NCBI GenBank assembly: GCA_017539905.1
Contig: JAFYBZ010000022.1
Location: forward strand, 77,191 to 141,190
From: Clostridia bacterium
GTDB lineage: Bacteria; Bacillota; Clostridia; TANB77; UBA1234
DNA: 64,000 nt
Reading direction: 5' to 3'
Part shown: piece by piece, positions 1-64,000 of the stretch
How positions within the stretch are numbered: the stretch's first letter is position 1
Layout of the letters: the number at the start of each line of letters is the position of its first letter
The notes under the pieces: model-generated
Told to the model about the DNA's origin: nothing
Seen by the model: only the letters and a program-made list of their open reading frames with translations
Database searches by the model: none
Position numbers and translations under genes: made by a program

Positions 1-107
1 TTATCAACATCATTTCCTTCGCTATCTGGTGCGATAATATCAGCGAAAGCAAATGAACAGCATACAGATAACATCATAATTGCTAGCATAAGAGCAAATT
101 TCTTCAT
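1..107 (-). CDS. N-terminal fragment of a secreted or lipoprotein-like protein (continues beyond window start)
   Basis: ATG at 107-105 (minus) preceded by GGGAGG RBS (rc of 111-120). Translation MKKFALMLAIMMLSVCCSFAFADIIAP is a signal peptide. No stop before the window edge. Confidence 0.6.
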   Translation of the reverse strand, partial: MKKFALMLAIMMLSVCCSFAFADIIAPDSEGNDVD

Positions 108-255
108 AATTATACCTCCCTTTACCTTGTTATTGCTAACTCGCAAATTTTATTATATAATATATAGGTCATAGATGTCTAGATATTTACTAGAATTTAT
201 ACATATGGCAACCGGCTGGAGCCTATAGAATCAAACCAAAGTGAGGTAGACATAA

Positions 256-3263
<3,008 letters not shown>

Positions 3264-3286
3264 TTTGATATAAAAGGAGAGTACAA

Positions 3287-3703
3287 ATGAAAAATCAAAA
3301 AGTTGCAGATGCGCTAATTTATATTTTTGCGCGAACCATTTTGCAAGTTATTTGTTCATCGCTTGGGTTTATAGGTTTGCTTATGGGAAGTGAACCACTA
3401 ATTATAGGTGGACTAATTGGAGGAGTCATTTTATATATTATCCTTTCAATCATTCCAAACTTATTTATAAAAACAAAAGAATATGGATGGGTTACTTTAT
3501 TTAATTTTATATCTGTTATTGCTTATGGAATTTTGAATTTTATAGTATTTTTGTTAGTAAACCTATTCTACAAAAGTTCTGAGTTAGGCTTAGTTGTTTT
3601 AGTTTGGGTTTTTGCACTTATTAGTGTTGTTGCATTCAATTTTTTTGTAAATTTGATTGCAGATTTGATAGCTTGTTTAGTTATTAAAAAGAAGAAGGTG
3701 TAA
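3287..3703 (+). CDS. small multi-pass membrane protein (138 aa)
   Basis: GGAG RBS. About 4 hydrophobic segments. Paralogous to the next ORF (shared pattern ...TLFNF(I/L)S...NLI(A/V)DLI). Confidence 0.7.
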   Translation: MKNQKVADALIYIFARTILQVICSSLGFIGLLMGSEPLIIGGLIGGVILYIILSIIPNLFIKTKEYGWVTLFNFISVIAYGILNFIVFLLVNLFYKSSELGLVVLVWVFALISVVAFNFFVNLIADLIACLVIKKKKV

Positions 3704-3708
3704 TACAA

Positions 3709-4140
3709 ATGAAAAATAATGCGGTTAAAGGTTTAGTTTTTATTATAATTAGAACGATTTTAGAAGCCATTGGGGTGGTGCTATTTACACTTACTCTAAA
3801 TCTTCAAGTTTCAAATGTCGTTGTTTTTGGTTTAATAGTATTTGCTTTTATAAACATATTTTTGGCAATTATTCCGCACTTTTTTGTTAAAGATATTTCA
3901 TTTGGCTTTATGACATTATTTAATTTTCTTTCACAAATTGTTTTGGCGGGTGGAATGTTTGCTTTATTATTGTTCTTTTGCATAATAGATACGAGCGATG
4001 CTGCTGGTTGGCTTATATTTTTGCTTATTTTTTATTATGTTTTTTTTATACCAGTTGCGTTTATTGTTAATTTAATTGTTGACTTAATTACTTATTTTGT
4101 TATGAAAAAAATTAGAGGAGGAGTTAAAAATGAAAAATGA
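3709..4140 (+). CDS. small multi-pass membrane protein, tandem paralog (143 aa)
   Basis: Same architecture and conserved motifs as 3287..3703. Confidence 0.7.
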   Translation: MKNNAVKGLVFIIIRTILEAIGVVLFTLTLNLQVSNVVVFGLIVFAFINIFLAIIPHFFVKDISFGFMTLFNFLSQIVLAGGMFALLLFFCIIDTSDAAGWLIFLLIFYYVFFIPVAFIVNLIVDLITYFVMKKIRGGVKNEK

Positions 4141-4510
4141 ATTAGTTATTTACAAATGTGAAATGTGTGGAGAAGAAGTTGAAATCTTAAATGGTGAATG
4201 CAGAAGTTTAACATGCTGCGGACAAGATATGGAAGAAGTTGTAGCTAATACAGTAGATGCAGCTGTTGAAAAACATGTTCCTGCATATGTCGTTAATGGT
4301 GATGTAATTGAAGTTACTGTAGGTGAAGTAGAGCATCCTATGGCTGAAGATCATTACATTGAATGGATTGCTCATGTATATGAAAATAGAATTTGTAAAG
4401 TTAATCTTAAACCTGGTGAAAAGCCCGCAGCTAAATTTGCATATAAACCAGGTGCAACTTTATACGCTATGTGCAATAAACACGGGTTATGGAAAATTGA
4501 TGTTGAATAA
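4130..4510 (+). CDS. dfx: desulfoferrodoxin (superoxide reductase, 2Fe type)
   Basis: N-terminal desulforedoxin-like CEMCGEEV...TCCG, then neelaredoxin-like EKHVP, HPMAEDHYIEW, CNKHGLW. Confidence 0.88.
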   Translation: MKNELVIYKCEMCGEEVEILNGECRSLTCCGQDMEEVVANTVDAAVEKHVPAYVVNGDVIEVTVGEVEHPMAEDHYIEWIAHVYENRICKVNLKPGEKPAAKFAYKPGATLYAMCNKHGLWKIDVE

Positions 4511-4516
4511 ATTTAC

Positions 4517-4659
4517 GCAACTGGGGGACGGTTCTCAAGTTGCATCATGCAACAGGGGGACAGGGCTTAAGCAACTAGGGGTGTCCCAAAGTTGCACTGT
4601 GCAACTTGAGAACCGTCCCCTAGTTGCACTGTGCAACTTGAGAACCGTCCCCTAGTTGC
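4517..4659. repeat. REP-like array, about 5 units (forward A, B-like, one collapsed unit, then two inverted A units)
   Basis: gcaactgggggacggttctcaagttgca ... tgcaacttgagaaccgtcccctagttgc twice. The two halves are inverted relative to each other. Confidence 0.9.
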
Positions 4660-4686
4660 GCGTTTTTAATAAATAGAGGAGTAAGT

Positions 4687-5280
4687 ATGGCAAACTATGA
4701 GTATTTAAAAGAAATAGAAAAGTATGGACGTGAGAACAAGATACCGATTTTGCTTGATGATAGTCTTGAATTTATCGAAGGTATTTTGAAGGAAGCAAGG
4801 CCAAAAAGAATTTTAGAGATTGGAACTGCAATTGGTTTTTCTGCTTTATGCTTTTCTAGATTTTTAGCAGATGATGGTCGTATTGATACGATTGAAATTG
4901 AAAGCTTAAGAGTTGAACAAGCAGAAGCTAACATTGAAAAAGTTGGAGTCCAAGATAAGATCAGAGTAATGGAAGGAGATGCTTTAGACATTCTTCCATA
5001 TTTACAAGAAAAGTATGATATTGTTTTCATCGATGCAGCAAAAGGTAAGTATAATGAATTTTTTGAACATGCTTTAAGATTAACTCACAAAGGTAGCATT
5101 ATAATTGCGGACAATGTTTTATACAAAGGTTATGTCTTGAGTGATTATAATAAACACAAGCAAAGGACTGCGGTAACTAAGTTACGCGAGTTTATTAAGT
5201 CTGTAGAAGATAATAAAAATCTAGAAACAAAACTTTACGAAATAGGCGATGGATTAATTGTCGCAAAAGTATTGAATTAA
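4687..5280 (+). CDS. class I SAM-dependent O-methyltransferase (YrrM/TrmR-like, family 3)
   Basis: SAM-binding motif ILEIGTAIGFSAL, DIVFIDAAK and IIADNVLYKG are typical of the O-methyltransferase 3 family. Confidence 0.8.
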   Translation: MANYEYLKEIEKYGRENKIPILLDDSLEFIEGILKEARPKRILEIGTAIGFSALCFSRFLADDGRIDTIEIESLRVEQAEANIEKVGVQDKIRVMEGDALDILPYLQEKYDIVFIDAAKGKYNEFFEHALRLTHKGSIIIADNVLYKGYVLSDYNKHKQRTAVTKLREFIKSVEDNKNLETKLYEIGDGLIVAKVLN

Positions 5281-5471
5281 CTATATTTTTATCGTTTTTC
5301 GTAACTAAAAAATAATATAATTGTAATATTTGTAACAATTCACAAAAAGCTTGATATAAAGCCATTTGTGGGTTGTTTTTATTTTGCTCAAATTATGTGC
5401 ACTCGACAAATAATATCCTTGGTTTAAAATATATATGTATGATTTTAACTTTATTAAAGGAGGAAATTTTA

Positions 5472-8400
5472 ATGCAATCTTATAATTACTATGGCTCAAA
5501 CACAAGAAGTAGAAGGGGATATAAGCTTCTTGTTATGAGTTTGATTAGCATACTAATTTTATTGAGTTTTTCATGTGCATATGGTGCTGATCTTAAACAA
5601 CTTAAGGCTAATGGAACTATTAAAGTTTATACGGATTCATCTAAAACTACAGCGATTCCGTATGATACTCGTACTTCTTTTAGCACTAGTTCATCAAATC
5701 CTACTGTTATATCTGGAGATGCATCATATACGTATGATACATTTGCTCATAGACCATATGTTGAGATTCCTGGTTTAACAGAGGATGTCGACTATACCGT
5801 AGCATATAGTGGAGATATAAATGCTACAGTTGAGTATGGTGAAAAATTTGAGGACAATGTTTATATTTCAGGCTCTGAAGAACACCACTATGGAGCTTCA
5901 TATGTTATTGTTCGACCATTAAAAGAACATACTGGATATGCCGTTATCCCTTATGGTATCGAAAAATTAAATTTAGGGGATTATTCAAATCCTAATCCAA
6001 ATATAACATACACATTGTCAGGCTCTAAAATTTATGATGGAACAATTACTCATCCAGTAATTGAAGAATCATCGTATGATAATGGAGGAGCGCAACCAAT
6101 TGATTTGAAATGGAAAACAACATTTGCGAGAGCTCAAAGTTCAGTTGATTTATTTGATATTGGTGCTTACTACGTTCTTATCAATGGTTATTTAGATGGC
6201 AACAATGTTGTAGTATATTCAGATACTAACTATTCTGGATATATGTTGAAGTTAGTTTATGTTTATCCAGCTCCAATGACTTGTACATGGCAAACTGCTG
6301 GACAAGAATTCACATATAACGGAGAAGAACAATATATTACTCCAACTTTAACAGGTGTTGGACAAGAATCTATTCTTTATAAACAAGGTAATACTTCAAA
6401 TCTAAATCACCCTGAATCAATTGATGTTGGAGAATATGATATATCTGTTACTCCATTAATAGTTGATTATAGTGCTGTTACTGATGCTGAATTATTAGCA
6501 GCATATAACAATCTTACAAATGCTGCATTATTAAATAATTATGTATTAGTTGAAAATAATAATTATACAACTTACATGAATTCAGCAGACTTAGATGATT
6601 ATACAACAGTTAATGCATATCTTTCTGCACATGCTTCAGATTTAATGGTTGCTCAATTCGAATCTAACTATAGTATCGTTGGTGCACCTCTTACAGTTAC
6701 AGCTAACGATGTTACAGTAGATAAAGGCGATCCACTTCCAGCACTTGATTTCACAATCACAGGCGAAGTAGGAAATGAAAAAGCTACTAAATCTGGTACT
6801 GCATCAACAACATATGATACAAATACTGCTGGTACTTTCCCTAATGCTATTACAGTATCAAATGCCAATGTAGCTGATACAGGTACAAATGGATTTAAGA
6901 AATCAAACTATAGAATTAGTTTAGTTAATGGTACTCTTACTGTTAATGAAACAACTGTACCTTTAACAATTACAGCTGCTAATAAAGAAAAATATTATGG
7001 CGAACCAGATCCAGAGCTAACTGCTACAACAAATCCTTCAGTTACTCCAGGCGGTGCTCTAACAAGAGAATCTGGTGAGGATGTTGGAGAATATACAATT
7101 CTTCAAGGCACATATGGAACAGAAGCTGCGCCTGCTTATGATCCATCTGCTTATAGTCCAATTACATATGTTCCAGGTACATTAACAATTAAGAAGACAA
7201 GTGTTGAACCAGATCCTGATCCAGGCGATTACCCAGATCAAAAGGTTAGAGTCGAAGTAGAAGTTTCTGGTGACTATACTTATGATGGTCAACCACATAA
7301 GCCACATCCAACAGTTAAATTGGTAGATGAAACAGGTGCTACTATTAAAACACTTGTAGAAGATACTGATTATACACTTTCTTGGGAAGATTATATTAAT
7401 GCTGGTAAACCAGGAGATACAAATCCTCCTACAGTTATAATTACAGGTAAAGGAAACTTTGCTGAAACTCAAGAAGTAGAATATACAATTAAACCAAGAC
7501 CACTTACAGTTACAGCTGATGATATCAATAAAGTTGTTGGTGATGCACTTCCTGCAGAAGCAGAACGTACAATCACAACATCAGGTGAAGTTGCTGGCGA
7601 GACACCTACATTTAGTAATGCTCCAACAATTAGCACAGCTCCAGATCCATTAACTACAGCTACAACTTATCCAATTGAAGTAAGTGAAGCTATCTTAAGC
7701 CCAGTTGCTGATGGTGGATTCATTCCTTCAAACTATAATATTACATATGTAAATGGTACACTTACAGTTACTGAAGCTCCAGCTGTTAAGACTCCACTAT
7801 ATGTAAGATGGAGCGACCAAGATACATTCCAATATGATACATTCCCACACGTAAGAGTTGGTGCTGTATACACAGGTGTATCTGGAGAAACAGTTGATTT
7901 TGAATTAATAGGATGGCAAACAGACGTAGGAAACTATGTTGCTACTATTAGAATAAAAGGAATTAAAGGCGGTCGTGCAAGTTTAGAGTATTATGATACA
8001 ACAACAGTTGAAAATGATTTAGAAAGACCATTTAAGATTGTTGCTTTACCAGTAAGCGGAGACAAGCCTACAGAAGAACCACATGATTCAGGAGATCCAA
8101 TTATCCCTTCTGGAGATCCAATTGAATCAGGAGATCCATATACAACTCCATCTGGGGAACCATATCAACCACAAGACTATACAGTTAGAATTGAAGTTGT
8201 ATGGCCAGACACAGATTACGTTTATTCAGGAGATAATAAAGAACCAGTTCCTGAAAAAGTAGAAATTGTTGTTATTGGAACTGATAACAAAGAAGTTGAA
8301 AGAAAACCACTTCCAAGTGGAGATTATAAGATTGAATATAAAGATAATAAGGATGCAAAAGAAAGTGGAGATGAGAATCCACCAACAGCTACATTAGTAC

Positions 8401-11400
8401 CAGCAAGTGATAATATCACAGGCGAGATTCCATTTGTATTCCCAATCAAACCAAGACCACTTGTTGTTACACCTGATGATCAAACAGGTACAGCTGGTGA
8501 CGTTAAACCAGAAGGCGAAGATTTAACATATAAGACATCTGGAGAAGTTGCAGGAGAAACTCCTACATTCGAAGGATATCCTGAAGTTGATGGTCCTGAC
8601 ATTTTGCAATCTGGAGAATATCCAATTGTAGCTGAAGGACACATGACACCAAAGGAAAGCGGAGATTTCAAACCTTCTAACTATGACATTACTTATGAAG
8701 AAGGTACATTAACAGTTACTGAACCAGCAGCAAAGAAACCACTATATGTTAGATGGAGTGATCAAGATACATTCCAATATGATACATTCCCTCATATAAG
8801 AGTCGGTGTTGTATATACAGGCGTATCTGGCGAGACAGTTGATTTCGAATTAACTGGATGGCAAACAGACGTAGGAGAATACAGAGCACAAATTAGTGTT
8901 AATGGCATTATCGGTGGCGACATTGATGATTATGATTTAAGAACAATCGAAGAAGATTTAATTAGACCATTTAGAATTATTGCTTTACCAGTAAGCGGAG
9001 ACAAGCCTACAGAAGAGCCACATGATTCAGGAGATCCAATTATTCCTTCTGGAGATCCAATTGAATCAGGAGATCCATACATAACTCCATCTGGAGAACC
9101 ATATCAACCACAAGACTACAAAGTTAGAATTGAAGTTGTATGGCCAGACACAGATTACATATATTCTGGAGACTTTAAAGAACCAGTTCCAGAAAAAGTA
9201 GAAATTGTTGTTATCGGACCTGATAACAAAGAAGTTGAAAGAAAACCACTTCCAAGTGGAGATTATAAGATTGAATACAAAGATAATAAGGATGCAAAAG
9301 GAAGCGGAGATGAAAATCCACCAACAGCAACATTAGTACCAAACAGCGATAACATCACAGGTGAGATTCCATTCGTATTCCCAATCGCACCAAGACCACT
9401 TGTTGTTACACCTGATGATCAAACAGGTACAGCTGGTGACGTTAAACCAGAAGGTGAAGATTTAACATATAAGACATCTGGAGAAGTTGCAGGAGAAACT
9501 CCTACATTCGAAGGATATCCTGAAGTTGATGGTCCTGATATTTTACAATCTGGAGAATATCCAATTGTAGCTGAAGGACACATGACACCAAAGGAAAGCG
9601 GAGATTTCAAACCTTCTAACTATGACATTACTTTTGAAGAAGGCACATTGACAGTTTCTGAGCCAGCAGGCTTAGACAAGATATACGTTAAATGGAGTGA
9701 TCAAGACACATTCCAATATGATGGACAACCACATATTAGAATCGGTATCGTTTATACAGATGTAGATGGCGAGACAGTTGATTACACATTAACAGGATGG
9801 AAAGTTGATGCAGGCGAAGGCTACATTGCAACAATTACCATTAATGGAATTAATGGTGGACGCGGAAGCTTAGATAATTACGATACAACAGGATTACAAT
9901 TAACAAATACATTTAAGATTAAAGCACTTCCATTACCAACACCAGAGCCAACAGAAGAACCACAAGATTCTGGTGATCCAATGCCATCAGGAGAAACAAA
10001 TCCATCAGGCGATCCAGTTCAACCACAAGATTACACAGTAGTAATCGAGGTTAAATGGCCAAGTGGAGATTACATCTATTCAGGCGATGAAAAGATGCCA
10101 GTTCCTGACAGTGTTGAAATAGTTATTTATGATCCATCAGGTGATGAGGTAAGTAGAGAACCACTTCCATCTGGAGATTATACTATAGTTTATGAAAATA
10201 ATATTGATGCTGCTGAGAGCGGTGATCCTGTTCATCCAACAGCTAGGATAGTTCCATCAGGTGATAATATTACAGGCGAGATTGGATATCCATTTACAAT
10301 TAAGCCAAGACCACTTGATGTTGAATGGAATGAAAAAGATACATTCCAATATGATGGAAAAGAACATATTAGAATAGGTAAGATAGTTTCTGATATGCCT
10401 GGAGTTGAAGTTGAGTATACGCTTGAAGAAATGCAAATCGAAGCAAATACTAGCGGAGAGCATTATACAGCTACACTTACATATGATGGAATTAAAGGTG
10501 GTAAAGCATCTAACTTCTATTTACCAGATGATTTAGAGCTTGAAAAACCATTTACAATTGTTCCATTACCAATTAGTGAAATAAAACCTACAGAAAAACC
10601 AATCAATCCAACTGATCCATTACCAGATGATGATCAACCAGATGATTATACTGTAGAAGTTGAGATAACATGGCCAGATCCTGAAATTATTTACACAGGT
10701 AAGCCTGTTGAACCAGTACCAGACAAAGTTGAATTAATAATCAAGAATCCATCAGGAGACGTGATTAATAGAAGAGTTTTAGATCCAGATGAGTATACAT
10801 TAGATTATGAAAACAATGTTCCAGTTGGAGAAAGTACAGATCCAAATCCACCTACAATAATTATTATTGGCGATGGAAAGAACATTACAGGACAAGTTCC
10901 TCATCCATTTACAATTACTCCAGCTCCACTTACAGTTAAAGCTGATAACAAGACTAAGACAGTAGGTAGAGAAAATCCAACACTTACATATACTGTTACA
11001 GGTGCTGTAAATGGCGAAGTTCCAGCATTTGATGGAACTCCAACAACTACATGTACAAAAGAATCTAAGAAAGGTACATATCCAATAGTTGTTGACGGAG
11101 AATTAGTTGCAAAAGTTGAAGGTACATTTGATCCTGCTAACTACAACATTACATATGTTGATGGCATTCTTACAGTTAAATCTTCAGGTGGCGGAACATC
11201 TACACCAGTACCAAAGGATATCGATGTAAGCATATTCTTAAGCAATGGTAAGAGAGAAGATAAAGGTAACAACAACTACTACTTATTAGGAGAAGAAGTT
11301 GTTTACTACGTAGATTACGAAAACTTAAAAGAAGCATTCTCAGATACATATAAACTTACACTTGAGTTACCACTTCCATTTGAAGCTGTTGAATTAGATG

Positions 11401-12290
11401 GAGGTAAAGTAAGTGGAAAGACAATCACATGGACAATTCCTGGTGGTATGAAAGTTGATGAAACTGGAAGAAAGACTGTTAAAGTTAAATTCACAGCATT
11501 TAGCAGTGGAAATAAGAAAGGCTGGGAAGACATTTATCCAGTAGATAGAATCTATGTAGGTTCTAAAGAATATGATGAATGTACAGTTCATAACATCATT
11601 TATACATTAGATAATGATATTGATAATAAGCACATTATTTACATGTATGGTGATGAAGAAAAACCAACATTTAGACCAGACGATATAATCAATAGAGCAG
11701 AAGGTGCACTTGTATTGACTCGTATATTTGAAATCAATACTTCAAACGTAGCAATCGTTGGAGATGAATTTACAGATATAGGAGATACATACTTAAAAGC
11801 ACAACAAGCAATTGTTAAAGCTTCTCAATTAGGATTAATTGCTGGTTACGAAGACGGTTCATACAGACCACTTCAAAAGATGACAAGAGCAGAATTCATG
11901 TCAATTATTTCTAGATTTGTTGAATATAAGTCAACACAAGAAGGAATAAAGGGTATGGATATCAAAGAAATCCAAAAAGACTCTAAGCTTTATAAGAAAG
12001 CTGGACACTGGGCAGATAAATACATCTTGTTACTAGCTAGATTAAACATGGCTCCAGAAGATATTGATACAATGGAAAGCCTAAATAGAAAGATAACAAG
12101 AGCAGAAGTTGCACAACTTTGCAACATGTACTTATTAAGAGCTCCAGTTAAAGATGATGGAACAATCGTGTTACCATTCAATGATGTTGATAGCTCACAT
12201 AAATTATGGGGCGATATCATCGAGGCAACAAGACAATCACATAACGACTTCAGACTAACAGAAGACGCTTACGAAATTTGGAATCACTAA
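5472..12290 (+). CDS. giant cell-surface protein: signal peptide, many Ig-like/MBG-type repeats with SGDP-rich linkers, three C-terminal SLH domains
   Basis: ATG at 5472 follows AAGGAGG; the track start at 5373 has no RBS. Signal peptide LLVMSLISILILLSFSCAYG. Recurrent ...SNYNITYVNGTLTV (MBG-like) and YxYDGxxHxP modules. C-terminal SLH motifs (GYEDGSYRPLQKMTRAEF, ITRAEVAQL). Confidence 0.85.
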   Translation: MQSYNYYGSNTRSRRGYKLLVMSLISILILLSFSCAYGADLKQLKANGTIKVYTDSSKTTAIPYDTRTSFSTSSSNPTVISGDASYTYDTFAHRPYVEIPGLTEDVDYTVAYSGDINATVEYGEKFEDNVYISGSEEHHYGASYVIVRPLKEHTGYAVIPYGIEKLNLGDYSNPNPNITYTLSGSKIYDGTITHPVIEESSYDNGGAQPIDLKWKTTFARAQSSVDLFDIGAYYVLINGYLDGNNVVVYSDTNYSGYMLKLVYVYPAPMTCTWQTAGQEFTYNGEEQYITPTLTGVGQESILYKQGNTSNLNHPESIDVGEYDISVTPLIVDYSAVTDAELLAAYNNLTNAALLNNYVLVENNNYTTYMNSADLDDYTTVNAYLSAHASDLMVAQFESNYSIVGAPLTVTANDVTVDKGDPLPALDFTITGEVGNEKATKSGTASTTYDTNTAGTFPNAITVSNANVADTGTNGFKKSNYRISLVNGTLTVNETTVPLTITAANKEKYYGEPDPELTATTNPSVTPGGALTRESGEDVGEYTILQGTYGTEAAPAYDPSAYSPITYVPGTLTIKKTSVEPDPDPGDYPDQKVRVEVEVSGDYTYDGQPHKPHPTVKLVDETGATIKTLVEDTDYTLSWEDYINAGKPGDTNPPTVIITGKGNFAETQEVEYTIKPRPLTVTADDINKVVGDALPAEAERTITTSGEVAGETPTFSNAPTISTAPDPLTTATTYPIEVSEAILSPVADGGFIPSNYNITYVNGTLTVTEAPAVKTPLYVRWSDQDTFQYDTFPHVRVGAVYTGVSGETVDFELIGWQTDVGNYVATIRIKGIKGGRASLEYYDTTTVENDLERPFKIVALPVSGDKPTEEPHDSGDPIIPSGDPIESGDPYTTPSGEPYQPQDYTVRIEVVWPDTDYVYSGDNKEPVPEKVEIVVIGTDNKEVERKPLPSGDYKIEYKDNKDAKESGDENPPTATLVPASDNITGEIPFVFPIKPRPLVVTPDDQTGTAGDVKPEGEDLTYKTSGEVAGETPTFEGYPEVDGPDILQSGEYPIVAEGHMTPKESGDFKPSNYDITYEEGTLTVTEPAAKKPLYVRWSDQDTFQYDTFPHIRVGVVYTGVSGETVDFELTGWQTDVGEYRAQISVNGIIGGDIDDYDLRTIEEDLIRPFRIIALPVSGDKPTEEPHDSGDPIIPSGDPIESGDPYITPSGEPYQPQDYKVRIEVVWPDTDYIYSGDFKEPVPEKVEIVVIGPDNKEVERKPLPSGDYKIEYKDNKDAKGSGDENPPTATLVPNSDNITGEIPFVFPIAPRPLVVTPDDQTGTAGDVKPEGEDLTYKTSGEVAGETPTFEGYPEVDGPDILQSGEYPIVAEGHMTPKESGDFKPSNYDITFEEGTLTVSEPAGLDKIYVKWSDQDTFQYDGQPHIRIGIVYTDVDGETVDYTLTGWKVDAGEGYIATITINGINGGRGSLDNYDTTGLQLTNTFKIKALPLPTPEPTEEPQDSGDPMPSGETNPSGDPVQPQDYTVVIEVKWPSGDYIYSGDEKMPVPDSVEIVIYDPSGDEVSREPLPSGDYTIVYENNIDAAESGDPVHPTARIVPSGDNITGEIGYPFTIKPRPLDVEWNEKDTFQYDGKEHIRIGKIVSDMPGVEVEYTLEEMQIEANTSGEHYTATLTYDGIKGGKASNFYLPDDLELEKPFTIVPLPISEIKPTEKPINPTDPLPDDDQPDDYTVEVEITWPDPEIIYTGKPVEPVPDKVELIIKNPSGDVINRRVLDPDEYTLDYENNVPVGESTDPNPPTIIIIGDGKNITGQVPHPFTITPAPLTVKADNKTKTVGRENPTLTYTVTGAVNGEVPAFDGTPTTTCTKESKKGTYPIVVDGELVAKVEGTFDPANYNITYVDGILTVKSSGGGTSTPVPKDIDVSIFLSNGKREDKGNNNYYLLGEEVVYYVDYENLKEAFSDTYKLTLELPLPFEAVELDGGKVSGKTITWTIPGGMKVDETGRKTVKVKFTAFSSGNKKGWEDIYPVDRIYVGSKEYDECTVHNIIYTLDNDIDNKHIIYMYGDEEKPTFRPDDIINRAEGALVLTRIFEINTSNVAIVGDEFTDIGDTYLKAQQAIVKASQLGLIAGYEDGSYRPLQKMTRAEFMSIISRFVEYKSTQEGIKGMDIKEIQKDSKLYKKAGHWADKYILLLARLNMAPEDIDTMESLNRKITRAEVAQLCNMYLLRAPVKDDGTIVLPFNDVDSSHKLWGDIIEATRQSHNDFRLTEDAYEIWNH
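7794..9690 (+). repeat. intragenic tandem repeat, two near-identical units of ~945 and ~939 bp; diverged 3rd and 4th copies continue to about 10930
   Basis: PLYVRWSDQDTFQYDTFPH... recurs at 7794 and 8739, then diverged at 9680 and ~10310. Antisense track ORFs 8480..8671 and 9419..9610 differ at 1 of 63 aa. Confidence 0.9.
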
Positions 12291-12300
12291 TAAATAAAAA

Positions 12301-12328
12301 GAGACACCCTTATGGGTGTCTTTTTTTA
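12301..12328 (+). terminator. rho-independent terminator of the giant surface-protein gene
   Basis: gagacaccc ttat gggtgtc followed by a T7 run. Confidence 0.85.
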
Positions 12329-12329
12329 C

Positions 12330-12426
12330 GCAACGCAACTAGGGGACGGTTCTCAAGCTGCACGACGCAACTAGGGGACGGTTCTCAAGTTGCACGACGC
12401 AACTAGGGGACAGGTCTAAAGTAGTA
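12330..12426 (+). repeat. REP-like array, 3 forward units (A 12335-12362, A 12367-12394, B 12399-12426), 32-bp period
   Basis: gcaactaggggacggttctcaag(c/t)tgca, cgac spacer, ... gcaactaggggacaggtctaaagtagta. Confidence 0.92.
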
Positions 12427-12451
12427 GAGCAAACATCATTTACTACTTTTC

Positions 12452-12480
12452 TTGACTAATTCCGATTTTAATCTTAATAT
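12452..12480 (+). promoter_or_regulatory. sigma-A-like promoter for the transposase gene
   Basis: TTGACT, 17 nt, TAATAT. Confidence 0.5.
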
Positions 12481-12502
12481 ATGCTTATAATTAATATTTT
12501 GG

Positions 12503-12544
12503 GGGCAAAAGTATTCGTATGACAGGATACTTTTGCCCTTTTTT
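12503..12544 (+). terminator. terminator-like hairpin in the transposase 5' leader, abutting the RBS
   Basis: Perfect 12-bp stem gggcaaaagtat/atacttttgccc, 12-nt loop, T6 run, then AGGAGG (12545-12550) and ATG at 12556. Confidence 0.65.
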
Positions 12545-12555
12545 AGGAGGTAAAA

Positions 12556-13323
12556 ATGCCAAGAAAAGCTAGAAATCCAAAGCTGTTAACTGCCTATCAT
12601 ATTATGGTTCAAGGTCTTAACAAAGAAAAAATTTTTGATAATGACAAAGACAAAATGAAGTATTTATACATATTGAAAGAAAAGCTTGATGAATATAAAG
12701 TAAAACTGATTTCATATTGTATTATGAATAATCATGCTCATTTGCTAATTTATAATGAGGATTTTTATGGAATTAGTAAATTGATGCATAAGGTAAACGC
12801 CATTTTTTCAATGTATTATAATCTAAAAAATAATCGAGTTGGTTTTGTATTTAGAGATCGATTTTTAAGTCAAGAAATTTATTCGTATGATCAATTAATT
12901 GTTTGTATTCAATACATTCACAATAACCCCGTAAAAGCTAAAATAGTAAAAACACCTGATAAATACGCTTTTTCAAGTTATATTGATTTAAAATATGAAA
13001 AGAGCAAATTCATAGACATTGATTTGATAAGATTTTTGTTTGATAAAAAATGTTTTGTGGATATTTGGAAGTTTAACAATTGTAATGATTTTAAATTGAT
13101 TGAGCCAAATATATATGATAGAGAGCTATTCTATTCTGAAATTGTTAATAAGATTAATCCAAAGAGAGTAATGGATGATGATGCAACTATTAAGAGATTT
13201 TTGATATGTTGTAAAGAAAAATATTTTGTACCAAATAATGAAATAGCAGAAGCTTTGAATGTTAATAAAAGTACTATAACTAGATGGATTAAGAAATTTG
13301 GCCTTGAGAAATTGGGTGAATAA
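12556..13323 (+). CDS. HUH/Y1 tyrosine transposase, REP-associated (RAYT-like, IS200/IS605 superfamily) with C-terminal HTH-like tail
   Basis: HUH motif in CIMNNHAHLLI. Catalytic Tyr motif IQYIHNNPVKAKIV. C-terminal NNEIAEALNVNKSTITRWIKKFG resembles an HTH. Flanked by REP-like arrays. Confidence 0.8.
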   Translation: MPRKARNPKLLTAYHIMVQGLNKEKIFDNDKDKMKYLYILKEKLDEYKVKLISYCIMNNHAHLLIYNEDFYGISKLMHKVNAIFSMYYNLKNNRVGFVFRDRFLSQEIYSYDQLIVCIQYIHNNPVKAKIVKTPDKYAFSSYIDLKYEKSKFIDIDLIRFLFDKKCFVDIWKFNNCNDFKLIEPNIYDRELFYSEIVNKINPKRVMDDDATIKRFLICCKEKYFVPNNEIAEALNVNKSTITRWIKKFGLEKLGE

Positions 13324-13336
13324 AGGCTTTAAGCTG

Positions 13337-13422
13337 TTGAGACGTGTCCCTTTGTTGCGCTGTGCAACTTGAGAACCGTCCCCTGGTTGCAGCGTGCAAC
13401 TTGAGAACCGTCCCCAAGTTGC
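13337..13422 (-). repeat. REP-like array, 3 inverted units (B' 13337-13358, A' 13363-13390, A' 13395-13422)
   Basis: ttgagacgtgtccctttgttgc, gctg, tgcaacttgagaaccgtcccctggttgc, agcg, tgcaacttgagaaccgtccccaagttgc. Confidence 0.92.
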
Positions 13423-13529
13423 GGGTTTGTCTATTTTTAGCGATTTTCTGTATATTTTTGTCAAATTTTGTGTTATAATTCAGTTTCCGAAGGATTTTCC
13501 AATGTTTTTTTAGAAAGGAGGCAATAATT

Positions 13530-15071
13530 ATGCGTGAAAAAATCCGCCAAATCGTACTTGGCCGTAGCTATTTAACGGTTATCATGTTTATTTTGCAGCT
13601 ATTATTTTACGTAATTGTTGCCAATGTTCTAATTCAATATTCAATCATAATCCAGGTAATTGCGTACTTTCTAAGCTTAATGCTTACTATATATATACTT
13701 TCGATGAAAAACACGGACATTTACAGCAAGGCGCTTTTAGTCATCGTTATAATTCTTTTCCCAGTGTTTGGCACCTGCATGTTCTTTTTCTTTAGAAACC
13801 AAAGGGTTAGAAAGAAGATCAGACTTAATCTTGAGAGTCAGGAATATGCAACTAAAAAGATAAATCACGATTCTGAAAAAACCGACAAAGCCCTTGAAAA
13901 GCAAGATAAATCAGTCTTTAACATGTCGCGTTACATTTTAAAAACTACTAATATGCCAATATATAACAACACTTCTTCAAAGTATTTTAGCGTGGGCGAA
14001 GAGTATTTTGAAGATTTGATTATCGAGCTAGAAAAAGCTGAAAAATTCATATTTATGGAATATTTCATAATCAAGCAAGGCCACATGTGGAACAAAGTTT
14101 TCAATATTTTAAAGCGCAAAGCAAAACAAGGTGTCGAAGTTAGATTATTATACGACGACTTTGGATGTATCAACACGCTTCCAGAAGGATACGAAAATCA
14201 TGTTAGGAAGTACGGCATTAAATGCCAAGTTTTCGGACATATTTATCCTGTTGCTACTCTTGCTCACAACAATAGAGATCATAGAAAAATCGTTGTAATT
14301 GATGGCGTTGTAGGATTTGCTGGTGGTATTAATTTGTCAGATGAATACATTAACAAGTGGATAAGATTCGGTCATTGGAAAGATACAGGTGTCATGATTA
14401 AGGGTGAAGCAGTTAAAAGCTTTACTTTGATGTTCCTTGAAAACTGGCACATTTATCAAGATAAAGATGAAGACGACAGATACTTAGAAGGAAATGTTGC
14501 ACGAATTCCAAAAATTGAAAACGAGTTCGTTCAACCTTATATGTCTACGCCGATGGATGCCGAAGAAATCGTTGCCCGTAACGTGTATGTAAATATTTTG
14601 AATGCTGCAAACGATTACGTTTATATAACAACACCTTATTTAGTAATGGATAAAGACCTTGAAACTGCAGTAATTAACGCAGCAAAACGTGGAGTTGATG
14701 TTCGATTTATTACTCCACGAATTCCAGATAAAAAGAATGTTTTTGCAGTTACAAGGAGTTCATATAGAGGCTTAATTGAGCACGGAGTCCGCATTTTTGA
14801 GTATGTTCCAGGTTTTATTCATGCAAAAAATGTTGTTTCTGATGATAAAGTTGCAACATGCGGATCGATAAATTTTGACAATAGAAGTTTTTATCATAGT
14901 TATGAAAATGGCGTATTGATGTACAATTCGGAAGCTGTTTTGGATATTCGTAGAGACTTTATAAAAGCGCAAAATCTTTCAGAAGAAGTAAAAATTGACT
15001 TTGACTCAAAATTACCTTTAAAAACCAAGATAAAAACGGCTTTCTGGAAGCTTTTCTCGCCGGTGTTTTAA
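13530..15071 (+). CDS. cls: cardiolipin synthase
   Basis: N-terminal TM segments. Two HKD motifs (HRKIVVIDG...GGINLSDEY and HAKNVVSDD...GSINFDNRS). Confidence 0.9.
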   Translation: MREKIRQIVLGRSYLTVIMFILQLLFYVIVANVLIQYSIIIQVIAYFLSLMLTIYILSMKNTDIYSKALLVIVIILFPVFGTCMFFFFRNQRVRKKIRLNLESQEYATKKINHDSEKTDKALEKQDKSVFNMSRYILKTTNMPIYNNTSSKYFSVGEEYFEDLIIELEKAEKFIFMEYFIIKQGHMWNKVFNILKRKAKQGVEVRLLYDDFGCINTLPEGYENHVRKYGIKCQVFGHIYPVATLAHNNRDHRKIVVIDGVVGFAGGINLSDEYINKWIRFGHWKDTGVMIKGEAVKSFTLMFLENWHIYQDKDEDDRYLEGNVARIPKIENEFVQPYMSTPMDAEEIVARNVYVNILNAANDYVYITTPYLVMDKDLETAVINAAKRGVDVRFITPRIPDKKNVFAVTRSSYRGLIEHGVRIFEYVPGFIHAKNVVSDDKVATCGSINFDNRSFYHSYENGVLMYNSEAVLDIRRDFIKAQNLSEEVKIDFDSKLPLKTKIKTAFWKLFSPVF

Positions 15072-15089
15072 TAAATGTAACGGAGGAAC

Positions 15090-15212
15090 GCAACGGAGGG
15101 ACGGTTCTCAAGTTGCAGTGTGCAACTTGAGAACCGTCCCCCGGTTGCGCCGTGCAACTTGAGAACCGTCCCCCGGTTGCAACGTGCAACTTGAGAACCG
15201 TCCCCCAGTTGC
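15090..15212. repeat. REP-like array, 4 units (1 forward, 3 inverted; 32-bp period)
   Basis: gcaacggagggacggttctcaagttgca, gtg, then tgcaacttgagaaccgtccccc(g/a)gttgc three times. Confidence 0.92.
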
Positions 15213-15312
15213 GCGCAGGCTTACGGAAGTAAGGGGTTGACATATTACTATAGCTTATGACATGTATAAGCGAAAAAGGGCTTGAAATCAGCGCTTTCAG
15301 CGTGTCGATAGC

Positions 15313-15341
15313 TTGACATAATGCTATATATATGATATAAT
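15313..15341 (+). promoter_or_regulatory. consensus sigma-A promoter
   Basis: TTGACA (15313-15318), 17 nt, TATAAT (15336-15341); about 40 nt upstream of ATG 15380. Confidence 0.7.
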
Positions 15342-15379
15342 TTGCTTGTAGTGATTTGAACAAAAGAGGGTGATTATAT

Positions 15380-17665
15380 ATGGCTAGTGGACCAATACAA
15401 ACAAACTTTAATCCAAATAATCCTGCTGAGGTAGCTAAGTTTAAGGATAAAATCAAAAGTATTCTTAAAAGCAAGGTACCAAAAAGCAGACTAACATATT
15501 CAGAAGGTTTTGCTGAGCATCTGGTTACTGAAACAAAAGGTAAAAAGATGTTCATGACGGAGCAAGAGATTTATGAGCAATTTAACGATTACGTTAAAGA
15601 AATTTCAACGTTCGTTCCGCCTGATTTACCTGTCCCTCCAACTGGACCAAAGAAGGACGAGGGCAGACACGACATTCCTGGCGCCGAACCAGAACCAGAG
15701 CCGGAACCAAAAACTGAACCAAAGACAGAGCCTGAACCAGAACCAAGTTCAGCCCCAACAGAAGAAGCTGAGGGCTCAGCACCTACCGAAGATCCACCAA
15801 CAGAAGATGACGAAGAAGTAGATGAAGAAGATATAGATGAAAGTAAAGGAGATGATAGTATGGCAGATGCAAAATTAACACCAACAGAAATTAAAAATAA
15901 GTTTGGTATTGATGTAACTGCAGATATGACTATCGATGAGCTTGTTGAAGGAATTAAAAACAAGACAATCGTAATTAGCGGAGGTTTATCAAGATTAAAA
16001 ATCGAACCAGAGCTAAAGCTATACAATTTGTACATGGACATGGTTAAAGCAATGAAAGGTCAAAAGATTAGCATTTATGGCACTGACGAAGTTGTTACTG
16101 ATGAATTATTAACAACTTTCACAGACCACAACTATGTTATTTATTTTGATGAAACAAAGCTTAAATCTTTAATGCAATCAGTAATTGAATCAAATAGACC
16201 TGATCCAACAATAGATGAAGATCCAGATGAAGACAAAGGTAAAGGTGGCAAGAAAGGTCCTGACTCATCAACTCCTGGCGATTCTGATTCAGGTTCAGGC
16301 GGAAAGAAAGGTCCTGACAAAGATGATAAAGAAGTTGAAATGGAACAAAAAGATGGTGAATTCCCAGAAGAGTTCTATGAAAATGTTTTAAGAGAATTAG
16401 GTCTTATCAAATTAGATGGAATTTCAGTAAGCAAGAAAGATGGCTACAAGCCTAAGAAAGGCGAAACTCAAAAGAGTGTAAAAATCGTAAAAGAGCCAGA
16501 TAAAAAGAATACAAGAGTTGAATGTAACGACGTTACTTGTGCTCTTGGATTATTCGAAAAGATGTTTAAAGACATCCAAGAAAATGGTGAAAAGAGTGAA
16601 TTCTACAAAAAGAGAATTCTATTCAATGGTCAATACATTCCAATGGCTGAGTTTGCTTCTAGAGGCGAAGATGGTCTTAAGGATTTAAGAGAAATGGTAA
16701 CATACATCGAGAAAAATCCTGGTAAAGACTATGAAGTTCCTGAAAGAAAAGATGATGGAAAGCCTGTTGATGAAAAGAATGCTACAAAGAAAACAGATCA
16801 AGTACTAGATGAATTAAAAGGCTTGGACTCAAAGACAAGAGATGTTGTTAAGAGAGTTAAAGGAAAAGAAGTTAAAGATGTTTCTGAAAAAGTTTTAAAA
16901 GAGCTTGAATCTAAAGAGGGAAAAGAGAAATTCAAAGAGAATTATGAAGAGCTTGTTCGCTTCGAAGCTTTAAGAAATAGATTAGAAAGAATTGCTAGAG
17001 AAGTAAAAGAATTAGAGAAACATCCAGAATTATTAGGTACATTGCTTGCTTCTAAAAAACAAGAATTAATTGAAGCATTAAATGAATTCAACAAAGAATT
17101 TTCAAGAGAAAAATTAGAAGAGCTTTATAAATTTAAAGCACAATTGATTTTTGTTGGAAGAGCTGAACCAGCTAGATATAGAGGCTTAGTACCTAAATTA
17201 GGTATTACTCCGGATGAAGCAGAAAGATATCAAGAATTCTCTAAAGCATCAAAAGATCTTATTGATGGAATAAGACTATCTGCGTTATTAAGAAATTTTG
17301 GACACGATACAGCCGGAATTCTCCCAGGTGAAACAGGAAAGAGTTTTAGAGAATTAAGGAAACATAACGCTGAAGTTCTATTAGAAGCAAGACATGGAAT
17401 AGCAAGAGGAAATAACCCTGCTACTCATATTTGTGACACAGAGAAGAAGATTGAAAAAAGTGATTTATTATCTGTAATTGAAAGAGGACGTATAGAAGAA
17501 TTCAATAATAAACATATTAGATCAAGAAGAGTTTTTAGAGGCAAAACTTATGTAGTAGCTCCAAAATACGATGCAGATATGGTTACTGCAGCTGTTAAAC
17601 TAGAGCAAGAACTTGATAGAGAAATTGCTGGAGCTAAAAATCCAAGAAAAGGCCTAGACATATAG
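15380..17665 (+). CDS. hypothetical protein with acidic low-complexity and PEPEPEPK-type regions (761 aa)
   Basis: GAGGG RBS and long ORF. No catalytic motif recognised. Confidence 0.65.
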   Translation: MASGPIQTNFNPNNPAEVAKFKDKIKSILKSKVPKSRLTYSEGFAEHLVTETKGKKMFMTEQEIYEQFNDYVKEISTFVPPDLPVPPTGPKKDEGRHDIPGAEPEPEPEPKTEPKTEPEPEPSSAPTEEAEGSAPTEDPPTEDDEEVDEEDIDESKGDDSMADAKLTPTEIKNKFGIDVTADMTIDELVEGIKNKTIVISGGLSRLKIEPELKLYNLYMDMVKAMKGQKISIYGTDEVVTDELLTTFTDHNYVIYFDETKLKSLMQSVIESNRPDPTIDEDPDEDKGKGGKKGPDSSTPGDSDSGSGGKKGPDKDDKEVEMEQKDGEFPEEFYENVLRELGLIKLDGISVSKKDGYKPKKGETQKSVKIVKEPDKKNTRVECNDVTCALGLFEKMFKDIQENGEKSEFYKKRILFNGQYIPMAEFASRGEDGLKDLREMVTYIEKNPGKDYEVPERKDDGKPVDEKNATKKTDQVLDELKGLDSKTRDVVKRVKGKEVKDVSEKVLKELESKEGKEKFKENYEELVRFEALRNRLERIAREVKELEKHPELLGTLLASKKQELIEALNEFNKEFSREKLEELYKFKAQLIFVGRAEPARYRGLVPKLGITPDEAERYQEFSKASKDLIDGIRLSALLRNFGHDTAGILPGETGKSFRELRKHNAEVLLEARHGIARGNNPATHICDTEKKIEKSDLLSVIERGRIEEFNNKHIRSRRVFRGKTYVVAPKYDADMVTAAVKLEQELDREIAGAKNPRKGLDI

Positions 17666-17689
17666 CATATATTCTACAAAAGAGAAAGG

Positions 17690-18391
17690 TTGATGCTTAT
17701 GAGTGAGCGTTCATTTAGAAGAAGAAGAGAGTCACCTAACAAAAGGGCGGACGACGATCAATTGCTTGATTATCAAGATGATGTTGATGGAATCGAAGAA
17801 GAATCTTTTCTTGATTATCCAGATGAAACATTGCTTAGTCAAAGAGACATTGAGAGGCATTATGAAATAATAGGTTTATCTCTTGATCAGCTTCAATATG
17901 AAATTGATTCTGAATTTCTTGATGAGGAAGCAGTCGATAAGTATCATAAATCTAGACATCATTTAGACCATTTAAAAAAGAGCGAAAAGGTTAAAAGTCT
18001 AAATGATGAAGTAAAAAGAGTTGAAAAAGAAATCCTAAAAATAGGAAGAACAATTCCTGAATTTACAGAGATGTTAAAAAGATACATAGCTATTAAGAAT
18101 GCCGAAAGGCGAATGAATGCTCAATTTTTCTATAGAGAGAGTTTTGATGCTAGCTATGAAGAAGCTGGAGAAGAATTAGAAGCATTTAAACAGGATTATT
18201 CTGAAGAAGATAGAGCTAAATTTAAAAAGGCGACTACACTATTAAGAATAATTGATGATCTCGGTAGTGAAATTTGTGAAGAAAAAGGAATAGATAAATT
18301 TGAAGGAAACGATTTAAAAGAAACCTTTTTGAGAAAGATATTAATGGATGACTTTGAAAAATATAGCTATGATCATGATGATGAATACTAA
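17690..18391 (+). CDS. hypothetical acidic protein (about 230 aa; start may be ATG 17693 or 17699)
   Basis: ORF directly downstream of 15380..17665, probably the same operon. Confidence 0.55.
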   Translation: MMLMSERSFRRRRESPNKRADDDQLLDYQDDVDGIEEESFLDYPDETLLSQRDIERHYEIIGLSLDQLQYEIDSEFLDEEAVDKYHKSRHHLDHLKKSEKVKSLNDEVKRVEKEILKIGRTIPEFTEMLKRYIAIKNAERRMNAQFFYRESFDASYEEAGEELEAFKQDYSEEDRAKFKKATTLLRIIDDLGSEICEEKGIDKFEGNDLKETFLRKILMDDFEKYSYDHDDEY

Positions 18392-18396
18392 TTCTA

Positions 18397-18484
18397 GTGT
18401 GCAGTTTTGGGACAATTCCAAGACTGCACACTTTTTTGTGCTCTTTTTTTCCCAAAGTACAATTTTGGTAGTGTCCCAAAATCG
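18397..18484. repeat. diverged relative of the REP-like unit (forward 18397-18431, inverted 18451-18484); the first copy doubles as a terminator
   Basis: gtgtgcagt tttgggacaattccaag actgcacac plus T-run; then cccaaagtacaattttggtagtgtcccaaaatcg. Same stem plus GGGAC-loop design. Confidence 0.5.
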
Positions 18485-18522
18485 TAAGTTGTGGTATAAT
18501 TGAGGCACGGAGGAAATGAAAG

Positions 18523-20785
18523 GTGAATATTTCAAACGAAGAAAAACAATTTGAATATGATAAACTTAAAAAGACTCGTAGATTAATTGATGAAGAGCTT
18601 GATAAATCGGCTAAGAGACTTGAAGAAGGTTTTGAGGAATACGATTACGACGATGACTACAAAGACGATTTTATGAAGCAAATGATGATAGATAGGTATA
18701 AGCAAAGGATTAATAATCTAAAGAAAATTAGGCCAAATCCTTACTTTGCCAGAGTCGATTTTGTAGAGAATAAGGCTTCTAAAAAGGATGCCTTTTATTT
18801 AGGTAAAGAGACAGTTACAGATATGAAAACACTGGAGCAAGTTGTAATTGACTGGAGAGCTCCAATTGCAGATTTATATTATGAAGGGCGTTTGGGTGAA
18901 GCTTCGTATAATTGCCCTGAAGGTAAAATTGAGGGTGAAATTAAATTAAAAAGGCAATATGTATTTGAAGATGGCGACATTAAAGATGTAATGGACATTG
19001 ATATCACGACTAATGATGAAATGCTACAGCCATTTTTGTCAGCAAATTCTGATACTAGACTTAAAAATATTGTTTCGACAATTCAAGCAGAACAAAATAA
19101 AATCATAAGAGCGACAATGTGGAAACCACTTGTGGTGCAAGGAGTTGCACGGTAGTGGTAAGACTACAATCGCTCTACATAGAATTGCTTACTTAATATA
19201 TAACTATGGAAAAGAATTTTTCCCAGAGGAATTTTTGATAATTGCTCCGAATAAATTCTTTTTAAACTATATTTCTAATGTATTGCCAGACTTAGGCGTA
19301 GAGCGCGTTTCACAGATGACTTATGAAGAGGTAGCTTTCCAGATAATAGGCCGTGAGTATAAAATTGAGGACCCTAATCATAAGCTTAGTCTTTTGATAG
19401 ATTCGCACTTGCCACCAAAGCAAAAGAAACAAGCGGAGATTATGGCTAATGCAACTTTATTTAAATCAACAGTAAGGTTTAAGAATTTGATTGATGAATA
19501 TATTTTTGAAGTAGAAAAAAGATTTTTGCCAAATATAGATTTTGAAGTTGCTGGAAGAGTATTGATGACTAAGGAAGAGATTTCTTCATTATTTTATCGT
19601 GAGTATGGATATTTGCCATTAACGAGAAGAATTTTTGAAATCAAAAAGCACATGTTAAATAAATTATTTGCAATTAAAGATGAGCTAATTAAAGAAATAG
19701 AAGACGAAGCTAAGTATTTGATTTCGAGAGTAAAGTTTGAGGAAGATATCGTTGAAATTCAGCGCTCGCAAATTAGAGCAATTTATGCTGAAAGAGATGA
19801 GAAGCTTAAAGAATTTAGCAAGAATTTAAATAAGCATGTGGATAAATATTTTGTGGATAACAAGGTGCTAGATGCGCTTGGATATTACAAAGAATTTTTG
19901 GATGTATATTTTAAAGAACTAGCTGGAAATAGAATTTCTAGTGATGAAGTGAAATATATTATAGATGGATTTAATGCAAATCAACGTAAAGGTCAAATTG
20001 AGATGGAAGATTTGGCGCCATTGATGTACATTACATATTTGATTCATGGAATTAAAACAAAATTTGAGCTTAAGCATGTTGTAATTGATGAGGCGCAAGA
20101 CTTTAGCGAATTTCAATTTTATGTTTTCAAGAAGATTGTTAAGAGCAATTCGATGACAATTTTGGGTGACTTGGCGCAAGGAATTTATGGGTATCGTGGA
20201 ACAAATAATTGGAAAAAGACGATGGATATTGTATTTGAGGGCGATACAGATTTGCAATATTTGACTTTGTCGAAGACATATCGTACGACCGAAGAAATAA
20301 TGAATAAGGCAAACGATGTAATTTCACATATTCATGATAAAATTAAGTGTCCTCTTGGAGAGCCTGTAATGAAAAATGGTGAAAAAGTGACAATGAGGCA
20401 ATTTAAAACCGAAGAAGAGATGATTTCGCAAATTAAGTATCGTATTGATGACTTCTTGAAAAAGGGGCTTAAAAATATTGCAATAATTGGAAAGACAGTT
20501 GGAGATTGCTTGATACTTGAAAAAGAATTAAGTGATATGACTCAGAAGATTCACATGATCACTGACAAAGACTCAACCTATGATGGAGGAATTTCAATTG
20601 TGCCATCATACTTATCAAAAGGTCTAGAATTTGATGCAGTAATAATTACAAATTGCGATGACTTCAATTACACATCATCAGAAGTCGACACTAAGCTATT
20701 ATATGTTTGTATGACAAGAGCAATGAATACGCTTGATATTTATTCGGTAGAGCCACTATGTAAGTTACTTACAAAGGGAGTATAA
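18523..20785 (+). pseudogene. helD: HelD-like (helicase IV/UvrD-family) gene interrupted by a +1 frameshift inside the Walker A motif
   Basis: ORFs 18523..19155 and 19130..20785 join as ...PLVVQGVA|GSGKTTIALHRIAYLIYN. DNA reads gga gtt gca C ggt agt ggt aag, i.e. one extra C near 19150. N-terminal YFARVDF...VIDWRAPIADLYY is HelD-like. Confidence 0.8.
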
Positions 20786-21299
20786 ATGAACAAATCACTT
20801 ATTAAAAAGATACTATATATTTTAATAATAATTGCCTGGATGGGCGTAATATTTGCTTTCTCTAGCTTAAATGGTGAAGGCTCGGATGATCAAAGTAAAG
20901 GATTGGCTAGAGCCGTGGTTGAGACTACGGTGCGGGACACTTCACAAGCTCGGCATTATTAATGAGATGCCAGAGCAAGAAGAATTGGATGCCGTAGTCG
21001 ATACTATTAATACTCCAATTAGAAAATGTGCGCATGCGGCGGAGTATTTTGTTTTAACATTTTTAGTGATGTTTGCATTAAGAGATAAAGACACATGGAA
21101 CGTATCTATTGGTAAAGCAATTATTATTTCACTTGCGGTTTGCTTTATTTATAGCCTGACTGATGAATTTCACCAGACTTACGTGCCCGCAAGGAGTGGG
21201 CAATTTAGCGATTGTTTAAATGATACTCTAGGTGGGTGTGTGGCGATTGCGGTATTTGTGATTGGTTATAATATAAAAAGGATGATAAATAAAAATTGA
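20786..21299 (+). pseudogene. VanZ-family membrane protein, frameshifted around 20925-20955
   Basis: ATG 20786 ORF (MNKSLIKKILYILIIIAWMGVIFAFSS...) stops at about 20958. It continues in another frame (track ORF 20871..21299: ...PIRKCAHAAEYFVLTFL...DEFHQ). The intact paralog at 36510..37010 shows the same layout. Confidence 0.65.
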
Positions 21300-21302
21300 A
21301 TT

Positions 21303-21338
21303 GAGGGGGCGGTTCTAATATTTTTAGAACCGTCCCAA
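21303..21338 (+). terminator. hairpin built from an inverted pair of the repeat core
   Basis: gggggcggttctaa tattt ttagaaccgtccc. Confidence 0.55.
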
Positions 21339-21353
21339 AATTACAAAAAGAGC

Positions 21354-21382
21354 TTGCAAAAAGTAAACTACTAATATATAAT
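21354..21382 (+). promoter_or_regulatory. sigma-A promoter of the polysaccharide locus
   Basis: TTGCAA, 17 nt, TATAAT, with an A-rich upstream tract. Confidence 0.6.
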
Positions 21383-21437
21383 ATAAAAGCTGCCGCGTAA
21401 GTAGGCAGGAAATATGAAATTTGTAGGAGTGTAGAAA

Positions 21438-22163
21438 GTGGAAGTAAATACTAAAGTAATTGACTATGAAGAGCCTAGTTCTTCAGAAATTTTACTTAAG
21501 AAAAGCAAGACTAAAGCACTAAAGGCGTATAATAAATTAGATGACATAGGATATAAAGCAGTAAAAAGAAGTTTTGATATAGCATGGGGATTAGCAGGAT
21601 GTGTTGCATTAGCAGTGATTACACCTGTTGTTAAAATAGCTACAATGGCATCTGGCGATTTTAAGCCTATCTTTTATACTCAAAAAAGAGTTGGAAAAGA
21701 TGGAAAAATCATAAAAATATTTAAATTCCGTAGTATGTGCCCAGATGCAGACATAGTATTGGACCAAATACTTAGAGAAAGCCCAGAACTAGCTAAAGAA
21801 TGGCACGAAAACCAAAAGCTTAAAAATGATCCAAGAATAACAAAGATAGGTAATGTGCTTAGAAAGACTTCAATAGATGAAATACCTCAGTTTTTAAACG
21901 TGTTAAAAGGTGATATGAGCTTGATAGGCCCTAGACCACTAGTAGAAGGAGAGTTAGATGCTCATGGCGGAGATCATAAGAGATATGAGGCTATGAGACC
22001 AGGAATCACAGGCTGGTGGGGCTGCAACGGTAGAAACGATACAACTTATCAAGAAAGACTAAACCTAGAGTATTACTATGTGGATAACGCTTCTGTAGTT
22101 TTGGATGCAAGATGCATATTAAAGACAATTGAGGCAGTAGTAAAGAAGACTGGAGTACAATAA
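21438..22163 (+). CDS. undecaprenyl-phosphate sugar phosphotransferase (bacterial sugar transferase, priming enzyme)
   Basis: KRSFDI..., FKFRSM, DPRITKIGNVLRKTSIDEIPQFLNVLKGDMSLIGPRP. Confidence 0.9.
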   Translation: MEVNTKVIDYEEPSSSEILLKKSKTKALKAYNKLDDIGYKAVKRSFDIAWGLAGCVALAVITPVVKIATMASGDFKPIFYTQKRVGKDGKIIKIFKFRSMCPDADIVLDQILRESPELAKEWHENQKLKNDPRITKIGNVLRKTSIDEIPQFLNVLKGDMSLIGPRPLVEGELDAHGGDHKRYEAMRPGITGWWGCNGRNDTTYQERLNLEYYYVDNASVVLDARCILKTIEAVVKKTGVQ

Positions 22164-22177
22164 ATATAAATAATTTG

Positions 22178-22206
22178 ATGGAGGCAGTACAAGCCTCCAT
22201 TTTTTA
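22178..22206 (+). terminator. rho-independent terminator
   Basis: atggaggc agtacaa gcctccat plus T5. Confidence 0.7.
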
Positions 22207-22251
22207 TGATAAAATGCATTAAAATATTTACATAAAAAGTCTACAAAAAGC

Positions 22252-22280
22252 TTGAAAAGTAAACATAATTATGATAGAAT
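22252..22280 (+). promoter_or_regulatory. sigma-A promoter (paralogous to the one at 21354)
   Basis: TTGAAA, 17 nt, TAGAAT. It shares acaaaaag-cttg-aaaagtaaac with the 21345 region. Confidence 0.55.
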
Positions 22281-22308
22281 GACAAAGCTCATAGGGGGTG
22301 AAATCAAT

Positions 22309-23424
22309 TTGGAAAACAAAGAACCAATAAGAATAGCACAAATAATTGGTAAATGGCTTGGCGGTGGCGTTGAAGCAGTAGTTATGAACTATTATCGCCA
22401 TATAGATAGAGAAAAGATCCAATTTGATTTTATCTGCGATAGTGATTCAACAAATATACCTTATGAAGAAATAGAAAGTTTAGGCGGAAAAGTGATATTA
22501 ATTCCACCTTACCAAAAAGTGTTTGAATATCAAAAAGAACTTCAAAGAGTGCTAAAAGCAGGAAAATACAAAATAGTACATTCACATATAAACACACTTT
22601 CAGTATTTCCATTAAGAGCTGCTAAAAAAGCGGGAGTTCCTGTGAGGATAGCACATAGTCATAGTACAAGTAATAAAAAAGAATGGAAAAAGAATTTGTT
22701 TAAGGCAGTTTTAAAGCCATTTGCAAAAACTTTTGCTACTCACTACTTTGCTTGTACAGAGCATGCTGGTAGATGGCTATTTGGTGATAAGGCATTTGAT
22801 GAAGGCAAAGTATTTGTACTTAACAATGCTATTGAAGTAGAAAAGTATCTATTCAATGAAGAAATTCGTAAAGAAAAAAGAGCAGAGATAGGACTTAAAG
22901 ATGTCGACATAGTTATAGGACATATTGGTAGATTTGTAGAACAAAAGAATCATAGATTTTTGATAGACGTATTTGATGCTTTATATAAAGAAAATAATAA
23001 TTACAAGCTAATCTTAATTGGTCAAGGTCCATTGATGGATGAAATGAAAGCAAAAACGAAAGCTTTTAATATAGAAAATGCAGTCTTCTTTTTAGGTCAA
23101 AAAGAGGATGCGCATAAATACTATAATGCATTTGATATATTCTTGTTTCCAAGTTTATATGAAGGGCTAGGAATGGTTGCAGTTGAAGCTCAATATAATG
23201 GACTTCCATGTGTGGCTTCTAACGAAGTGCCTGAGATTGCAAAAATAACAGATACATTTAAAACAATAGCTTTGCAAAGCGATGTTGAAACATGGAAAAA
23301 TGAGATAAAGCAAAGTGTTAAAGAAAAGATAGATAGAAATAACATAGAAGTCATAGATGATAAATATGATATTACAAAACAATCATACAAATTAGAAGAA
23401 CAATATATAGTATTTACATTTTAA
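22309..23424 (+). CDS. glycosyltransferase family 1 (GT4-type)
   Basis: TTG start after AGGGGG RBS; track starts 22252 and 22279 fall inside the promoter. IRIAQIIGKWLGGGVEAVVMNYYRHID and the EGLGMVAVEAQ signature. Confidence 0.85.
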   Translation: MENKEPIRIAQIIGKWLGGGVEAVVMNYYRHIDREKIQFDFICDSDSTNIPYEEIESLGGKVILIPPYQKVFEYQKELQRVLKAGKYKIVHSHINTLSVFPLRAAKKAGVPVRIAHSHSTSNKKEWKKNLFKAVLKPFAKTFATHYFACTEHAGRWLFGDKAFDEGKVFVLNNAIEVEKYLFNEEIRKEKRAEIGLKDVDIVIGHIGRFVEQKNHRFLIDVFDALYKENNNYKLILIGQGPLMDEMKAKTKAFNIENAVFFLGQKEDAHKYYNAFDIFLFPSLYEGLGMVAVEAQYNGLPCVASNEVPEIAKITDTFKTIALQSDVETWKNEIKQSVKEKIDRNNIEVIDDKYDITKQSYKLEEQYIVFTF

Positions 23425-23441
23425 AAATTAGGAGATATTAA

Positions 23442-24692
23442 ATGGAAAAAACAGAAAAGAAATATAACTTTCATTTTTATATCTTAATATTAACATTAGT
23501 ATTTAACTTTTGGTTTCCAAAAGCAGGCATTAAGCTTGCTGGTATCCCATTAACTGTTGGAAACGTTTTTTTGGCTTTTCTATTTATTGTATGGATTTTT
23601 AAAAAGCTATCTAGTAAATCATTAAAAGGAACTAAAGCGGGATTAATACTACTAATCTTTATTGCTTATTGCATAATTAAATTTTTAATTATAGGAAATT
23701 TACTAGAAAACATTGGTTTCATAATTCCTTTAATTATATATCCTTTAATTTTTTATATAGTTTATGATTGTATTGATAGTCACGATAAAATGGAAGCAGT
23801 ACTAAAAACTATTAGAATAGGTTTTTATATTATTACAATATATTCTATAATTCAATATATCTTTGGTATTACTAATACTGATATTCCTGGCTTGACTGTT
23901 AATTACTCTGATTATGTTGAATATGGTGATAGATGGTATTTGACTAAATCAAATGGTGTTACTTTTGAGAATGGTAAAATTGTAAGTACTTATCAAAACG
24001 GAAATTTATTTGGAATAAATATGCTATTGTTTTATCCATTAGTATATTTTTTCTATAAAAAGAATAATGATAACAAGAGACTATTAATATCATTTATATT
24101 ATTTGCTTTGTGTATTTTACTTTCTTTATCGAGAACGGCTTGGCTAGGATTGGTATTATTTATCTTACTTGGTGTATTAATGTTTAAAGACAATACTAAA
24201 AAATCTATTTTAATTAAAATAAACTTAATTGCATTGATTACTTGTGCAGTTTTAGCTGCTCTATTCTTTATTCCATCCGTTTCAAATCGACTATTTAATA
24301 CTTCACTATCTGGATGGATTTCAATGAGTGGAAGAACAGAAGGACTTTTAAACGTAATTAAATCATTAGTATCATCAGATAGTATTTTGGCTTGGTTAAT
24401 TGGCCCAGAGGGCATATCCAATTTTAATGGACTAGCATATGAGATGGGGCCATTATCAATTTTTGTGCAAATTGGAATTATTGGATTAGTTTTGTTTTAT
24501 TACATGATTATTAATTGCATTAATAAAATGAATAAAAGCAGTATTTTTCAGTATGCGATAAAATGCTCGCTTACAATGTGGTGCATATATGGTTGTATTG
24601 AATGCGGATTGTGGTTACCACCAACTGCATTAAACTTGTTTTTTGTATTAGCATTAGGTTATGTATATAAATATAAGGAAGTTGAAGAATAA
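23442..24692 (+). CDS. O-antigen polymerase/ligase-family membrane protein (Wzy-like)
   Basis: About 10 or more TM segments. LSLSRTAWLGLVLFILLG resembles the Wzy_C/O-antigen ligase motif. Confidence 0.75.
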   Translation: MEKTEKKYNFHFYILILTLVFNFWFPKAGIKLAGIPLTVGNVFLAFLFIVWIFKKLSSKSLKGTKAGLILLIFIAYCIIKFLIIGNLLENIGFIIPLIIYPLIFYIVYDCIDSHDKMEAVLKTIRIGFYIITIYSIIQYIFGITNTDIPGLTVNYSDYVEYGDRWYLTKSNGVTFENGKIVSTYQNGNLFGINMLLFYPLVYFFYKKNNDNKRLLISFILFALCILLSLSRTAWLGLVLFILLGVLMFKDNTKKSILIKINLIALITCAVLAALFFIPSVSNRLFNTSLSGWISMSGRTEGLLNVIKSLVSSDSILAWLIGPEGISNFNGLAYEMGPLSIFVQIGIIGLVLFYYMIINCINKMNKSSIFQYAIKCSLTMWCIYGCIECGLWLPPTALNLFFVLALGYVYKYKEVEE

Positions 24693-25903
24693 TGAGTTTA
24701 GCTATTATAACTGGAGGCTTTTTGCCAGTGCCTGCCTCAAAAGGAGGCGCTGTTGAAAACCTTATAGAGAACTTTATAAATATGAATGAAATCAAAAATG
24801 ATATAAAATTGACAGTTTTTTCTACTTATGATGTTAATGCTGAGAGGATTTCAAAAAATTATAAATATACAAAATGCATTTTTTATAAGGTTAATCCTAT
24901 ATGTAAGGTTTTGGATAGCATGATTTTTTTCTTTGCTAAAAACATTTTAAGAAAAAAGAATTGTCATAGTTATAGATTTATTATGCAAAGATTAGACTTT
25001 TTAAATAAAGTAAGTAGAAATCTTAAAAATTATGATTATGATAAAGTATTGTTAGAAAATCATCCTACTTTGTATTTGGCTCTTAAATGGAGAAAGAATT
25101 ATATAAAATATGATGGAAGGTATTATTATCATTGTCATAATGAATTTCCGGGCACATATGGATGTAAAAATATTATAGATAAAACTAAGAAATTTATATC
25201 AGTTAGCGAATATAGACAAAACAATATTAAGCAATATTTGAATAACCAATGTGATTATATTGTGGTTAAAAATGGTATCGATACTTCTAAATTTACTAAA
25301 GATTTGTCAAAAGAAAGAAATATTGAACTTAGAAAAAAGTATAATATAAGTATTGGTGAAAAAATCATTATTTTTGTTGGAAGATTGATAGAAGGTAAAG
25401 GAGCACATATTCTTTTAGAGTCATTAGAATATGTTAAATCAAATGATTATAAAGTTTTAATTGTGGGTTCTGCACTTAACGCACATAATGTAATGACTTC
25501 GTATGAAGAAAAAATATTAAAATTAGCTGAAAAGTATAAAGATAAAGTAAGATTTACCGGATTTGTAAATTATGATGATTTGTATGAAATGTACAAATTA
25601 GCTTATTTAGCTGTGTTACCTTCATTTCTAGGAGATTCAGCACCATTAACAGTTATTGAATCTATTATTTGCAATGTGCCATTAATAACAACAAATGATG
25701 GAGGAATCCCTGAATATGTAAACAAAGATTGTGCGATTATAATTGATACAAATACTGAATTGAAAAAAGAAATTGGTGAATCAATAGATTTTTTAGTTAA
25801 TAACAAATCTGTTGTAAATAAAATGTCATTAGCTACTCAAGTATTTGCAAAAGAATATACAATTGACAATTATTATAAAGAGTTTATTAATAGTATTAAA
25901 TAA
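24692..25903 (+). CDS. glycosyltransferase family 1
   Basis: TAATG overlap with the previous gene. GGFLPVPASKGGAVENL, FVGRLIEGKG, DSAPLTVIESI. Confidence 0.85.
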   Translation: MSLAIITGGFLPVPASKGGAVENLIENFINMNEIKNDIKLTVFSTYDVNAERISKNYKYTKCIFYKVNPICKVLDSMIFFFAKNILRKKNCHSYRFIMQRLDFLNKVSRNLKNYDYDKVLLENHPTLYLALKWRKNYIKYDGRYYYHCHNEFPGTYGCKNIIDKTKKFISVSEYRQNNIKQYLNNQCDYIVVKNGIDTSKFTKDLSKERNIELRKKYNISIGEKIIIFVGRLIEGKGAHILLESLEYVKSNDYKVLIVGSALNAHNVMTSYEEKILKLAEKYKDKVRFTGFVNYDDLYEMYKLAYLAVLPSFLGDSAPLTVIESIICNVPLITTNDGGIPEYVNKDCAIIIDTNTELKKEIGESIDFLVNNKSVVNKMSLATQVFAKEYTIDNYYKEFINSIK

Positions 25904-25915
25904 AAGGACTGTAAT

Positions 25916-26917
25916 ATGAAACAGAATAGTATTCTAATATCAGTGATTATTCCCGTTTATAATGTTGAAAAATATTTAAATGAATGTATCGATTCGGTTA
26001 TTAATAGTACTTATAAAGATTTAGAAATTATTTTAGTTGATGATGGTTCATCTGATAATTGTCCACAAATTTGTGATAAATATGCTTGTATGGACAATAG
26101 AATAAAAGTAATTCATAAGGAAAATGAAGGATTAAGTTCTGCTAGAAATGAGGGAATTAATATTGCAAATGGCGATTATATTTCTTTCATTGATTCGGAT
26201 GATTATATTTCTACTAATTTGTACGAAATAGCTGTTGATATTATTAATGAGCAGAACTGTGATATATTTTCGTTTGGATATTATCTAAAATACGGAAACA
26301 AGAATAAATTTAAACTTAAACCTAATACTTTTTTAGTATTAAAACCATATGAGGCTATAGAAAAATTAAATTTATTTGATTATATGGGAGTTTCTTCTTG
26401 GAATAAAATTTTTAAAAAATCATTATTTAGTAATATTAGGTTTCCAGTTGGAGCCTTGTCTGAGGATAACTTTACAATTTATAAATTATTTGATAATGCA
26501 AATAGTATTATTTATGATTCGATTCCATTATATTATTATAGGCAAAGAAAAAATAGTATTACTACAAAAACATCATTTGTAAATGATTTTCCAATAAGAG
26601 CTGATTTCGAAATGCTTTCTTTTGTAGAAGAGAATTACCCTCAAATAATTCTAAGTGCAAAATCAAGATTTGTGTTTGATTCGATTGGCGTTTATAATTG
26701 TTATTTGACTAATACAACTAGTTTGAAAGACTACAAGAATATAATATTTGATAGCATTATGATATATTATAAAGATTTAATAAAATATGTAGAATTACCA
26801 ATTTCGAGAAGAATACAATTGTTTATATTTAAAAATTTTAATTTATTATATAATTTTATTATAATACTCTATAGAAAAATCAAATTACTAAGAATTATTA
26901 AAAACGATATTTATTAG
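25916..26917 (+). CDS. glycosyltransferase family 2
   Basis: ISVIIPVYNVEKYLNECIDSV...LEIILVDDGSSDN...FIDSDD. Confidence 0.9.
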   Translation: MKQNSILISVIIPVYNVEKYLNECIDSVINSTYKDLEIILVDDGSSDNCPQICDKYACMDNRIKVIHKENEGLSSARNEGINIANGDYISFIDSDDYISTNLYEIAVDIINEQNCDIFSFGYYLKYGNKNKFKLKPNTFLVLKPYEAIEKLNLFDYMGVSSWNKIFKKSLFSNIRFPVGALSEDNFTIYKLFDNANSIIYDSIPLYYYRQRKNSITTKTSFVNDFPIRADFEMLSFVEENYPQIILSAKSRFVFDSIGVYNCYLTNTTSLKDYKNIIFDSIMIYYKDLIKYVELPISRRIQLFIFKNFNLLYNFIIILYRKIKLLRIIKNDIY

Positions 26918-26928
26918 GTAGGTGAATT

Positions 26929-27900
26929 ATGAATAAAAATGTATTATTTGATACATCATCTGGGTCATTAAATATGGGCGATTTTATTATAGTTAGATCT
27001 GTTGAAAACGAGTTAAACAATATACTAAATAATGGATTTTTAGTAAAGTTTCCTACTCATACCCCAGTTTGTCACTTTTATCAGTGTGTTAAAAGAAATG
27101 GCGCTATAAAATATTTTGATAAAGCTAAATATAAATTTATTGCTGGTACCAATCTTCTAAATTATAATATGTTATTACCTTGGAATAATTGGAATATTAA
27201 TATATTTAATAAAAGACCATATGTAAATTCTATTCTTGTTGGAGCTGGAATGAATCCAAATAGTAAACATATTAATTTATATACCAAATTTCTATTTAAG
27301 CATGTTTTGTCAAAAGATTATATTCATTCATGTAGAGATCAAAGAACTACGGATTTTTTAACTAATTTAGGTTTTAAAGCTATAAATACCGGATGCGCAA
27401 CTATGTGGTGCTTGACGGATAGCTTTTGTAAGAATATACCTATACATAAAGCTTCAAGTGTAGTCTTTACACTAACAGATTATGATAAGGACAATGATAA
27501 GGATCAAAAATTAATTAATACTTTAATTAAAAATTATGAAAATGTGTATTTTTGGATACAAGGTTCTAATGATTATGATTATTTGAAATCATTTAATAAC
27601 ATTAATAATATCAATATTATTTCTTCTCAATTAGATTATTATGATAAGATTTTAAATGAAACGGAAATTGATTATGTAGGAACAAGATTACATGCTGGAA
27701 TATTTGCACTACAGCATAAAAAAAGGACAATAATAATTGCTGTTGATAATAGGACTAAAGATATTAAACAAAGTTACAATATTATTTCTTTGGATAGAGA
27801 TGAAATTGAAAAATTGGATGAGTTAATAAATACAGATTTTGAAACAAATATTCACATTAATTTTGATTTAATAAATCAATGGAAAATGCAATTTAAGTAA
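26929..27900 (+). CDS. polysaccharide pyruvyl transferase family protein
   Basis: GSLNMGDFII near the N-terminus and GTRLHAGIFALQHKKRTIIIAVDNR near the C-terminus resemble WcaK/ExoV/CsaB-type enzymes. Confidence 0.65.
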   Translation: MNKNVLFDTSSGSLNMGDFIIVRSVENELNNILNNGFLVKFPTHTPVCHFYQCVKRNGAIKYFDKAKYKFIAGTNLLNYNMLLPWNNWNINIFNKRPYVNSILVGAGMNPNSKHINLYTKFLFKHVLSKDYIHSCRDQRTTDFLTNLGFKAINTGCATMWCLTDSFCKNIPIHKASSVVFTLTDYDKDNDKDQKLINTLIKNYENVYFWIQGSNDYDYLKSFNNINNINIISSQLDYYDKILNETEIDYVGTRLHAGIFALQHKKRTIIIAVDNRTKDIKQSYNIISLDRDEIEKLDELINTDFETNIHINFDLINQWKMQFK

Positions 27901-27956
27901 TATAATAAATAATTGATATTATAATTATTTAACAATGATTGGGGGATTCTGTTTAA

Positions 27957-28670
27957 ATGAATTATTTAAAGAATTTGTTGCTATGGTTAAAGTTTGGTCC
28001 GAAATCAAATAGTAAAAGTTTTGTCAAGTATTTAAAAAATAAAGGAATTAAAATTGGTAATAACTGTGAATTTAATTCTCCGTGGACTACTATTGTTGAT
28101 TATAGTAAACCTTGGTTATTACAGATTGGAAATAATGTTGTTTTTTCATCTAAAATAACTATTTTGACTCATGATGGATCGTGGAGGGTTTTACATAATT
28201 TATATGGTGATGTTTTAGGTTCAACTGGTAAAGTAATAATCGGAAATAACGTATTTGTAGGTATGGGGAGTACTATTTTAAAAAATGTAACAATTGGAGA
28301 TAATGTAATTATTGGGGCAGAGAGTCTTGTTACGAGAGATTTGGATAGTAATTTTGTTTACGCAGGCTCTCCTGCAAAAAAAATTATGTCAATCGAAGAT
28401 TTTTATAATAAGAGACAAAACCTGCAAAAGAGTGAATTGCTAAATAACCTAAATTTGTATATACTAGCAAATAAAAAGAAACCTTCTGAAGTATTGTTTA
28501 AAGAGTATTTTTTTCAATTTATAGATAGAAATCAAGACCTAAACAAATATTATAAAGAATACTTACAATATGGAGATAATTATTTGCTGTCTTTAAATAG
28601 ATTTAAAGAAACAAAAAATAGTTATAGTAGCTTTAATGGATTATTGAATGAGGTTATGAGGGATGAATAA
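27957..28670 (+). CDS. hexapeptide-repeat (LbH) acetyltransferase
   Basis: IGNNVFVGMGSTILKNVTIGDNVIIGAESLVTRDL. Confidence 0.8.
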   Translation: MNYLKNLLLWLKFGPKSNSKSFVKYLKNKGIKIGNNCEFNSPWTTIVDYSKPWLLQIGNNVVFSSKITILTHDGSWRVLHNLYGDVLGSTGKVIIGNNVFVGMGSTILKNVTIGDNVIIGAESLVTRDLDSNFVYAGSPAKKIMSIEDFYNKRQNLQKSELLNNLNLYILANKKKPSEVLFKEYFFQFIDRNQDLNKYYKEYLQYGDNYLLSLNRFKETKNSYSSFNGLLNEVMRDE

Positions 28671-30126
28671 CAAAAAAATTTTTATAGATTCTGGAATATA
28701 CTTTTTGGGGTCAATCTTAGCTGCTGTTTTAGGTTTTGTTGTATCTTTAGTATACTCATACTATTTTGATCCAAGTGATTATGGAAACCATTCTCTTGTT
28801 TCAAGCACATATATGCTGTTATCTCAATTTTTTGGAATTTGGTTAAGTACGGGTTTATTGAGATTTTATGAAAAATATAAAAATATTAATAGATCTGATG
28901 AACTGTTAACATCTATATATGGCATCCAATTTATTATATCTTTAGTATTTGTAATTATTTTTAATATTGGCAATTTTTTTGTTTCAAATAATCATCTATT
29001 ACAAATAATTTTAGTTATTTATTCATTAGTTTTTTATTTTGAATATAACATTCTTATTACCAATACAACTTTAAGATGTACCAAAAAAGTAAAAAAGTAT
29101 AATATAAATATTGTTTTAAATAACTTTCTAAAGGTATTTGTTGTACTATTTATTATTTTTGTTTTAAATTTCAAGTCAATAGTTGCTATTTCACTTAGCA
29201 TATTATTATCGGAACTAATACAGTATTTATTGTTTCTTTTTTCATATAAACTATATAAGTATTTTAACTTTAAACTTTTTAGATTTGAGATTGTTAAAGA
29301 ATTATTTATGTATGGTTTTCCTTTGATTGGCACTACAATTACAGGATGGATTTTAAATGTATCAGATCGTTATATTATTAGATTACTACGTGATTCAAAA
29401 GAAGTTGGTCTGTATTCATATTCTTATCTTTTAGGAAATAATTTATTTTGGCTTTTAGCAAATTTCATAATGTTAGGTGCTTATCCCAACTTTGTTGAAT
29501 GCTTTGAAAAGGGCAATATAACGACTTTAAAAGAACTTTTTAAAAAATATATCAATTTGTATTTACTAATAATAATTCCTTGTTGTTTTGGAGTTATAGG
29601 TGTTTCAAAATTGTTTTTCTCGATTTTTACTGCATCACAATATCATGAAGGTTATATTGTTTTCATTATCACGGGATGTGGTATAAGTTTTTTGGGACTT
29701 TGCCAATTTTTAAATAAAGTATTTGAATTATATAAAAATACAAAAACTATTTTTATTCTTAATGTATGTACCTCTATTTTTAATATATTATTTAATTTTA
29801 TATTTATTAATTATTGGGGGTATATTGGCGGTGCCATTTCAACACTTATGTCATATGTTTTATATTTTATAATAGCATTAGTTATTTCTAAGAAGTATAT
29901 AGAATTAGATTGGGATTGTATTAGTATTTTTAAATTTTTATTGTCCGGATTGTTAATGCTTTCTTTCATTACATTGTTTTTACATTTTATTAATTTAAAT
30001 AACGATATATTGCAATTGATAATTTGCTTAATTATTGGAATAGTATCTTATTTTACCTTTTTATTGCTTTTTAAAGGGATTAAAAAAGAAAGTATTACTG
30101 AAATAATAAAATTAGTTAGACATTAA
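28663..30126 (+). CDS. oligosaccharide flippase (Wzx/MOP family)
   Basis: 487 aa and about 12-14 TM segments. Overlaps the previous stop. Position in the locus fits. Confidence 0.8.
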   Translation: MNNKKIFIDSGIYFLGSILAAVLGFVVSLVYSYYFDPSDYGNHSLVSSTYMLLSQFFGIWLSTGLLRFYEKYKNINRSDELLTSIYGIQFIISLVFVIIFNIGNFFVSNNHLLQIILVIYSLVFYFEYNILITNTTLRCTKKVKKYNINIVLNNFLKVFVVLFIIFVLNFKSIVAISLSILLSELIQYLLFLFSYKLYKYFNFKLFRFEIVKELFMYGFPLIGTTITGWILNVSDRYIIRLLRDSKEVGLYSYSYLLGNNLFWLLANFIMLGAYPNFVECFEKGNITTLKELFKKYINLYLLIIIPCCFGVIGVSKLFFSIFTASQYHEGYIVFIITGCGISFLGLCQFLNKVFELYKNTKTIFILNVCTSIFNILFNFIFINYWGYIGGAISTLMSYVLYFIIALVISKKYIELDWDCISIFKFLLSGLLMLSFITLFLHFINLNNDILQLIICLIIGIVSYFTFLLLFKGIKKESITEIIKLVRH

Positions 30127-30221
30127 TTAATAAGTATAATCGAGTATTTTTATTATTATTCTGACATTTTTCACATTAGGGTATCTATTTGTTCAACAAA
30201 TAAAATTGAATATTGAAATTG

Positions 30222-30259
30222 AGCCATTTCTGAGCTTAAAGCTGTGGAATGGCTTTTTA
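30222..30259 (+). terminator. terminator after the flippase gene
   Basis: agccatt ... aatggct hairpin (inner agctt/aagct) plus T5. Confidence 0.6.
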
Positions 30260-30261
30260 TG

Positions 30262-30290
30262 TTGACATGAATTTAGCTATTTGATATATT
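30262..30290 (+). promoter_or_regulatory. sigma-A promoter of the HEPN cassette
   Basis: TTGACA, 17 nt, TATATT. Confidence 0.55.
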
Positions 30291-30318
30291 ACTAAAAAGA
30301 TAATTTAAGAGGGATTTA

Positions 30319-31353
30319 ATGAATTTAGAGTATATAATTGTAAAGAAAAAAGACAAAAATATTGAAAATAAAGATCAATTTATTTCTTTGCTTAATGAAA
30401 ATTCTTATTTTAAAATAACTCCTAAAGCAAAGTATTTTTATTATAATGAGCTTAGATTTAATTCATCTATTACTGAATCTTCAACAAAAAATAATGATAT
30501 TATGTTGATCATTAATATTCGATGCGACGAAAATACTTCTATTAAGGATTTTGAAGCGTTTGATAAAGAGCTTTTGGATTATTTAAGTAATAAAATGGGT
30601 TATACTTCTATTAATAGATTATGTGATGAAATCTCTACATATTATTCTCAGTTATCATATCCTCGTGTATCAAAAATAGAATATCTACTTAGAAAGGTTA
30701 TTTATGTCTTTTTAACAAATAATCTTGGCGTTAAATGGACTGAACCAATTCCTGATGTTGTTAAAAACTCCATTAATCAAACAAAAAATTATAGTAAAAA
30801 TATGAATAGCAAATATGAATTTGGTTATTTGTCATATGCTGATTTTAATGATTTGATTGTCTTACTTTTCTTAAAATATCCTAATAATATAATTGATAAC
30901 AATGAACTGGTTGAATTGATTAAAAATGCTAATGATAAGGAACTTAAGGATATTATTAAGAAATATGAGCATAAGTCAAATTGGGATCGATATTTTTCTA
31001 AGTCTTATAAAAATGTTGATTTAGAAGATAGCTTGAAATCATTCTATAAATACAGAAATAGAATAGCTCATAATAGACTAATTAGAAGTAATGATTATGA
31101 TGAATTTGTTAGATTGTATCGCCATATTGAATATAATCTGAATGATATATTAAATAGTATTGATAAGATTAAAATACAAAAGAAAGATATTCATTTAATA
31201 AGTAAGAGATTGAACGATTATATTGTTAACAGCAGTTCAAATATTCAGGCATTTATGGAACATATTAGGGAAAATATTATGCCACAAGTTAATAGTTTAT
31301 CTGAAATATTAAATAAGCAAGCTATTGTTAATATAATGCACTTAATGAGTTGA
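30319..31353 (+). CDS. Swt1-like HEPN domain protein with an unknown N-terminal domain (344 aa)
   Basis: SKIEYLLRKVIYVFLTNNLGVKW ... SFYKYRNRIAHNRLI (R-x4-H). Confidence 0.65.
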   Translation: MNLEYIIVKKKDKNIENKDQFISLLNENSYFKITPKAKYFYYNELRFNSSITESSTKNNDIMLIINIRCDENTSIKDFEAFDKELLDYLSNKMGYTSINRLCDEISTYYSQLSYPRVSKIEYLLRKVIYVFLTNNLGVKWTEPIPDVVKNSINQTKNYSKNMNSKYEFGYLSYADFNDLIVLLFLKYPNNIIDNNELVELIKNANDKELKDIIKKYEHKSNWDRYFSKSYKNVDLEDSLKSFYKYRNRIAHNRLIRSNDYDEFVRLYRHIEYNLNDILNSIDKIKIQKKDIHLISKRLNDYIVNSSSNIQAFMEHIRENIMPQVNSLSEILNKQAIVNIMHLMS

Positions 31354-31499
31354 TGGATTCTCATGAGTTTAAGAATAAGATGGAACGAGTTAGGGATAGT
31401 ATAGAGGATTTGAAGGGGAAGGTGGATGGAGTGAATCTTAGAAGTGTGGGAATAGGGAGTTATGAGGAGTTAATAAGTAACGAAGGAGACAATGTTTAA
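31353..31499 (+). CDS. small ORF (48 aa), translationally coupled candidate
   Basis: ATG overlaps the upstream stop (TGATG). Purine-rich. MDSHEFKNKMERVRDSIEDLKGKVDGVNLRSVGIGSYEELISNEGDNV. Below the ORF-track size cut-off. Confidence 0.35.
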   Translation: MDSHEFKNKMERVRDSIEDLKGKVDGVNLRSVGIGSYEELISNEGDNV

Positions 31500-31518
31500 T
31501 AGATTTGGAGGTTTTAAT

Positions 31519-31680
31519 ATGAATGATAGATTAGCATATGATTTACTTGTAGATTATTTGAAATATATAATTGATCAAGGAATAAATAAAGATATCCGTT
31601 TTAATGAAGCTCAGAAAGAGTTATTAAAAAATGGGATTGATTTGTATTGCGAAGAGTTGAAGAGGATGAATGGGAAATAG
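31519..31680 (+). CDS. small ORF (53 aa)
   Basis: GGAGG RBS 8 nt upstream of ATG 31519. MNDRLAYDLLVDYLKYIIDQG... Confidence 0.45.
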   Translation: MNDRLAYDLLVDYLKYIIDQGINKDIRFNEAQKELLKNGIDLYCEELKRMNGK

Positions 31681-31718
31681 AGATAGGCAAGTTTTTTATA
31701 ATAAAGGATGTTGATATT

Positions 31719-32627
31719 ATGGAATTTGAATTAGATTTACTTAGAAATTCTTATGATTACTTAAAAGAATCATTAGAATATTATAGCAAAATTGGTTATG
31801 ATGAATCTCATGATCCAGAAAGAGAAAATATGAATTTAAAAATCAAATGGAAAACTACTTTTTTGTTGTTGGTTCAAGCAATTGAATTACTTTTAAAAGA
31901 AAAACTTTCAAGAATCAGTCCAATTTTAATATATGACAACATTGATAATATTTCTATAAATAATCCTAAGACAATATCTTACAAAAATTCAATTAATAGA
32001 TTAAAATATTTGAAACCCAAATTATTGAAAGATGAGGATGCAAAATTTTTGATTAAATGTGGAGACATAAGAAATGATTTTGTGCATTATAAGGTAAAAC
32101 TTAATTCAATTGATATTAAAAAGAAGTACTGTAAATTGTTTGAATTATATGTCAATTTACATTCAAAATTTTTTAATAATAAGTACAAGAACTATAAGTA
32201 CAGAGGACAAATTTTGCAAATTCTTGAATTTGCAAAAGGATTTGAGATATTTAGAGGACAAGAATATTCGAAAAAAGGACTAAATAGAGTTAAAGCTGAT
32301 TTAAAAGAAGGGCAAGAAATGTCATTTATGTATAATGACAATGAATTTTTTGAAAGAATTAGATATGGAAATGAAAAGTATTTGTTAAATAAGCTAGGAA
32401 TGAATGATTTTTATTATAATAAAACATATAAGTATTGTGGCGATTGTTTGGCAACAATTGGCGAATATCATATGGTAGAGTGTGATTGGGAACTATGTCC
32501 AAAGTGTGGAGATCAACTTATAACATGTGATTGTTTCAAAGGGTACTGTAGTATTGAGTATACAAAAGAGAATTCAGAAAATAAATCGCTAACATTAACA
32601 AATGATTTTGCTATTAATAAAGAATGA
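31719..32627 (+). CDS. HEPN domain protein with C-terminal zinc-ribbon-like Cys cluster (302 aa)
   Basis: ATG 31719 after AAAGGA. AIELLLKEKL ... CGDIRNDFVHYKV (R-x4-H). The tail is CGDC...ECDWELCPKCGDQLITCDC. Confidence 0.6.
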   Translation: MEFELDLLRNSYDYLKESLEYYSKIGYDESHDPERENMNLKIKWKTTFLLLVQAIELLLKEKLSRISPILIYDNIDNISINNPKTISYKNSINRLKYLKPKLLKDEDAKFLIKCGDIRNDFVHYKVKLNSIDIKKKYCKLFELYVNLHSKFFNNKYKNYKYRGQILQILEFAKGFEIFRGQEYSKKGLNRVKADLKEGQEMSFMYNDNEFFERIRYGNEKYLLNKLGMNDFYYNKTYKYCGDCLATIGEYHMVECDWELCPKCGDQLITCDCFKGYCSIEYTKENSENKSLTLTNDFAINKE

Positions 32628-33044
32628 TGATACAAGGAGACGTCCATTGTTTGTGTCAAATAGGGACAACTCTTTTTGACGTTACATAAATAATAAAGCC
32701 ATTTCTTTGCTTTGAGGCAAGAGGTGGCTTTTATTTGACTTTACTATTTTTCTTGTAGCATTACGGCGAAAATAATTGAAGGATTGAAATTTATGGATTT
32801 ACCACAGCTATTAATGGATGGTTCTTTAGATGAGCTTAAGTATGATTATGAGAAATGAAGAATAAGATAGTAGATACGAGGTGTTCAAAATGAAGAAAGG
32901 ATAAATTGTTACTGGTATTATTGCTTCTTTAGCTTTGGGGTATTCTTAGTTTGAGAATTCTAAATTTTTAGTGAAATTAATCAATCTATGATATAATAAT
33001 ACACATAATGTACTAACACTTATTCTTTAAAGTGAGGGATTGAT

Positions 33045-33740
33045 GTGGAATTAAGAAAAGTTGAAAGTAAAGAAGAAATTCAAGAATTATATAAACAATG
33101 TAGATTTATTGATGATGCTCTTGATACTGATGTTTATGCTTTATATGACTCAGATGATCCAAAGACTGTTTTTACTTTAAAAAGAATTGGTGATTCTATG
33201 CAACCTATATCAACAATAAGACAATTAGACTTTGAAACAAAACCAGAAGCACAAGGACATGGCTATGCAACCCAAGGCTTTGAAAAAATGATTGTAGTAA
33301 TCACATCTAGAGCAGATATAAGTGAAGTTTATATTGATGCCGCAAATCCTCTTTCTGCAAAGATAGCAGAAAGATTTGGCATTGAAAGTGCTGAAGCTGG
33401 AAGATATGTTATTAAAAATCCTAATTTTGATATTAATTATGAAATCGTATGCAATATGATTAAAAGTGGTGTTGATGAAAAAGAAATAAGAGCCTTTGCT
33501 AGTTCAAAAGGTTTATCATCATCATTAATTGATAAGTGGATAGCAATTCAAAAAGAATTGCCGCAAATAGAAAGTCAAGGCGATGAAATTCCAATTTTTA
33601 CTCCTCCAAGTCCAGAACAACAATCTAAAACTGTTTTAGAAGAAAGTCAAATCACATTGGCTAAATTAAAATCAAATATACAGGCAAACAGAGGAAAAAC
33701 TAATGAAATAGGGACACCCCCTTTTGACTTTAATAAATAG
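33045..33740 (+). CDS. GNAT-like N-acetyltransferase domain protein with C-terminal extension
   Basis: GTG start after GAGGG. AQGHGYATQGFEKMI resembles GNAT motif A, then ANPLSAKIAERFG. Confidence 0.45.
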   Translation: MELRKVESKEEIQELYKQCRFIDDALDTDVYALYDSDDPKTVFTLKRIGDSMQPISTIRQLDFETKPEAQGHGYATQGFEKMIVVITSRADISEVYIDAANPLSAKIAERFGIESAEAGRYVIKNPNFDINYEIVCNMIKSGVDEKEIRAFASSKGLSSSLIDKWIAIQKELPQIESQGDEIPIFTPPSPEQQSKTVLEESQITLAKLKSNIQANRGKTNEIGTPPFDFNK

Positions 33741-33801
33741 ATTAGAAGCAAAACACATTTTTATGGTATTATTGCATCGAGAAACAATTGGAGGTTATAT
33801 T

Positions 33802-34515
33802 ATGAAAAAAATATTATTACTAGCTATTATATCTATTTTTGCCATTATTCTATCAGCATGTGGCCCTAAAGTTGGCAAAACAAATAGAGAAGAAATCAAG
33901 CCATCTGGAGATGTAGAACGTATTGAAGTAACAGAAGAAGAAATCACAACTATTCCAGTTGTCGATTTAAGTAAGCTTTCTGTGAAACACGATGTTGATT
34001 ATAGAATGGGAACAATTGAAGATCCTGTTAAAATTGGCGAATTTGGTCGTGGAACTTCACTTTGCATTTATAGTGGAGATGAGTATGGTTCTTATGGTTA
34101 TGATATTTATTTGAAGGTTACCGGCCGTATGACCGATGAAGAAGTTGACGAATTTATGAATAATTTTCGTAAGAATCATCCAGAAAAGGAAATTGACGAT
34201 AATTTTGTCTTTATGGGTGTGAATTTTGAAGTTGATTTTAATGGTCATCCAGATTTGGCACAAGCATATAGCTTGGGCTTGGATCAAAGATTAGAGAACT
34301 TGCCATTTATTTCTATTGAGAGTAAAAAATTTAGTCTTTTGAATGGATTAATTATCAAAGCGACAATTGATGATGAGCATATCGAAGATAATCATTTTCA
34401 AATTATTTTCTCTCAGTTTAAAGAAAAAGATGAGCATCCCTTACTAAAAGTCATTTGCTTTAAAGGCGACTCACTTGATAGAGAAGAAGAAACATATTGT
34501 TATTACGAAATGTAA
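33802..34515 (+). CDS. lipoprotein, function unknown
   Basis: ATG 33802 after GGAGG. MKKILLLAIISIFAIILSAC is a lipobox. Confidence 0.7.
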   Translation: MKKILLLAIISIFAIILSACGPKVGKTNREEIKPSGDVERIEVTEEEITTIPVVDLSKLSVKHDVDYRMGTIEDPVKIGEFGRGTSLCIYSGDEYGSYGYDIYLKVTGRMTDEEVDEFMNNFRKNHPEKEIDDNFVFMGVNFEVDFNGHPDLAQAYSLGLDQRLENLPFISIESKKFSLLNGLIIKATIDDEHIEDNHFQIIFSQFKEKDEHPLLKVICFKGDSLDREEETYCYYEM

Positions 34516-34518
34516 TAA

Positions 34519-34556
34519 AAAACAGTGGCGACAAATTTGTCGTCACTGCTTTTTTG
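34519..34556. terminator. bidirectional terminator between convergent genes
   Basis: A-run, cagtggcgaca aatt tgtcgtcactg, T-run. Confidence 0.7.
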
Positions 34557-35747
34557 TTATCCACCTGCTTTTGCAAGTAGTTCTTTCTTTTGTTCTTCGT
34601 CGAAGAATGCATGACTAAGCCGCTTTTCTTCATACATTCGTTCATCGGCTTTACTCATGACTTCCTTAAGTGTAAGATATTCTTCTTCGGGAGGTGAGTT
34701 GGGATCATCTTTTGAATAATAGATTCCAAAACCCTGCGAAGCACCATACTTTAAGAATTTTCTTCTTTCGGTTCTCCGAACAAATTCTTGCTCGAATTCA
34801 CTCATTAGATTTTTCATTACTTCGTATCGGCCCTGTTCTTCGTTTAGAAGCTTTTCAAATGCTTTTTTCTTCATTATTATGCAGAACTCGTCACCGCCGA
34901 TTCTAAAGCAATATGCATATTTGCCATATACTTGCTTTATTATCTCCGCAGTTATTCTGATTAATGCATCGCCATATTTATGGCCCAAGGTGTCATTGAC
35001 CCATTTTAATTTATTGACGTCGATGATTACTACTCCTGTTGTGTATTTGATTTTTTCAACCATCACTTCAAAAGTAGAACGGTTAAGTAGGCCAGTCAGC
35101 TGCTCAACTTTCATAAATGTATTTATGTTGTTATAAATGATTAATTGGAAGGCTATAGTAATTACAAGATAGTCATAGTTGGTATGCACGTATAACACTC
35201 GTAACAAAACTCCAACCATGATAAACCCAAATATAAACCACATAAACACAATATTGTTCGATTGCCTCGTTTTTGCAGAGTGAATCGCACCCAATACCAT
35301 GAAAATTGTTAGAGTAATCAGTACAACAGTGAAAACAACTGCATAAAAGTTTCTTTGATACGCATTGTTTTCATCAATCAATGAGAGAGAAGGCACAAAT
35401 AAAGTTAAAAGATTGCAAAAAAAATTGATGGATATAAGTACATATGCATATATTTGAATTTTGTTCCAGAATGCGGTTCTAGAAGTATACTTAGCTGTCA
35501 AAAAGGTAATGACTGTAAGCAATGCACATTCCATTGATTTTACAAGCTTGTGGAGTTCGACATATTCGTTTGGGGCTCCTGTAAGGTAGAGTTCAATACA
35601 GTCTATAATGACGCCGAGCATTATGATTGTATCGAGTACTAAAAAGTTATGTTTCCGTTCATCTACCAAGACAACACTTTCTTTTAAGTAGATGATGCTA
35701 CCAACAAGTGAAATCAAACAAATTATAGCCATAACCAAAGGTTCCAT
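34557..35747 (-). CDS. membrane-anchored diguanylate cyclase (GGDEF)
   Basis: ATG 35747 after AGGAGG. About 7 TM segments, then LTGLLNRSTF...RIGGDEFCI. No RxxD I-site seen upstream of GGDEF. Confidence 0.88.
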   Translation of the reverse strand: MEPLVMAIICLISLVGSIIYLKESVVLVDERKHNFLVLDTIIMLGVIIDCIELYLTGAPNEYVELHKLVKSMECALLTVITFLTAKYTSRTAFWNKIQIYAYVLISINFFCNLLTLFVPSLSLIDENNAYQRNFYAVVFTVVLITLTIFMVLGAIHSAKTRQSNNIVFMWFIFGFIMVGVLLRVLYVHTNYDYLVITIAFQLIIYNNINTFMKVEQLTGLLNRSTFEVMVEKIKYTTGVVIIDVNKLKWVNDTLGHKYGDALIRITAEIIKQVYGKYAYCFRIGGDEFCIIMKKKAFEKLLNEEQGRYEVMKNLMSEFEQEFVRRTERRKFLKYGASQGFGIYYSKDDPNSPPEEEYLTLKEVMSKADERMYEEKRLSHAFFDEEQKKELLAKAGG

Positions 35748-35891
35748 AATTACCTCCTTCTTGTCGCGAGTAATTTTAAACAAAATTAGTCGGTTATTAT
35801 AGTAATAGTTACACGATTATGTTAACATAAAATTTGAGGTTAGTCAATGATAATTTATTGGAATTTAGGAGTAAATGGGGAATCACGCAAG

Positions 35892-35920
35892 TTGACATAA
35901 AACACAATTTGTTGTATAAT
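35892..35920 (+). promoter_or_regulatory. consensus sigma-A promoter
   Basis: TTGACA, 17 nt, TATAAT. Confidence 0.7.
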
Positions 35921-35959
35921 ATTAGTTGGTATTCCAATATTTTATAAAGGAGTGATTGG

Positions 35960-36382
35960 ATGTCTTCGGCTAGCTCAAAGGGTTCGTTTCAGGTCATGTA
36001 TATTGGTGGTCGGCAGAAGAATTCTTTTCTTAAGGTAGGGAAGATTTACAATGTTTCTTCTGTTTCCGGCTCCAAGGACTACACGATGTATCGTTTGAAG
36101 GAGCTCAATGGTGAGTATCCCAAGGATGGATTCGTCAAGGTGTGCAGGCGAGAAGGCCCGTTTTCTTTGCTTGGTAAAGAACTCCCGAAGGTGGGCGAAA
36201 GTTTTTCCGCATTCACTGGAAGCCTGGATAAGAATGGCGACTGTGAGCTGCTCCGGTCGTCCGAGGTCCTGTTTGTGGTGCCGCAGTCTCCGATGGACAA
36301 GATTTTTCGTAGAGTGAAGGTGCTTACCAAGCACATGTCTGGACTCGGAGGTCTTGCAAGCCTGTATGAGCTGCACTACTAA
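35960..36382 (+). CDS. hypothetical protein encoded by a GC-rich insert (140 aa)
   Basis: GGAG RBS, own promoter and terminator. About half G+C by eye against AT-rich flanks. Three other overlapping track ORFs are GC artefacts. Confidence 0.55.
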   Translation: MSSASSKGSFQVMYIGGRQKNSFLKVGKIYNVSSVSGSKDYTMYRLKELNGEYPKDGFVKVCRREGPFSLLGKELPKVGESFSAFTGSLDKNGDCELLRSSEVLFVVPQSPMDKIFRRVKVLTKHMSGLGGLASLYELHY

Positions 36383-36390
36383 TCAATTGG

Positions 36391-36422
36391 CAAGCACCGG
36401 TTAATTCCGGTGCTTGTTTTTT
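36391..36422 (+). terminator. rho-independent terminator
   Basis: caagcaccgg ttaatt ccggtgcttg plus T6. Confidence 0.85.
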
Positions 36423-36509
36423 AATTCGCATAATTCATCCAAATTGACATTATATTTTTATTGTGTTACCATCTTTTAGAATTATAAATTTTACAAGAAG
36501 GTTGGTGCT

Positions 36510-37010
36510 ATGCTAAAGAAGATTATATATATTTTACTGATTGTTATTTGGTGTGCTGTTATTTTCTTTTTGTCCAATATGTCTGCTTTAGAATCTGGTA
36601 GCAAAAGCAAAGAATTTCTTAAGAATGTGACGGTTTTTTCTACGGGATTTGCTTATAAAGTAGGGATTTTGGACCATGTTCCATCTGCAAAAAGTGTTGA
36701 TAACTTTGTAAATCGATATCATACACCTTTTAGGAAAGCCTGTCATGCCAGCGAATTCTTTGTTTTGGCAACAATATTAATGTTTGCTATTCGAAAAAAT
36801 ACAAAGTTTTCGCTAAGAACTTCAGCTCTTATTACTTTGGGAATATGTTTTTTGTATAGTGCAACAGATGAAATTCATCAGATTTTCGTTAAAGGGCGTG
36901 GAGCAGCATTTGTTGACTGCCTAATTGATACTGCTGGATCTATTCTGGCAGTAGTGATTTATTATTTAGCCAAAATGATAAATATTGAATTGAATAAAAA
37001 GCGAGCATAA
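36510..37010 (+). CDS. VanZ-family membrane protein
   Basis: FRKACHASEFFVLATIL...DEIHQIF...DCLIDTAG. Paralog of 20786..21299. Confidence 0.8.
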   Translation: MLKKIIYILLIVIWCAVIFFLSNMSALESGSKSKEFLKNVTVFSTGFAYKVGILDHVPSAKSVDNFVNRYHTPFRKACHASEFFVLATILMFAIRKNTKFSLRTSALITLGICFLYSATDEIHQIFVKGRGAAFVDCLIDTAGSILAVVIYYLAKMINIELNKKRA

Positions 37011-37180
37011 TACGATAATATGTTCGCTTTTTTATGCGAATTTGGCGACTGGTTACCGTCTCAAAAAAGCCATTACTAATTCCCTAAAAATGTAAACTTT
37101 ACACTTGTTTTTTTATGTCAATTATAGTATAATTTCTAAGCACGAAGTGCGTTTACATAAATTATAAAGGAGTTTGCAAA

Positions 37181-37948
37181 ATGGAAGAAGAAATTGACCT
37201 AATTGATCTTTTATTAACTTTCTGGAAAAGAAAGTTTTGGATAATTCTTCTTGTTGCTTTTGGTGCTTTCATTGGTATCATCTACACAAGATTTATTATT
37301 GTACCTAAATATTCTTCATCAGTTACATTAATTCTTGCCAAGGCTAACAACAATGCAACTACAATTACTCAAGCTTTGACTTATGATGGTGAAGAGGCTA
37401 TTACACAATCAGATATTACTCTTAACCAAAAATTAATTTCTACATACGCAGAGATTATGAAGAGTAGAAGAGTATGTGAAGAAGTTAAAGCCAACTTAAA
37501 TCTTGAAATGAATTATGAATTAGTAAGGGATGCAATTGATGTTGCATCTGTTAAAGATACAGATGTTATTAAAGTAACTGTTACTACTAAGGATGCAAGT
37601 CTTTCTAAAAAGATTGCTACTGAATTAGTAAATTCATTTACTAACGAGGTTGATCGTATCTACAACATTCAAAATGTTAAGATATTAGATGTTGCTCAAG
37701 TAGATGATAAGCCAGTTAACATCAGCTATCCTAAGAATATAATTATCTTTGCATTGATTGGTGCTGTTATCGCATTTGGTATTATTTTCTTGCAATACTA
37801 TTTTGATAACACAATTAAGAACCAAGAAACAATTACTAAGACAATTAATCTTCCAGTGCTTGCAACAATTCCTAAGATAGATCAAAACAATGTAAATGAC
37901 GGTTTGTACTCTAACGAGAAAAGAGGTGGCACAAAGAATGGAAAATAA
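37181..37948 (+). CDS. polysaccharide chain-length determinant / tyrosine-kinase modulator (Wzz, CpsC/YwqC-like)
   Basis: EEEIDLIDLLLTFWKRKFWIILLV, plus a second TM segment near the C-terminus. Confidence 0.85.
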   Translation: MEEEIDLIDLLLTFWKRKFWIILLVAFGAFIGIIYTRFIIVPKYSSSVTLILAKANNNATTITQALTYDGEEAITQSDITLNQKLISTYAEIMKSRRVCEEVKANLNLEMNYELVRDAIDVASVKDTDVIKVTVTTKDASLSKKIATELVNSFTNEVDRIYNIQNVKILDVAQVDDKPVNISYPKNIIIFALIGAVIAFGIIFLQYYFDNTIKNQETITKTINLPVLATIPKIDQNNVNDGLYSNEKRGGTKNGK

Positions 37949-38669
37949 TGAATACAAAAATAATGTTATATCTTTTTTAAATCCAAAATCTATTGTGTCA
38001 GAAAGCTTTAGAGCTCTTCGTACAAACTTAGAATTTTCTATGTCACAAGACAACAAAAAGGTTATACTATTTACTAGCTCACATGTTAGTGAAGGAAAAT
38101 CTTCTTGTGCGGCTAACTTAGCTGCTGTTTTTGCTATGCAAGGTAAAAAGACTTTGCTAATTGATGCCGATATGAGAAGAGGTGTTCAACACAAGAATTT
38201 CGGAGTTGAAAAACAAAATGGTCTTTCTAACTTTTTATCTAACGTTGGATTTAAGACTCAAGGATTTTTCAAACCAACAGATATTAGCAACTTAGTTGTT
38301 ATTACTTGCGGTACAACTCCACCAAATCCAGCTGAACTTTTATCATCACATAGATTCAAAAAATTATTAGAAGACTACAAGTCATTCTATGATATTATAA
38401 TTATTGATGGTGCTCCTGTTCTTCCAGTAACTGACTCAGTTATCGTTGCACCATTAGTTGATAAAATTGTTATCGTTGCAGCTTATGGTGAGACACATAA
38501 AGACGAATTAAAACTTGTTAAGACAACATTAGAAAACAGTGGTGGAGACATCGCTGGTCTTGTTCTAAATAAAGTTGATTCTCGTACTTCTGGTTACAGC
38601 AAGTATGGAAAATATAGAAAATACAACAGCAATTATTATGCTTATTATTCAAATGAAGAAAAGAAATAA
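37938..38669 (+). CDS. CpsD/CapB-family protein tyrosine kinase
   Basis: ATG 37938 overlaps the upstream stop. SESFRALRTNLEF, Walker A SSHVSEGKSS, and a C-terminal Tyr cluster YSKYGKYRKYNSNYYAYY. Confidence 0.9.
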   Translation: MENNEYKNNVISFLNPKSIVSESFRALRTNLEFSMSQDNKKVILFTSSHVSEGKSSCAANLAAVFAMQGKKTLLIDADMRRGVQHKNFGVEKQNGLSNFLSNVGFKTQGFFKPTDISNLVVITCGTTPPNPAELLSSHRFKKLLEDYKSFYDIIIIDGAPVLPVTDSVIVAPLVDKIVIVAAYGETHKDELKLVKTTLENSGGDIAGLVLNKVDSRTSGYSKYGKYRKYNSNYYAYYSNEEKK

Positions 38670-38684
38670 TGGAGGTTATTTAAA

Positions 38685-39491
38685 ATGGTAGATATTCATT
38701 GTCATGCTCTTTATGATGTGGACGATGGTTCGAAGTCACTTGATCAAACTGTTAAGATGATTAAGATGGCACGTGAAGCCGGATATCATTCTTTGTGTTT
38801 TACACCACATTATATGGAAGATGGCTACAAAACTTCGAGAGGTATTTTGGAGTCAAAATTACAGATTATTAAAGAAGCTTTGATCCTTGAAAATATTAAT
38901 GATGTTAATTTGTATTTAGGTGAAGAAGTTTATATATTCCCTGAATTGGCCGAGAGACTTGATGAAGTTGTATTATTAAATGATAGTAAATATATTTTGT
39001 TTGAGCTTCCTTTAAATGAGAGAGTCGACTATGTTGATGAAGTAATTTATAAATTACAAGCTCATGGTAAGATTCCTGTATTAGCTCATCCAGAAAGATA
39101 TTTACAATCAAAAGAAAAATTTAGTTTTGTTGAGAACTTAGCTAAAAAAGGCGTGTTGATGCAAATTAATTTAAATTCATTATCTGGTCACTATGGTAAT
39201 GATGCAAAGAAGATTGCTCTTAAAATGCTAAAGAATGACATGGTACAATTTATTGCTACTGATGCTCATTCACAAGCAGGATACTCAATGGCTAAAGAGA
39301 GTATAAATATTTTAAGACAACATGTATCAACAGAAAAAGCTTTTGAATTATTAGAAGAAAATCCTGGATTTGCTTTGGCAAATCTTGAAGTTAAACCTTG
39401 GAACTATACAATTTCAGAAAAGTCTAAAAGAGCAGGAAATTCATTCTTATCTTTTATGAAGACAGTTCCATTTCTACAAAAAATTAAATAG
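38685..39491 (+). CDS. PHP-family protein-tyrosine phosphatase (CpsB/YwqE-like)
   Basis: MVDIHCHALYDVDDGS..., LAHPERY, ATDAHS. Confidence 0.88.
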   Translation: MVDIHCHALYDVDDGSKSLDQTVKMIKMAREAGYHSLCFTPHYMEDGYKTSRGILESKLQIIKEALILENINDVNLYLGEEVYIFPELAERLDEVVLLNDSKYILFELPLNERVDYVDEVIYKLQAHGKIPVLAHPERYLQSKEKFSFVENLAKKGVLMQINLNSLSGHYGNDAKKIALKMLKNDMVQFIATDAHSQAGYSMAKESINILRQHVSTEKAFELLEENPGFALANLEVKPWNYTISEKSKRAGNSFLSFMKTVPFLQKIK

Positions 39492-39502
39492 AGGAGATAT
39501 TG

Positions 39503-40369
39503 ATGAAGAGAATACTTAGTTTAATACTTGTGGTTATTCTCGTGATTCCAAGTTTCTCTTATGCAGCTACTAAAGAAGATGTAATCAACGCAATAAATGC
39601 TACTTATCAAGTTGGTGACTCTTCTTTTAGATTGCCTCAAAAATACATAAATAGAGGTGTAGCATACTTAAATAGTCATCCTTTGACATCTGAGCAATAT
39701 AGCAGAATTTTAGGATGCATTGGTGCAGCTGTAAATTATGCAAGAGAAATTGGACACGTTAGATACAAAGAATATACTAAAGAACAAATTAATAAAGGTT
39801 TGCAATATGTATATGCTGCTTGTGCTGCTGCAGAAGTTAATTTAAATGAAGAGGTCAAAAAGGAAGAGGAGACTGCTCCTGAAAATACTTCTTCTTCAAG
39901 TGCTATTGCTGTTGACATAAATGCTAATACTGAGCAAACTGAAAAAATTAATAAGACTGGTTTACATAATTCCAATGACAAGTTGAATGACAGTGGTGAC
40001 ATTGTTGAAGTAAATGAAGGTACAAGTGGAGAAACCTCTATGTCAGGCGAAATACAGTCAGGAGAAGCTTTTGAAGACCCTTTTGATATTGATGCTTACG
40101 TAGAAAAGTTAGTGTACACAGAGGATGATGTAGATAAAGAAATCAATCAAAAATTATTTATCATTTACTTTTTGGCATTTACCATTTTAATAGTAAATAT
40201 TTTGCTAATTCGCTTGATATTTAAGAAAAAATGGAATAAAATACTCAAAGTCACTTTGATAGTATTGTTTGTAATTATTTCGCTAATTTTAATAGCGGGA
40301 ATTTGTATTTCTTTATACTATATTGAAGAACTTAAACTTATTTACAAATTATATTATCTATTATATTAG
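39503..40369 (+). CDS. hypothetical secreted protein with C-terminal TM anchors
   Basis: Signal peptide MKRILSLILVVILVIPSFSYA. Hydrophobic C-terminal third. Confidence 0.6.
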   Translation: MKRILSLILVVILVIPSFSYAATKEDVINAINATYQVGDSSFRLPQKYINRGVAYLNSHPLTSEQYSRILGCIGAAVNYAREIGHVRYKEYTKEQINKGLQYVYAACAAAEVNLNEEVKKEEETAPENTSSSSAIAVDINANTEQTEKINKTGLHNSNDKLNDSGDIVEVNEGTSGETSMSGEIQSGEAFEDPFDIDAYVEKLVYTEDDVDKEINQKLFIIYFLAFTILIVNILLIRLIFKKKWNKILKVTLIVLFVIISLILIAGICISLYYIEELKLIYKLYYLLY

Positions 40370-40380
40370 GAGGAATTATT

Positions 40381-41763
40381 ATGAAGAAGTTTTTAGTTGC
40401 TTTGTTTATTATCGCTACTGTATGCTCATTCTCTCTAGCTTTTGCTGGTAGATTTTCAGATGTTCCAGATAACATGTGGGCTGCTGAGCAAATCGGAAGA
40501 TGGGCTGACGAAGGTGTTGTTATGGGTTACGAAGATGGCACATATAGACCTTCAAACTTTATTACTAGAGCAGAATTTGCTACTATGATAGTAAAGATGT
40601 TTGAGCCAATTAAGGTTGCTGATTTAGCTAAATACAAAGATGTTAGCAAAGATGATTGGTTCTATGAGAATTTAGCTAAAGCAGTTGCTATGGGATCAAT
40701 CGAAGAAGATACATCTAGTTCAATGAGACCAAACGCATATGTTACAAGACAAGAAGCAGTTGTTATTTTAAATAGTGTATTAAAGTATGCACCTGCATAT
40801 AAAGATGCTATCAAAGATTTCGGTGATTATGATGAAATCGCTGACTATGCTGAAGAAGATGTAGAAGTATTTGCTGAAAGAGATTATGTTGTTGGTTATC
40901 CAGATGGAACATTCAGACCAGCTGACACAATCACAAGAGCAGAAGCTGCTACAATTTTAGATAGAATTTTCAAATTAATTATCAATGTAAAAGGCGAATT
41001 TGATTGCACAGGTATCGGTGTTAACAATGTAATTATTGTTAAAGCTGATAACGTTACATTAAAGAATGCTGATCAAGTTGGAAGAATTATTTTCTTAAAC
41101 GATACAGTTAAGAAGAATTGTAAAGGTATCACAGAAGATGCTAGAAAGAATTCAATTGTTATCAACCCAGGTTCTGGTTCTGATAGCAAGACAACAAGCA
41201 GAACATCATCTTCAGGCGGAAGTTCATCTGGTTCTTCAACATCTAAGATTGCTACATTTACAGTTAAAAAGACTGGAAACAAATTTGCTTTAACAAGAAA
41301 CGGTGTTGCTGCTCAAAATGGCAGAAGATTAAAGATTGTTGTTGACGGTAAAACAGTTGTTAATGAAATCATTAACGAAAAAACTGATTTATTAGGCTTA
41401 TTAGAAGATGTAGCTAATGCTATGAACAATGTTGATGGTACAGCAAGAATAATCAATACACTTGATGAGAAGAGATTCGGTTTCGAAGCTGACGTTGAAG
41501 ATTGGGGTACAGCTACAATCGCTCAAATGGCAATCGACGGAACACTTAAAGTAAAAGATGATGAAGCATTAGCTGGAAACGATGCTAAATCTTACTTAAA
41601 AGCTGATCAAGGAAATGCTCACAACTATGACATCGGTGATGTATATGATGCATTAACAGAAGAAGCTCAAGACACAGTATTCGATACAGCTATGAAAGTA
41701 TTAAAAGACGAAGGCTTAACAAACGCTCAAATCTTAACAGCATTAAACAATTTACCTAAATAA
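40381..41763 (+). CDS. S-layer homology (SLH) domain protein
   Basis: Signal peptide, then three SLH repeats (GYEDGTYRPSNFITRAEFATMI; VTRQEAVVIL; GYPDGTFRPADTITRAEAATIL). Confidence 0.85.
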   Translation: MKKFLVALFIIATVCSFSLAFAGRFSDVPDNMWAAEQIGRWADEGVVMGYEDGTYRPSNFITRAEFATMIVKMFEPIKVADLAKYKDVSKDDWFYENLAKAVAMGSIEEDTSSSMRPNAYVTRQEAVVILNSVLKYAPAYKDAIKDFGDYDEIADYAEEDVEVFAERDYVVGYPDGTFRPADTITRAEAATILDRIFKLIINVKGEFDCTGIGVNNVIIVKADNVTLKNADQVGRIIFLNDTVKKNCKGITEDARKNSIVINPGSGSDSKTTSRTSSSGGSSSGSSTSKIATFTVKKTGNKFALTRNGVAAQNGRRLKIVVDGKTVVNEIINEKTDLLGLLEDVANAMNNVDGTARIINTLDEKRFGFEADVEDWGTATIAQMAIDGTLKVKDDEALAGNDAKSYLKADQGNAHNYDIGDVYDALTEEAQDTVFDTAMKVLKDEGLTNAQILTALNNLPK

Positions 41764-41770
41764 TAATAAA

Positions 41771-41803
41771 TCCCTCGACTTATAAAGTCGGGGGATATTT
41801 TTT
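41771..41803 (+). terminator. rho-independent terminator
   Basis: tccctcgact tataa agtcggggga (one G-T pair) plus T-run. Confidence 0.7.
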
Positions 41804-41808
41804 GCTTG

Positions 41809-41954
41809 TGCAACTGAGGGACGGTTCTCAAGTTGCACGGCGCAACAGGGGGACGGTTCTCAAGTTGCATTGTGCAACTTGAGAACCGTCCCCTGGTTGC
41901 GTAGACCTGTCCCTTGGTTGCTTTGTGCAACTTGAGAACCGTCCCCTAGTTGCA
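41809..41954. repeat. REP-like composite array, 5 units (A A | A' B' A'); the last unit overlaps the uvrB stop
   Basis: About 95 percent identical (hand alignment, about 7 mismatches in 146) to 50244..50389. Confidence 0.92.
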
Positions 41955-43907
41955 CATCTCTTCAAGTTCTTTGATTTTGTCACGTAGCTCGGCAGCTTCT
42001 TCGAATTCCATCTTTTGTGCGTGCGCTAGCATTTGGTCGGTTAGTTTATTAATGATGTCTTTGATATCTTCTTCTGATTTGATTTCAATCTTTTCTCCTG
42101 AGTCATCGTCTTCGTAGTAAGTAGCTTTGATATCATCAAATATGTCTTTCTTAATTGTTTGAGGTATGATGCCATGTTCTTTGTTATATGCTTCTTGGAT
42201 TTTTCTACGTCTGTTAGTTTCTTTTATTGCTTTTTCCATAGAGTCAGTTAATTCATCGGCATACATTATTACTTTTCCTTCAGAGTTACGTGCAGCACGT
42301 CCGATTGTTTGGATTAATGAACGCTCACTTCTTAAGAAACCTTCTTTATCAGCATCTAGTATTGCAACTAAAGCTACTTCTGGTAAATCTAATCCTTCTC
42401 GAAGTAGGTTAATACCAACTAAGACATCATATTTTCCTTGTCTTAATTCTTTTAATATCTTAAGTCTTTCTAGCGTGTCAACATCTGAGTGCATGTAAGT
42501 AACTTTGATAGATAATTCTTTTAAGTAAGCTGTTAAATCTTCGGCCATCTTTTTAGTTAGAGTAGTTACTAACACACGATATCCTTTTTCGACTGTTGTA
42601 TGTATTTGCTCGATTAAATCGTCAATTTGATTATCGACTGGCTTAACTTCAATCTTAGGATCAAGTAGTCCAGTAGGACGAATGATTTGCTCAACTGTAT
42701 TTGTAGAATGCTCTTTTTCGTAATCCGCAGGAGTAGCAGATACAAATACAACTTGATTTAATCTTTCTTCGAATTCCTCAAATTTCAAAGGACGATTATC
42801 ATAGGCTGATGGAAGTCTAAATCCATAATCTACCAAAGTTGTCTTACGAGCCTTATCACCATTATACATTGCTCTAACTTGAGGAACTGTAGCGTGCGAC
42901 TCATCAATCATCAACAAGAAATCTTTTGGGAAGTAATCCATTAAAGTGTATGGTGCAGAGCCAGGAGCACGACCAGAGATATGACGAGAGTAGTTTTCAA
43001 TTCCTTGGCAAAAGCCTGTTTCTTTTATCATTTCTATATCAAAATTTGTACGTTGCTCAATACGTTGAGCTTCAATTAGTTTGTTATTGTCTTGGAAGTA
43101 TTTAATTCTTTCTTCTAATTCTTCTTCGATAGTTGTAATAGCTCTTTCAAGCTTTGCCTTAGAAGTAGCATAGTGCGAATTAGGGAAGATAAGACAATGA
43201 GTACGAGCAGCAATCTTGTGACCTGTTAAAGGATCTATCTCAGTAATCTTATCTATTTCATCTCCAAAGAATTCAACTCTTAATGCAGATTCATCTGTAT
43301 TTGATGGATAGATTTCTACAGTGTCGCCTTTTGCTCTGAACTTACCACGTCTAAAGTCGATATCATTTCTTTCGTATTGTCTATCTATCAATTGACGTAG
43401 CAAAACATCTCTTTCAATTTGCATTCCAGGTCTTAAAGACAATGTCAGATTTGAATAATCATCAGGGTCGCCTAAACCATAAATGCATGAAACAGAAGCA
43501 ACTATAATTACATCTTTACGCTCAAATAAAGAAGCAGTAGCACTATGACGAAGTTTATCGATTTCTTCATTTACTGCAGAATCTTTTTCTATATAAGTAT
43601 CAGTTTGAGGCATGTATGCTTCTGGCTGATAGTAATCATAGTAAGAAACGAAGTACTCAACTGCATTCTCAGGGAAGAACTCTTTAAACTCTGAATATAG
43701 TTGTCCTGCCAAAGTCTTGTTATGAGCAAGAACAAGAGTAGGTTTATTAACTTGTTGTATTACGTTTGCCATAGTGAATGTTTTACCTGAACCTGTAACA
43801 CCAAGAAGTGTTTGAAACTTCTCGCCAAGCTTGATGCCATCTACTAATGATTTGATAGCTTCTGGCTGATCACCAGTTGGCTCGTAATTTGAGTGCAATT
43901 TAAACAT
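41946..43907 (-). CDS. uvrB: excinuclease ABC subunit B
   Basis: [31 protein letters not shown]-terminal UVR motif [17 protein letters not shown]. The final codons TGC AAC TAG are repeat-derived. Confidence 0.95.
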
Positions 43908-44069
43908 ATATAGAGAACCGTCCTTTCCTAGGGATTGTTGAACTTCAGCTGTTTATTTTATCATAAATAGAGCTGCTTTTCAACATTTTATGTATCTACA
44001 AATAATCAAACCTACGAAAAATTTCTTCGCTAGGGAAGCGGGCTTTACATAACTTTCTTCGTAAAACCG

Positions 44070-44098
44070 TTGAAATCAAGCTATTTACAGCGTATAAT
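44070..44098 (+). promoter_or_regulatory. sigma-A promoter
   Basis: TTGAAA, 17 nt, TATAAT. Confidence 0.6.
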
Positions 44099-44173
44099 TA
44101 TAAATGTGTAAAGGAAATTGAAACTTACATATATAAAAATATTTTTACAAAAGATAAAAAGAGGTGATTTTAT

Positions 44174-45211
44174 ATGGCAATAAAATCGATTGATGATTTA
44201 AGGGAATGTTTAGAAAGCGCTTTGAATGAATGTAATCTTCAGGTTGTACGTTTATATAATGAAATGCCAAAAGCTCCACAGATGGCTGATATTGATTTAC
44301 TTAATGGTGATAAACACGAGGAGTTTTCAAAAAAGTTAGATTCGTACACAAAAGAAATGCAAAGTATTTCTGAAACGATGAAACTTCTTAGTAAAACTAT
44401 TACTTCTATTAAAGAAGCAATAACGAGACTTGATTCATTAAGAGAAACTTCTCATGGTATGGTATGTAAAGGTATAAGTCAACAAGTACTTGAAATTGAT
44501 AATTTACTGGTACTTACAAAAAGAGAAAAGAGAGTTAAAGGTAAATTGCTTACATCGTACGATTTAGCAATTGGAAATACTAAAAATGGTGATAAACCAT
44601 TATATCATCAAAAGAATATTTATATAGAAGGAAGAAAAGACTCAATATATAGAGAGGAGTCATTTGCTTCTGGAAGAATATTTGAATCTTCGAAAGTGTC
44701 TATGGCAATGAAGAAAGATGAAGAAGGAAAAGATATATTTAATCCAGATAATGATCTCGTTGTCAAAACAGAAATGAATCCGTATAATGGCTCAAAAAGA
44801 TTACAAATGAGAGCAATTATTACAAAAGAAGGAAAAAGAATCGGCGTTTATTATGAAGAGAAAAGAATAAATTCTCACAAGTTTGATGAAACAAGAAATC
44901 ATACAAGCTTTGAAGCAAGAAGAATGCATAATCATTTTGAATTATTAACCAAGATTGAAGATTTTGGTAATGGCTTTATTCATAGAAAAGACTTGGTAAA
45001 TGATAAAGAGATTCCTGAAGATGATCCATTTGTAAAATCAGGAGATATAAGTTCTTCGGAAAATATTCCTGAAGAATTAAAAGAACTTGTACTAGAAGAT
45101 AGCCTGGCTAATACTGGTAGAGAAAATGTAGATTTTGATCCTGTAGAAGAACTAAGCGATGAGACAATAATCGCTATTCAAAAGGAAAGTAAGGATAAAG
45201 ACGAAAGATAA
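44174..45211 (+). CDS. hypothetical protein (345 aa)
   Basis: GAGGTG RBS and long ORF. No motif recognised. Confidence 0.6.
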   Translation: MAIKSIDDLRECLESALNECNLQVVRLYNEMPKAPQMADIDLLNGDKHEEFSKKLDSYTKEMQSISETMKLLSKTITSIKEAITRLDSLRETSHGMVCKGISQQVLEIDNLLVLTKREKRVKGKLLTSYDLAIGNTKNGDKPLYHQKNIYIEGRKDSIYREESFASGRIFESSKVSMAMKKDEEGKDIFNPDNDLVVKTEMNPYNGSKRLQMRAIITKEGKRIGVYYEEKRINSHKFDETRNHTSFEARRMHNHFELLTKIEDFGNGFIHRKDLVNDKEIPEDDPFVKSGDISSSENIPEELKELVLEDSLANTGRENVDFDPVEELSDETIIAIQKESKDKDER

Positions 45212-45253
45212 TATTTTAAAATAAAAAACAAAAGAAAAAAGGAGGAATTGCTT

Positions 45254-47188
45254 ATGAAAAAAGCAAGTAATCATGTAGTTTTAAGTAGTTTATTTAAAGC
45301 AGTTGTTTTAACTTTAATAATTGCCATGTTAGGAACTGGAGTTATTTATGCAGGAAACAATAGCATTACATCAAAAGCATTATTCACAAAAGTATTAAAA
45401 GATTTGTCTGTTAGAGCAAGACAATATGCTGAAATGATGCCAGATTCAGAATTTAAGTCAGGTACTTTTAGTTATGAATCTAAAACAAAGTATTCAGATG
45501 AGTCTTACGTAAAAACTTATGGTGTTAGTAACTCAGATGAAAAATACGAAGTTTCATTTAAAGATGGAAAGTATTTAATCAAGACATCTAAATTCAAAGC
45601 TCTATATGATAAAGTAGATGGAAGAATTTATGCAAGAAGAATAGAAAACAATAAGGAAATTGGTGATACATTCTATTTAGATGACTTCAGTAGCTATGAT
45701 ATGGCTCCTTATGAATTAGAAGAGTATCTAGATAAACTAGATGTTGATGTTGGAGATTCTTCAAGTATCTCTCAAAAAGCATATTATGAAATGTTTGCAA
45801 TGGCAATTGACTATGCAACTTATAATTTAAAAGATTCTTATTTTAAAGATTCTGAAGAAAACGGTATTCATATCTATACTTTAGAAATGAATAAAGATGA
45901 TATTAGCGAGTTACTTATTAGTGTTGTAAGAAATCTTGTTAATGACAAGAAGTTCTGTGAGTTAGCAAAAAAACCTGATACATATACTAATGAGGATCTT
46001 GAAGCTGATATTAAAGATCTAAAAGAAAGCCTAGATCAATTAGATGATCTTAAACTTGTAATTTCAATCTATACTAAATCTCTAACTATGGAAGTAGCTG
46101 GAGGTAGAATAGAATTCTGTGATGGTAAAGAAAATGGCATTGAAGCCGAATTAAGATTTGAAAAGAATAGAATAAATATTGATTTTGATAGAATGTCTTA
46201 TGATCATATATTAAATGAAAGTACATTTGACTATGACAAACAATTAACACATTCTAAAGTTAGTCTACTAATTACTACTGAAGATGACAAACCATTTGAT
46301 CAAACTTCTAAGATTATCGCTTCATATAAATCTGAGGATTCAGAGATTATAGTAATCTTAGCTGGTGATAGCGGTAAATCATTACTTGAATCTAGTAAAG
46401 TATCTTTAAGTTTGAAGGCTGGAAATCATGATTTAAGTGATATTTTAGTTGTTTCATCTGAAGATGGTAAAGGTTTAGATAAATCTTCTAAGATTAATGT
46501 TGAAATCTACTATGGTGGAGCTTCTTATTCAGGAACAATTAGTTCTAATGATAAGAAATCTATAATGGATTCTAATGATATTAAATTAGAAGTATCTGAT
46601 TCAGTTGAAATTAGAATTAGAATTTTGGACAAGAAATCATTTAAGAATATAATGAAATCAACTAATTTGAGCATTAATGCTAGATTTGGTGATTATAAAT
46701 TATATTTAACATATAAAGGCGATTCTGAATTTAAGAAAGCTAAGAGGATGAACTTAGATGCTACATTAGAAATGGGTGAAGAAAAGATAGTTGCCAAACT
46801 AAATGTTGAAAGTAAAGATGGTAAATCTATTTTTGAAAGCGCTCGCTTAAAAGGAACTGCTTCTTTAGTAGAAGGCAAGAATAAGTTCGAAGCTAAGTTT
46901 GATAGTAAAGAAGGATATACATTAACTACTCATACTGAATCTAACTGGTTTGTAGATTATGTATCTGATGTTAAACAATCAATGAAGTATAATGATAAAC
47001 TTAATATTGATAAATTAATGAATACAAAGAAAGCATTAAAGACAGATGATGTTGGTATGATGAAAGTCCTTGATCCTGACTATGTTCCAATAGATTATAG
47101 TACTTGGCTATTAGATGATGACTGGAGTTCATCATATGATGATTATGATGATATCGGTTGGGGAGAAATAACTGAACCTTTGTATTAA
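45254..47188 (+). CDS. hypothetical secreted or anchored protein with degenerate internal repeats
   Basis: ATG 45254 after GGAGG. N-terminal hydrophobic anchor. Recurrent D(K/G)KS(I/L)x(D/E)S(S/N)x(I/V) motif. Paralog of 54531..56336. Confidence 0.65.
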   Translation: MKKASNHVVLSSLFKAVVLTLIIAMLGTGVIYAGNNSITSKALFTKVLKDLSVRARQYAEMMPDSEFKSGTFSYESKTKYSDESYVKTYGVSNSDEKYEVSFKDGKYLIKTSKFKALYDKVDGRIYARRIENNKEIGDTFYLDDFSSYDMAPYELEEYLDKLDVDVGDSSSISQKAYYEMFAMAIDYATYNLKDSYFKDSEENGIHIYTLEMNKDDISELLISVVRNLVNDKKFCELAKKPDTYTNEDLEADIKDLKESLDQLDDLKLVISIYTKSLTMEVAGGRIEFCDGKENGIEAELRFEKNRINIDFDRMSYDHILNESTFDYDKQLTHSKVSLLITTEDDKPFDQTSKIIASYKSEDSEIIVILAGDSGKSLLESSKVSLSLKAGNHDLSDILVVSSEDGKGLDKSSKINVEIYYGGASYSGTISSNDKKSIMDSNDIKLEVSDSVEIRIRILDKKSFKNIMKSTNLSINARFGDYKLYLTYKGDSEFKKAKRMNLDATLEMGEEKIVAKLNVESKDGKSIFESARLKGTASLVEGKNKFEAKFDSKEGYTLTTHTESNWFVDYVSDVKQSMKYNDKLNIDKLMNTKKALKTDDVGMMKVLDPDYVPIDYSTWLLDDDWSSSYDDYDDIGWGEITEPLY

Positions 47189-47197
47189 TAGTAAATT

Positions 47198-47225
47198 AGA
47201 GCCCTAAAAAGGGCTCTTTTTTTGT
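47198..47225 (+). terminator. rho-independent terminator
   Basis: agagccc taaaaa gggctct plus T7. Confidence 0.85.
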
Positions 47226-47296
47226 GTTTTTTTGTTGTAATTTGGGCAATTTAAAGGTATAATAAAGCATAATTTATGTACAAAGGAGAGAGTTTA

Positions 47297-47779
47297 ATGT
47301 TAAGTATTATAGTTACAAAAGCTAAAAATAATATTATAGGTAAGGATAATCGAAAACCTTGGAAACTTGAGGGTGATGATAAACACTTTGATGAGCTTAC
47401 TAAAGGTAAAGTAATTATTCTTGGTAGAAAAGCTTTTGAAGCATTAGACGAAGTATTACCTGATAGAACTTATGTTGTAATGACAGAAAATAGAGAATTG
47501 AGATTTCCTCAAGACAATGTACAAATCGTACATAGTATGCTTGAGCTTCAAGGATATATAGAAGATGCTAATGAGAATTTCGTTGCAGGTGGAGCAATGA
47601 TTTATAACTTGTTTATGAGACATGTTAATAAGTTATATGTTACTGAGCTTGATAAAGATTTCTCTGGTGACAGTTTGTTCCCAAGAGTAAATGAAGAAGT
47701 TTGGAATGAAGTTTCTCGTAGCGAAGAAATGGAAGAAGCAGGAATCAAATATCAATTTGTAGAATATGATAGAAAATAA
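47297..47779 (+). CDS. folA: dihydrofolate reductase
   Basis: MLSIIVTKAKNNIIGKDNRKPW...ILGRKAFEAL...FVAGGAMIYN. Confidence 0.85.
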   Translation: MLSIIVTKAKNNIIGKDNRKPWKLEGDDKHFDELTKGKVIILGRKAFEALDEVLPDRTYVVMTENRELRFPQDNVQIVHSMLELQGYIEDANENFVAGGAMIYNLFMRHVNKLYVTELDKDFSGDSLFPRVNEEVWNEVSRSEEMEEAGIKYQFVEYDRK

Positions 47780-47803
47780 TCTTTATATTCCGGAGGAATT
47801 TAT

Positions 47804-48151
47804 ATGTCATATCTAAGTGCAAACATAATTATATTATTATGCCCTATTATTATTGTTTTTGTGATAATTTATGTTTTAAAGGATGTAAGGCATTTTCGAG
47901 AAATTGTTGAAAGTGGTTTCGAAGTTGAAGCCGAAGTTACTAGAGTTGAAATAAAGCCTCATGAAAGAAGATGGGGTACTTATTATAATTATGTTACATA
48001 TATGGGAGACGATGGTTATCAGCATGAGTCAATAACTGATGTTGATACTAAATTGAAATTAAATAGTAAAGTCAAGATTAAATATTTGCCAGGTGATTAT
48101 AAATCTGTAGTAATTACATCACTTGGCGAGAATGATAGAAAAAGAGATTAA
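47804..48151 (+). CDS. small membrane-anchored protein (115 aa)
   Basis: GGAGG RBS. One N-terminal TM segment followed by a soluble domain. Confidence 0.6.
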   Translation: MSYLSANIIILLCPIIIVFVIIYVLKDVRHFREIVESGFEVEAEVTRVEIKPHERRWGTYYNYVTYMGDDGYQHESITDVDTKLKLNSKVKIKYLPGDYKSVVITSLGENDRKRD

Positions 48152-48179
48152 AAGAATTATAAAAAGGAAGTGTAATTAT

Positions 48180-50219
48180 ATGTTTTGGGCAGAAAAAATA
48201 GCCGACCAAATTATAGCTAGAAGACCAGACAAGGAAGAATACGTTTGTGCAGCAGGTATATCTCCATCTGGTAGCATTCATATAGGAAATTTTAGAGATA
48301 TAGCTACATCTTTAATGGTAGTTAAAGCTCTTCGTAAAAAAGGCAAGAAAGCAAAATTATTATTCTCATGGGATGAATATGACAGAATGCGTAAAGTTCC
48401 TGTTAATGTTCAAGCAGTTGATCCTGATGGAGAATACGAAAAATATATTGGAGCTCCATATGTTGATGTACCAAACCCATTTGGTGGAGAATGCAAAACT
48501 TACGCTGAGTATTTCGAGAAGGAATTTGAAGAAGCAGTTGAGCCATTTAAATTAAATATGGATTATAGACATCAAGCTGAGATGTATAGAAGCGGAAAGT
48601 ATACTGACTATATTATTCAAGCGCTTCAAAAGAGAGAGCAAATTTTTGATATCTTAGCTGGTTTTAAGACTCAAGAAGTTACTGAGGAAGATAAAGAAAA
48701 TTATTATCCTGTTAGTATTTATTGCCCAAAGTGTCATAGAGATACTACTAAGATTACTTTCTTAAGCAAAGATTGCCTACATGCAGAATATGAATGTAAG
48801 TGCGGACATAAAGGTGAATTCAATTTCGAAGAAGATCATGATTGCAAGCTTGCTTGGAAGATTGACTGGCCAATGAGATGGCTTTATGAAGGCGTTGATT
48901 TCGAGCCAGGTGGAAAAGATCACGCAGCTCCAGGTGGAAGCTATGATACTTCTAGAATCATTTCTAAAGAGATTTTTGGATATGATGCACCATTCTTCCA
49001 AGGTTATGAATTCATTGGTATTAAAGGATTAACTGGCAAGATGTCTGGTTCATCAGGATTAAACTTAACTCCAGGTGCGATTCTTAAGTTGTATGAGCCT
49101 GATGTTGTACTATGGTTGTATTCAAAAGTTGAGCCAACTCGAACATTTGATTTTTGCTTTGATGAAGTTATCTTAAGACAATACTTTGAATTTGATAAAG
49201 GCTATAATGATTGGCTTGAAGGAAAACTAGATGAGCATAATAGCGAGATTTATGAGTATGCTATTATTGAACCTGATAAGAAATTGAGTACAGTTTCAAT
49301 GTCTTTATTAGTTCAATTGGGTTCAATCGTTAACTTCAATGTGCCAATGCTTGAAACAATGTTTGAGAAGATTGGTCTTAACTATAAGTATGAAGATTTC
49401 AAATCTAGATTAGATAGAGCAAAATTCTGGCTTGAGAACTGTGCTCCAGAGCAAGTTAACAAGTTAAGAGACACACGTAACTTCGAAGTTTATAATGCAA
49501 TGACTGATGAAGAAAAAGAACAAATCAAGATGCTTCATGAGTTTATTTCAAAGGGCGGCTACTCAATGGATGACTTAAACACTGAGCTTTATGACATTCC
49601 AAAGAGAAGCTTGACTCACGAAGTTACAGATAAAGAATTAAAGACAATTCAAGGTGCTTTCTTTAAAAATGTTTATAAGCTAATCATGGATAAAGACAAG
49701 GGTCCAAGATTGTATTTGTTCTTGAGTGCTGTTGATACTGAGTCTTATGTTGGACTTTTAGATTTTAGTTATCCACAAACGGAAGAAGAAATCGAAATCG
49801 AAAAGAAAAAGGCTGAAGAAGCTGAGAAAGCTTTACATGCTGATGATTTAGTAATTGAGTATGGTGATCCTGATCCAGTAGAAGAAGTTTTACCACAGAT
49901 TACTAAAGAGACATTTGATTTGATGGATCTTCGTGTATGCAAGATTTTAAAATGCACTGAGATTAGAAAATCTCATAGTTGCTATAAACTAACATTATTT
50001 GATGGCTTAAAAGAAAGAGTAATTGTTTCATCAATTAAAGCTTACTATAAGCCAGAAGATTTAATCGGAAAGAAGATAATCGTTGTAGCTAACTTAGAGC
50101 CTACAAGAATTACAGGCGTAAATTCAGAAGGAATGCTACTTGCTGCAACTAACACAGCTTGTGCTTGCAAAGTAATCTTCGTAGACGACATGGTTCCAGA
50201 AGGAACAAGAATTTGTTAA
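48180..50219 (+). CDS. lysK: class I lysine--tRNA ligase fused to a C-terminal Trbp111/CsaA-like tRNA-binding OB domain
   Basis: ATG 48180. GISPSGSIHIGNFRD (HIGH-type) and GKMSGSSG (KMSKS-type). C-terminal LRVCKILKCTEI...IVVANLEPTRITGVNSEGMLLAA. Confidence 0.85.
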   Translation: MFWAEKIADQIIARRPDKEEYVCAAGISPSGSIHIGNFRDIATSLMVVKALRKKGKKAKLLFSWDEYDRMRKVPVNVQAVDPDGEYEKYIGAPYVDVPNPFGGECKTYAEYFEKEFEEAVEPFKLNMDYRHQAEMYRSGKYTDYIIQALQKREQIFDILAGFKTQEVTEEDKENYYPVSIYCPKCHRDTTKITFLSKDCLHAEYECKCGHKGEFNFEEDHDCKLAWKIDWPMRWLYEGVDFEPGGKDHAAPGGSYDTSRIISKEIFGYDAPFFQGYEFIGIKGLTGKMSGSSGLNLTPGAILKLYEPDVVLWLYSKVEPTRTFDFCFDEVILRQYFEFDKGYNDWLEGKLDEHNSEIYEYAIIEPDKKLSTVSMSLLVQLGSIVNFNVPMLETMFEKIGLNYKYEDFKSRLDRAKFWLENCAPEQVNKLRDTRNFEVYNAMTDEEKEQIKMLHEFISKGGYSMDDLNTELYDIPKRSLTHEVTDKELKTIQGAFFKNVYKLIMDKDKGPRLYLFLSAVDTESYVGLLDFSYPQTEEEIEIEKKKAEEAEKALHADDLVIEYGDPDPVEEVLPQITKETFDLMDLRVCKILKCTEIRKSHSCYKLTLFDGLKERVIVSSIKAYYKPEDLIGKKIIVVANLEPTRITGVNSEGMLLAATNTACACKVIFVDDMVPEGTRIC

Positions 50220-50243
50220 TATATTTAGACTTGGGGACGATCC

Positions 50244-50389
50244 TGCAACTAGGGGACGGTTCTCAAGTTGCACGGCGCAACAGGGGGACGGTTCTCAAGT
50301 TGCATCGTGCAACTTGAGAACCGTCCCCTAGTTGCGTAGACCTGTCCCTTGGTTGCGTCGTGCAACTTGAGAACCGTCCCCCAGTTGCA
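50244..50389. repeat. REP-like composite array, 5 units (A A | A' B' A'), plus a partial unit at 50226-50243
   Basis: Near-identical copy of 41809..41954. Confidence 0.92.
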
Positions 50390-50435
50390 TAAAAGCAATA
50401 AGTAGTATACTATTAATGTAGATGGGAGGATTTGT

Positions 50436-52862
50436 ATGGGTAAAAAATTTCTGCTATTTAATGTTTTATTTGTTATGACTATTTTGATTGTAGGTTCTTT
50501 TGCATTTGCTAGAAGTGAATCTAGGATTACTGATGCGTATGTTGTGAGAGAACCTTTTTATGCGCAAGATTATTATTTGAAAGATGATTTGAATCTTAGA
50601 GGATTCCAAATAAAAGCTTGGCATGAGAATAATACTATTGAAACAATTGACTGGGATGATGAGAGATTATCATACAAAGGTTATGATATGTCAAAACCAG
50701 GTGAGCAATTTGTTTTTGTTTATTTTAACGATTATGGTATCAATCAAATGATATATACTTTATTGATTGAAGTTAAAAATGAAAAACGACCAATCGTTTT
50801 AAAAAGTCCTCGTTTACCTGATCAAAATGTTACTGATATTTATTTAAAAAAAGCTCCTAATAAGACTTCATATTTATTGGAAGAAGATCTTGAATTAGAA
50901 GGTATGGAATTAATTGTTGTCTATGAAGATGGTACAAAAGAAATCTTAAATATTCATGATGAAGGACTTGGAAAAGAGATTAATGATTTTAATAATACGA
51001 CAAGAGGATATAAATCTATAAAAGTAGATATAACTTATAAAGACTTTCAAAATACTATTAAATTCAATGTAGTATACAAAGAAAATATTGATGATAGAGT
51101 TCCTGTTAAGGTAATGTTTCTTAATTATCCTGTTAAGTGGGAAAAAAATGCAACAAAAGATGAAATTGATATGACCGGGTCAACTTTTCAAGTTGAATTT
51201 GATGATGGTGGTTCAGAAGTACTTGATTATAATGATGTGTTTTTTAGTAAAAGAGTTCAAAACATAGATGGTGATTCTACATTAGTTGTAACTTGTAGAA
51301 ATAATATTAGTGTTATGTGTGCTCTTTCAAGGCGTAATGTTTTTGATGAAAGAGACACTTTAAATAAGAATTATAATATGTCTGAAAGACTGATGAAAAT
51401 CAATCCTGTTTATCAAATTAAAGATAATTTAAGGGATGGATACAGTTTATATAATTATGTATATTTTTTAACAGAAGATCAAGGACCTGAAGGATTATGT
51501 TGGGATTTTGCTGCTACTAAATCTCTTGAAACAAATTATAATTATAAAAATGACTCTTTATTTACACTATCAGAAAAATTTGCTGATTATATGACTTCAA
51601 AAGATTTTTATGGTTCTAGAAATTTAAGTGAAGGCGGTAATTTTTATACTTATTCTAATATAGCTGAAAAGAAAGGTGTCCCACTAGACGCTAATGTTGA
51701 AGATATTTGTTCAGGTGAGGAAGATTATAAAAACATTGTTGAAACAGCTGAAAGAGCTGTTAGTTTAAATAGTGTAATTAGATTTCCATCTGATATAAAA
51801 ATCAATGATAATAAAGAAATACTAAATGAAATGATTAAAACACACATAATGAATTATGGCTCTGTTTATGTAGACATTGTTAATGGGGAAGAATTATTTC
51901 AGGATTTTTATAATGAAGAAGATGAACATTACGATTGCTGTACTTACTATTACACTGATGGTTTAAAGAACTCTGGAACTGGTCATGCAGTTAGTATTAT
52001 CGGATGGTATGACGATTTTGATAAAGAATATTTTAAGCGTACAGATGAGTATGGTAATGAAGTATGCCCGGATAATAATGGCGCATGGTATTGTCTTAAT
52101 TCGTGGGGAAATGACTGGGGAGATTACGGAACATTTTGGATTTCATACGAATCCGAAGAACTAAAGTATTACGGAGTAATAGACAGCGAGGCATATACCC
52201 CAAAATTAGAATATTCATATACAGAAGTGAAACCATATGTACAACCATATTGTCAAGATGTTGATACAAATAGATATTTCTACGTGGAATTTGATAAAAC
52301 AGAGCAAGAGCAATTATTATCAAATATTATTGTAGATTTAGATGGAAACTGCAATTTATATTTTTTAGATGATTATGATGACGAAATTGATTTTAGTAAA
52401 AAGCAGTTTTTGAGTTTTTATCATGATTATTCAAATGTTGTAGGAAATATTGTGCTAGATGAGCCGGTATCATTAAGTGGTGATAAGTTCATGATTATAG
52501 TAGAAATGCTTGAATGTGAGGATTATCCAGCTTCGATTGACTTTATAATTCCAGAAAGTGGAGACATTCATACATATTATACTGATGGAAGTTTGTCATC
52601 TGAAATGACTAAATATGAGGGAAATATATTTGTTAATGCATATACAAAATTGACTCCTGAAGAAATTGAAATTCTAAATGCAACGCCAGGTGATGTAAAT
52701 GATGATGGCGTGATTACAGTATTAGATATAAGATTAATGATTCAAGCTTACACAAGTTCTGTACCAAAAACTCGATTAGAACTGGCAAGAATGGATATGA
52801 ATAATGATGGAATTATAACAGTTGCTGATATAAGACTTTTAATTCAAAAGTATGTTGCGTAA
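50436..52862 (+). CDS. secreted papain-family (C1) cysteine peptidase with N-terminal Ig-like repeats and a C-terminal dockerin
   Basis: Signal peptide. Catalytic-type motifs GLCWDFAATKS, GHAVSIIGWYDD, NSWGNDWGDYGTFWISY. Dockerin duplicate GDVNDDGVITVLDIRLMIQ / MDMNNDGIITVADIRLLIQ. Confidence 0.8.
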   Translation: MGKKFLLFNVLFVMTILIVGSFAFARSESRITDAYVVREPFYAQDYYLKDDLNLRGFQIKAWHENNTIETIDWDDERLSYKGYDMSKPGEQFVFVYFNDYGINQMIYTLLIEVKNEKRPIVLKSPRLPDQNVTDIYLKKAPNKTSYLLEEDLELEGMELIVVYEDGTKEILNIHDEGLGKEINDFNNTTRGYKSIKVDITYKDFQNTIKFNVVYKENIDDRVPVKVMFLNYPVKWEKNATKDEIDMTGSTFQVEFDDGGSEVLDYNDVFFSKRVQNIDGDSTLVVTCRNNISVMCALSRRNVFDERDTLNKNYNMSERLMKINPVYQIKDNLRDGYSLYNYVYFLTEDQGPEGLCWDFAATKSLETNYNYKNDSLFTLSEKFADYMTSKDFYGSRNLSEGGNFYTYSNIAEKKGVPLDANVEDICSGEEDYKNIVETAERAVSLNSVIRFPSDIKINDNKEILNEMIKTHIMNYGSVYVDIVNGEELFQDFYNEEDEHYDCCTYYYTDGLKNSGTGHAVSIIGWYDDFDKEYFKRTDEYGNEVCPDNNGAWYCLNSWGNDWGDYGTFWISYESEELKYYGVIDSEAYTPKLEYSYTEVKPYVQPYCQDVDTNRYFYVEFDKTEQEQLLSNIIVDLDGNCNLYFLDDYDDEIDFSKKQFLSFYHDYSNVVGNIVLDEPVSLSGDKFMIIVEMLECEDYPASIDFIIPESGDIHTYYTDGSLSSEMTKYEGNIFVNAYTKLTPEEIEILNATPGDVNDDGVITVLDIRLMIQAYTSSVPKTRLELARMDMNNDGIITVADIRLLIQKYVA

Positions 52863-52870
52863 AAATTAGA

Positions 52871-52975
52871 AAAGGGGACAGGTCTAAGATGTAGACCTGT
52901 CCCTTTGTTGCGCTGTGCAACTTGAGAACCGTCCCCTGGTTGCGTCGTGCAACTTGAGAACCGTCCCCTAGTTGC
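52871..52975. repeat. REP-like array, 4 units (B | B' A' A'). The B/B' hairpin (52875-52903) acts as terminator of the peptidase gene. The last unit overlaps the stop of the minus-strand ATPase gene.
   Basis: The right arm closely matches the right arm of the transposase element (13337..13422). Confidence 0.92.
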
Positions 52976-54257
52976 GGGTGTCGTTAAGGACGGCACCATT
53001 GGAGCGAGCGATCTCGTATTCACAGTACTTGCGCTCGAAGGTAACCTCACGGATGGCATTGAAGAGTTCCTTGATGTTATCGACATAGTATTCAACGAGT
53101 TCTTCCTCGCAGTCAAAGAACACCCTCAGGTAGCCATACTTCTGGTTACACTCAAACACACTCAGTTCGCAATAGAATTCATCATTGATATAGAAAGTAC
53201 GCACGAGCTTTTCAACGGAGTTGATGTGCGGATCCATATCAAGCAGAGAAGCAAGAACGTTTCCCTCGGTAATCTGGAAAGTAGTATCATAAACGGCTTC
53301 CTCACTGGTACGCTTGGTCTTAGGATTAGTGACCTTCGCCCAGCGTTGTTCAGAATAGTTGTATGTGACAGTCTTTCCGCCGGTCCTGATACGTACGCAT
53401 TTGTAAAGATCCGGATTCATGGGATCCTGCTTCAGGAAAATAGACTTATCCCAGAACGTCTCCAAATGCTTTGTGTTGGAGTGAAGCATGAAGTCGTTCG
53501 GTGTAGGTACGATAAAGCGGCGACAAATTTTGACAGGCATAGGAATGTCCGCGACACTGAAAATCTTGCTGATAGCATAGTCAAGTTTTTCATTAAAGCG
53601 GAAGGAGTTATCCACCTCAACAAGGTTGGGATGACCTTTCCAGGCTTCATAGACATTCTTATCAAGCTTGGCAGCATCGCTCACGGATTCATCGCGCTTG
53701 GTAGTACCATCATTGGTCGTATAAGCGTGCTCGGCGCCGATTGCTGCAGAGCGAAGGTACACAACCATATCACTGCGCTCGTAGACCTTCTGGGCATCCA
53801 GGCCATAATCAGCAAGGATCTTGATATATTCAGCAGGGTCATCGAAATAGGCCTGGCCGTCCATCAAGCTGCGGTCAAAGATGCAAATCACCTTATCAAA
53901 GGGATTCTTGATCTTGTGCTTTATAGCAGTAATAATCGTGGCGCGCTCAGAATTGAGCTGATGGTCAATAATGAGGCGCTGGAAAGTAGAATCGCAACCA
54001 CAGCTTACGAAGTTCATGTTGCCGGTCTTGAGATGGTTCGCGGCCTCCTGAGCTACGAAAACTTCGCAGTTGGGAATAGCGATAGACTGCCGAAGAGCTT
54101 TGTTAAGAGTAGTGGTTTTGCCGGCACAAGGTCCGCCAGTCAGTACAACAACAAAAATCTGTGCATCAGCAAGAAGGTAGTTGGGTCCGCCACATACGGC
54201 CTGGAAAGATGTGTCGTTTTGAAGGCCATAAATACGGATTGCATCGGTAACTTTCAT
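52968..54257 (-). CDS. P-loop NTPase (AAA_28/NadR-like kinase fold) fused to a degenerate CYTH-like C-terminal domain; GC-rich, probably foreign
   Basis: Walker A VVVLTGGPCAGKTTTL and Walker B-like VICIFDRSLMDGQAY. C-terminal half follows a CYTH-like pattern (VRIR, LVRTFY, EVTFERKY), but the ExExK position reads KICRR. Confidence 0.65.
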   Translation of the reverse strand: MKVTDAIRIYGLQNDTSFQAVCGGPNYLLADAQIFVVVLTGGPCAGKTTTLNKALRQSIAIPNCEVFVAQEAANHLKTGNMNFVSCGCDSTFQRLIIDHQLNSERATIITAIKHKIKNPFDKVICIFDRSLMDGQAYFDDPAEYIKILADYGLDAQKVYERSDMVVYLRSAAIGAEHAYTTNDGTTKRDESVSDAAKLDKNVYEAWKGHPNLVEVDNSFRFNEKLDYAISKIFSVADIPMPVKICRRFIVPTPNDFMLHSNTKHLETFWDKSIFLKQDPMNPDLYKCVRIRTGGKTVTYNYSEQRWAKVTNPKTKRTSEEAVYDTTFQITEGNVLASLLDMDPHINSVEKLVRTFYINDEFYCELSVFECNQKYGYLRVFFDCEEELVEYYVDNIKELFNAIREVTFERKYCEYEIARSNGAVLNDTRN

Positions 54258-54530
54258 CTTTTCAGTCTCCTTTCAATTTGAGGTAATTCATTAAAGCAAA
54301 ACCTTGAAAGTGTGTATATAAAGCCAGAAAAAACTGGACGATAAGGGAATTATAGGTTTACCGTATTATATTATGAAAACCTAATGCGGTCAACATAATT
54401 TGACATTTTTTAAAATTTTCTTGCTTACGGAAGCACAACTTGCAAGGTTTACGTAAGTTTTCAAATTGATAATTATTGTTAACTTTGATATAATATTATA
54501 TGTATACAAATGATGAAAGGAGTAATGTTT

Positions 54531-56336
54531 ATGGATAAAAGACGTTATTTAGGTATTATAAGCATTTCTTTAATTTTTGTTATAACTTTAACATGTTTTT
54601 CTTTAGCTAAAACAGAAAGCAAACCAAAGCAATTTTTTGACAAAATTGTTTCATTTATCAATTTAGACAAGTATTCACCTGAGTACTTTGAAATATCTAA
54701 ATGGGATTATGTTTCTTATGAATTTGACGACCGTACACCAGATTCAAAACGCTATGAAAAAGGTAAAGGCGTAGCAAGTGTAAAAGATAAGCAATTCTAT
54801 TTTGATGGATCTACTAAAATTGAAGGTGATACAACATACACAGCTGAGTTTCTTGCTTTCGAGAGTAGTGAAGATTTCAAATATAAAACTAATATGCCTC
54901 ATGAATATGTAAGCGATGTTGAATATGATGATTTTAGTGATATTTATGAATATTTAGAGTTTTCTAATGATACTCTTTTGGATATTGATAAATCAAAAAT
55001 TATAGCTTTATTATCTTTTTATAATAATTTAGATAATAGTTGCTTTAGTCAAACTAAAGTTAAAAGTGATAATTGTTATGTATTAAAACTTGATAAGGAA
55101 AAATTCAAAAATACTTTTGACAAAACAATTAATGAACTATCAAGCTCTACGATATATAAGGCAGTATTGAAAAAAGAATACAATTATGGTTCAACTGAAA
55201 TAATGGAACAAAACATGAATAATTTCTTAAATAATACTGATAATTTTGATTTTACAATGACTATATTATCAAGTAATAATAATTTAGATGGTATAAAGAG
55301 TATTGATATTAATTTCAATTCTGATAATTATAAATTTACTTTAAATATTAAATCTAATGATAATAAACCTTTAATGAAAACAAAAGAGAGAACAGGTCAT
55401 TTTGAGTTAATTAATAGGTATAATGGAAATAACCAAACATATACTGGAGATTTAATTCTAAATAATGACAAAGTTGAAATTGTAATTGAAAGAACAGTAG
55501 ATGAAATAGAAAACTCTACTACTTATAATTTTGATTTACAAAATAACTTTGTATCACTAAAACATTGTGTTCCTACTGAAAGACTAACAATTATAGCAAA
55601 CTCAAATGATAGCAAAGATTTCTTTAATTCAAATCAAATTGATATTAGTTTAAATCTTGAAGAAGTAGATTTATTTAGGAATATAGAAGGAGATTTAGAG
55701 AATTTAGATGAGTTCTTTTATACAGATTATAGTATTAGGCATGGAGATAAATATTTTAAGTATTTAGAAGTAAAGAAAGTTTTTGATGAGCTTTTAAATA
55801 ATGGTTATGAAATAAATGAATCTACGAATCATATTGATCCAGTTACAATGAACTATATTGTTGAATCTACAAATGGAAAGGGTTTACTAGATGACACAAG
55901 CTTTGTTATTAAATCTGGAGAAATCGAAGGTAATAAAGATCTAGTTAATTTTGATGAATTTTCATTAAAAATTACTTCAAATGATTTTAGACCCTTAAAA
56001 TCATCTAAGAGTATCAGTTTAATGCATGAAGACAATGAACTAGTTAGAATAATAGCAAATGACAAGAAAGATATACTAAAATCTAGTGATTTAACTATTA
56101 AAACAAATATTATTAATAATGGATTAATAACAAGATATATTGCAAATGATAAAAAGAGTATTTTTAATACAAAGAATTTATCTTGTATAAAAGAAATCCA
56201 GATAAATGATGTATACCAAAAGTTGTCAGTAAATAAGGATAAAGTATCATTGACAAAAAAGGATGATAATCGAATTCTTAATATTAAAATATCTAACTCT
56301 AAGCCAGTTAACGTTTCATCAATGTATAAAGATTAA
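54531..56336 (+). CDS. hypothetical secreted protein, paralog of 45254..47188
   Basis: ATG 54531 after AAAGGAG. Signal anchor. Motif NDKK(D/S)I(L/F)xSxxL recurs. Confidence 0.65.
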   Translation: MDKRRYLGIISISLIFVITLTCFSLAKTESKPKQFFDKIVSFINLDKYSPEYFEISKWDYVSYEFDDRTPDSKRYEKGKGVASVKDKQFYFDGSTKIEGDTTYTAEFLAFESSEDFKYKTNMPHEYVSDVEYDDFSDIYEYLEFSNDTLLDIDKSKIIALLSFYNNLDNSCFSQTKVKSDNCYVLKLDKEKFKNTFDKTINELSSSTIYKAVLKKEYNYGSTEIMEQNMNNFLNNTDNFDFTMTILSSNNNLDGIKSIDINFNSDNYKFTLNIKSNDNKPLMKTKERTGHFELINRYNGNNQTYTGDLILNNDKVEIVIERTVDEIENSTTYNFDLQNNFVSLKHCVPTERLTIIANSNDSKDFFNSNQIDISLNLEEVDLFRNIEGDLENLDEFFYTDYSIRHGDKYFKYLEVKKVFDELLNNGYEINESTNHIDPVTMNYIVESTNGKGLLDDTSFVIKSGEIEGNKDLVNFDEFSLKITSNDFRPLKSSKSISLMHEDNELVRIIANDKKDILKSSDLTIKTNIINNGLITRYIANDKKSIFNTKNLSCIKEIQINDVYQKLSVNKDKVSLTKKDDNRILNIKISNSKPVNVSSMYKD

Positions 56337-56353
56337 ATTAAATGAGTAAATTT

Positions 56354-56385
56354 ACAGGGCTACATAATGTAGCTCTGTATTTTTA
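56354..56385 (+). terminator. rho-independent terminator
   Basis: acagggctaca taa tgtagctctgt plus T-run. Confidence 0.7.
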
Positions 56386-56438
56386 TATGCATTTGTCTAC
56401 TAGATTAATTATGGTATAATGGATCAGAGAGGTAGTTT

Positions 56439-58488
56439 ATGATTGATTTAAAGCAGAATATTCAGTTTATCAAGGGCGTAGGTCCTGCTAGAGTTGCTTT
56501 GCTTCAAAAGATGGGCATTGAGACGCTAGAAGACCTTGTCACTTATTTTCCAAGAGATTATGAAGACAGAAGCAAGTATGCATTTATTTCCGATTTAAAA
56601 GAAGGAGATATTGCATGCTTTAAAGCCGTGGCTGCAAGTAAGCCTACAACTGCTCGATTAAAAAAGAACATGACTATTACTAAAGTTACTGTTCGCGATG
56701 AAACTGGTTCTGCACTTTTAACATGGTTCAATCAAGATTACGTCAAAAATCAAATTTTTGGCGGAGAGGTATATACATTCTATGGTAAAGTTCAAAAGGT
56801 CTATAATGGACGAATTGAAATGTCGTCTCCAATATTTGATAAAGATGGTGAGACAAAAAATACAGGAAAGATAATTCCTTTGTATCCATTAACTAATGGA
56901 ATGACTCAAAATGTGTTAAGAGGAATTATTGAGAATGCTCTGTCGCTTTGCAACAATCAATTTGAAGAATTTTTACCTGCATGGATTCGTAAAGAATACA
57001 ATGTGTGTGAATATAATTTTGCTATTAACAATATTCACTTTCCAGATAAAGATGATGACTTTTTACAAGCACGTAAGAGAATTGCTTTTCAAGAATTGTT
57101 ATTGTTGCAATTAGGATTATTGAACTTAAAAGAGTTGGGCAAGAAAGAAGATAAAGGCCTTGAATTTAGCCAAGATGAACATATAGAAGATTTTATTCGG
57201 TACCTTACCATTTAAGCTTACAGGTGCTCAACAAAGAGCATGGGAAGAAATCAAAAAGGATATGCAATCGCCTAAAGCAATGAATAGATTAGTTCAAGGT
57301 GATGTTGGATCTGGTAAAACAGTTGTTGCTGCTATGGCAATGTATAAGGCTGTTAAAAATGGATATCAAGCTTCCATGATGGCGCCAACTGCAATTCTGG
57401 CTTCTCAACATTATGAAGGTATATCAAAAATGATGGAGCCTTTTGGAATCAAATGTGCCTTATTCACATCAGCTTTAACTAAAAAGCAAAAAGATACTTT
57501 GATTGAGCAATTAAAAAATGGTGAGATTGATATTGCTATTGGAACTCATGCATTAATTGAAGAAAATATAGAATTCAAAAATGTTGGATTAGTTATCACT
57601 GACGAACAACATAGATTTGGTGTAAGACAAAGAAGTAAGTTGTCTAATAAAGGAAAGAATATTGATACACTTGTTATGACCGCAACACCAATACCTAGAA
57701 CACTTGCTTTAATTCTATATGGAGATTTGGATATCTCTATTATTGATGAATTGCCACCAGGACGACAAAAGATAGATACTTATGCTGTTAAGCGTAATAT
57801 GGAAAATAGAGTAAATGACTTTATAAAAAAGCAAATTCTAGAAGGAAGACAAGCATATATAGTTTGTCCACTCGTTGAAGAATCAGATTTATCTGATTTA
57901 AAGAGTGTTCAAAAGATGTATGATTATTATTCAAAAGTATTTCCTGATTTTAGACTTACTTATCTTCATGGCAAAATGAAGAATAAAGAAAAAGATGAAA
58001 TCATGGCAAAGTTTAAAGCAGGAGAAATTGATATTTTAATTTCTACAACAGTAATTGAAGTTGGAGTTGATGTTCCAAATGCATCTATTATGATAGTTGA
58101 AAATGCTGAAAGATTTGGTTTGGCACAGCTTCATCAATTACGTGGAAGAGTTGGAAGAGGTAAGTTTAAATCATATTGTATATTAAAATATGAATCAAAA
58201 TCAGATATTGTTGCACAAAGAATGAAAATCATGGAACAAACTAATGATGGATTTGTAATTTCAGAAAAGGATTTGGAATTAAGAGGACCGGGTGATTTCT
58301 TTGGTACGATGCAACATGGTGTTCCTGAATTCAAAGTTGCAAATCTATTTACTGATATGGAGCTTTTAAAGAAAGCTCAGGAATGTAGTAAGAAAATTTT
58401 AGAGAAAGATCCATATTTAATGCAAGAAGAAAATCACTTAATGAAAGAACAAATTGATAAATTGTTTGATAAGAAGCTTGAGTTATGA
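56439..58488 (+). pseudogene. recG: ATP-dependent DNA helicase RecG interrupted by a +1 frameshift before the helicase core
   Basis: ORFs 56439..57215 and 57262..58488. Frame 2 already reads LPFKLTGAQQRAWEEI from 57205. DNA reads cgg tac C tta cca ttt aag, i.e. one extra C near 57204. Downstream are GDVGSGKT, DEQHRFG, RGRVGRG. Confidence 0.85.
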
Positions 58489-58521
58489 TTTTGACGACAA
58501 ATAGTCGCCGTTACAAAAGAG

Positions 58522-59799
58522 GTGAGTATCACGGATAAAGAAGAAGAAAAAGTCAAAGTCTGTTATTCTAAAAATCCCTTAAGCTTTGATGAGTTGGAAG
58601 AATTTAGAGATGAAGATGGATTTATTGATTTAGAAAGAGCAGACTTAATAATTGCAGAAGGCTCTAGAAACCAAATAGGTAGCGCTGATATATTTAAGTA
58701 TTGGGTAGATTTTGCTGGCACAAAAGTTTTATTAAAAGAACAAAAGAAACTTGAAAATGAAGAAAATGGTACTATTTATTCTGAATTATATATGCATGAA
58801 TTGTGTGAAGAGATGGATATAGAATCTGCCCATACTGATGTTTTCAAAATTGGTAATATAAAAGGTGTCATTTCTTTTATGGCTTTTGATCCAGAAAAAG
58901 AAGGTCTTATTTTGACTCGTGAGTTAATTGGAGACATGCAAGTTGATGGTGATGCTTATGATTATAATTCTGTTGAGATAAGAATCGAGGAAGAATTAGT
59001 TAGACAATTTAAATTATCAAAAAAAGAAGCTCATAAAGTAGTTTTAGAGAGAAGACTTCAAAAAATTTTACAACTATATGCATCAGAAATGGACAACCAT
59101 ACAGAAAACGAAGGATTTTTATTTAAAAGGAATGAAGATGGCAGTTACAATATTAGATTATGTCCGATGTTTGATAATGAACGTTCATTTGGATTGTACT
59201 CTAGCTATTCTGAGATGATGAGTGATGCTTTATATGATTCATTAGAAAGAAGAACCCCAATTTTAAGACATATGGTTAAATCTTTACGCAGAGGTGAAGA
59301 CTTATCTAAAAGTGAAATATCATTATTATATGAATTTTCTTCAAAAGAAGAAATAAGAGATGTTTTGCTTGGAAATATGAATTCTAGGATAAGAGTCGGT
59401 AGTAATGGAATGCAGATTATGCTTGATGATAGTAAGTTGCCTAAGTTTTTCTCTTTAACAGATGCAACTCTGGCAAAACTTTATATGGATTCAAAAAGTA
59501 TTATTGATAATCCTGATGCAATAGATAATGATGAATTAATTTGTCATAAGAGAATAGTAAGACTTGTAGATTCCTTAGAACAAGTTGAAGCGGAAGAATT
59601 AATAGAAAACATTGAAAATAAACTTTCAATTCCTTCAACTATTAAAACTCAAATATCTCGTTTTTCAAGAATGAAATCAGAAGTACTTCATTTTGCTCAA
59701 TTAGGAAGAGGTGAAGTTAGTTTCTATGAAGAAATGGCGGATTTGTTGCTTAAAGAAAAAGAGAAACTATTGAATAAAAAACAAGAAATAGATTTATAG
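58522..59799 (+). CDS. HipA-family (HipT-like, N-terminally short) Ser/Thr kinase-like protein
   Basis: SEMDNHTENEGFLF...YNIRLCPMFDNERS aligns by eye with E. coli HipA ATDGHAKNFSVF...YRLTPFYDIIS (DxHxxN catalytic loop plus Mg-binding D). SELYMHELCEEMDIESAHTDVF aligns with NEYYCLLLAKELGLNVPDAEII. The GTG start is uncertain. Confidence 0.55.
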   Translation: MSITDKEEEKVKVCYSKNPLSFDELEEFRDEDGFIDLERADLIIAEGSRNQIGSADIFKYWVDFAGTKVLLKEQKKLENEENGTIYSELYMHELCEEMDIESAHTDVFKIGNIKGVISFMAFDPEKEGLILTRELIGDMQVDGDAYDYNSVEIRIEEELVRQFKLSKKEAHKVVLERRLQKILQLYASEMDNHTENEGFLFKRNEDGSYNIRLCPMFDNERSFGLYSSYSEMMSDALYDSLERRTPILRHMVKSLRRGEDLSKSEISLLYEFSSKEEIRDVLLGNMNSRIRVGSNGMQIMLDDSKLPKFFSLTDATLAKLYMDSKSIIDNPDAIDNDELICHKRIVRLVDSLEQVEAEELIENIENKLSIPSTIKTQISRFSRMKSEVLHFAQLGRGEVSFYEEMADLLLKEKEKLLNKKQEIDL

Positions 59800-59828
59800 T
59801 TGACATAAGTATAAATAGAGTATATAAT
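59800..59828 (+). promoter_or_regulatory. consensus sigma-A promoter
   Basis: TTGACA, 17 nt, TATAAT; it begins right after the stop of the kinase-like gene. Confidence 0.7.
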
Positions 59829-59860
59829 ACTTAAGATTTAAGATTAAGAGGTGATTGCAC

Positions 59861-60130
59861 ATGAGGGAATTTCAGGTGTATTACAGCGGACTGTATATTG
59901 GGAGACTTGTTATTAATGAGGAAGGCAAATACTATTATGCATTGAATGATCACTTTAAAACCATTTGCTTCTTTGAGGGTAAAAATGTTGCTCCTGCTTT
60001 ATATACTGAACAGAATGACTTTGGCGATCCGATTCCTTATTTCCAGGTTCGTATCGAGGCTAATGACAAACATAGAGGGCTTGAAATCGGCTTGGTTACG
60101 GATGAGGTTCGCTTGAAAGAGGTTTACTAA
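59861..60130 (+). CDS. small protein (89 aa), possible HipS/HipA-N-subdomain-like
   Basis: ATG 59861 after GAGGTG. FQVYYSGLYIGRLVINEEGKYYYAL loosely matches the HipA N-terminus LVTWMNNQRVGELTKLANGAHTFKY. G+C higher than the flanks. Confidence 0.5.
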   Translation: MREFQVYYSGLYIGRLVINEEGKYYYALNDHFKTICFFEGKNVAPALYTEQNDFGDPIPYFQVRIEANDKHRGLEIGLVTDEVRLKEVY

Positions 60131-60149
60131 CTAGACTAGAGATAGTTCC

Positions 60150-60263
60150 TGCAACTAGGGGACGGTTCTCAAGTTGCACGATGCAACTTAAGAACCGTCC
60201 CTTTGTTGCGTAGACCTGTCCCTCGGTTGCAGTGTGCAACTTGAGAACCGTCCCCTAGTTGCA
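60150..60263. repeat. REP-like array, 4 units (A | A' B' A')
   Basis: tgcaactaggggacggttctcaagttgca, cga, tgcaacttaagaaccgtccctttgttgc, gtagacctgtccctcggttgc, agtg, tgcaacttgagaaccgtcccctagttgca. Confidence 0.92.
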
Positions 60264-60356
60264 GAATTATTACAATACTATTACTTTTACGTATTATGTA
60301 CCTACAATTGATATAATTATAGTATCTATGGGTGAAGGGAGGTTTTTATAATCAAT

Positions 60357-62588
60357 ATGGTTTTAGATGTGAATAAAGAATTAGAAGATTATAAAAAATC
60401 TCCTAATGAATACCTTAAGAATTTAATTATTGAAATTATAAATGGTGATACAACACGTTTATTCTACTTAAAAACTGGAAAAGTAAAATTCAACGCTGAT
60501 AAAGAATGTATTGACCAACTAATAAATTGCATTGAACAATCAAATGACTCTGATGTACGTAAATCAAGATTGGCAATAATGGGCTTTTTTGGGTTAATTA
60601 ATTCTAAAGACAGAATAGAATGGTTAAAAGAGAATTCAAAATCAGATAAAGCTGTATTTGTTTTTGCAAGAAAAATACCATTTGCAGATTTGTGTAGCGC
60701 AATTAACGATGAATCATTAAAAGCTGTTGCAATTTCTGAACTTTCAAGCCTCACTTTAAAAAATTTTGATTATTTAATAGCAACTACGAAAGATCCGTAT
60801 TTTAAAGAAAAAATATATTATAGATGTGCTGCTAATAAACGTTCACCTAAAAAAGTATATTTATATCAAATTAAAAGATATGAGAGAATTAAAGAAGAAA
60901 TAGCAAAATTATCTTCTGAAGAAGAAAAAGTAAATTACATTGTTAATCTTAAGCCTGAAGAAGAGACGATAGAAGAGTATAACGACATTAATTTAATTAA
61001 AAAATCCTTACTTGAACAAATTAAGGAACCTCAAAATCGTGATGCCGTAATTTCAAGTATGTCTTCACTTACTAAGCCACCTTTTGACTTGTACAAAAAG
61101 TATATTAGAGAAATGATAATAGAGTATCTTTCAACTAATGAAGATTTAACAAGAGAAATGCTTGAAAAAATTGATATTACATTTAATTCATTTCATTTAT
61201 TTAGTGAAGATTTGTCTAATGTTGTAGCTATACTTGGAGAAAGCGCTGGTGAAAAAGGATTAGCAAATGGTGATTGTAATCATATAGATAAAATCATTAG
61301 ACTTGATAAAAAGCTAGACATATCAAGCGTTTTAAATACTCTTTTACATGAATTAGGACATGGGTTGTCTTTCCAATCTGACCATCTTAATACAACAAAT
61401 TCAAAATTTCATAACACAATTTTGGGCACAGAAATAGAAGAAGGAGTTGTTGAATCTTTTACTCAAAATGTATGGAAATCTTATTTTACAAATCATGATT
61501 TATCAATTGATGGCAAAAAGATTGATCCTTATATGTATATGTCAGCAGCTTATAGAAGATATGTCACAATAATTAAAACAATAATGTCAAAATTTTCAAT
61601 TAATGGAGAAGACAAAGAAATTTTCAAAGATTATTTACTTGGAGATAAAGAACGAGCATATAAATCTCTTGATGTAACAAAAATACTTAAAATATGTAAA
61701 AACGAATTAGATTTTTCTCCAGAGTTACTTTCACATTTATATCAAAATTGCAATCCTCAATTTGTTGAGGAATCGTATATGGACAATAATATATTATTAA
61801 ATTCATTAAAGAAATTAAAAAACTATCCAAAAGACAAATTACCAAAATATTTTGCTTTATTTGTTAAAATCGCTAAGTATATAGAAAAAACTTCTACACT
61901 TGATATTGATACTGCATCTGATTTTGATGAGATATTTGATAAAAGAAAACTCTATGATATTTCTCCTGATGAAATTGATTTTGCTTTTACAATGCAAGGA
62001 GTAATCTCTGAGTCATCGACAGAAAAATATACTTTTGATAAAGATAAAGAACTGTCAGATGATGAAAGGAAACAGAATAGTCCTAGGATTTTACAAAATC
62101 TATTAGCAATTGCAATTAATACAAATGATCCATTGTTTAAAAGAGTTAAACCTCATCTTTTTGAAAAATATATAAACTTAGTTAAGGAAAAAAATATTGA
62201 TTCTATTGAAGATTTACAAAAATATATTGAATTGAATCAATACTTAACAAGTAAAAGTGATGATATTTCTTCTTTATATTTTAAGCCAGATGGTTTAGAT
62301 GAAATACAAAGTTTAACTCTAGATAGAATTAAAGAAGCTCTATTAATTCCTGATTTTAAGAAGAATTTAGATGGAAAGTATTCTTTTAAGGATTTAGAAA
62401 ATAATGAAGCTCTTTTAAAGATTTTTAAAGATAATGGTGTCATAATAAATGATAATGATATTATTCAAGATGTTTGTGAAGGATTAGAAAAATCAAAAAG
62501 TACCATTGATGACGTTGAAACAACATCAATAAGTTTTGAACGTTCAATGGTAAAACGTGATAAGGAAGGAGCTGAAAGAGATGGATGA
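60357..62588 (+). CDS. hypothetical large protein with an HExxH zincin-like motif (743 aa)
   Basis: LNTLLHELGHGLSF at about aa 330. Otherwise unrecognised. Confidence 0.55.
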   Translation: MVLDVNKELEDYKKSPNEYLKNLIIEIINGDTTRLFYLKTGKVKFNADKECIDQLINCIEQSNDSDVRKSRLAIMGFFGLINSKDRIEWLKENSKSDKAVFVFARKIPFADLCSAINDESLKAVAISELSSLTLKNFDYLIATTKDPYFKEKIYYRCAANKRSPKKVYLYQIKRYERIKEEIAKLSSEEEKVNYIVNLKPEEETIEEYNDINLIKKSLLEQIKEPQNRDAVISSMSSLTKPPFDLYKKYIREMIIEYLSTNEDLTREMLEKIDITFNSFHLFSEDLSNVVAILGESAGEKGLANGDCNHIDKIIRLDKKLDISSVLNTLLHELGHGLSFQSDHLNTTNSKFHNTILGTEIEEGVVESFTQNVWKSYFTNHDLSIDGKKIDPYMYMSAAYRRYVTIIKTIMSKFSINGEDKEIFKDYLLGDKERAYKSLDVTKILKICKNELDFSPELLSHLYQNCNPQFVEESYMDNNILLNSLKKLKNYPKDKLPKYFALFVKIAKYIEKTSTLDIDTASDFDEIFDKRKLYDISPDEIDFAFTMQGVISESSTEKYTFDKDKELSDDERKQNSPRILQNLLAIAINTNDPLFKRVKPHLFEKYINLVKEKNIDSIEDLQKYIELNQYLTSKSDDISSLYFKPDGLDEIQSLTLDRIKEALLIPDFKKNLDGKYSFKDLENNEALLKIFKDNGVIINDNDIIQDVCEGLEKSKSTIDDVETTSISFERSMVKRDKEGAERDG

Positions 62589-63078
62589 GTTATCAAATGA
62601 TGTATATAAAGAAACTTATTATGCTCTTACCGAAAACACAAAATTAATTAATTCAATTCCTTCTAACGTGCTTCTGTTTATCAAGAAAAATGCAAAAAAG
62701 TCTAACAAACAGTTTGATTTTTTAAGTGAAGATAAAACAATTTTACAACTTAGTAAAAAAGCGCTTGAATTGTATACATACCTTTATCTAAAATTTGGAG
62801 AATTAGATGATAACAATATAAACAAAATCAAAGAGATAATTATTAAGAATTCTCTCGAAAAATCAAACTCAAGTATTAATAGCATAGAATCATATTTATA
62901 CAAAACTATAGAAAATGAAATCATTAGTCAAGTCAGAAAAGAGTCAGAGGAGATAGTAAATGAGTTCTTGTCGGTTGATGATATAGCCTATGAGAGCGAA
63001 TTATACAATGAAATGAAGCAACGACTAGATGATTTACAAATAGAATGGAATCCGTTTCTGAGAGACACAATTCAGTAG
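62581..63078 (+). CDS. hypothetical protein (about 165 aa)
   Basis: ATG 62581 ten nt after AAGGAAGGA. Overlaps the upstream stop (ATGGATGA). Confidence 0.5.
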   Translation: MDELSNDVYKETYYALTENTKLINSIPSNVLLFIKKNAKKSNKQFDFLSEDKTILQLSKKALELYTYLYLKFGELDDNNINKIKEIIIKNSLEKSNSSINSIESYLYKTIENEIISQVRKESEEIVNEFLSVDDIAYESELYNEMKQRLDDLQIEWNPFLRDTIQ

Positions 63079-63141
63079 TTTTTGTTGATTTTTAGGCATT
63101 TTCAGTATATAATAGCTTGAATCTTGGAAAGGATGATTAAA

Positions 63142-64000
63142 ATGATTGATTACAAAGAGCAAATTGCCTTGAAAATAGCTGAAATTACGGTAACTAACAA
63201 AGATGATATAAAGAATTATATAGAAGTGCCTCAAAATACAGAAATGGGGGACTTCGCTTTTCCATGCTTTAGACTTGCTAAAGAGCTTAAAAAGTCTCCT
63301 ATGCAAATTGCCGAAGACATCAAATCTCAATTTGGTGAGAATGAATTAATAGACAAAGTTGAAGTTGTTAATGGATATTTAAATATATTTATTAAAAAAG
63401 ATGCTTATATTTATGATGTTATGAAATCGGTTTTAGCTGAAGGAGATAACTATGGTAGATCCAACATTGGTAATGGTAAAACAATTGTTATCGATTATTC
63501 GTCACCTAATATTGCAAAGCCATTCCACATTGGACATCTTCGTTCAACAGTTATTGGAAATTCACTTTATAAAATATATGATTTTTTAGGGTTCAAAGTT
63601 ATAGGCATTAACCATTTAGGCGACTGGGGTATGGGCGTATGTCGTACTATTGCAGGATACTTAATGTGGAAAGACGAATATGATTTTTCTGAAAGACCAA
63701 TAGATAGCATTTTGGCAATCTATGTTAGATATAACAAAATAGAAAAAGAAGATCCTGATTTTAAACAACATGCAGTTGATGCATTAAAGAAACTTGAAGC
63801 AGGCGATGAAGAGATTACTAAAATCTGGAATTGGATTATAAAAGTAAGTCTTGAAAATTATCAAAAGATTTACGATTTAATGGATTGTAAGTTTGATTCA
63901 TATAACGGTGAAGCTTTTTATAATGACAAGATGGATAGAGTAATTAAAGAGCTTGAAGATAAGAATTTACTTGTTGAATCTGAAGGCGCTAAAGTTGTTA
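63142..64000 (+). CDS. argS: arginine--tRNA ligase, N-terminal part (continues beyond window end)
   Basis: EMGDFAFPCFRLAKELKKSP, IDYSSPNIAKPFHIGHLRSTVIGN (HIGH). Confidence 0.92.
   Translation, partial: MIDYKEQIALKIAEITVTNKDDIKNYIEVPQNTEMGDFAFPCFRLAKELKKSPMQIAEDIKSQFGENELIDKVEVVNGYLNIFIKKDAYIYDVMKSVLAEGDNYGRSNIGNGKTIVIDYSSPNIAKPFHIGHLRSTVIGNSLYKIYDFLGFKVIGINHLGDWGMGVCRTIAGYLMWKDEYDFSERPIDSILAIYVRYNKIEKEDPDFKQHAVDALKKLEAGDEEITKIWNWIIKVSLENYQKIYDLMDCKFDSYNGEAFYNDKMDRVIKELEDKNLLVESEGAKVV

Follow-up and report, generated by a model that had tools for sequence, protein, structure and literature searches.

The locus described here is probably a unit of the REPtron/TIRtron type, in which a single chromosomal HUH gene of TIRYT type is bracketed by inverted arrays of its cognate repeats, the same repeats having spread into nearby intergenic DNA as gene-less, non-autonomous copies. 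The window (by which is meant the whole stretch of DNA that was analysed, 64 kb in length) comes from a Clostridia bacterium with a GC content of 31.6%, and against a single gene for a Y1 enzyme it contains 25 repeat units of one type (A) and about 8 of another (B). The first-pass annotation had seen here, in a low-GC Firmicute, a RAYT-like Y1 enzyme within a REPtron-like unit and gene-less repeats close by, and this core reading is supported.

The textbook example of a “domesticated” transposase accompanied by vertically inherited non-autonomous repeats is the REP/RAYT system, and work on such systems has to date been confined almost wholly to Proteobacteria; the window locus and its relatives amount to a parallel system of this type in Clostridia. 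As a REPtron-like system it is real, and it extends REP/RAYT-type biology, in variant form, to the Firmicutes; its mechanism is what we infer.

The Y1 gene, its product and its leader

Both catalytic motifs ascribed to the encoded protein, the HUH motif NNHAHLLI (H60 and H62) and the tyrosine motif IQYIHNNPVKAKIV (Y120), are present in the reading frame as described (coordinates of all features are collected in Table 1), and an HMM search, which had been suggested as a check, gave a match to Y1_Tnp (PF01797) over residues 13-124 at 47.9 bits, against a cut-off of 23 (E = 1.8e-12). In an alignment of 30 homologs H60, H62 and Y120 are invariant throughout, as are Y137 and S140, while S141 is at least 90% conserved; the latter three belong to a serine motif, YxxSSY, lying 3' of the catalytic tyrosine. 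Purifying selection acts on the enzyme, which is intact: variants 98.6% identical to it differ by 7-8 synonymous and 2 nonsynonymous codon changes (dN/dS approximately 0.06).

The AlphaFold2 model of the enzyme (mean pLDDT 87.5) has the TnpA fold, with a Foldseek probability of 1.00 for each of 4er8, 2vjv, 2xma and 2f4f; the best match in the PDB is 4er8_A, E. coli TnpA_REP with a REP hairpin (E 7.9e-6, TM 0.70); the TnpA structures of IS608 and ISDra2 come next. A sequence search of the PDB using the single protein gave no match, and a profile built from the family does reach 4er8 by sequence (22 bits). Amongst NCBIfam models the best is REP_Tyr_transpos (NF047646), not only for this protein but for all 30 family members; the IS200 model is matched weakly (21 bits against a cut-off of 55). 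NF047646 represents the canonical RAYT class, corresponding to Quentin subclass 2.2 and Bertels groups 2-3, and the score against it, 61.1 bits, falls short of the cut-off of 80. The description of the enzyme as RAYT-like is therefore sound in so far as its nearest profile and fold are those of REP-associated tyrosine transposases, and too strong if taken to mean a canonical RAYT.

A C-terminal HTH had also been proposed, and the evidence for it is weak but consistent: the Pfam profiles HTH_23 (22.4 bits at residues 228-249, cut-off 24.6) and HTH_28 (19.1 bits at residues 228-250) both score below their cut-offs, while in the AlphaFold2 model helices are predicted concordantly at residues 209-222, 227-234 and 238-247, making up a three-helix unit. 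The family as a whole is large, comprising 2,262 clusters at 50% identity with E ≤ 1e-30, and its members are rare on plasmids (12 in 72,556 records) and on phages (1 in 50,697 records). The closest homologs, P0002 and P0003, are 58-59% identical to the window protein and both come from one NCBI assembly.

Between the upstream array and the gene lie a promoter-like site and a hairpin that looks like an intrinsic terminator or attenuator, which in that role would keep expression of the Y1 gene low. IS200 also has a terminator-like hairpin 5' of its transposase start. Similar leader hairpins occur in a subset of low-GC homologous loci (L013, L016, L031, L039, L044 and L069); as a hallmark of the family, the idea of a leader terminator turned out to be only partly true, a clear hairpin with a T-run at the RBS being present in about 7 of 52 loci. 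Folding of the leader at z < -2 was found in 19 of the 52, and many such folds are the repeat units themselves.

Arrays around the gene and units elsewhere in the window

Table 1 Features of the window discussed in the text, with their positions (a point in the strand column: no strand given).
Feature	Position	Strand	Remarks
Cluster A+ B+	3204..3262	+	Stop codon of TGT gene (3209-3211) inside unit A
Cluster A+ B+ B- A- A-	4517..4659	.	One long hairpin, -57.5 kcal/mol, z -12.3
Upstream array, 3 forward units, period 32 nt	12333..12428	+	A 12335-12361, A 12367-12393, B 12399-12425
Promoter-like site TTGACT-17-TAATAT	12452..12480	+	Consensus match only; between array and gene
Leader hairpin, 16 bp, loop 8, then TTTTT(T)	12501..12544	+	Directly 5' of RBS; RNA -26.7 kcal/mol, z -4.4
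RBS AGGAGG of Y1 gene	12545-12550	+	
Y1/HUH enzyme CDS, 255 aa	12556..13323	+	ATG start; catalytic domain residues 1-145, then variable linker, predicted C-terminal HTH
H60/H62 codons	12733-12741	+	
Y120 codon	12913-12915	+	
Predicted C-terminal HTH, residues 209-247	13180-13296	+	
Downstream array, 3 inverted units	13337..13423	-	B-like 13339-13358 (GGGACACGTCTC), A 13364-13390, A 13396-13422
Cluster A+ A- A- A-	15090..15212	.	
Degenerate palindrome GGGGGCGGTTCTAATATTTTTAGAACCGTCCCA	21305..21337	.	Two loop motifs without GCAAC arms; family membership doubtful
144-nt composite A+ A+ A- B- A-	41810..41953	.	z -15.2
Second copy of 144-nt composite A+ A+ A- B- A-	50245..50388	.	
Cluster: truncated B+, then B- A- A-	52880..52975	.	
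Cluster A+ A- B- A-	60151..60262	.	Composite minus its first unit

The two arrays that bracket the gene, of which the downstream one begins 14 nt past the stop codon, together make up an inverted repeat of 87 nt with 87% complementarity, and their order is the mirror image that the first-pass annotation had claimed, A+A+B+ upstream and B-A-A- downstream, with the B types gene-proximal on both sides. The downstream B unit is indeed inverted and gene-proximal, but it is a variant, with GGGACACGTCTC instead of GGGACAGGTCTA. What does not hold is that inverted B units begin with GTAGACC, as this same gene-proximal unit starts TTGAGACG instead; GTAGACC is seen only in dispersed copies of B-, those whose starts are near 41901, 50336, 52891 and 60210. 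Measured against the published TIRYT motif GGGGWSAS, the core of the gene-proximal upstream B unit (GGGGACAG, 12406-12413) is an exact fit, that of unit A (GGGGACGG) is one position off, and in the downstream B-like unit GGGACACG follows an A instead of a G. A CRISPR-like array was considered and rejected (with a 32-nt period there are just 5 nt between neighbours, and the units point both ways).

Allowing up to 3 mismatches, unit A (GCAACTAGGGGACGGTTCTCAAGTTGC) was counted 25 times in the window, against an expectation of 0.00 from 100 shuffles, and the scattering of gene-less units through the window that had been claimed was borne out, the copies of unit A lying in nine intergenic clusters; the repeats as a whole have a density of some 0.5 units per kb over the window. 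By strand, the A units divide into 11 plus and 14 minus; the genes of the window are nearly all plus. Several clusters are composite multi-unit elements present at more than one site: the two 144-nt copies at 41810 and 50245 have the same first linker, ACGGC, and near-identical later linkers, set between unrelated flanks. The cluster at 4517..4659 has the order that would result from joining both flanks of the gene without the gene itself, and its B- unit shares the GGGACAC variant with the unit at 13339-13358. At the 3204..3262 site a 99.95%-identical assembly (L017) has A+A+B+, one unit having been gained or lost between the two. Besides supplying the stop codon of the TGT gene at that site, the units also contain that of a minus-strand ORF (41946..43907), which ends inside the last unit of the composite at 41810..41953; the repeats thus give host genes stop codons, and the long intergenic hairpins may affect transcription and genome stability.

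A search of the whole window against all Rfam families at the gathering threshold gave no match, so that no described RNA family accounts for the repeats; as to a host-serving role for them this negative is neutral. A literature search for the motif GGGACGGTTC returned only unrelated papers. The exact products of the window genes at 256-2040 and 60357-62585 were not found in look-ups.

Association of gene and repeat in other genomes

Homologous genes in some 50 unrelated loci carry hairpin units, forward upstream and inverted downstream. For the 43 independent loci where both flanks were available, units containing GGGAC numbered 34 forward and 3 reverse on the upstream side, and 26 reverse and 5 forward on the downstream side (60 of 68 units thereby obeying the orientation rule), while none was found in the 33 kb of gene bodies. 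One locus, L018, was left out as a probable chimeric scaffold, its first 550 nt being unrelated to the window up to a junction at 12482.

In the genomes examined, repeat copies far outnumber gene copies. The 2.63-Mb record of Acetoanaerobium noterae contains one gene and at least 34 units, all of the latter lying within an 81-kb zone that ends at the gene, a distribution that is regional rather than genome-wide; extrapolating the repeat density uniformly over this genome was rejected, five distant 50-kb samples being devoid of units. In the MAG CROMO_A_104, units occur on 8 contigs, on one of which they adjoin a homolog of the gene. Relatives with a 90-93% identical TGT showed no repeats in about 50 kb, bearing in mind that these relatives may or may not carry the gene.

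The obvious competitor is that this is an ordinary autonomous insertion sequence of the IS200/IS605 superfamily, in which arrays and gene move together as an element of about 1.1 kb and the gene-less clusters are MITE-like derivatives by internal deletion. Such derivatives are what the clusters at 4517-4659 (A+B+B-A-A-) and 52880-52975 (B+B-A-A-) resemble, both being gene flanks joined without the gene, the former even with the GGGACAC variant of the gene's own downstream unit; moreover, Group 1 RAYTs, those of Clostridia included, are among the most IS-like according to Bertels et al. (PMC5581495), and a few homologs do reside on plasmids. Nevertheless we consider this explanation unlikely. 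Many identical copies of the 1.1-kb unit, which would have marked an ordinary IS, were seen neither in the window, nor in public contigs, nor in one complete related replicon: in public assemblies the exact protein occurs in one genomic context only, plus contigs of about 950-990 nt, and these short contigs break inside A units and not at the outer edge of the element, while the gene is present once in the window and in one place in A. noterae. The array units also occur elsewhere singly, as pairs and within composites like A+A+A-B-A-, which simple internal deletion could not produce. Finally, the ends of IS200/IS605 elements are one-strand hairpins rather than inverted repeats, and there is no tnpB partner here.

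The hairpin, its loop and the relation to known systems

Across homologous loci the 12 nt of the core, G-GGGACGGTTC-T, do not vary; the stems on either side of it are genome-specific. This was examined using 167 units with an exact core, drawn from 49 sources: in 137 of them the Watson-Crick stem is 5 bp or longer, and the best stem per source averages 7.40 bp, as against 3.45 +/- 0.21 bp (maximum 4.10) in a control where the left arm of one source was combined with the right arm of another over 200 permutations. There are at least 30 different stem sequences among 40 sources, for instance AGAAAAG/CTTTTCT at locus L013 and AATCA/TGATT in A. noterae, and the arms are separated by loops of 11 to 19 nt, depending on the genome. 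A conserved GTAG foot was looked for and rejected, no GTAG being conserved in the 40-source family logo, where the conserved part is the loop GGGGACGGTTCT; the resemblance of some window units to GTAG is coincidental.

As DNA, a single unit makes only a weak hairpin (-4.7 kcal/mol for 12365-12393, and -0.9 kcal/mol for 12333-12361, where the stem contains a mismatch). Pairing in inverted orientation, a very common arrangement of the units, gives 27-bp hairpins of great stability (z -12 to -15), and A+/A- pairs with linkers of 3-5 nt give DNA folds of REPIN type at -44 to -69 kcal/mol (z -9 to -15). Mismatches in the arms are G.T in 36 cases and A.C in 37, and without an excess of G.T the complementarity of the arms does not discriminate between hairpins in single strands and a symmetric duplex to which a dimer binds. 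Structure at the level of RNA is not supported, given this equality and the fact that units occur in both orientations within a co-oriented block of genes.

Given these data, we put forward, tentatively, that the partner of subclass 2.1 enzymes in Clostridia may be a family of REP-like hairpins having an invariant 12-nt loop and freely covarying stems, with the loop serving as the site of both recognition and nicking, and with spread that is mainly local, as suggested by the one-sided 81-kb zone in A. noterae. The enzyme would bind a unit extruded as a hairpin in single-stranded DNA, for instance at replication forks, as do IS608 and E. coli TnpA_REP, and what it would read is the invariant loop, not a GTAG foot; the DNA would be cut and rejoined via a 5'-phosphotyrosine at Y120, with the metal held by H60/H62, and such cutting and rejoining would excise, copy or rearrange units. 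The more variable C-terminal HTH would add further DNA binding, possibly to the genome-specific arms. For the family, then, Y1 binding, strand choice and the cleavage site are all things that we infer. The architecture offers a testable recognition code, with loops constant across genomes and stems specific to each. If recognition and nicking of the loop prove true, this would differ both from IS608 (a hairpin plus a guide sequence) and from the E. coli RAYT (a GTAG foot).

A different account of the same pattern would have the sites recognised as duplex, with the C-terminal HTHs of a dimer on the inverted arms and the catalytic domain on the 12-bp core, so that the “covariation” would reflect dimer symmetry together with co-evolution of HTH and arm. 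This too we think improbable, even though it would explain why catalytic domain and core are both conserved while C-terminal region and arms are both variable, it sits well with the unbiased arm mismatches and the weak hairpins of single units, and Quentin et al. have raised direct DNA targeting by the DnaA-like/HTH domain of subclass 2.1 (PMC6006769). Single-stranded hairpins are what every characterised Y1 HUH transposase acts on (IS608, ISDra2, E. coli TnpA_REP), and the fold of the present enzyme matches these; loop lengths of 11-19 nt, which are harmless to a hairpin, are awkward for the fixed spacing of a dimer; and the inverted pairing of so many of the units favours hairpins again. That the repeats are host-serving structures (terminators, mRNA-stabilising hairpins or nucleoid-protein sites), independent of a Y1 gene that merely sits in a repeat-rich region, can be given very little credence, for although the clusters are all intergenic and mostly 3' of genes, two units supply stop codons and E. 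coli REPs have such secondary roles (PMC3733652), orientation-specific bracketing recurs in dozens of unrelated genomes with invariant core and genome-specific arms, units lie in both orientations relative to transcription, the G.U-type bias expected of RNA structure is absent, and all 34 A. noterae units lie in the zone ending at the gene.

Amongst described systems, the nearest to the unit favoured here, a gene with its cognate non-autonomous repeats, is the TIRYT with its TIRtron (Di Nocera et al. 2013, PMC3733652), treated as the equivalent of TnpA_Y1 subclass 2.1 (Quentin et al. 2018, PMC6006769). Shared features are a RAYT-like Y1 protein longer than canonical RAYTs, a C-terminal HTH of HTH_23/HTH_28 type with a serine motif after the catalytic tyrosine, a gene lying between inverted repeats that carry GGGGWSAS (exactly in the B unit of the window, and with one departure in the A unit), and flanking repeats that can be moderately abundant families in dimers or clusters; judged by the motif and the C-terminal HTH, the protein would fit this class. 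The window differs in what flanks the gene, namely separate stem-loops set out in arrays, their 12-nt loop invariant and their stems covarying, at the density given above. Subclass 2.1 is the second-largest Y1 subclass and was reported to have “no REP-like sequences” (PMC6006769), a published negative on which the present units bear directly; the TIRYT examples named in the accessible text of PMC3733652 and PMC6006769 are from Proteobacteria and Acidobacteria, with no Firmicute example there.

With canonical REPtrons, such as that of E. coli TnpA_REP/YafM (PDB 4ER8) and the REPIN-RAYT systems of Pseudomonas (PMC3116915, PMC2817692, PMC3479197), the window shares a Y1 gene that lies between inverted copies of its cognate palindromic repeat and is present once in the window and in one genomic context in public assemblies, intergenic singlets, inverted pairs (long hairpins like REPINs) and mosaic clusters (like BIMEs), as well as the best structural match for the catalytic domain. 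In contrast to them, its repeats carry neither GTAG nor GT[AG]G at the hairpin foot, the conserved element being the loop and not foot or stem, and its protein has an extra C-terminal HTH, a sub-cut-off RAYT score and a Clostridia host. The E. coli residues that read GTAG, namely W94, Q95, E100, H101 and R104, correspond in the window protein to F99, R100, S105, Q106 and a variable position, on a profile alignment to 4er8 that sets FRDRFLSQEI opposite WQPRFWEHAI and whose positions are approximate in view of its low score (22 bits). Going by these sequence features (the sub-cut-off NCBIfam score and the absence of both GTAG foot and GTAG-reading residues), the protein is not a canonical GTAG RAYT.

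Elements of the IS200/IS605 group (IS608, ISDra2, IS200) have in common with the window unit the HUH/Tyr catalytic core and its fold, and subterminal hairpins as likely DNA signals; the window unit differs in having inverted-array ends and a C-terminal HTH, and in lacking a tnpB partner and, in the records covered, multiple copies. The origins served by HUH Rep proteins (rolling-circle plasmids, circoviruses, geminiviruses) also combine an invariant loop with a covarying stem and are nicked inside the loop. Those proteins are replication initiators of another HUH clade, and the likeness is one of analogy, not homology. An enzyme-hairpin pair of the kind found here would make a simple model of how HUH enzymes read DNA. 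On a practical note, the units break short-read assemblies, and many homologs are found on contigs of about 1 kb.

The Y1 gene, its product and its setting

The open reading frame that the first-pass annotation had read as an intact, RAYT-like Y1 transposase does carry both the HUH and the tyrosine motif (see table below), and profile searches bear out the relationship: Pfam Y1_Tnp matches the protein at 47.9 bits (cut-off 23) and NCBIfam REP_Tyr_transpos at 61 bits, which is under that model's cut-off of 80, with the IS200 model far lower at 21 bits. REP_Tyr_transpos is the best model for 30 of 30 aligned homologs. These show no substitution at H60, H62, Y120, Y137 or S140, and S141 is kept in at least 90% of them. 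The top PDB match of the AlphaFold2 model (mean pLDDT 87.5) is 4er8_A (E 7.9e-6, TM 0.70), E. coli TnpA_REP in complex with a REP hairpin, followed by the IS608, ISDra2 and IS200 transposases; 4er8 is also reached by sequence from the family profile (E 8e-4). Conservation is much lower in the C-terminal 110 residues, where an HTH-like extension had been proposed; the model does end in a three-helix HTH, while the several Pfam matches there (HTH_23 and HTH_28 included) are weak. Comparison of the coding sequence with two 98.6%-identical variants gives a dN/dS of ~0.06 (7-8 codon changes are silent and 2 replace the residue). The family is a large one, with 2,262 clusters at the 50% identity level (E <= 1e-30); homologs are seldom found on plasmids (12 of 72,556 records) or in phages (1 of 50,697 records).

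An ordinary insertion sequence would be expected in many copies, but nothing in the sequences at hand marks the Y1 gene as a multi-copy IS: tblastn hits the window once, and the eight public contigs that encode the exact protein point to one genomic context, since they either share the window's neighbours (an SLH giant protein upstream, a PLD-domain protein downstream) or are 950-990 nt long and end inside the flanking A units. One scaffold with an identical Y1 gene (L018) is unrelated to the window over its positions 1-550; the break, at window position 12482 and just within the upstream array, is probably a chimeric join at repeats. The giant surface protein (2,305 aa, MBG_2 and SLH domains; gene at 5373-12290) contains an internal duplication of ~1.15 kb at 88% identity (7719-8865 vs 8667-9803).

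The terminator-like hairpin in the leader of the Y1 gene may be an attenuator that holds the enzyme level low. Comparable leaders occur at some low-GC homologous loci (L013, L016, L031, L039, L044 and L069), a subset, so the hairpin does not characterise the family as a whole.

Features of the Y1 locus and a possibly related palindrome (window positions)
Feature	Position	Strand or orientation	Details
Upstream array A, A, B	12333-12428	forward	three units, 32-nt period
Promoter-like site	12452-12480	+	upstream of leader hairpin
Leader hairpin	12501-12544	+	16 bp, then T-run; RNA -26.7 kcal/mol, z -4.4; between promoter-like site and RBS
RBS AGGAGG	12545-12550	+	ahead of Y1 ORF
Y1 CDS	12556..13323	+	255 aa; NNHAHLLI (H60, H62), IQYIHNNPVKAKIV (Y120)
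Downstream array B-like, A, A	13337-13423	inverted	three units
Degenerate palindrome	21305-21337		two degenerate loop motifs (GGGGGCGGTTCTAATATTTTTAGAACCGTCCCA), without GCAAC arms; just 3' of ORF 20871..21299

Repeat units in the window

The arrays are mirror images as first described, the two flanks of the gene together forming an inverted repeat of 87 nt that is 87% complementary. Dispersal of the same units away from any transposase is likewise confirmed: unit A (GCAACTAGGGGACGGTTCTCAAGTTGC) has 25 copies in the window at up to 3 mismatches, vs 0.00 in 100 shuffles, and unit B (GCAACnnGGGGACAGGTCTA) has about 8 further copies. They form nine clusters, every one of them intergenic (at 3204, 4517, the two gene flanks, 15090, 41810, 50245, 52880 and 60151). 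The window as a whole has 31.6% GC. Two host-gene stop codons fall inside GCAACTAG of unit A, those of TGT (3204-3211; stop 3209-3211) and of the minus-strand ORF 41946..43907 (41946-41953); insertions of the repeat have apparently altered host genes at their 3' ends. The TGT protein shares 82% identity with a protein that bears the label 'Clostridia bacterium'. An octamer, AAGTAGTA, directly follows B+ units or cluster ends (12420-12428, 3256-3263, 50399-50407) and may extend the B unit. The palindrome at 21305, intergenic too, could be an ancient member of the family, one of another subfamily, or simply a terminator.

Several clusters bear signs of rearrangement. One 144-nt composite of five units (A+A+A-B-A-, + being forward and - inverted) occurs twice, at 41810-41953 and at 50245-50388, with the first linker in common, later linkers near-identical and flanks unrelated, and cluster 60151 is this composite minus its first unit. 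In cluster 4517-4659 (A+B+B-A-A-) the units follow the order of the Y1 gene's flanks with the gene left out, and the GGGACAC variant of the gene's downstream unit recurs there. At 3204-3262 the window has A+B+ where a 99.95%-identical assembly (L017, 620-700) has A+A+B+; this 32-nt difference, with breakpoints at GGGGAC motifs, could be a genuine gain or loss of a unit or an assembly artefact.

As DNA, a unit on its own makes a weak hairpin (-4.7 kcal/mol, and -0.9 for the first unit, which has a mismatch), and inverted pairs or clusters give long hairpins of -44 to -69 kcal/mol (z-scores -9 to -15). G.T and A.C mismatches in stems are about equally frequent (36 vs 37), which lends no support to folding at the RNA level and does not separate a single-strand hairpin from a symmetric duplex site.

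Units at homologous loci

In other genomes, homologs (42-45% identity) have inverted hairpin arrays on both sides, with the same core and different arms, e.g. TTCAGAAAA-GGGGACGGTTCTC-TTTTCTGAA at L013 and GGAATT-GGGGACGGTTCT-TTTTTCC at L016. The anticipated association of gene and repeat is family-wide. At the 43 loci with both flanks, taken from 80 metagenome loci, the upstream side has 34 hairpins with GGGAC that are forward and 3 that are reverse; on the downstream side 26 are reverse and 5 are forward, and the gene bodies (33 kb) have 0. The upstream unit lies ~60-190 nt 5' of the ATG, and the downstream one mostly 1-20 nt past the stop codon, as in the window.

Exact-core units number 167 in 49 sources, and in 137 of them Watson-Crick pairing gives a stem of 5 bp or more. 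Taking the best stem of each source, the mean is 7.40 bp, vs 3.45 +/- 0.21 bp (maximum 4.10 in 200 permutations) when a left arm is paired with the right arm of another source; at least 30 distinct stems occur among 40 sources, and the logo is invariant across G-GGGACGGTTC-T. At loci lacking the exact core, hairpins flank the gene all the same, and their loops contain GGGGAC(G/A)nnnn. GCAAC-armed units of the same type also occur in Clostridia MAGs of ~50% GC, one of which, CROMO_A_104, carries a homolog in REPtron orientation along with units on eight contigs.

In Acetoanaerobium noterae DSL2 (NZ_CP154629.1, 2.63 Mb, labelled a plasmid, here treated as chromosome-sized, and almost without annotation) there is one homolog, tblastn hitting a single place. 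The cognate unit is AATCAnnA-GGGACGGTTC-TTTTTGATT, and the last reverse unit codes for the Y1 C-terminal residues …KEPSLMI* (L108, 20780-20813). The 34 units found all lie at 341,965-423,169, within an 81-kb zone that has the single Y1 gene at its end; the adjoining 40 kb and 119 kb and five other 50-kb samples contain none, and none lies downstream of the gene (L108, L114-L117; record 301884-542306). It follows that such repeats can be confined to one region and to one side, and the density of ~0.5 units per kb in the window is not to be extrapolated genome-wide. Relatives with a 90-93% identical TGT (L103-L107) have no units in ~50 kb; their gene order downstream of TGT differs, and one contig (L103) stops 7 nt past TGT.

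Published counterparts

The reading of the locus as a RAYT-like REPtron was essentially right, and the finding is real. Its suggested GTAG likeness to proteobacterial REPs does not hold: canonical RAYT/REP systems combine a GT[AG]G foot with specific reading residues (PMC6006769), whereas both are absent here, the family logo having no such foot. Full-text literature searches gave no description of the G-GGGACGGTTC-T loop motif and, for REP/RAYT-type systems in Clostridia or other Firmicutes, just a passing mention by Bertels et al. (2017; PMC5581495) of Group 1 RAYTs in Clostridia, whose flanking 16-mers are repeated just modestly.

The TIRYTs/TIRtrons of Di Nocera et al. (2013; PMC3733652) are RAYT-like genes whose flanking inverted repeats have GGGGWSAS in common, a motif that the window's B unit fits exactly; some of these repeats are moderately abundant families. 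Quentin et al. (2018; PMC6006769) equate TIRYTs with TnpA_Y1 subclass 2.1, whose members have a serine motif and, at the C terminus, a domain of the Bac_DnaA_C, HTH_23 or HTH_28 type, and they report no REP-like sequences near its genes by automatic or manual search.

The gene and its arrays are best classed as a TIRYT-type (subclass 2.1-like) REPtron carried by a Clostridia genome; its enzyme would act on, and cut at, the unit hairpins in single-stranded DNA. What appears to be new is that discrete stem-loops make up the flanking arrays, that the loop stays invariant from genome to genome as the stems covary, and that units are densely dispersed close to the gene.

Follow-up and report, generated by a model that had tools for sequence, protein, structure and literature searches.

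The cassette of four open reading frames (ORFs) at positions 30262 to 32627 of the window, as we call the whole stretch of 64,000 nucleotides that was analysed, is probably a small defence islet in which two independent, self-sufficient HEPN ribonuclease genes, here termed P1 and P4, are stacked side by side. An earlier note, made from the sequence of the same DNA, had proposed a single undescribed four-gene system. We are moderately confident that the cassette is instead an ordinary defence islet, because the P1 and P4 families were not found together at any of 31 loci, the outcome that the note had named beforehand as speaking against its proposal, and because the homologues of both are solo genes in defence contexts. 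The ORFs and their motifs, the family memberships, the fold of P4, the contexts of the homologues and the absence of co-occurrence were observed directly. We regard the cassette as a routine case of defence genes accumulating at a variable surface-polysaccharide locus, here in an uncultured gut-type lineage of Clostridia. In practice it is of some use, if limited: it offers a compact, apparently intact and directly clonable pair of candidate solo HEPN effectors, namely a member of PDC-S64 and a protein whose large Swt1-like family has an N-terminal sensor-like domain of a distinct kind.

Organisation of the cassette

All four ORFs lie on the + strand, at the coordinates first noted. P1 (30319..31353) encodes 344 aa, and its stop codon overlaps the ATG of the 48-aa orphan ORF sA (31353..31499) as TGATG. 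The 53-aa orphan ORF sB (31519..31680) is preceded by GGAGG 7 nt 5' of its start and has an alternative ATG at 31492, which would extend it to 62 aa and into the end of sA; P4 (31719..32627) encodes 302 aa. A sigma-70-type site (30262..30290, + strand; TTGACA, 17 nt, TATATT, with an extended -10 TG), which is a consensus match only, agrees at 11 of 12 positions, is the top-scoring promoter match of the region and is likely to be the cassette promoter. A second promoter-like site (31542-31571) agrees at 10 of 12 positions. The promoter, the four same-strand ORFs and the Cys-rich tail of P4 that had been described were thus recovered by the ORF calls and the consensus match. The tight same-strand packing, the one good promoter, the TGATG overlap and the coding-like small ORFs together give the cassette the appearance of a true operon, and functional coupling between its genes is possible.

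The cassette is flanked by two terminator-like hairpins on the + strand. T1 (30221..30259), located 3' of a wzx-type flippase gene, has a 10-bp outer stem and a U-tract; its predicted RNA fold reaches -17.8 kcal/mol (z = -4.2), and none of 200 shuffles was equally stable. T2 (32695..32737) stands at the cassette end, likewise has a U-tract and folds with -19.0 kcal/mol (z = -4.8). The resemblance of the two hairpins that had been pointed out is real: T1 starts at its 5' end with the 10-mer AGCCATTTCT, the 5' arm of T2 carries it too, and these are exactly the two copies in the 64-kb window, two or more matches being reached in just 1 of 100 shuffles. Neither hairpin was in the output of the consensus terminator scan, probably because their bulged loop regions of 8 to 11 nt go beyond the 3-8-nt limit of the scan.

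With a GC content of 22-29%, the cassette is AT-rich as had been claimed, but the adjoining upstream variable polysaccharide genes (23200-30126) have the same composition. The protein encoded downstream, taken for a GNAT protein before, has 231 aa and matched neither GNAT nor any other Pfam family.

P1, a Swt1-like HEPN protein

The sequence comparisons support P1 as a HEPN-type protein that keeps its catalytic motif. Its residues 1-103 make up a ferredoxin/ACT-like alpha/beta domain, followed by a Swt1-like HEPN core (~104-283) and a long C-terminal helix (residues 288-343); the sequence includes IEYLLRKVIYVFLTNNLGVKW and YKYRNRIAHNRLI. A word-indexed protein search had suggested that P1 is an orphan; this was a sensitivity artefact, since an exhaustive HMMER search found a family of 839 cluster representatives. 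The R-x4-H motif of P1, R246-N-R-I-A-H251, is invariant across 71 aligned family members, and so is E121. Against the Pfam model HEPN_Swt1, P1 itself scores 19.5 bits, under the gathering cut-off of 27.5, but 66 of the 71 family members match the model at E <= 0.01 (best E = 7e-9) and two of ten relatives scanned one by one exceed the cut-off.

The AlphaFold2 model of P1 has a pLDDT of 90.1. When the whole model was searched with Foldseek, the matches among solved structures were confined to the N-terminal domain (ACT, S6 and PII folds) and there were none for the helical core; a profile search of PDB sequences with P1 returned coiled-coil noise only. The PADLOC check proposed for the cassette succeeded for P4 (see below) and gave no match for P1 itself. 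These sequence and model comparisons, namely the sub-threshold Pfam score of P1, its blank in PADLOC and the lack of Foldseek matches for its helical core, count against the islet reading. In the literature searched, we found no description of the N-terminal ferredoxin/ACT-like domain and no paper when searching for 'HEPN_Swt1' by name.

Homologues of P1 were found as solo genes immediately 3' of prophage CI repressors, on an integrase/Mob_Pre element and between brxC and pglX inside a BREX-1 system. The BREX-1 embedding and the adjacency to CI repressors strengthen the case for the P1 family as a defence family worth testing and naming. The bacterial Swt1-like/Abi2 HEPN clade (Pfam PF18731) is made up of predicted active RNases linked to restriction/defence operons (PMC3710099), and the P1 family resembles it in its HEPN_Swt1 matches and its invariant R-x4-H dyad, although P1 itself stays below the Pfam cut-off. 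The PADLOC model PDC-M34B is matched by 69 of the 71 P1-family members, but the match of these relatives spans just ~80 residues of the HEPN domain and P1 itself has none; moreover, PDC-M34 is a candidate made up of two genes, the first of which the cassette lacks, and P1 has no partner upstream.

Two further systems, Tha-Ith from S. aureus prophages (PMC11087260) and HepS from Gifsy-1 (PMC13043305), are solo HEPN RNases of prophages that phage structural proteins switch on. With RAZR (see below), they are precedents for solo HEPN defence RNases that respond to proteins of the phage. Tha combines an uncharacterised N-terminal region with a C-terminal HEPN domain and has a small cognate inhibitor, Ith (PMC11087260). 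The domain order of P1 is similar to that of Tha, Ith sets a precedent for what sA or sB might do, and some P1 relatives occupy prophage accessory slots beside CI repressors. However, no sequence similarity to Tha or HepS was detected, a tblastn search of 50,697 phage genomes giving nothing at E <= 1e-3 for either P1 or P4; sA and sB have no homologues, the cassette of the window lies outside any prophage, and HepS is a minimal HEPN protein with no additional domains.

P4, a DUF3644-type HEPN protein with a zinc module

For P4, motif conservation and the structural model both support a HEPN fold with a conserved catalytic motif. The protein begins with a DUF3644-type HEPN domain, continues with an alpha/beta region and ends in a zinc module, and its sequence includes AIELLLKEKL, CGDIRNDFVHYKV and CGDC...CPKC...CDC. 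R118-N-D-F-V-H123 is invariant in 30 of 30 aligned family members, and the zinc module has eight invariant ligands (C240, C243, H251, C255, C260, C263, C270 and C272). In a Foldseek search of the PDB with the AlphaFold2 model (pLDDT 89.2), the top 14 matches were all HEPN proteins (HepT toxins, AF_0298, YutE and Csm6), at probabilities of 0.96-1.00 and target TM-scores mostly of 0.55-0.74, with E-values that were weak (0.015-0.11). The closest structural matches were the HepT toxins of HEPN-MNT systems; a search of BFVD structures was uninformative.

Both R-x4-H signatures read from the sequence at the outset are present and invariant in the respective families, and the HEPN identity of both large proteins is supported, that of P4 by fold and motif and that of P1 by the motif and, at the level of its relatives, by matches to HEPN_Swt1. 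The two proteins had also been called unrelated to one another, in agreement with an hhalign probability of 0.9% between the two families, which supports the absence of a detectable relationship.

The claim that no named system is matched did not survive for P4. P4 matches the PADLOC model PDC-S64 over residues 3-207 (E = 1.1e-18, 65.3 bits), as do 30 of 30 members of its family, and it matches the PADLOC DUF3644 model at E = 0.0027, with 21 of the 30 relatives also matching DUF3644. PDC-S64 is a single-gene phage defence candidate of PADLOC, defined by embedding in other defence systems and of candidate status only (Payne et al. 2024, bioRxiv 10.1101/2024.01.29.577857); a literature search for 'PDC-S64' by name found no paper. 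The P4 family likewise consists of solo genes in varied defence neighbourhoods. There are two differences: the PDC-S64 profile spans the HEPN and middle parts of P4 and leaves the zinc tail outside, and the P4 gene of the window follows a polysaccharide locus and does not lie inside a restriction or BREX system.

The neighbours of P4 homologues include MutH/Dcm with a serine recombinase, AAA_15/AAA_21 ATPases, PIN_12, M78 with DUF4411, an Eco57I-type methylase and a retron Ec67-type reverse transcriptase. They differ in each independent context examined, and no partner gene is conserved. Homologues of both families sit in defence and mobile-element surroundings, which supports this side of the earlier interpretation. 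Compared with the closest P4 homologue, DNA similarity to the window begins only ~21 nt 5' of the P4 start codon, which would fit a separate arrival of P4.

P4 also has the outline of HEC-08 (E. coli ECOR52, WP_001313577.1), a HEPN plus zinc-finger protein whose single gene confers a validated defence, lost when the histidine of R-x4-6-H is mutated (bioRxiv 10.1101/2024.01.29.577857): in both, an N-terminal DUF3644-type HEPN domain is followed by a Cys-rich zinc-binding C-terminus. With hhalign the two align at 84% probability (E = 7.5e-6) over the HEPN domain only, with the R-x4-H motifs in register, and the HEC-08 model picks up 4 of the 30 relatives of P4. P4, however, does not match that model at E <= 1, pairwise identity is 24% over 98 residues, the C-terminal zinc regions are unalignable and HEC-08 is longer (366 aa). 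By these comparisons, P4 is a distant sister of HEC-08. The combination of HEPN with a zinc ribbon was catalogued already in 2013 (Anantharaman et al., PMC3710099).

RAZR, also known as PD-T7-4, unites a zinc-finger sensor and a HEPN RNase in one protein, is activated by binding of a phage protein and, once active, cuts RNA non-specifically, leading to abortive infection (PMC13017515). This working mode is the one we infer for P4, but RAZR has its zinc finger (Cys4) at the N-terminus, the reverse of the order in P4, it carries a DUF4145 HEPN domain where P4 has a DUF3644-type one, and the PD-T7-4 models match neither P4 nor its relatives. RAZR is, as judged from sequence, an analogue of P4 from a different family. 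The likeness of P4 to HepT of the HEPN-MNT (HepT-MntA) systems is at the level of the fold only, and no adjacent nucleotidyltransferase antitoxin was found. Type III toxin-antitoxin systems of the ToxIN kind differ in having a tandem-repeat or structured antitoxin RNA, which the cassette lacks.

Co-occurrence and distribution

A P1-family gene was present in none of 19 independent P4-family loci, and a P4-family gene in none of 12 independent P1-family loci; the sample of 31 independent loci is modest, and many of them are on short contigs. At one locus, L116, the P4 homologue lies 12 nt after a different HEPN protein, an arrangement which suggests that pairs of unlike HEPN proteins may recur. 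The cassette itself was found in one clonal lineage only. The seven other contigs that carry it are essentially identical to the window and always have the same polysaccharide gene set. When the downstream 231-aa protein was used to scan reference genomes and metagenomes for relatives without this putative inserted island, none with the same flanks was found: the scans returned one locus each (a different species sharing that gene alone, and a 1.7-kb contig), and exact-sequence look-ups of the protein gave nothing.

The small ORFs and alternative explanations

In a search of 5.8 billion protein clusters, sA had zero homologues and the sole match of sB was the window's own sequence. No sA- or sB-like ORF stands beside any P1 or P4 homologue in the loci examined. 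We think that sA and sB are probably translated, lineage-specific additions needed by neither HEPN family. A possible, though less likely, alternative is that they are not genes at all: the 365-nt gap between P1 and P4 would then be non-coding filler left by two insertions, with chance frames in purine-rich, stop-poor sequence. The lack of homologues is as this would predict, as are the extreme, purine-rich composition of sA (35% G, 4% C), the onset of similarity to the nearest P4 relative just before the P4 start codon, and the site at 31542-31571, which could drive P4 alone. On the other hand, the codon-usage scores of sA (0.33) and sB (0.36) are like those of real genes, a score of 0.33 being attained by 4.5% of spurious ORFs of comparable length; the two ORFs tile nearly the entire gap on the same strand, the ribosome-binding site of sB is canonical and ideally spaced, and sA is placed for translational coupling. 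No RNA family or unusual RNA structure points to an RNA element either. RNA-element explanations of the small-ORF region were rejected, as there was no Rfam match at E <= 1, no meaningful tandem repeat, and a predicted fold of 31345-31725 no better than that of shuffles (z = +0.95).

Another idea, that sA and sB are frameshift pieces of a longer P1 C-terminus, was prompted by the length of most P1 homologues (370-450 aa), compared with ~454 for P1, sA and sB together (344 + 48 + 62). It was rejected as unsupported, for the tails of P1 homologues are variable or of low complexity with no collinear similarity to 31354-31720, and several intact P1 relatives have only 324-349 aa.

It is improbable, in our estimate, that the cassette is an integrated four-gene system in which two HEPN toxins or effectors are held by sA and sB as dedicated antitoxins or inhibitors, in the manner of Ith or a type II antitoxin. 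All ORFs are indeed enclosed by one strong promoter and flanking terminators, sA overlaps P1 as TGATG, the GGAGG of sB is ideally spaced, the codon usage of both is gene-like, and Tha sets the precedent of a HEPN defence RNase with a small inhibitor, encoded by a 201-nt gene. Against this, homologues of the small ORFs are found nowhere in the 5.8 billion clusters, and they are missing beside 31 of 31 independent P1- or P4-family genes, so that both families evidently function without them; P1 and P4 occur together at no other locus examined. Furthermore, neither the small ORFs nor P1 or P4 showed a nucleotidyltransferase domain of the MNT type, none of the other known kinds of antitoxin domain turned up, and the copies of the cassette show no sequence variation. 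A variant that we consider about equally doubtful is a co-regulated dual-RNase module, in which sA and sB would be newly evolved Ith-like inhibitors, and two sensors with different triggers would share one release mechanism.

Alternatively, phage defence may not be what P1 and P4 do here: they could be selfish elements for addiction or stabilisation, or RNases of the stress response or of RNA processing, carried along with the low-GC polysaccharide genes, which were acquired horizontally. The cassette has the GC content of the adjacent polysaccharide genes, it always accompanies exactly that gene set, Anantharaman et al. (2013, PMC3710099) place HEPN domains in RNA processing and in toxin-antitoxin systems as well, and the HepT toxins are structurally closest to P4. 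We nevertheless hold this to be unlikely, since a cognate antitoxin family was not found, P1 and P4 homologues recur in the neighbourhood of defence genes (restriction-modification, BREX, retron and ATPase-type) as well as in accessory slots of prophages, and HEC-08, with the architecture of P4, has a demonstrated anti-phage phenotype.

Proposed mode of action and wider occurrence of the zinc module

According to the islet reading, both genes would have landed next to each other at the 3' end of a variable polysaccharide locus, a place prone to recombination, where they are now probably expressed from one transcription unit. P1 and P4 would each act alone as an effector of the abortive-infection type. 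The HEPN domain is expected to dimerise, giving a composite R-x4-H RNase site, which would stay inactive until an infection cue is sensed by the non-HEPN part of the protein, which would be the N-terminal ferredoxin/ACT-like domain in P1 and the C-terminal zinc module in P4. The released RNase might then cut cellular and phage RNA, halting translation and phage spread.

Zinc modules of the P4 type were also observed fused to a TIR domain and, in many viral contigs, as small proteins of their own. The presence of the module on TIR as well as on HEPN amounts to effector swapping, which fits a role as sensor or adaptor. Phages might use these standalone copies as decoys to prevent PDC-S64-type defences from being activated, though we consider this unlikely. 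In its HEPN-fused, TIR-fused and viral standalone forms, the zinc module offers a testable way into the sensing of infection by single-protein RNases, and into how phages might counter it.

Organization of the cassette

The cassette consists of four open reading frames on the plus strand, P1 (30319-31353, 344 aa), sA (31353-31499, 48 aa), sB (31519-31680, 53 aa) and P4 (31719-32627, 302 aa). The start codon of sA overlaps the stop codon of P1 as TGATG, and sB is preceded by a GGAGG 7 nt upstream and has an alternative ATG at 31492 that would extend it to 62 aa. Our check of the reading frames reproduced exactly the coordinates of an earlier note made from the sequence alone, and every peptide motif quoted there was present in the encoded proteins. 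The promoter that the note had assigned to the cassette corresponds to a putative site at 30262-30290 (TTGACA-17-TATATT with a TG extension), which matches the consensus at 11 of 12 positions and is the top match of the region. Also the two look-alike hairpins described as flanking the cassette, at 30221-30255 (-17.8 kcal/mol, z = -4.2) and at 32695-32731 (-19.0 kcal/mol, z = -4.8), were both predicted to fold strongly, each followed by a U-tract. They have the 10-mer AGCCATTTCT in common, of which the 64-kb window holds no further copy, and at least two matches to it occurred in 1 of 100 shuffles; the flanks outside the hairpins align poorly to each other. With a GC content of 22-29%, compared to 31-37% in the surrounding DNA, the cassette is AT-rich as claimed, but it is not set apart from the adjoining variable polysaccharide genes (~23200-30126), which are of equal composition.

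P4 belongs to a candidate family of phage-defence genes

Among the PADLOC models, P4 matched PDC-S64 (E = 1.1e-18), a candidate for phage defence by a single gene; a weak match to DUF3644 was also obtained. About 30 relatives with 28-65% identity were found at cluster level, which were recognized by the profiles of PDC-S64 (30/30), DUF3644 (21/30) and HEC-08 (4/30). Invariant in the family alignment are R118-x4-H123, E56 and K60, as well as eight Cys/His ligands (C240, C243, H251, C255, C260, C263, C270 and C272). The AlphaFold2 model of P4 is confident (pLDDT 89.2, pTM 0.83), and all 14 top PDB matches of its N-terminal ~150 residues were HEPN structures; the matches of the model included the HepT toxins 7bxo, 7ae6, 5yep and 6m6u as well as AF_0298, YutE and Csm6.

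The 145 PDC candidates, all untested, were defined by Payne et al. (bioRxiv 10.1101/2024.01.29.577857), who also reported that HEC-08 protects as a single gene and that mutation of its motif histidine H128 abolishes defence. For comparison, the HEC-08 sequence (WP_001313577.1) was taken from an E. coli genome. In the alignment of its HEPN domain to the P4 family profile (hhalign 84%, E = 7.5e-6), the R-x4-H motifs coincide. The pairwise identity with P4 is only 24%, and the zinc tails of the two proteins do not align. The combination of a HEPN domain overlapping DUF3644 with a zinc ribbon in restriction-modification neighbourhoods was catalogued in 2013 by Anantharaman et al. (PMC3710099). P4 is a new member of a catalogued candidate family, PDC-S64, which has a validated distant sister.

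P1 belongs to a large HEPN_Swt1 family

P1 appeared to be an orphan in a word-indexed protein search; an exhaustive HMMER search yielded 839 cluster representatives at E <= 1e-3, 425 of which at E <= 1e-10. Most family members are 370-450 aa long, with the alignment covering residues 1-300 of P1, and E121 and R246-x4-H251 are invariant among the 71 aligned. P1 alone scored 19.5 bits against Pfam HEPN_Swt1, under the cut-off of 27.5 bits, and 66 of the 71 relatives matched this model (best E = 7e-9); of ten relatives scanned individually, two were above the cut-off. A partial match to PADLOC PDC-M34B was obtained for 69/71; PDC-M34 is a two-gene candidate whose first gene is missing from the cassette. 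The confident model of P1 (pLDDT 90.1) comprises an alpha/beta domain (1-103), a helical core (104-283) and a long C-terminal helix. Since Foldseek matched the N-terminal domain only (ACT, ribosomal protein S6 and PII-type ferredoxin-like folds), the assignment of the core as a probable HEPN domain rests on the sequence profiles and the motif. P1 belongs to a large, uncharacterised family that can be recognised as HEPN_Swt1 and has a good defence context. The hhalign probability between the P1 and P4 families was 0.9%, i.e. no detectable relationship, and it is justified to speak of "two unrelated HEPN proteins".

Neighbourhoods and co-occurrence of the two families

Elsewhere, P4-family genes are solitary and their neighbours change from locus to locus: a serine recombinase with MutH/Dcm and DUF4238; a tyrosine integrase and a kinase-like gene; AAA_15/AAA_21 ATPases and methylases; an HD/HATPase protein, SMC-like proteins, DUF6602, PIN_12 and M78+DUF4411; a NERD/zinc-ribbon protein; or an Eco57I-type methylase. 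On the E. faecium plasmid pVEF3, 27 nt separate the gene from a retron Ec67-type reverse transcriptase upstream of it. P1-family genes are likewise solitary, for example on an integrase/HTH_17/Mob_Pre element, and also occur in viral contigs. In two cases they follow a prophage CI repressor without a gene in between, a position in which prophages typically carry defence genes that are active in the lysogen. In these two contigs (L024, 4299-6215; L029, 4429-6464), the P1 homologue is located directly 3' of a Phage_CI_repr + Phage_CI_C gene. In Nostoc sp. ATCC 53789 plasmid pNsp_c (L118, 4992-6221), a P1 homologue annotated by NCBI as 'HEPN domain-containing protein' is flanked by brxC and pglX within a BREX-1 system, an embedding of the kind used for nominating defence candidates.

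When all ORFs in the fetched loci were screened with HMMs of both families, a P1-family gene was found in 0/19 independent P4-family loci and a P4-family gene in 0/12 independent P1-family loci; among the fetched loci, both occurred together only in the window's own clone. The co-occurrence across genomes that the earlier note had proposed to look for was thus not found in these loci, and the pairing of P1 and P4 appears fortuitous. One case runs counter to this: in L116 (2-1590) and L117 (3-1549), a P4 homologue (54% identity) lies 12 nt downstream of an unlike HEPN protein, which is weakly MAE_28990/ApeA-like and carries KFRNDMAH. Judged from these loci, adjacent pairs of unlike HEPN proteins may recur.

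A fused sA+sB query against 5.8 billion clusters returned the window's own sB as sole match, and no sA/sB-like sequence was found beside P1 or P4 homologues. DNA similarity to the closest P4 relative (65% identity) starts at ~31698, 21 nt before the P4 start codon. The region showed no tandem repeat, Rfam match or unusual fold. The start signals of both ORFs are good, and their codon-usage scores (0.33 for sA and 0.36 for sB) resemble those of P1 (0.29) and P4 (0.36) and are reached by only ~4.5% of spurious ORFs of comparable length. sA and sB are plausibly translated, lineage-specific orphans and are not required by either HEPN family. The idea that they stem by frameshift from a P1 with a longer tail was not supported.

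The cassette is best read as a small islet in which two solo HEPN RNase genes for defence, independent of each other, are stacked. The HEPN and defence character claimed in the earlier note is supported by the family profiles, the R-x4-H motifs and the defence contexts of the relatives. The claim of a new four-gene system is not supported, as the two families did not occur together in the 31 independent loci and no homologues of sA and sB were found; what remains new are these orphans and the zinc module described below. By analogy with the characterised systems RAZR, a zinc finger-HEPN protein switched on by phage ring proteins (PMC13017515), Tha (PMC11087260) and HepS (PMC13043305), the HEPN domain of P1 and of P4 would each dimerise into a composite R-x4-H site in an inactive state, the accessory domain would detect an infection cue, and activation would lead to RNA cleavage and abortive infection.

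The zinc module of P4 behaves as a mobile domain

The C-terminal zinc module of P4 (32310-32540, residues ~198-274) follows the motif RIxYG...CxDC...H...CDxExCPxCGxQLxSCxC, and the tail itself has no Pfam match. A P4 relative is encoded in 231 viral-contig stretches. The full-length protein was present in only 2/80 kept viral loci, and 9 of 12 other viral loci inspected carry a standalone module ORF of 89-132 aa, often with an extra N-terminal CxxC knuckle (e.g. L037, 4887-5159; L054, 4920-5234; L063, 5013-5315; L067, 4917-5195; L082, 4833-5135; L095, 4980-5285). Another locus (L058, 4548-5294) encodes a fusion of the module with a genuine TIR domain (AbTIR, E = 4e-9). The module thus behaves as a mobile domain, and this modularity supports a sensor or adaptor role in P4. 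In phages, the standalone copies might act as decoys or in anti-defence.

Distribution and genomic surroundings

Ten contigs with P1 were found, represented by seven places, all of which have the same polysaccharide gene set upstream and are identical to the window save one mismatch. In one metagenome contig otherwise equal to the window (L006, 811-2255), the flippase gene that precedes the cassette is broken into ORFs of 108 and 272 aa, which points to a variant with disrupted wzx in this sample. The nearest reference genome, an uncultured Clostridia MAG from human gut, has only the downstream 231-aa gene (33045-33740) in common, with similarity from 32987. This protein, called a GNAT in the earlier note, gave no Pfam match at E <= 0.001, and its only relatives found are in this MAG (81% amino-acid identity) and in one short metagenome contig.

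The window has two polysaccharide-type loci, one at 21438-30126 (priming sugar transferase, glycosyltransferases, pyruvyl transferase, acetyltransferase and flippase) and one at 37181-41763 (Wzz, a CbiA/AAA_31 tyrosine-kinase-like protein and CpsB). The GC content of the variable genes of the first locus (~23200-30126), 21-29% compared to 31-37% around them, suggests that they were horizontally acquired. Just upstream, at 12556-20785, lie an IS200-like Y1 transposase-family gene (12556-13323), a PLD-family protein (13530-15071), a 761-aa protein without Pfam match (15380-17665) and a 210-aa unknown protein overlapping a UvrD-like helicase (18523-20785), which might be further defence or mobile genes.
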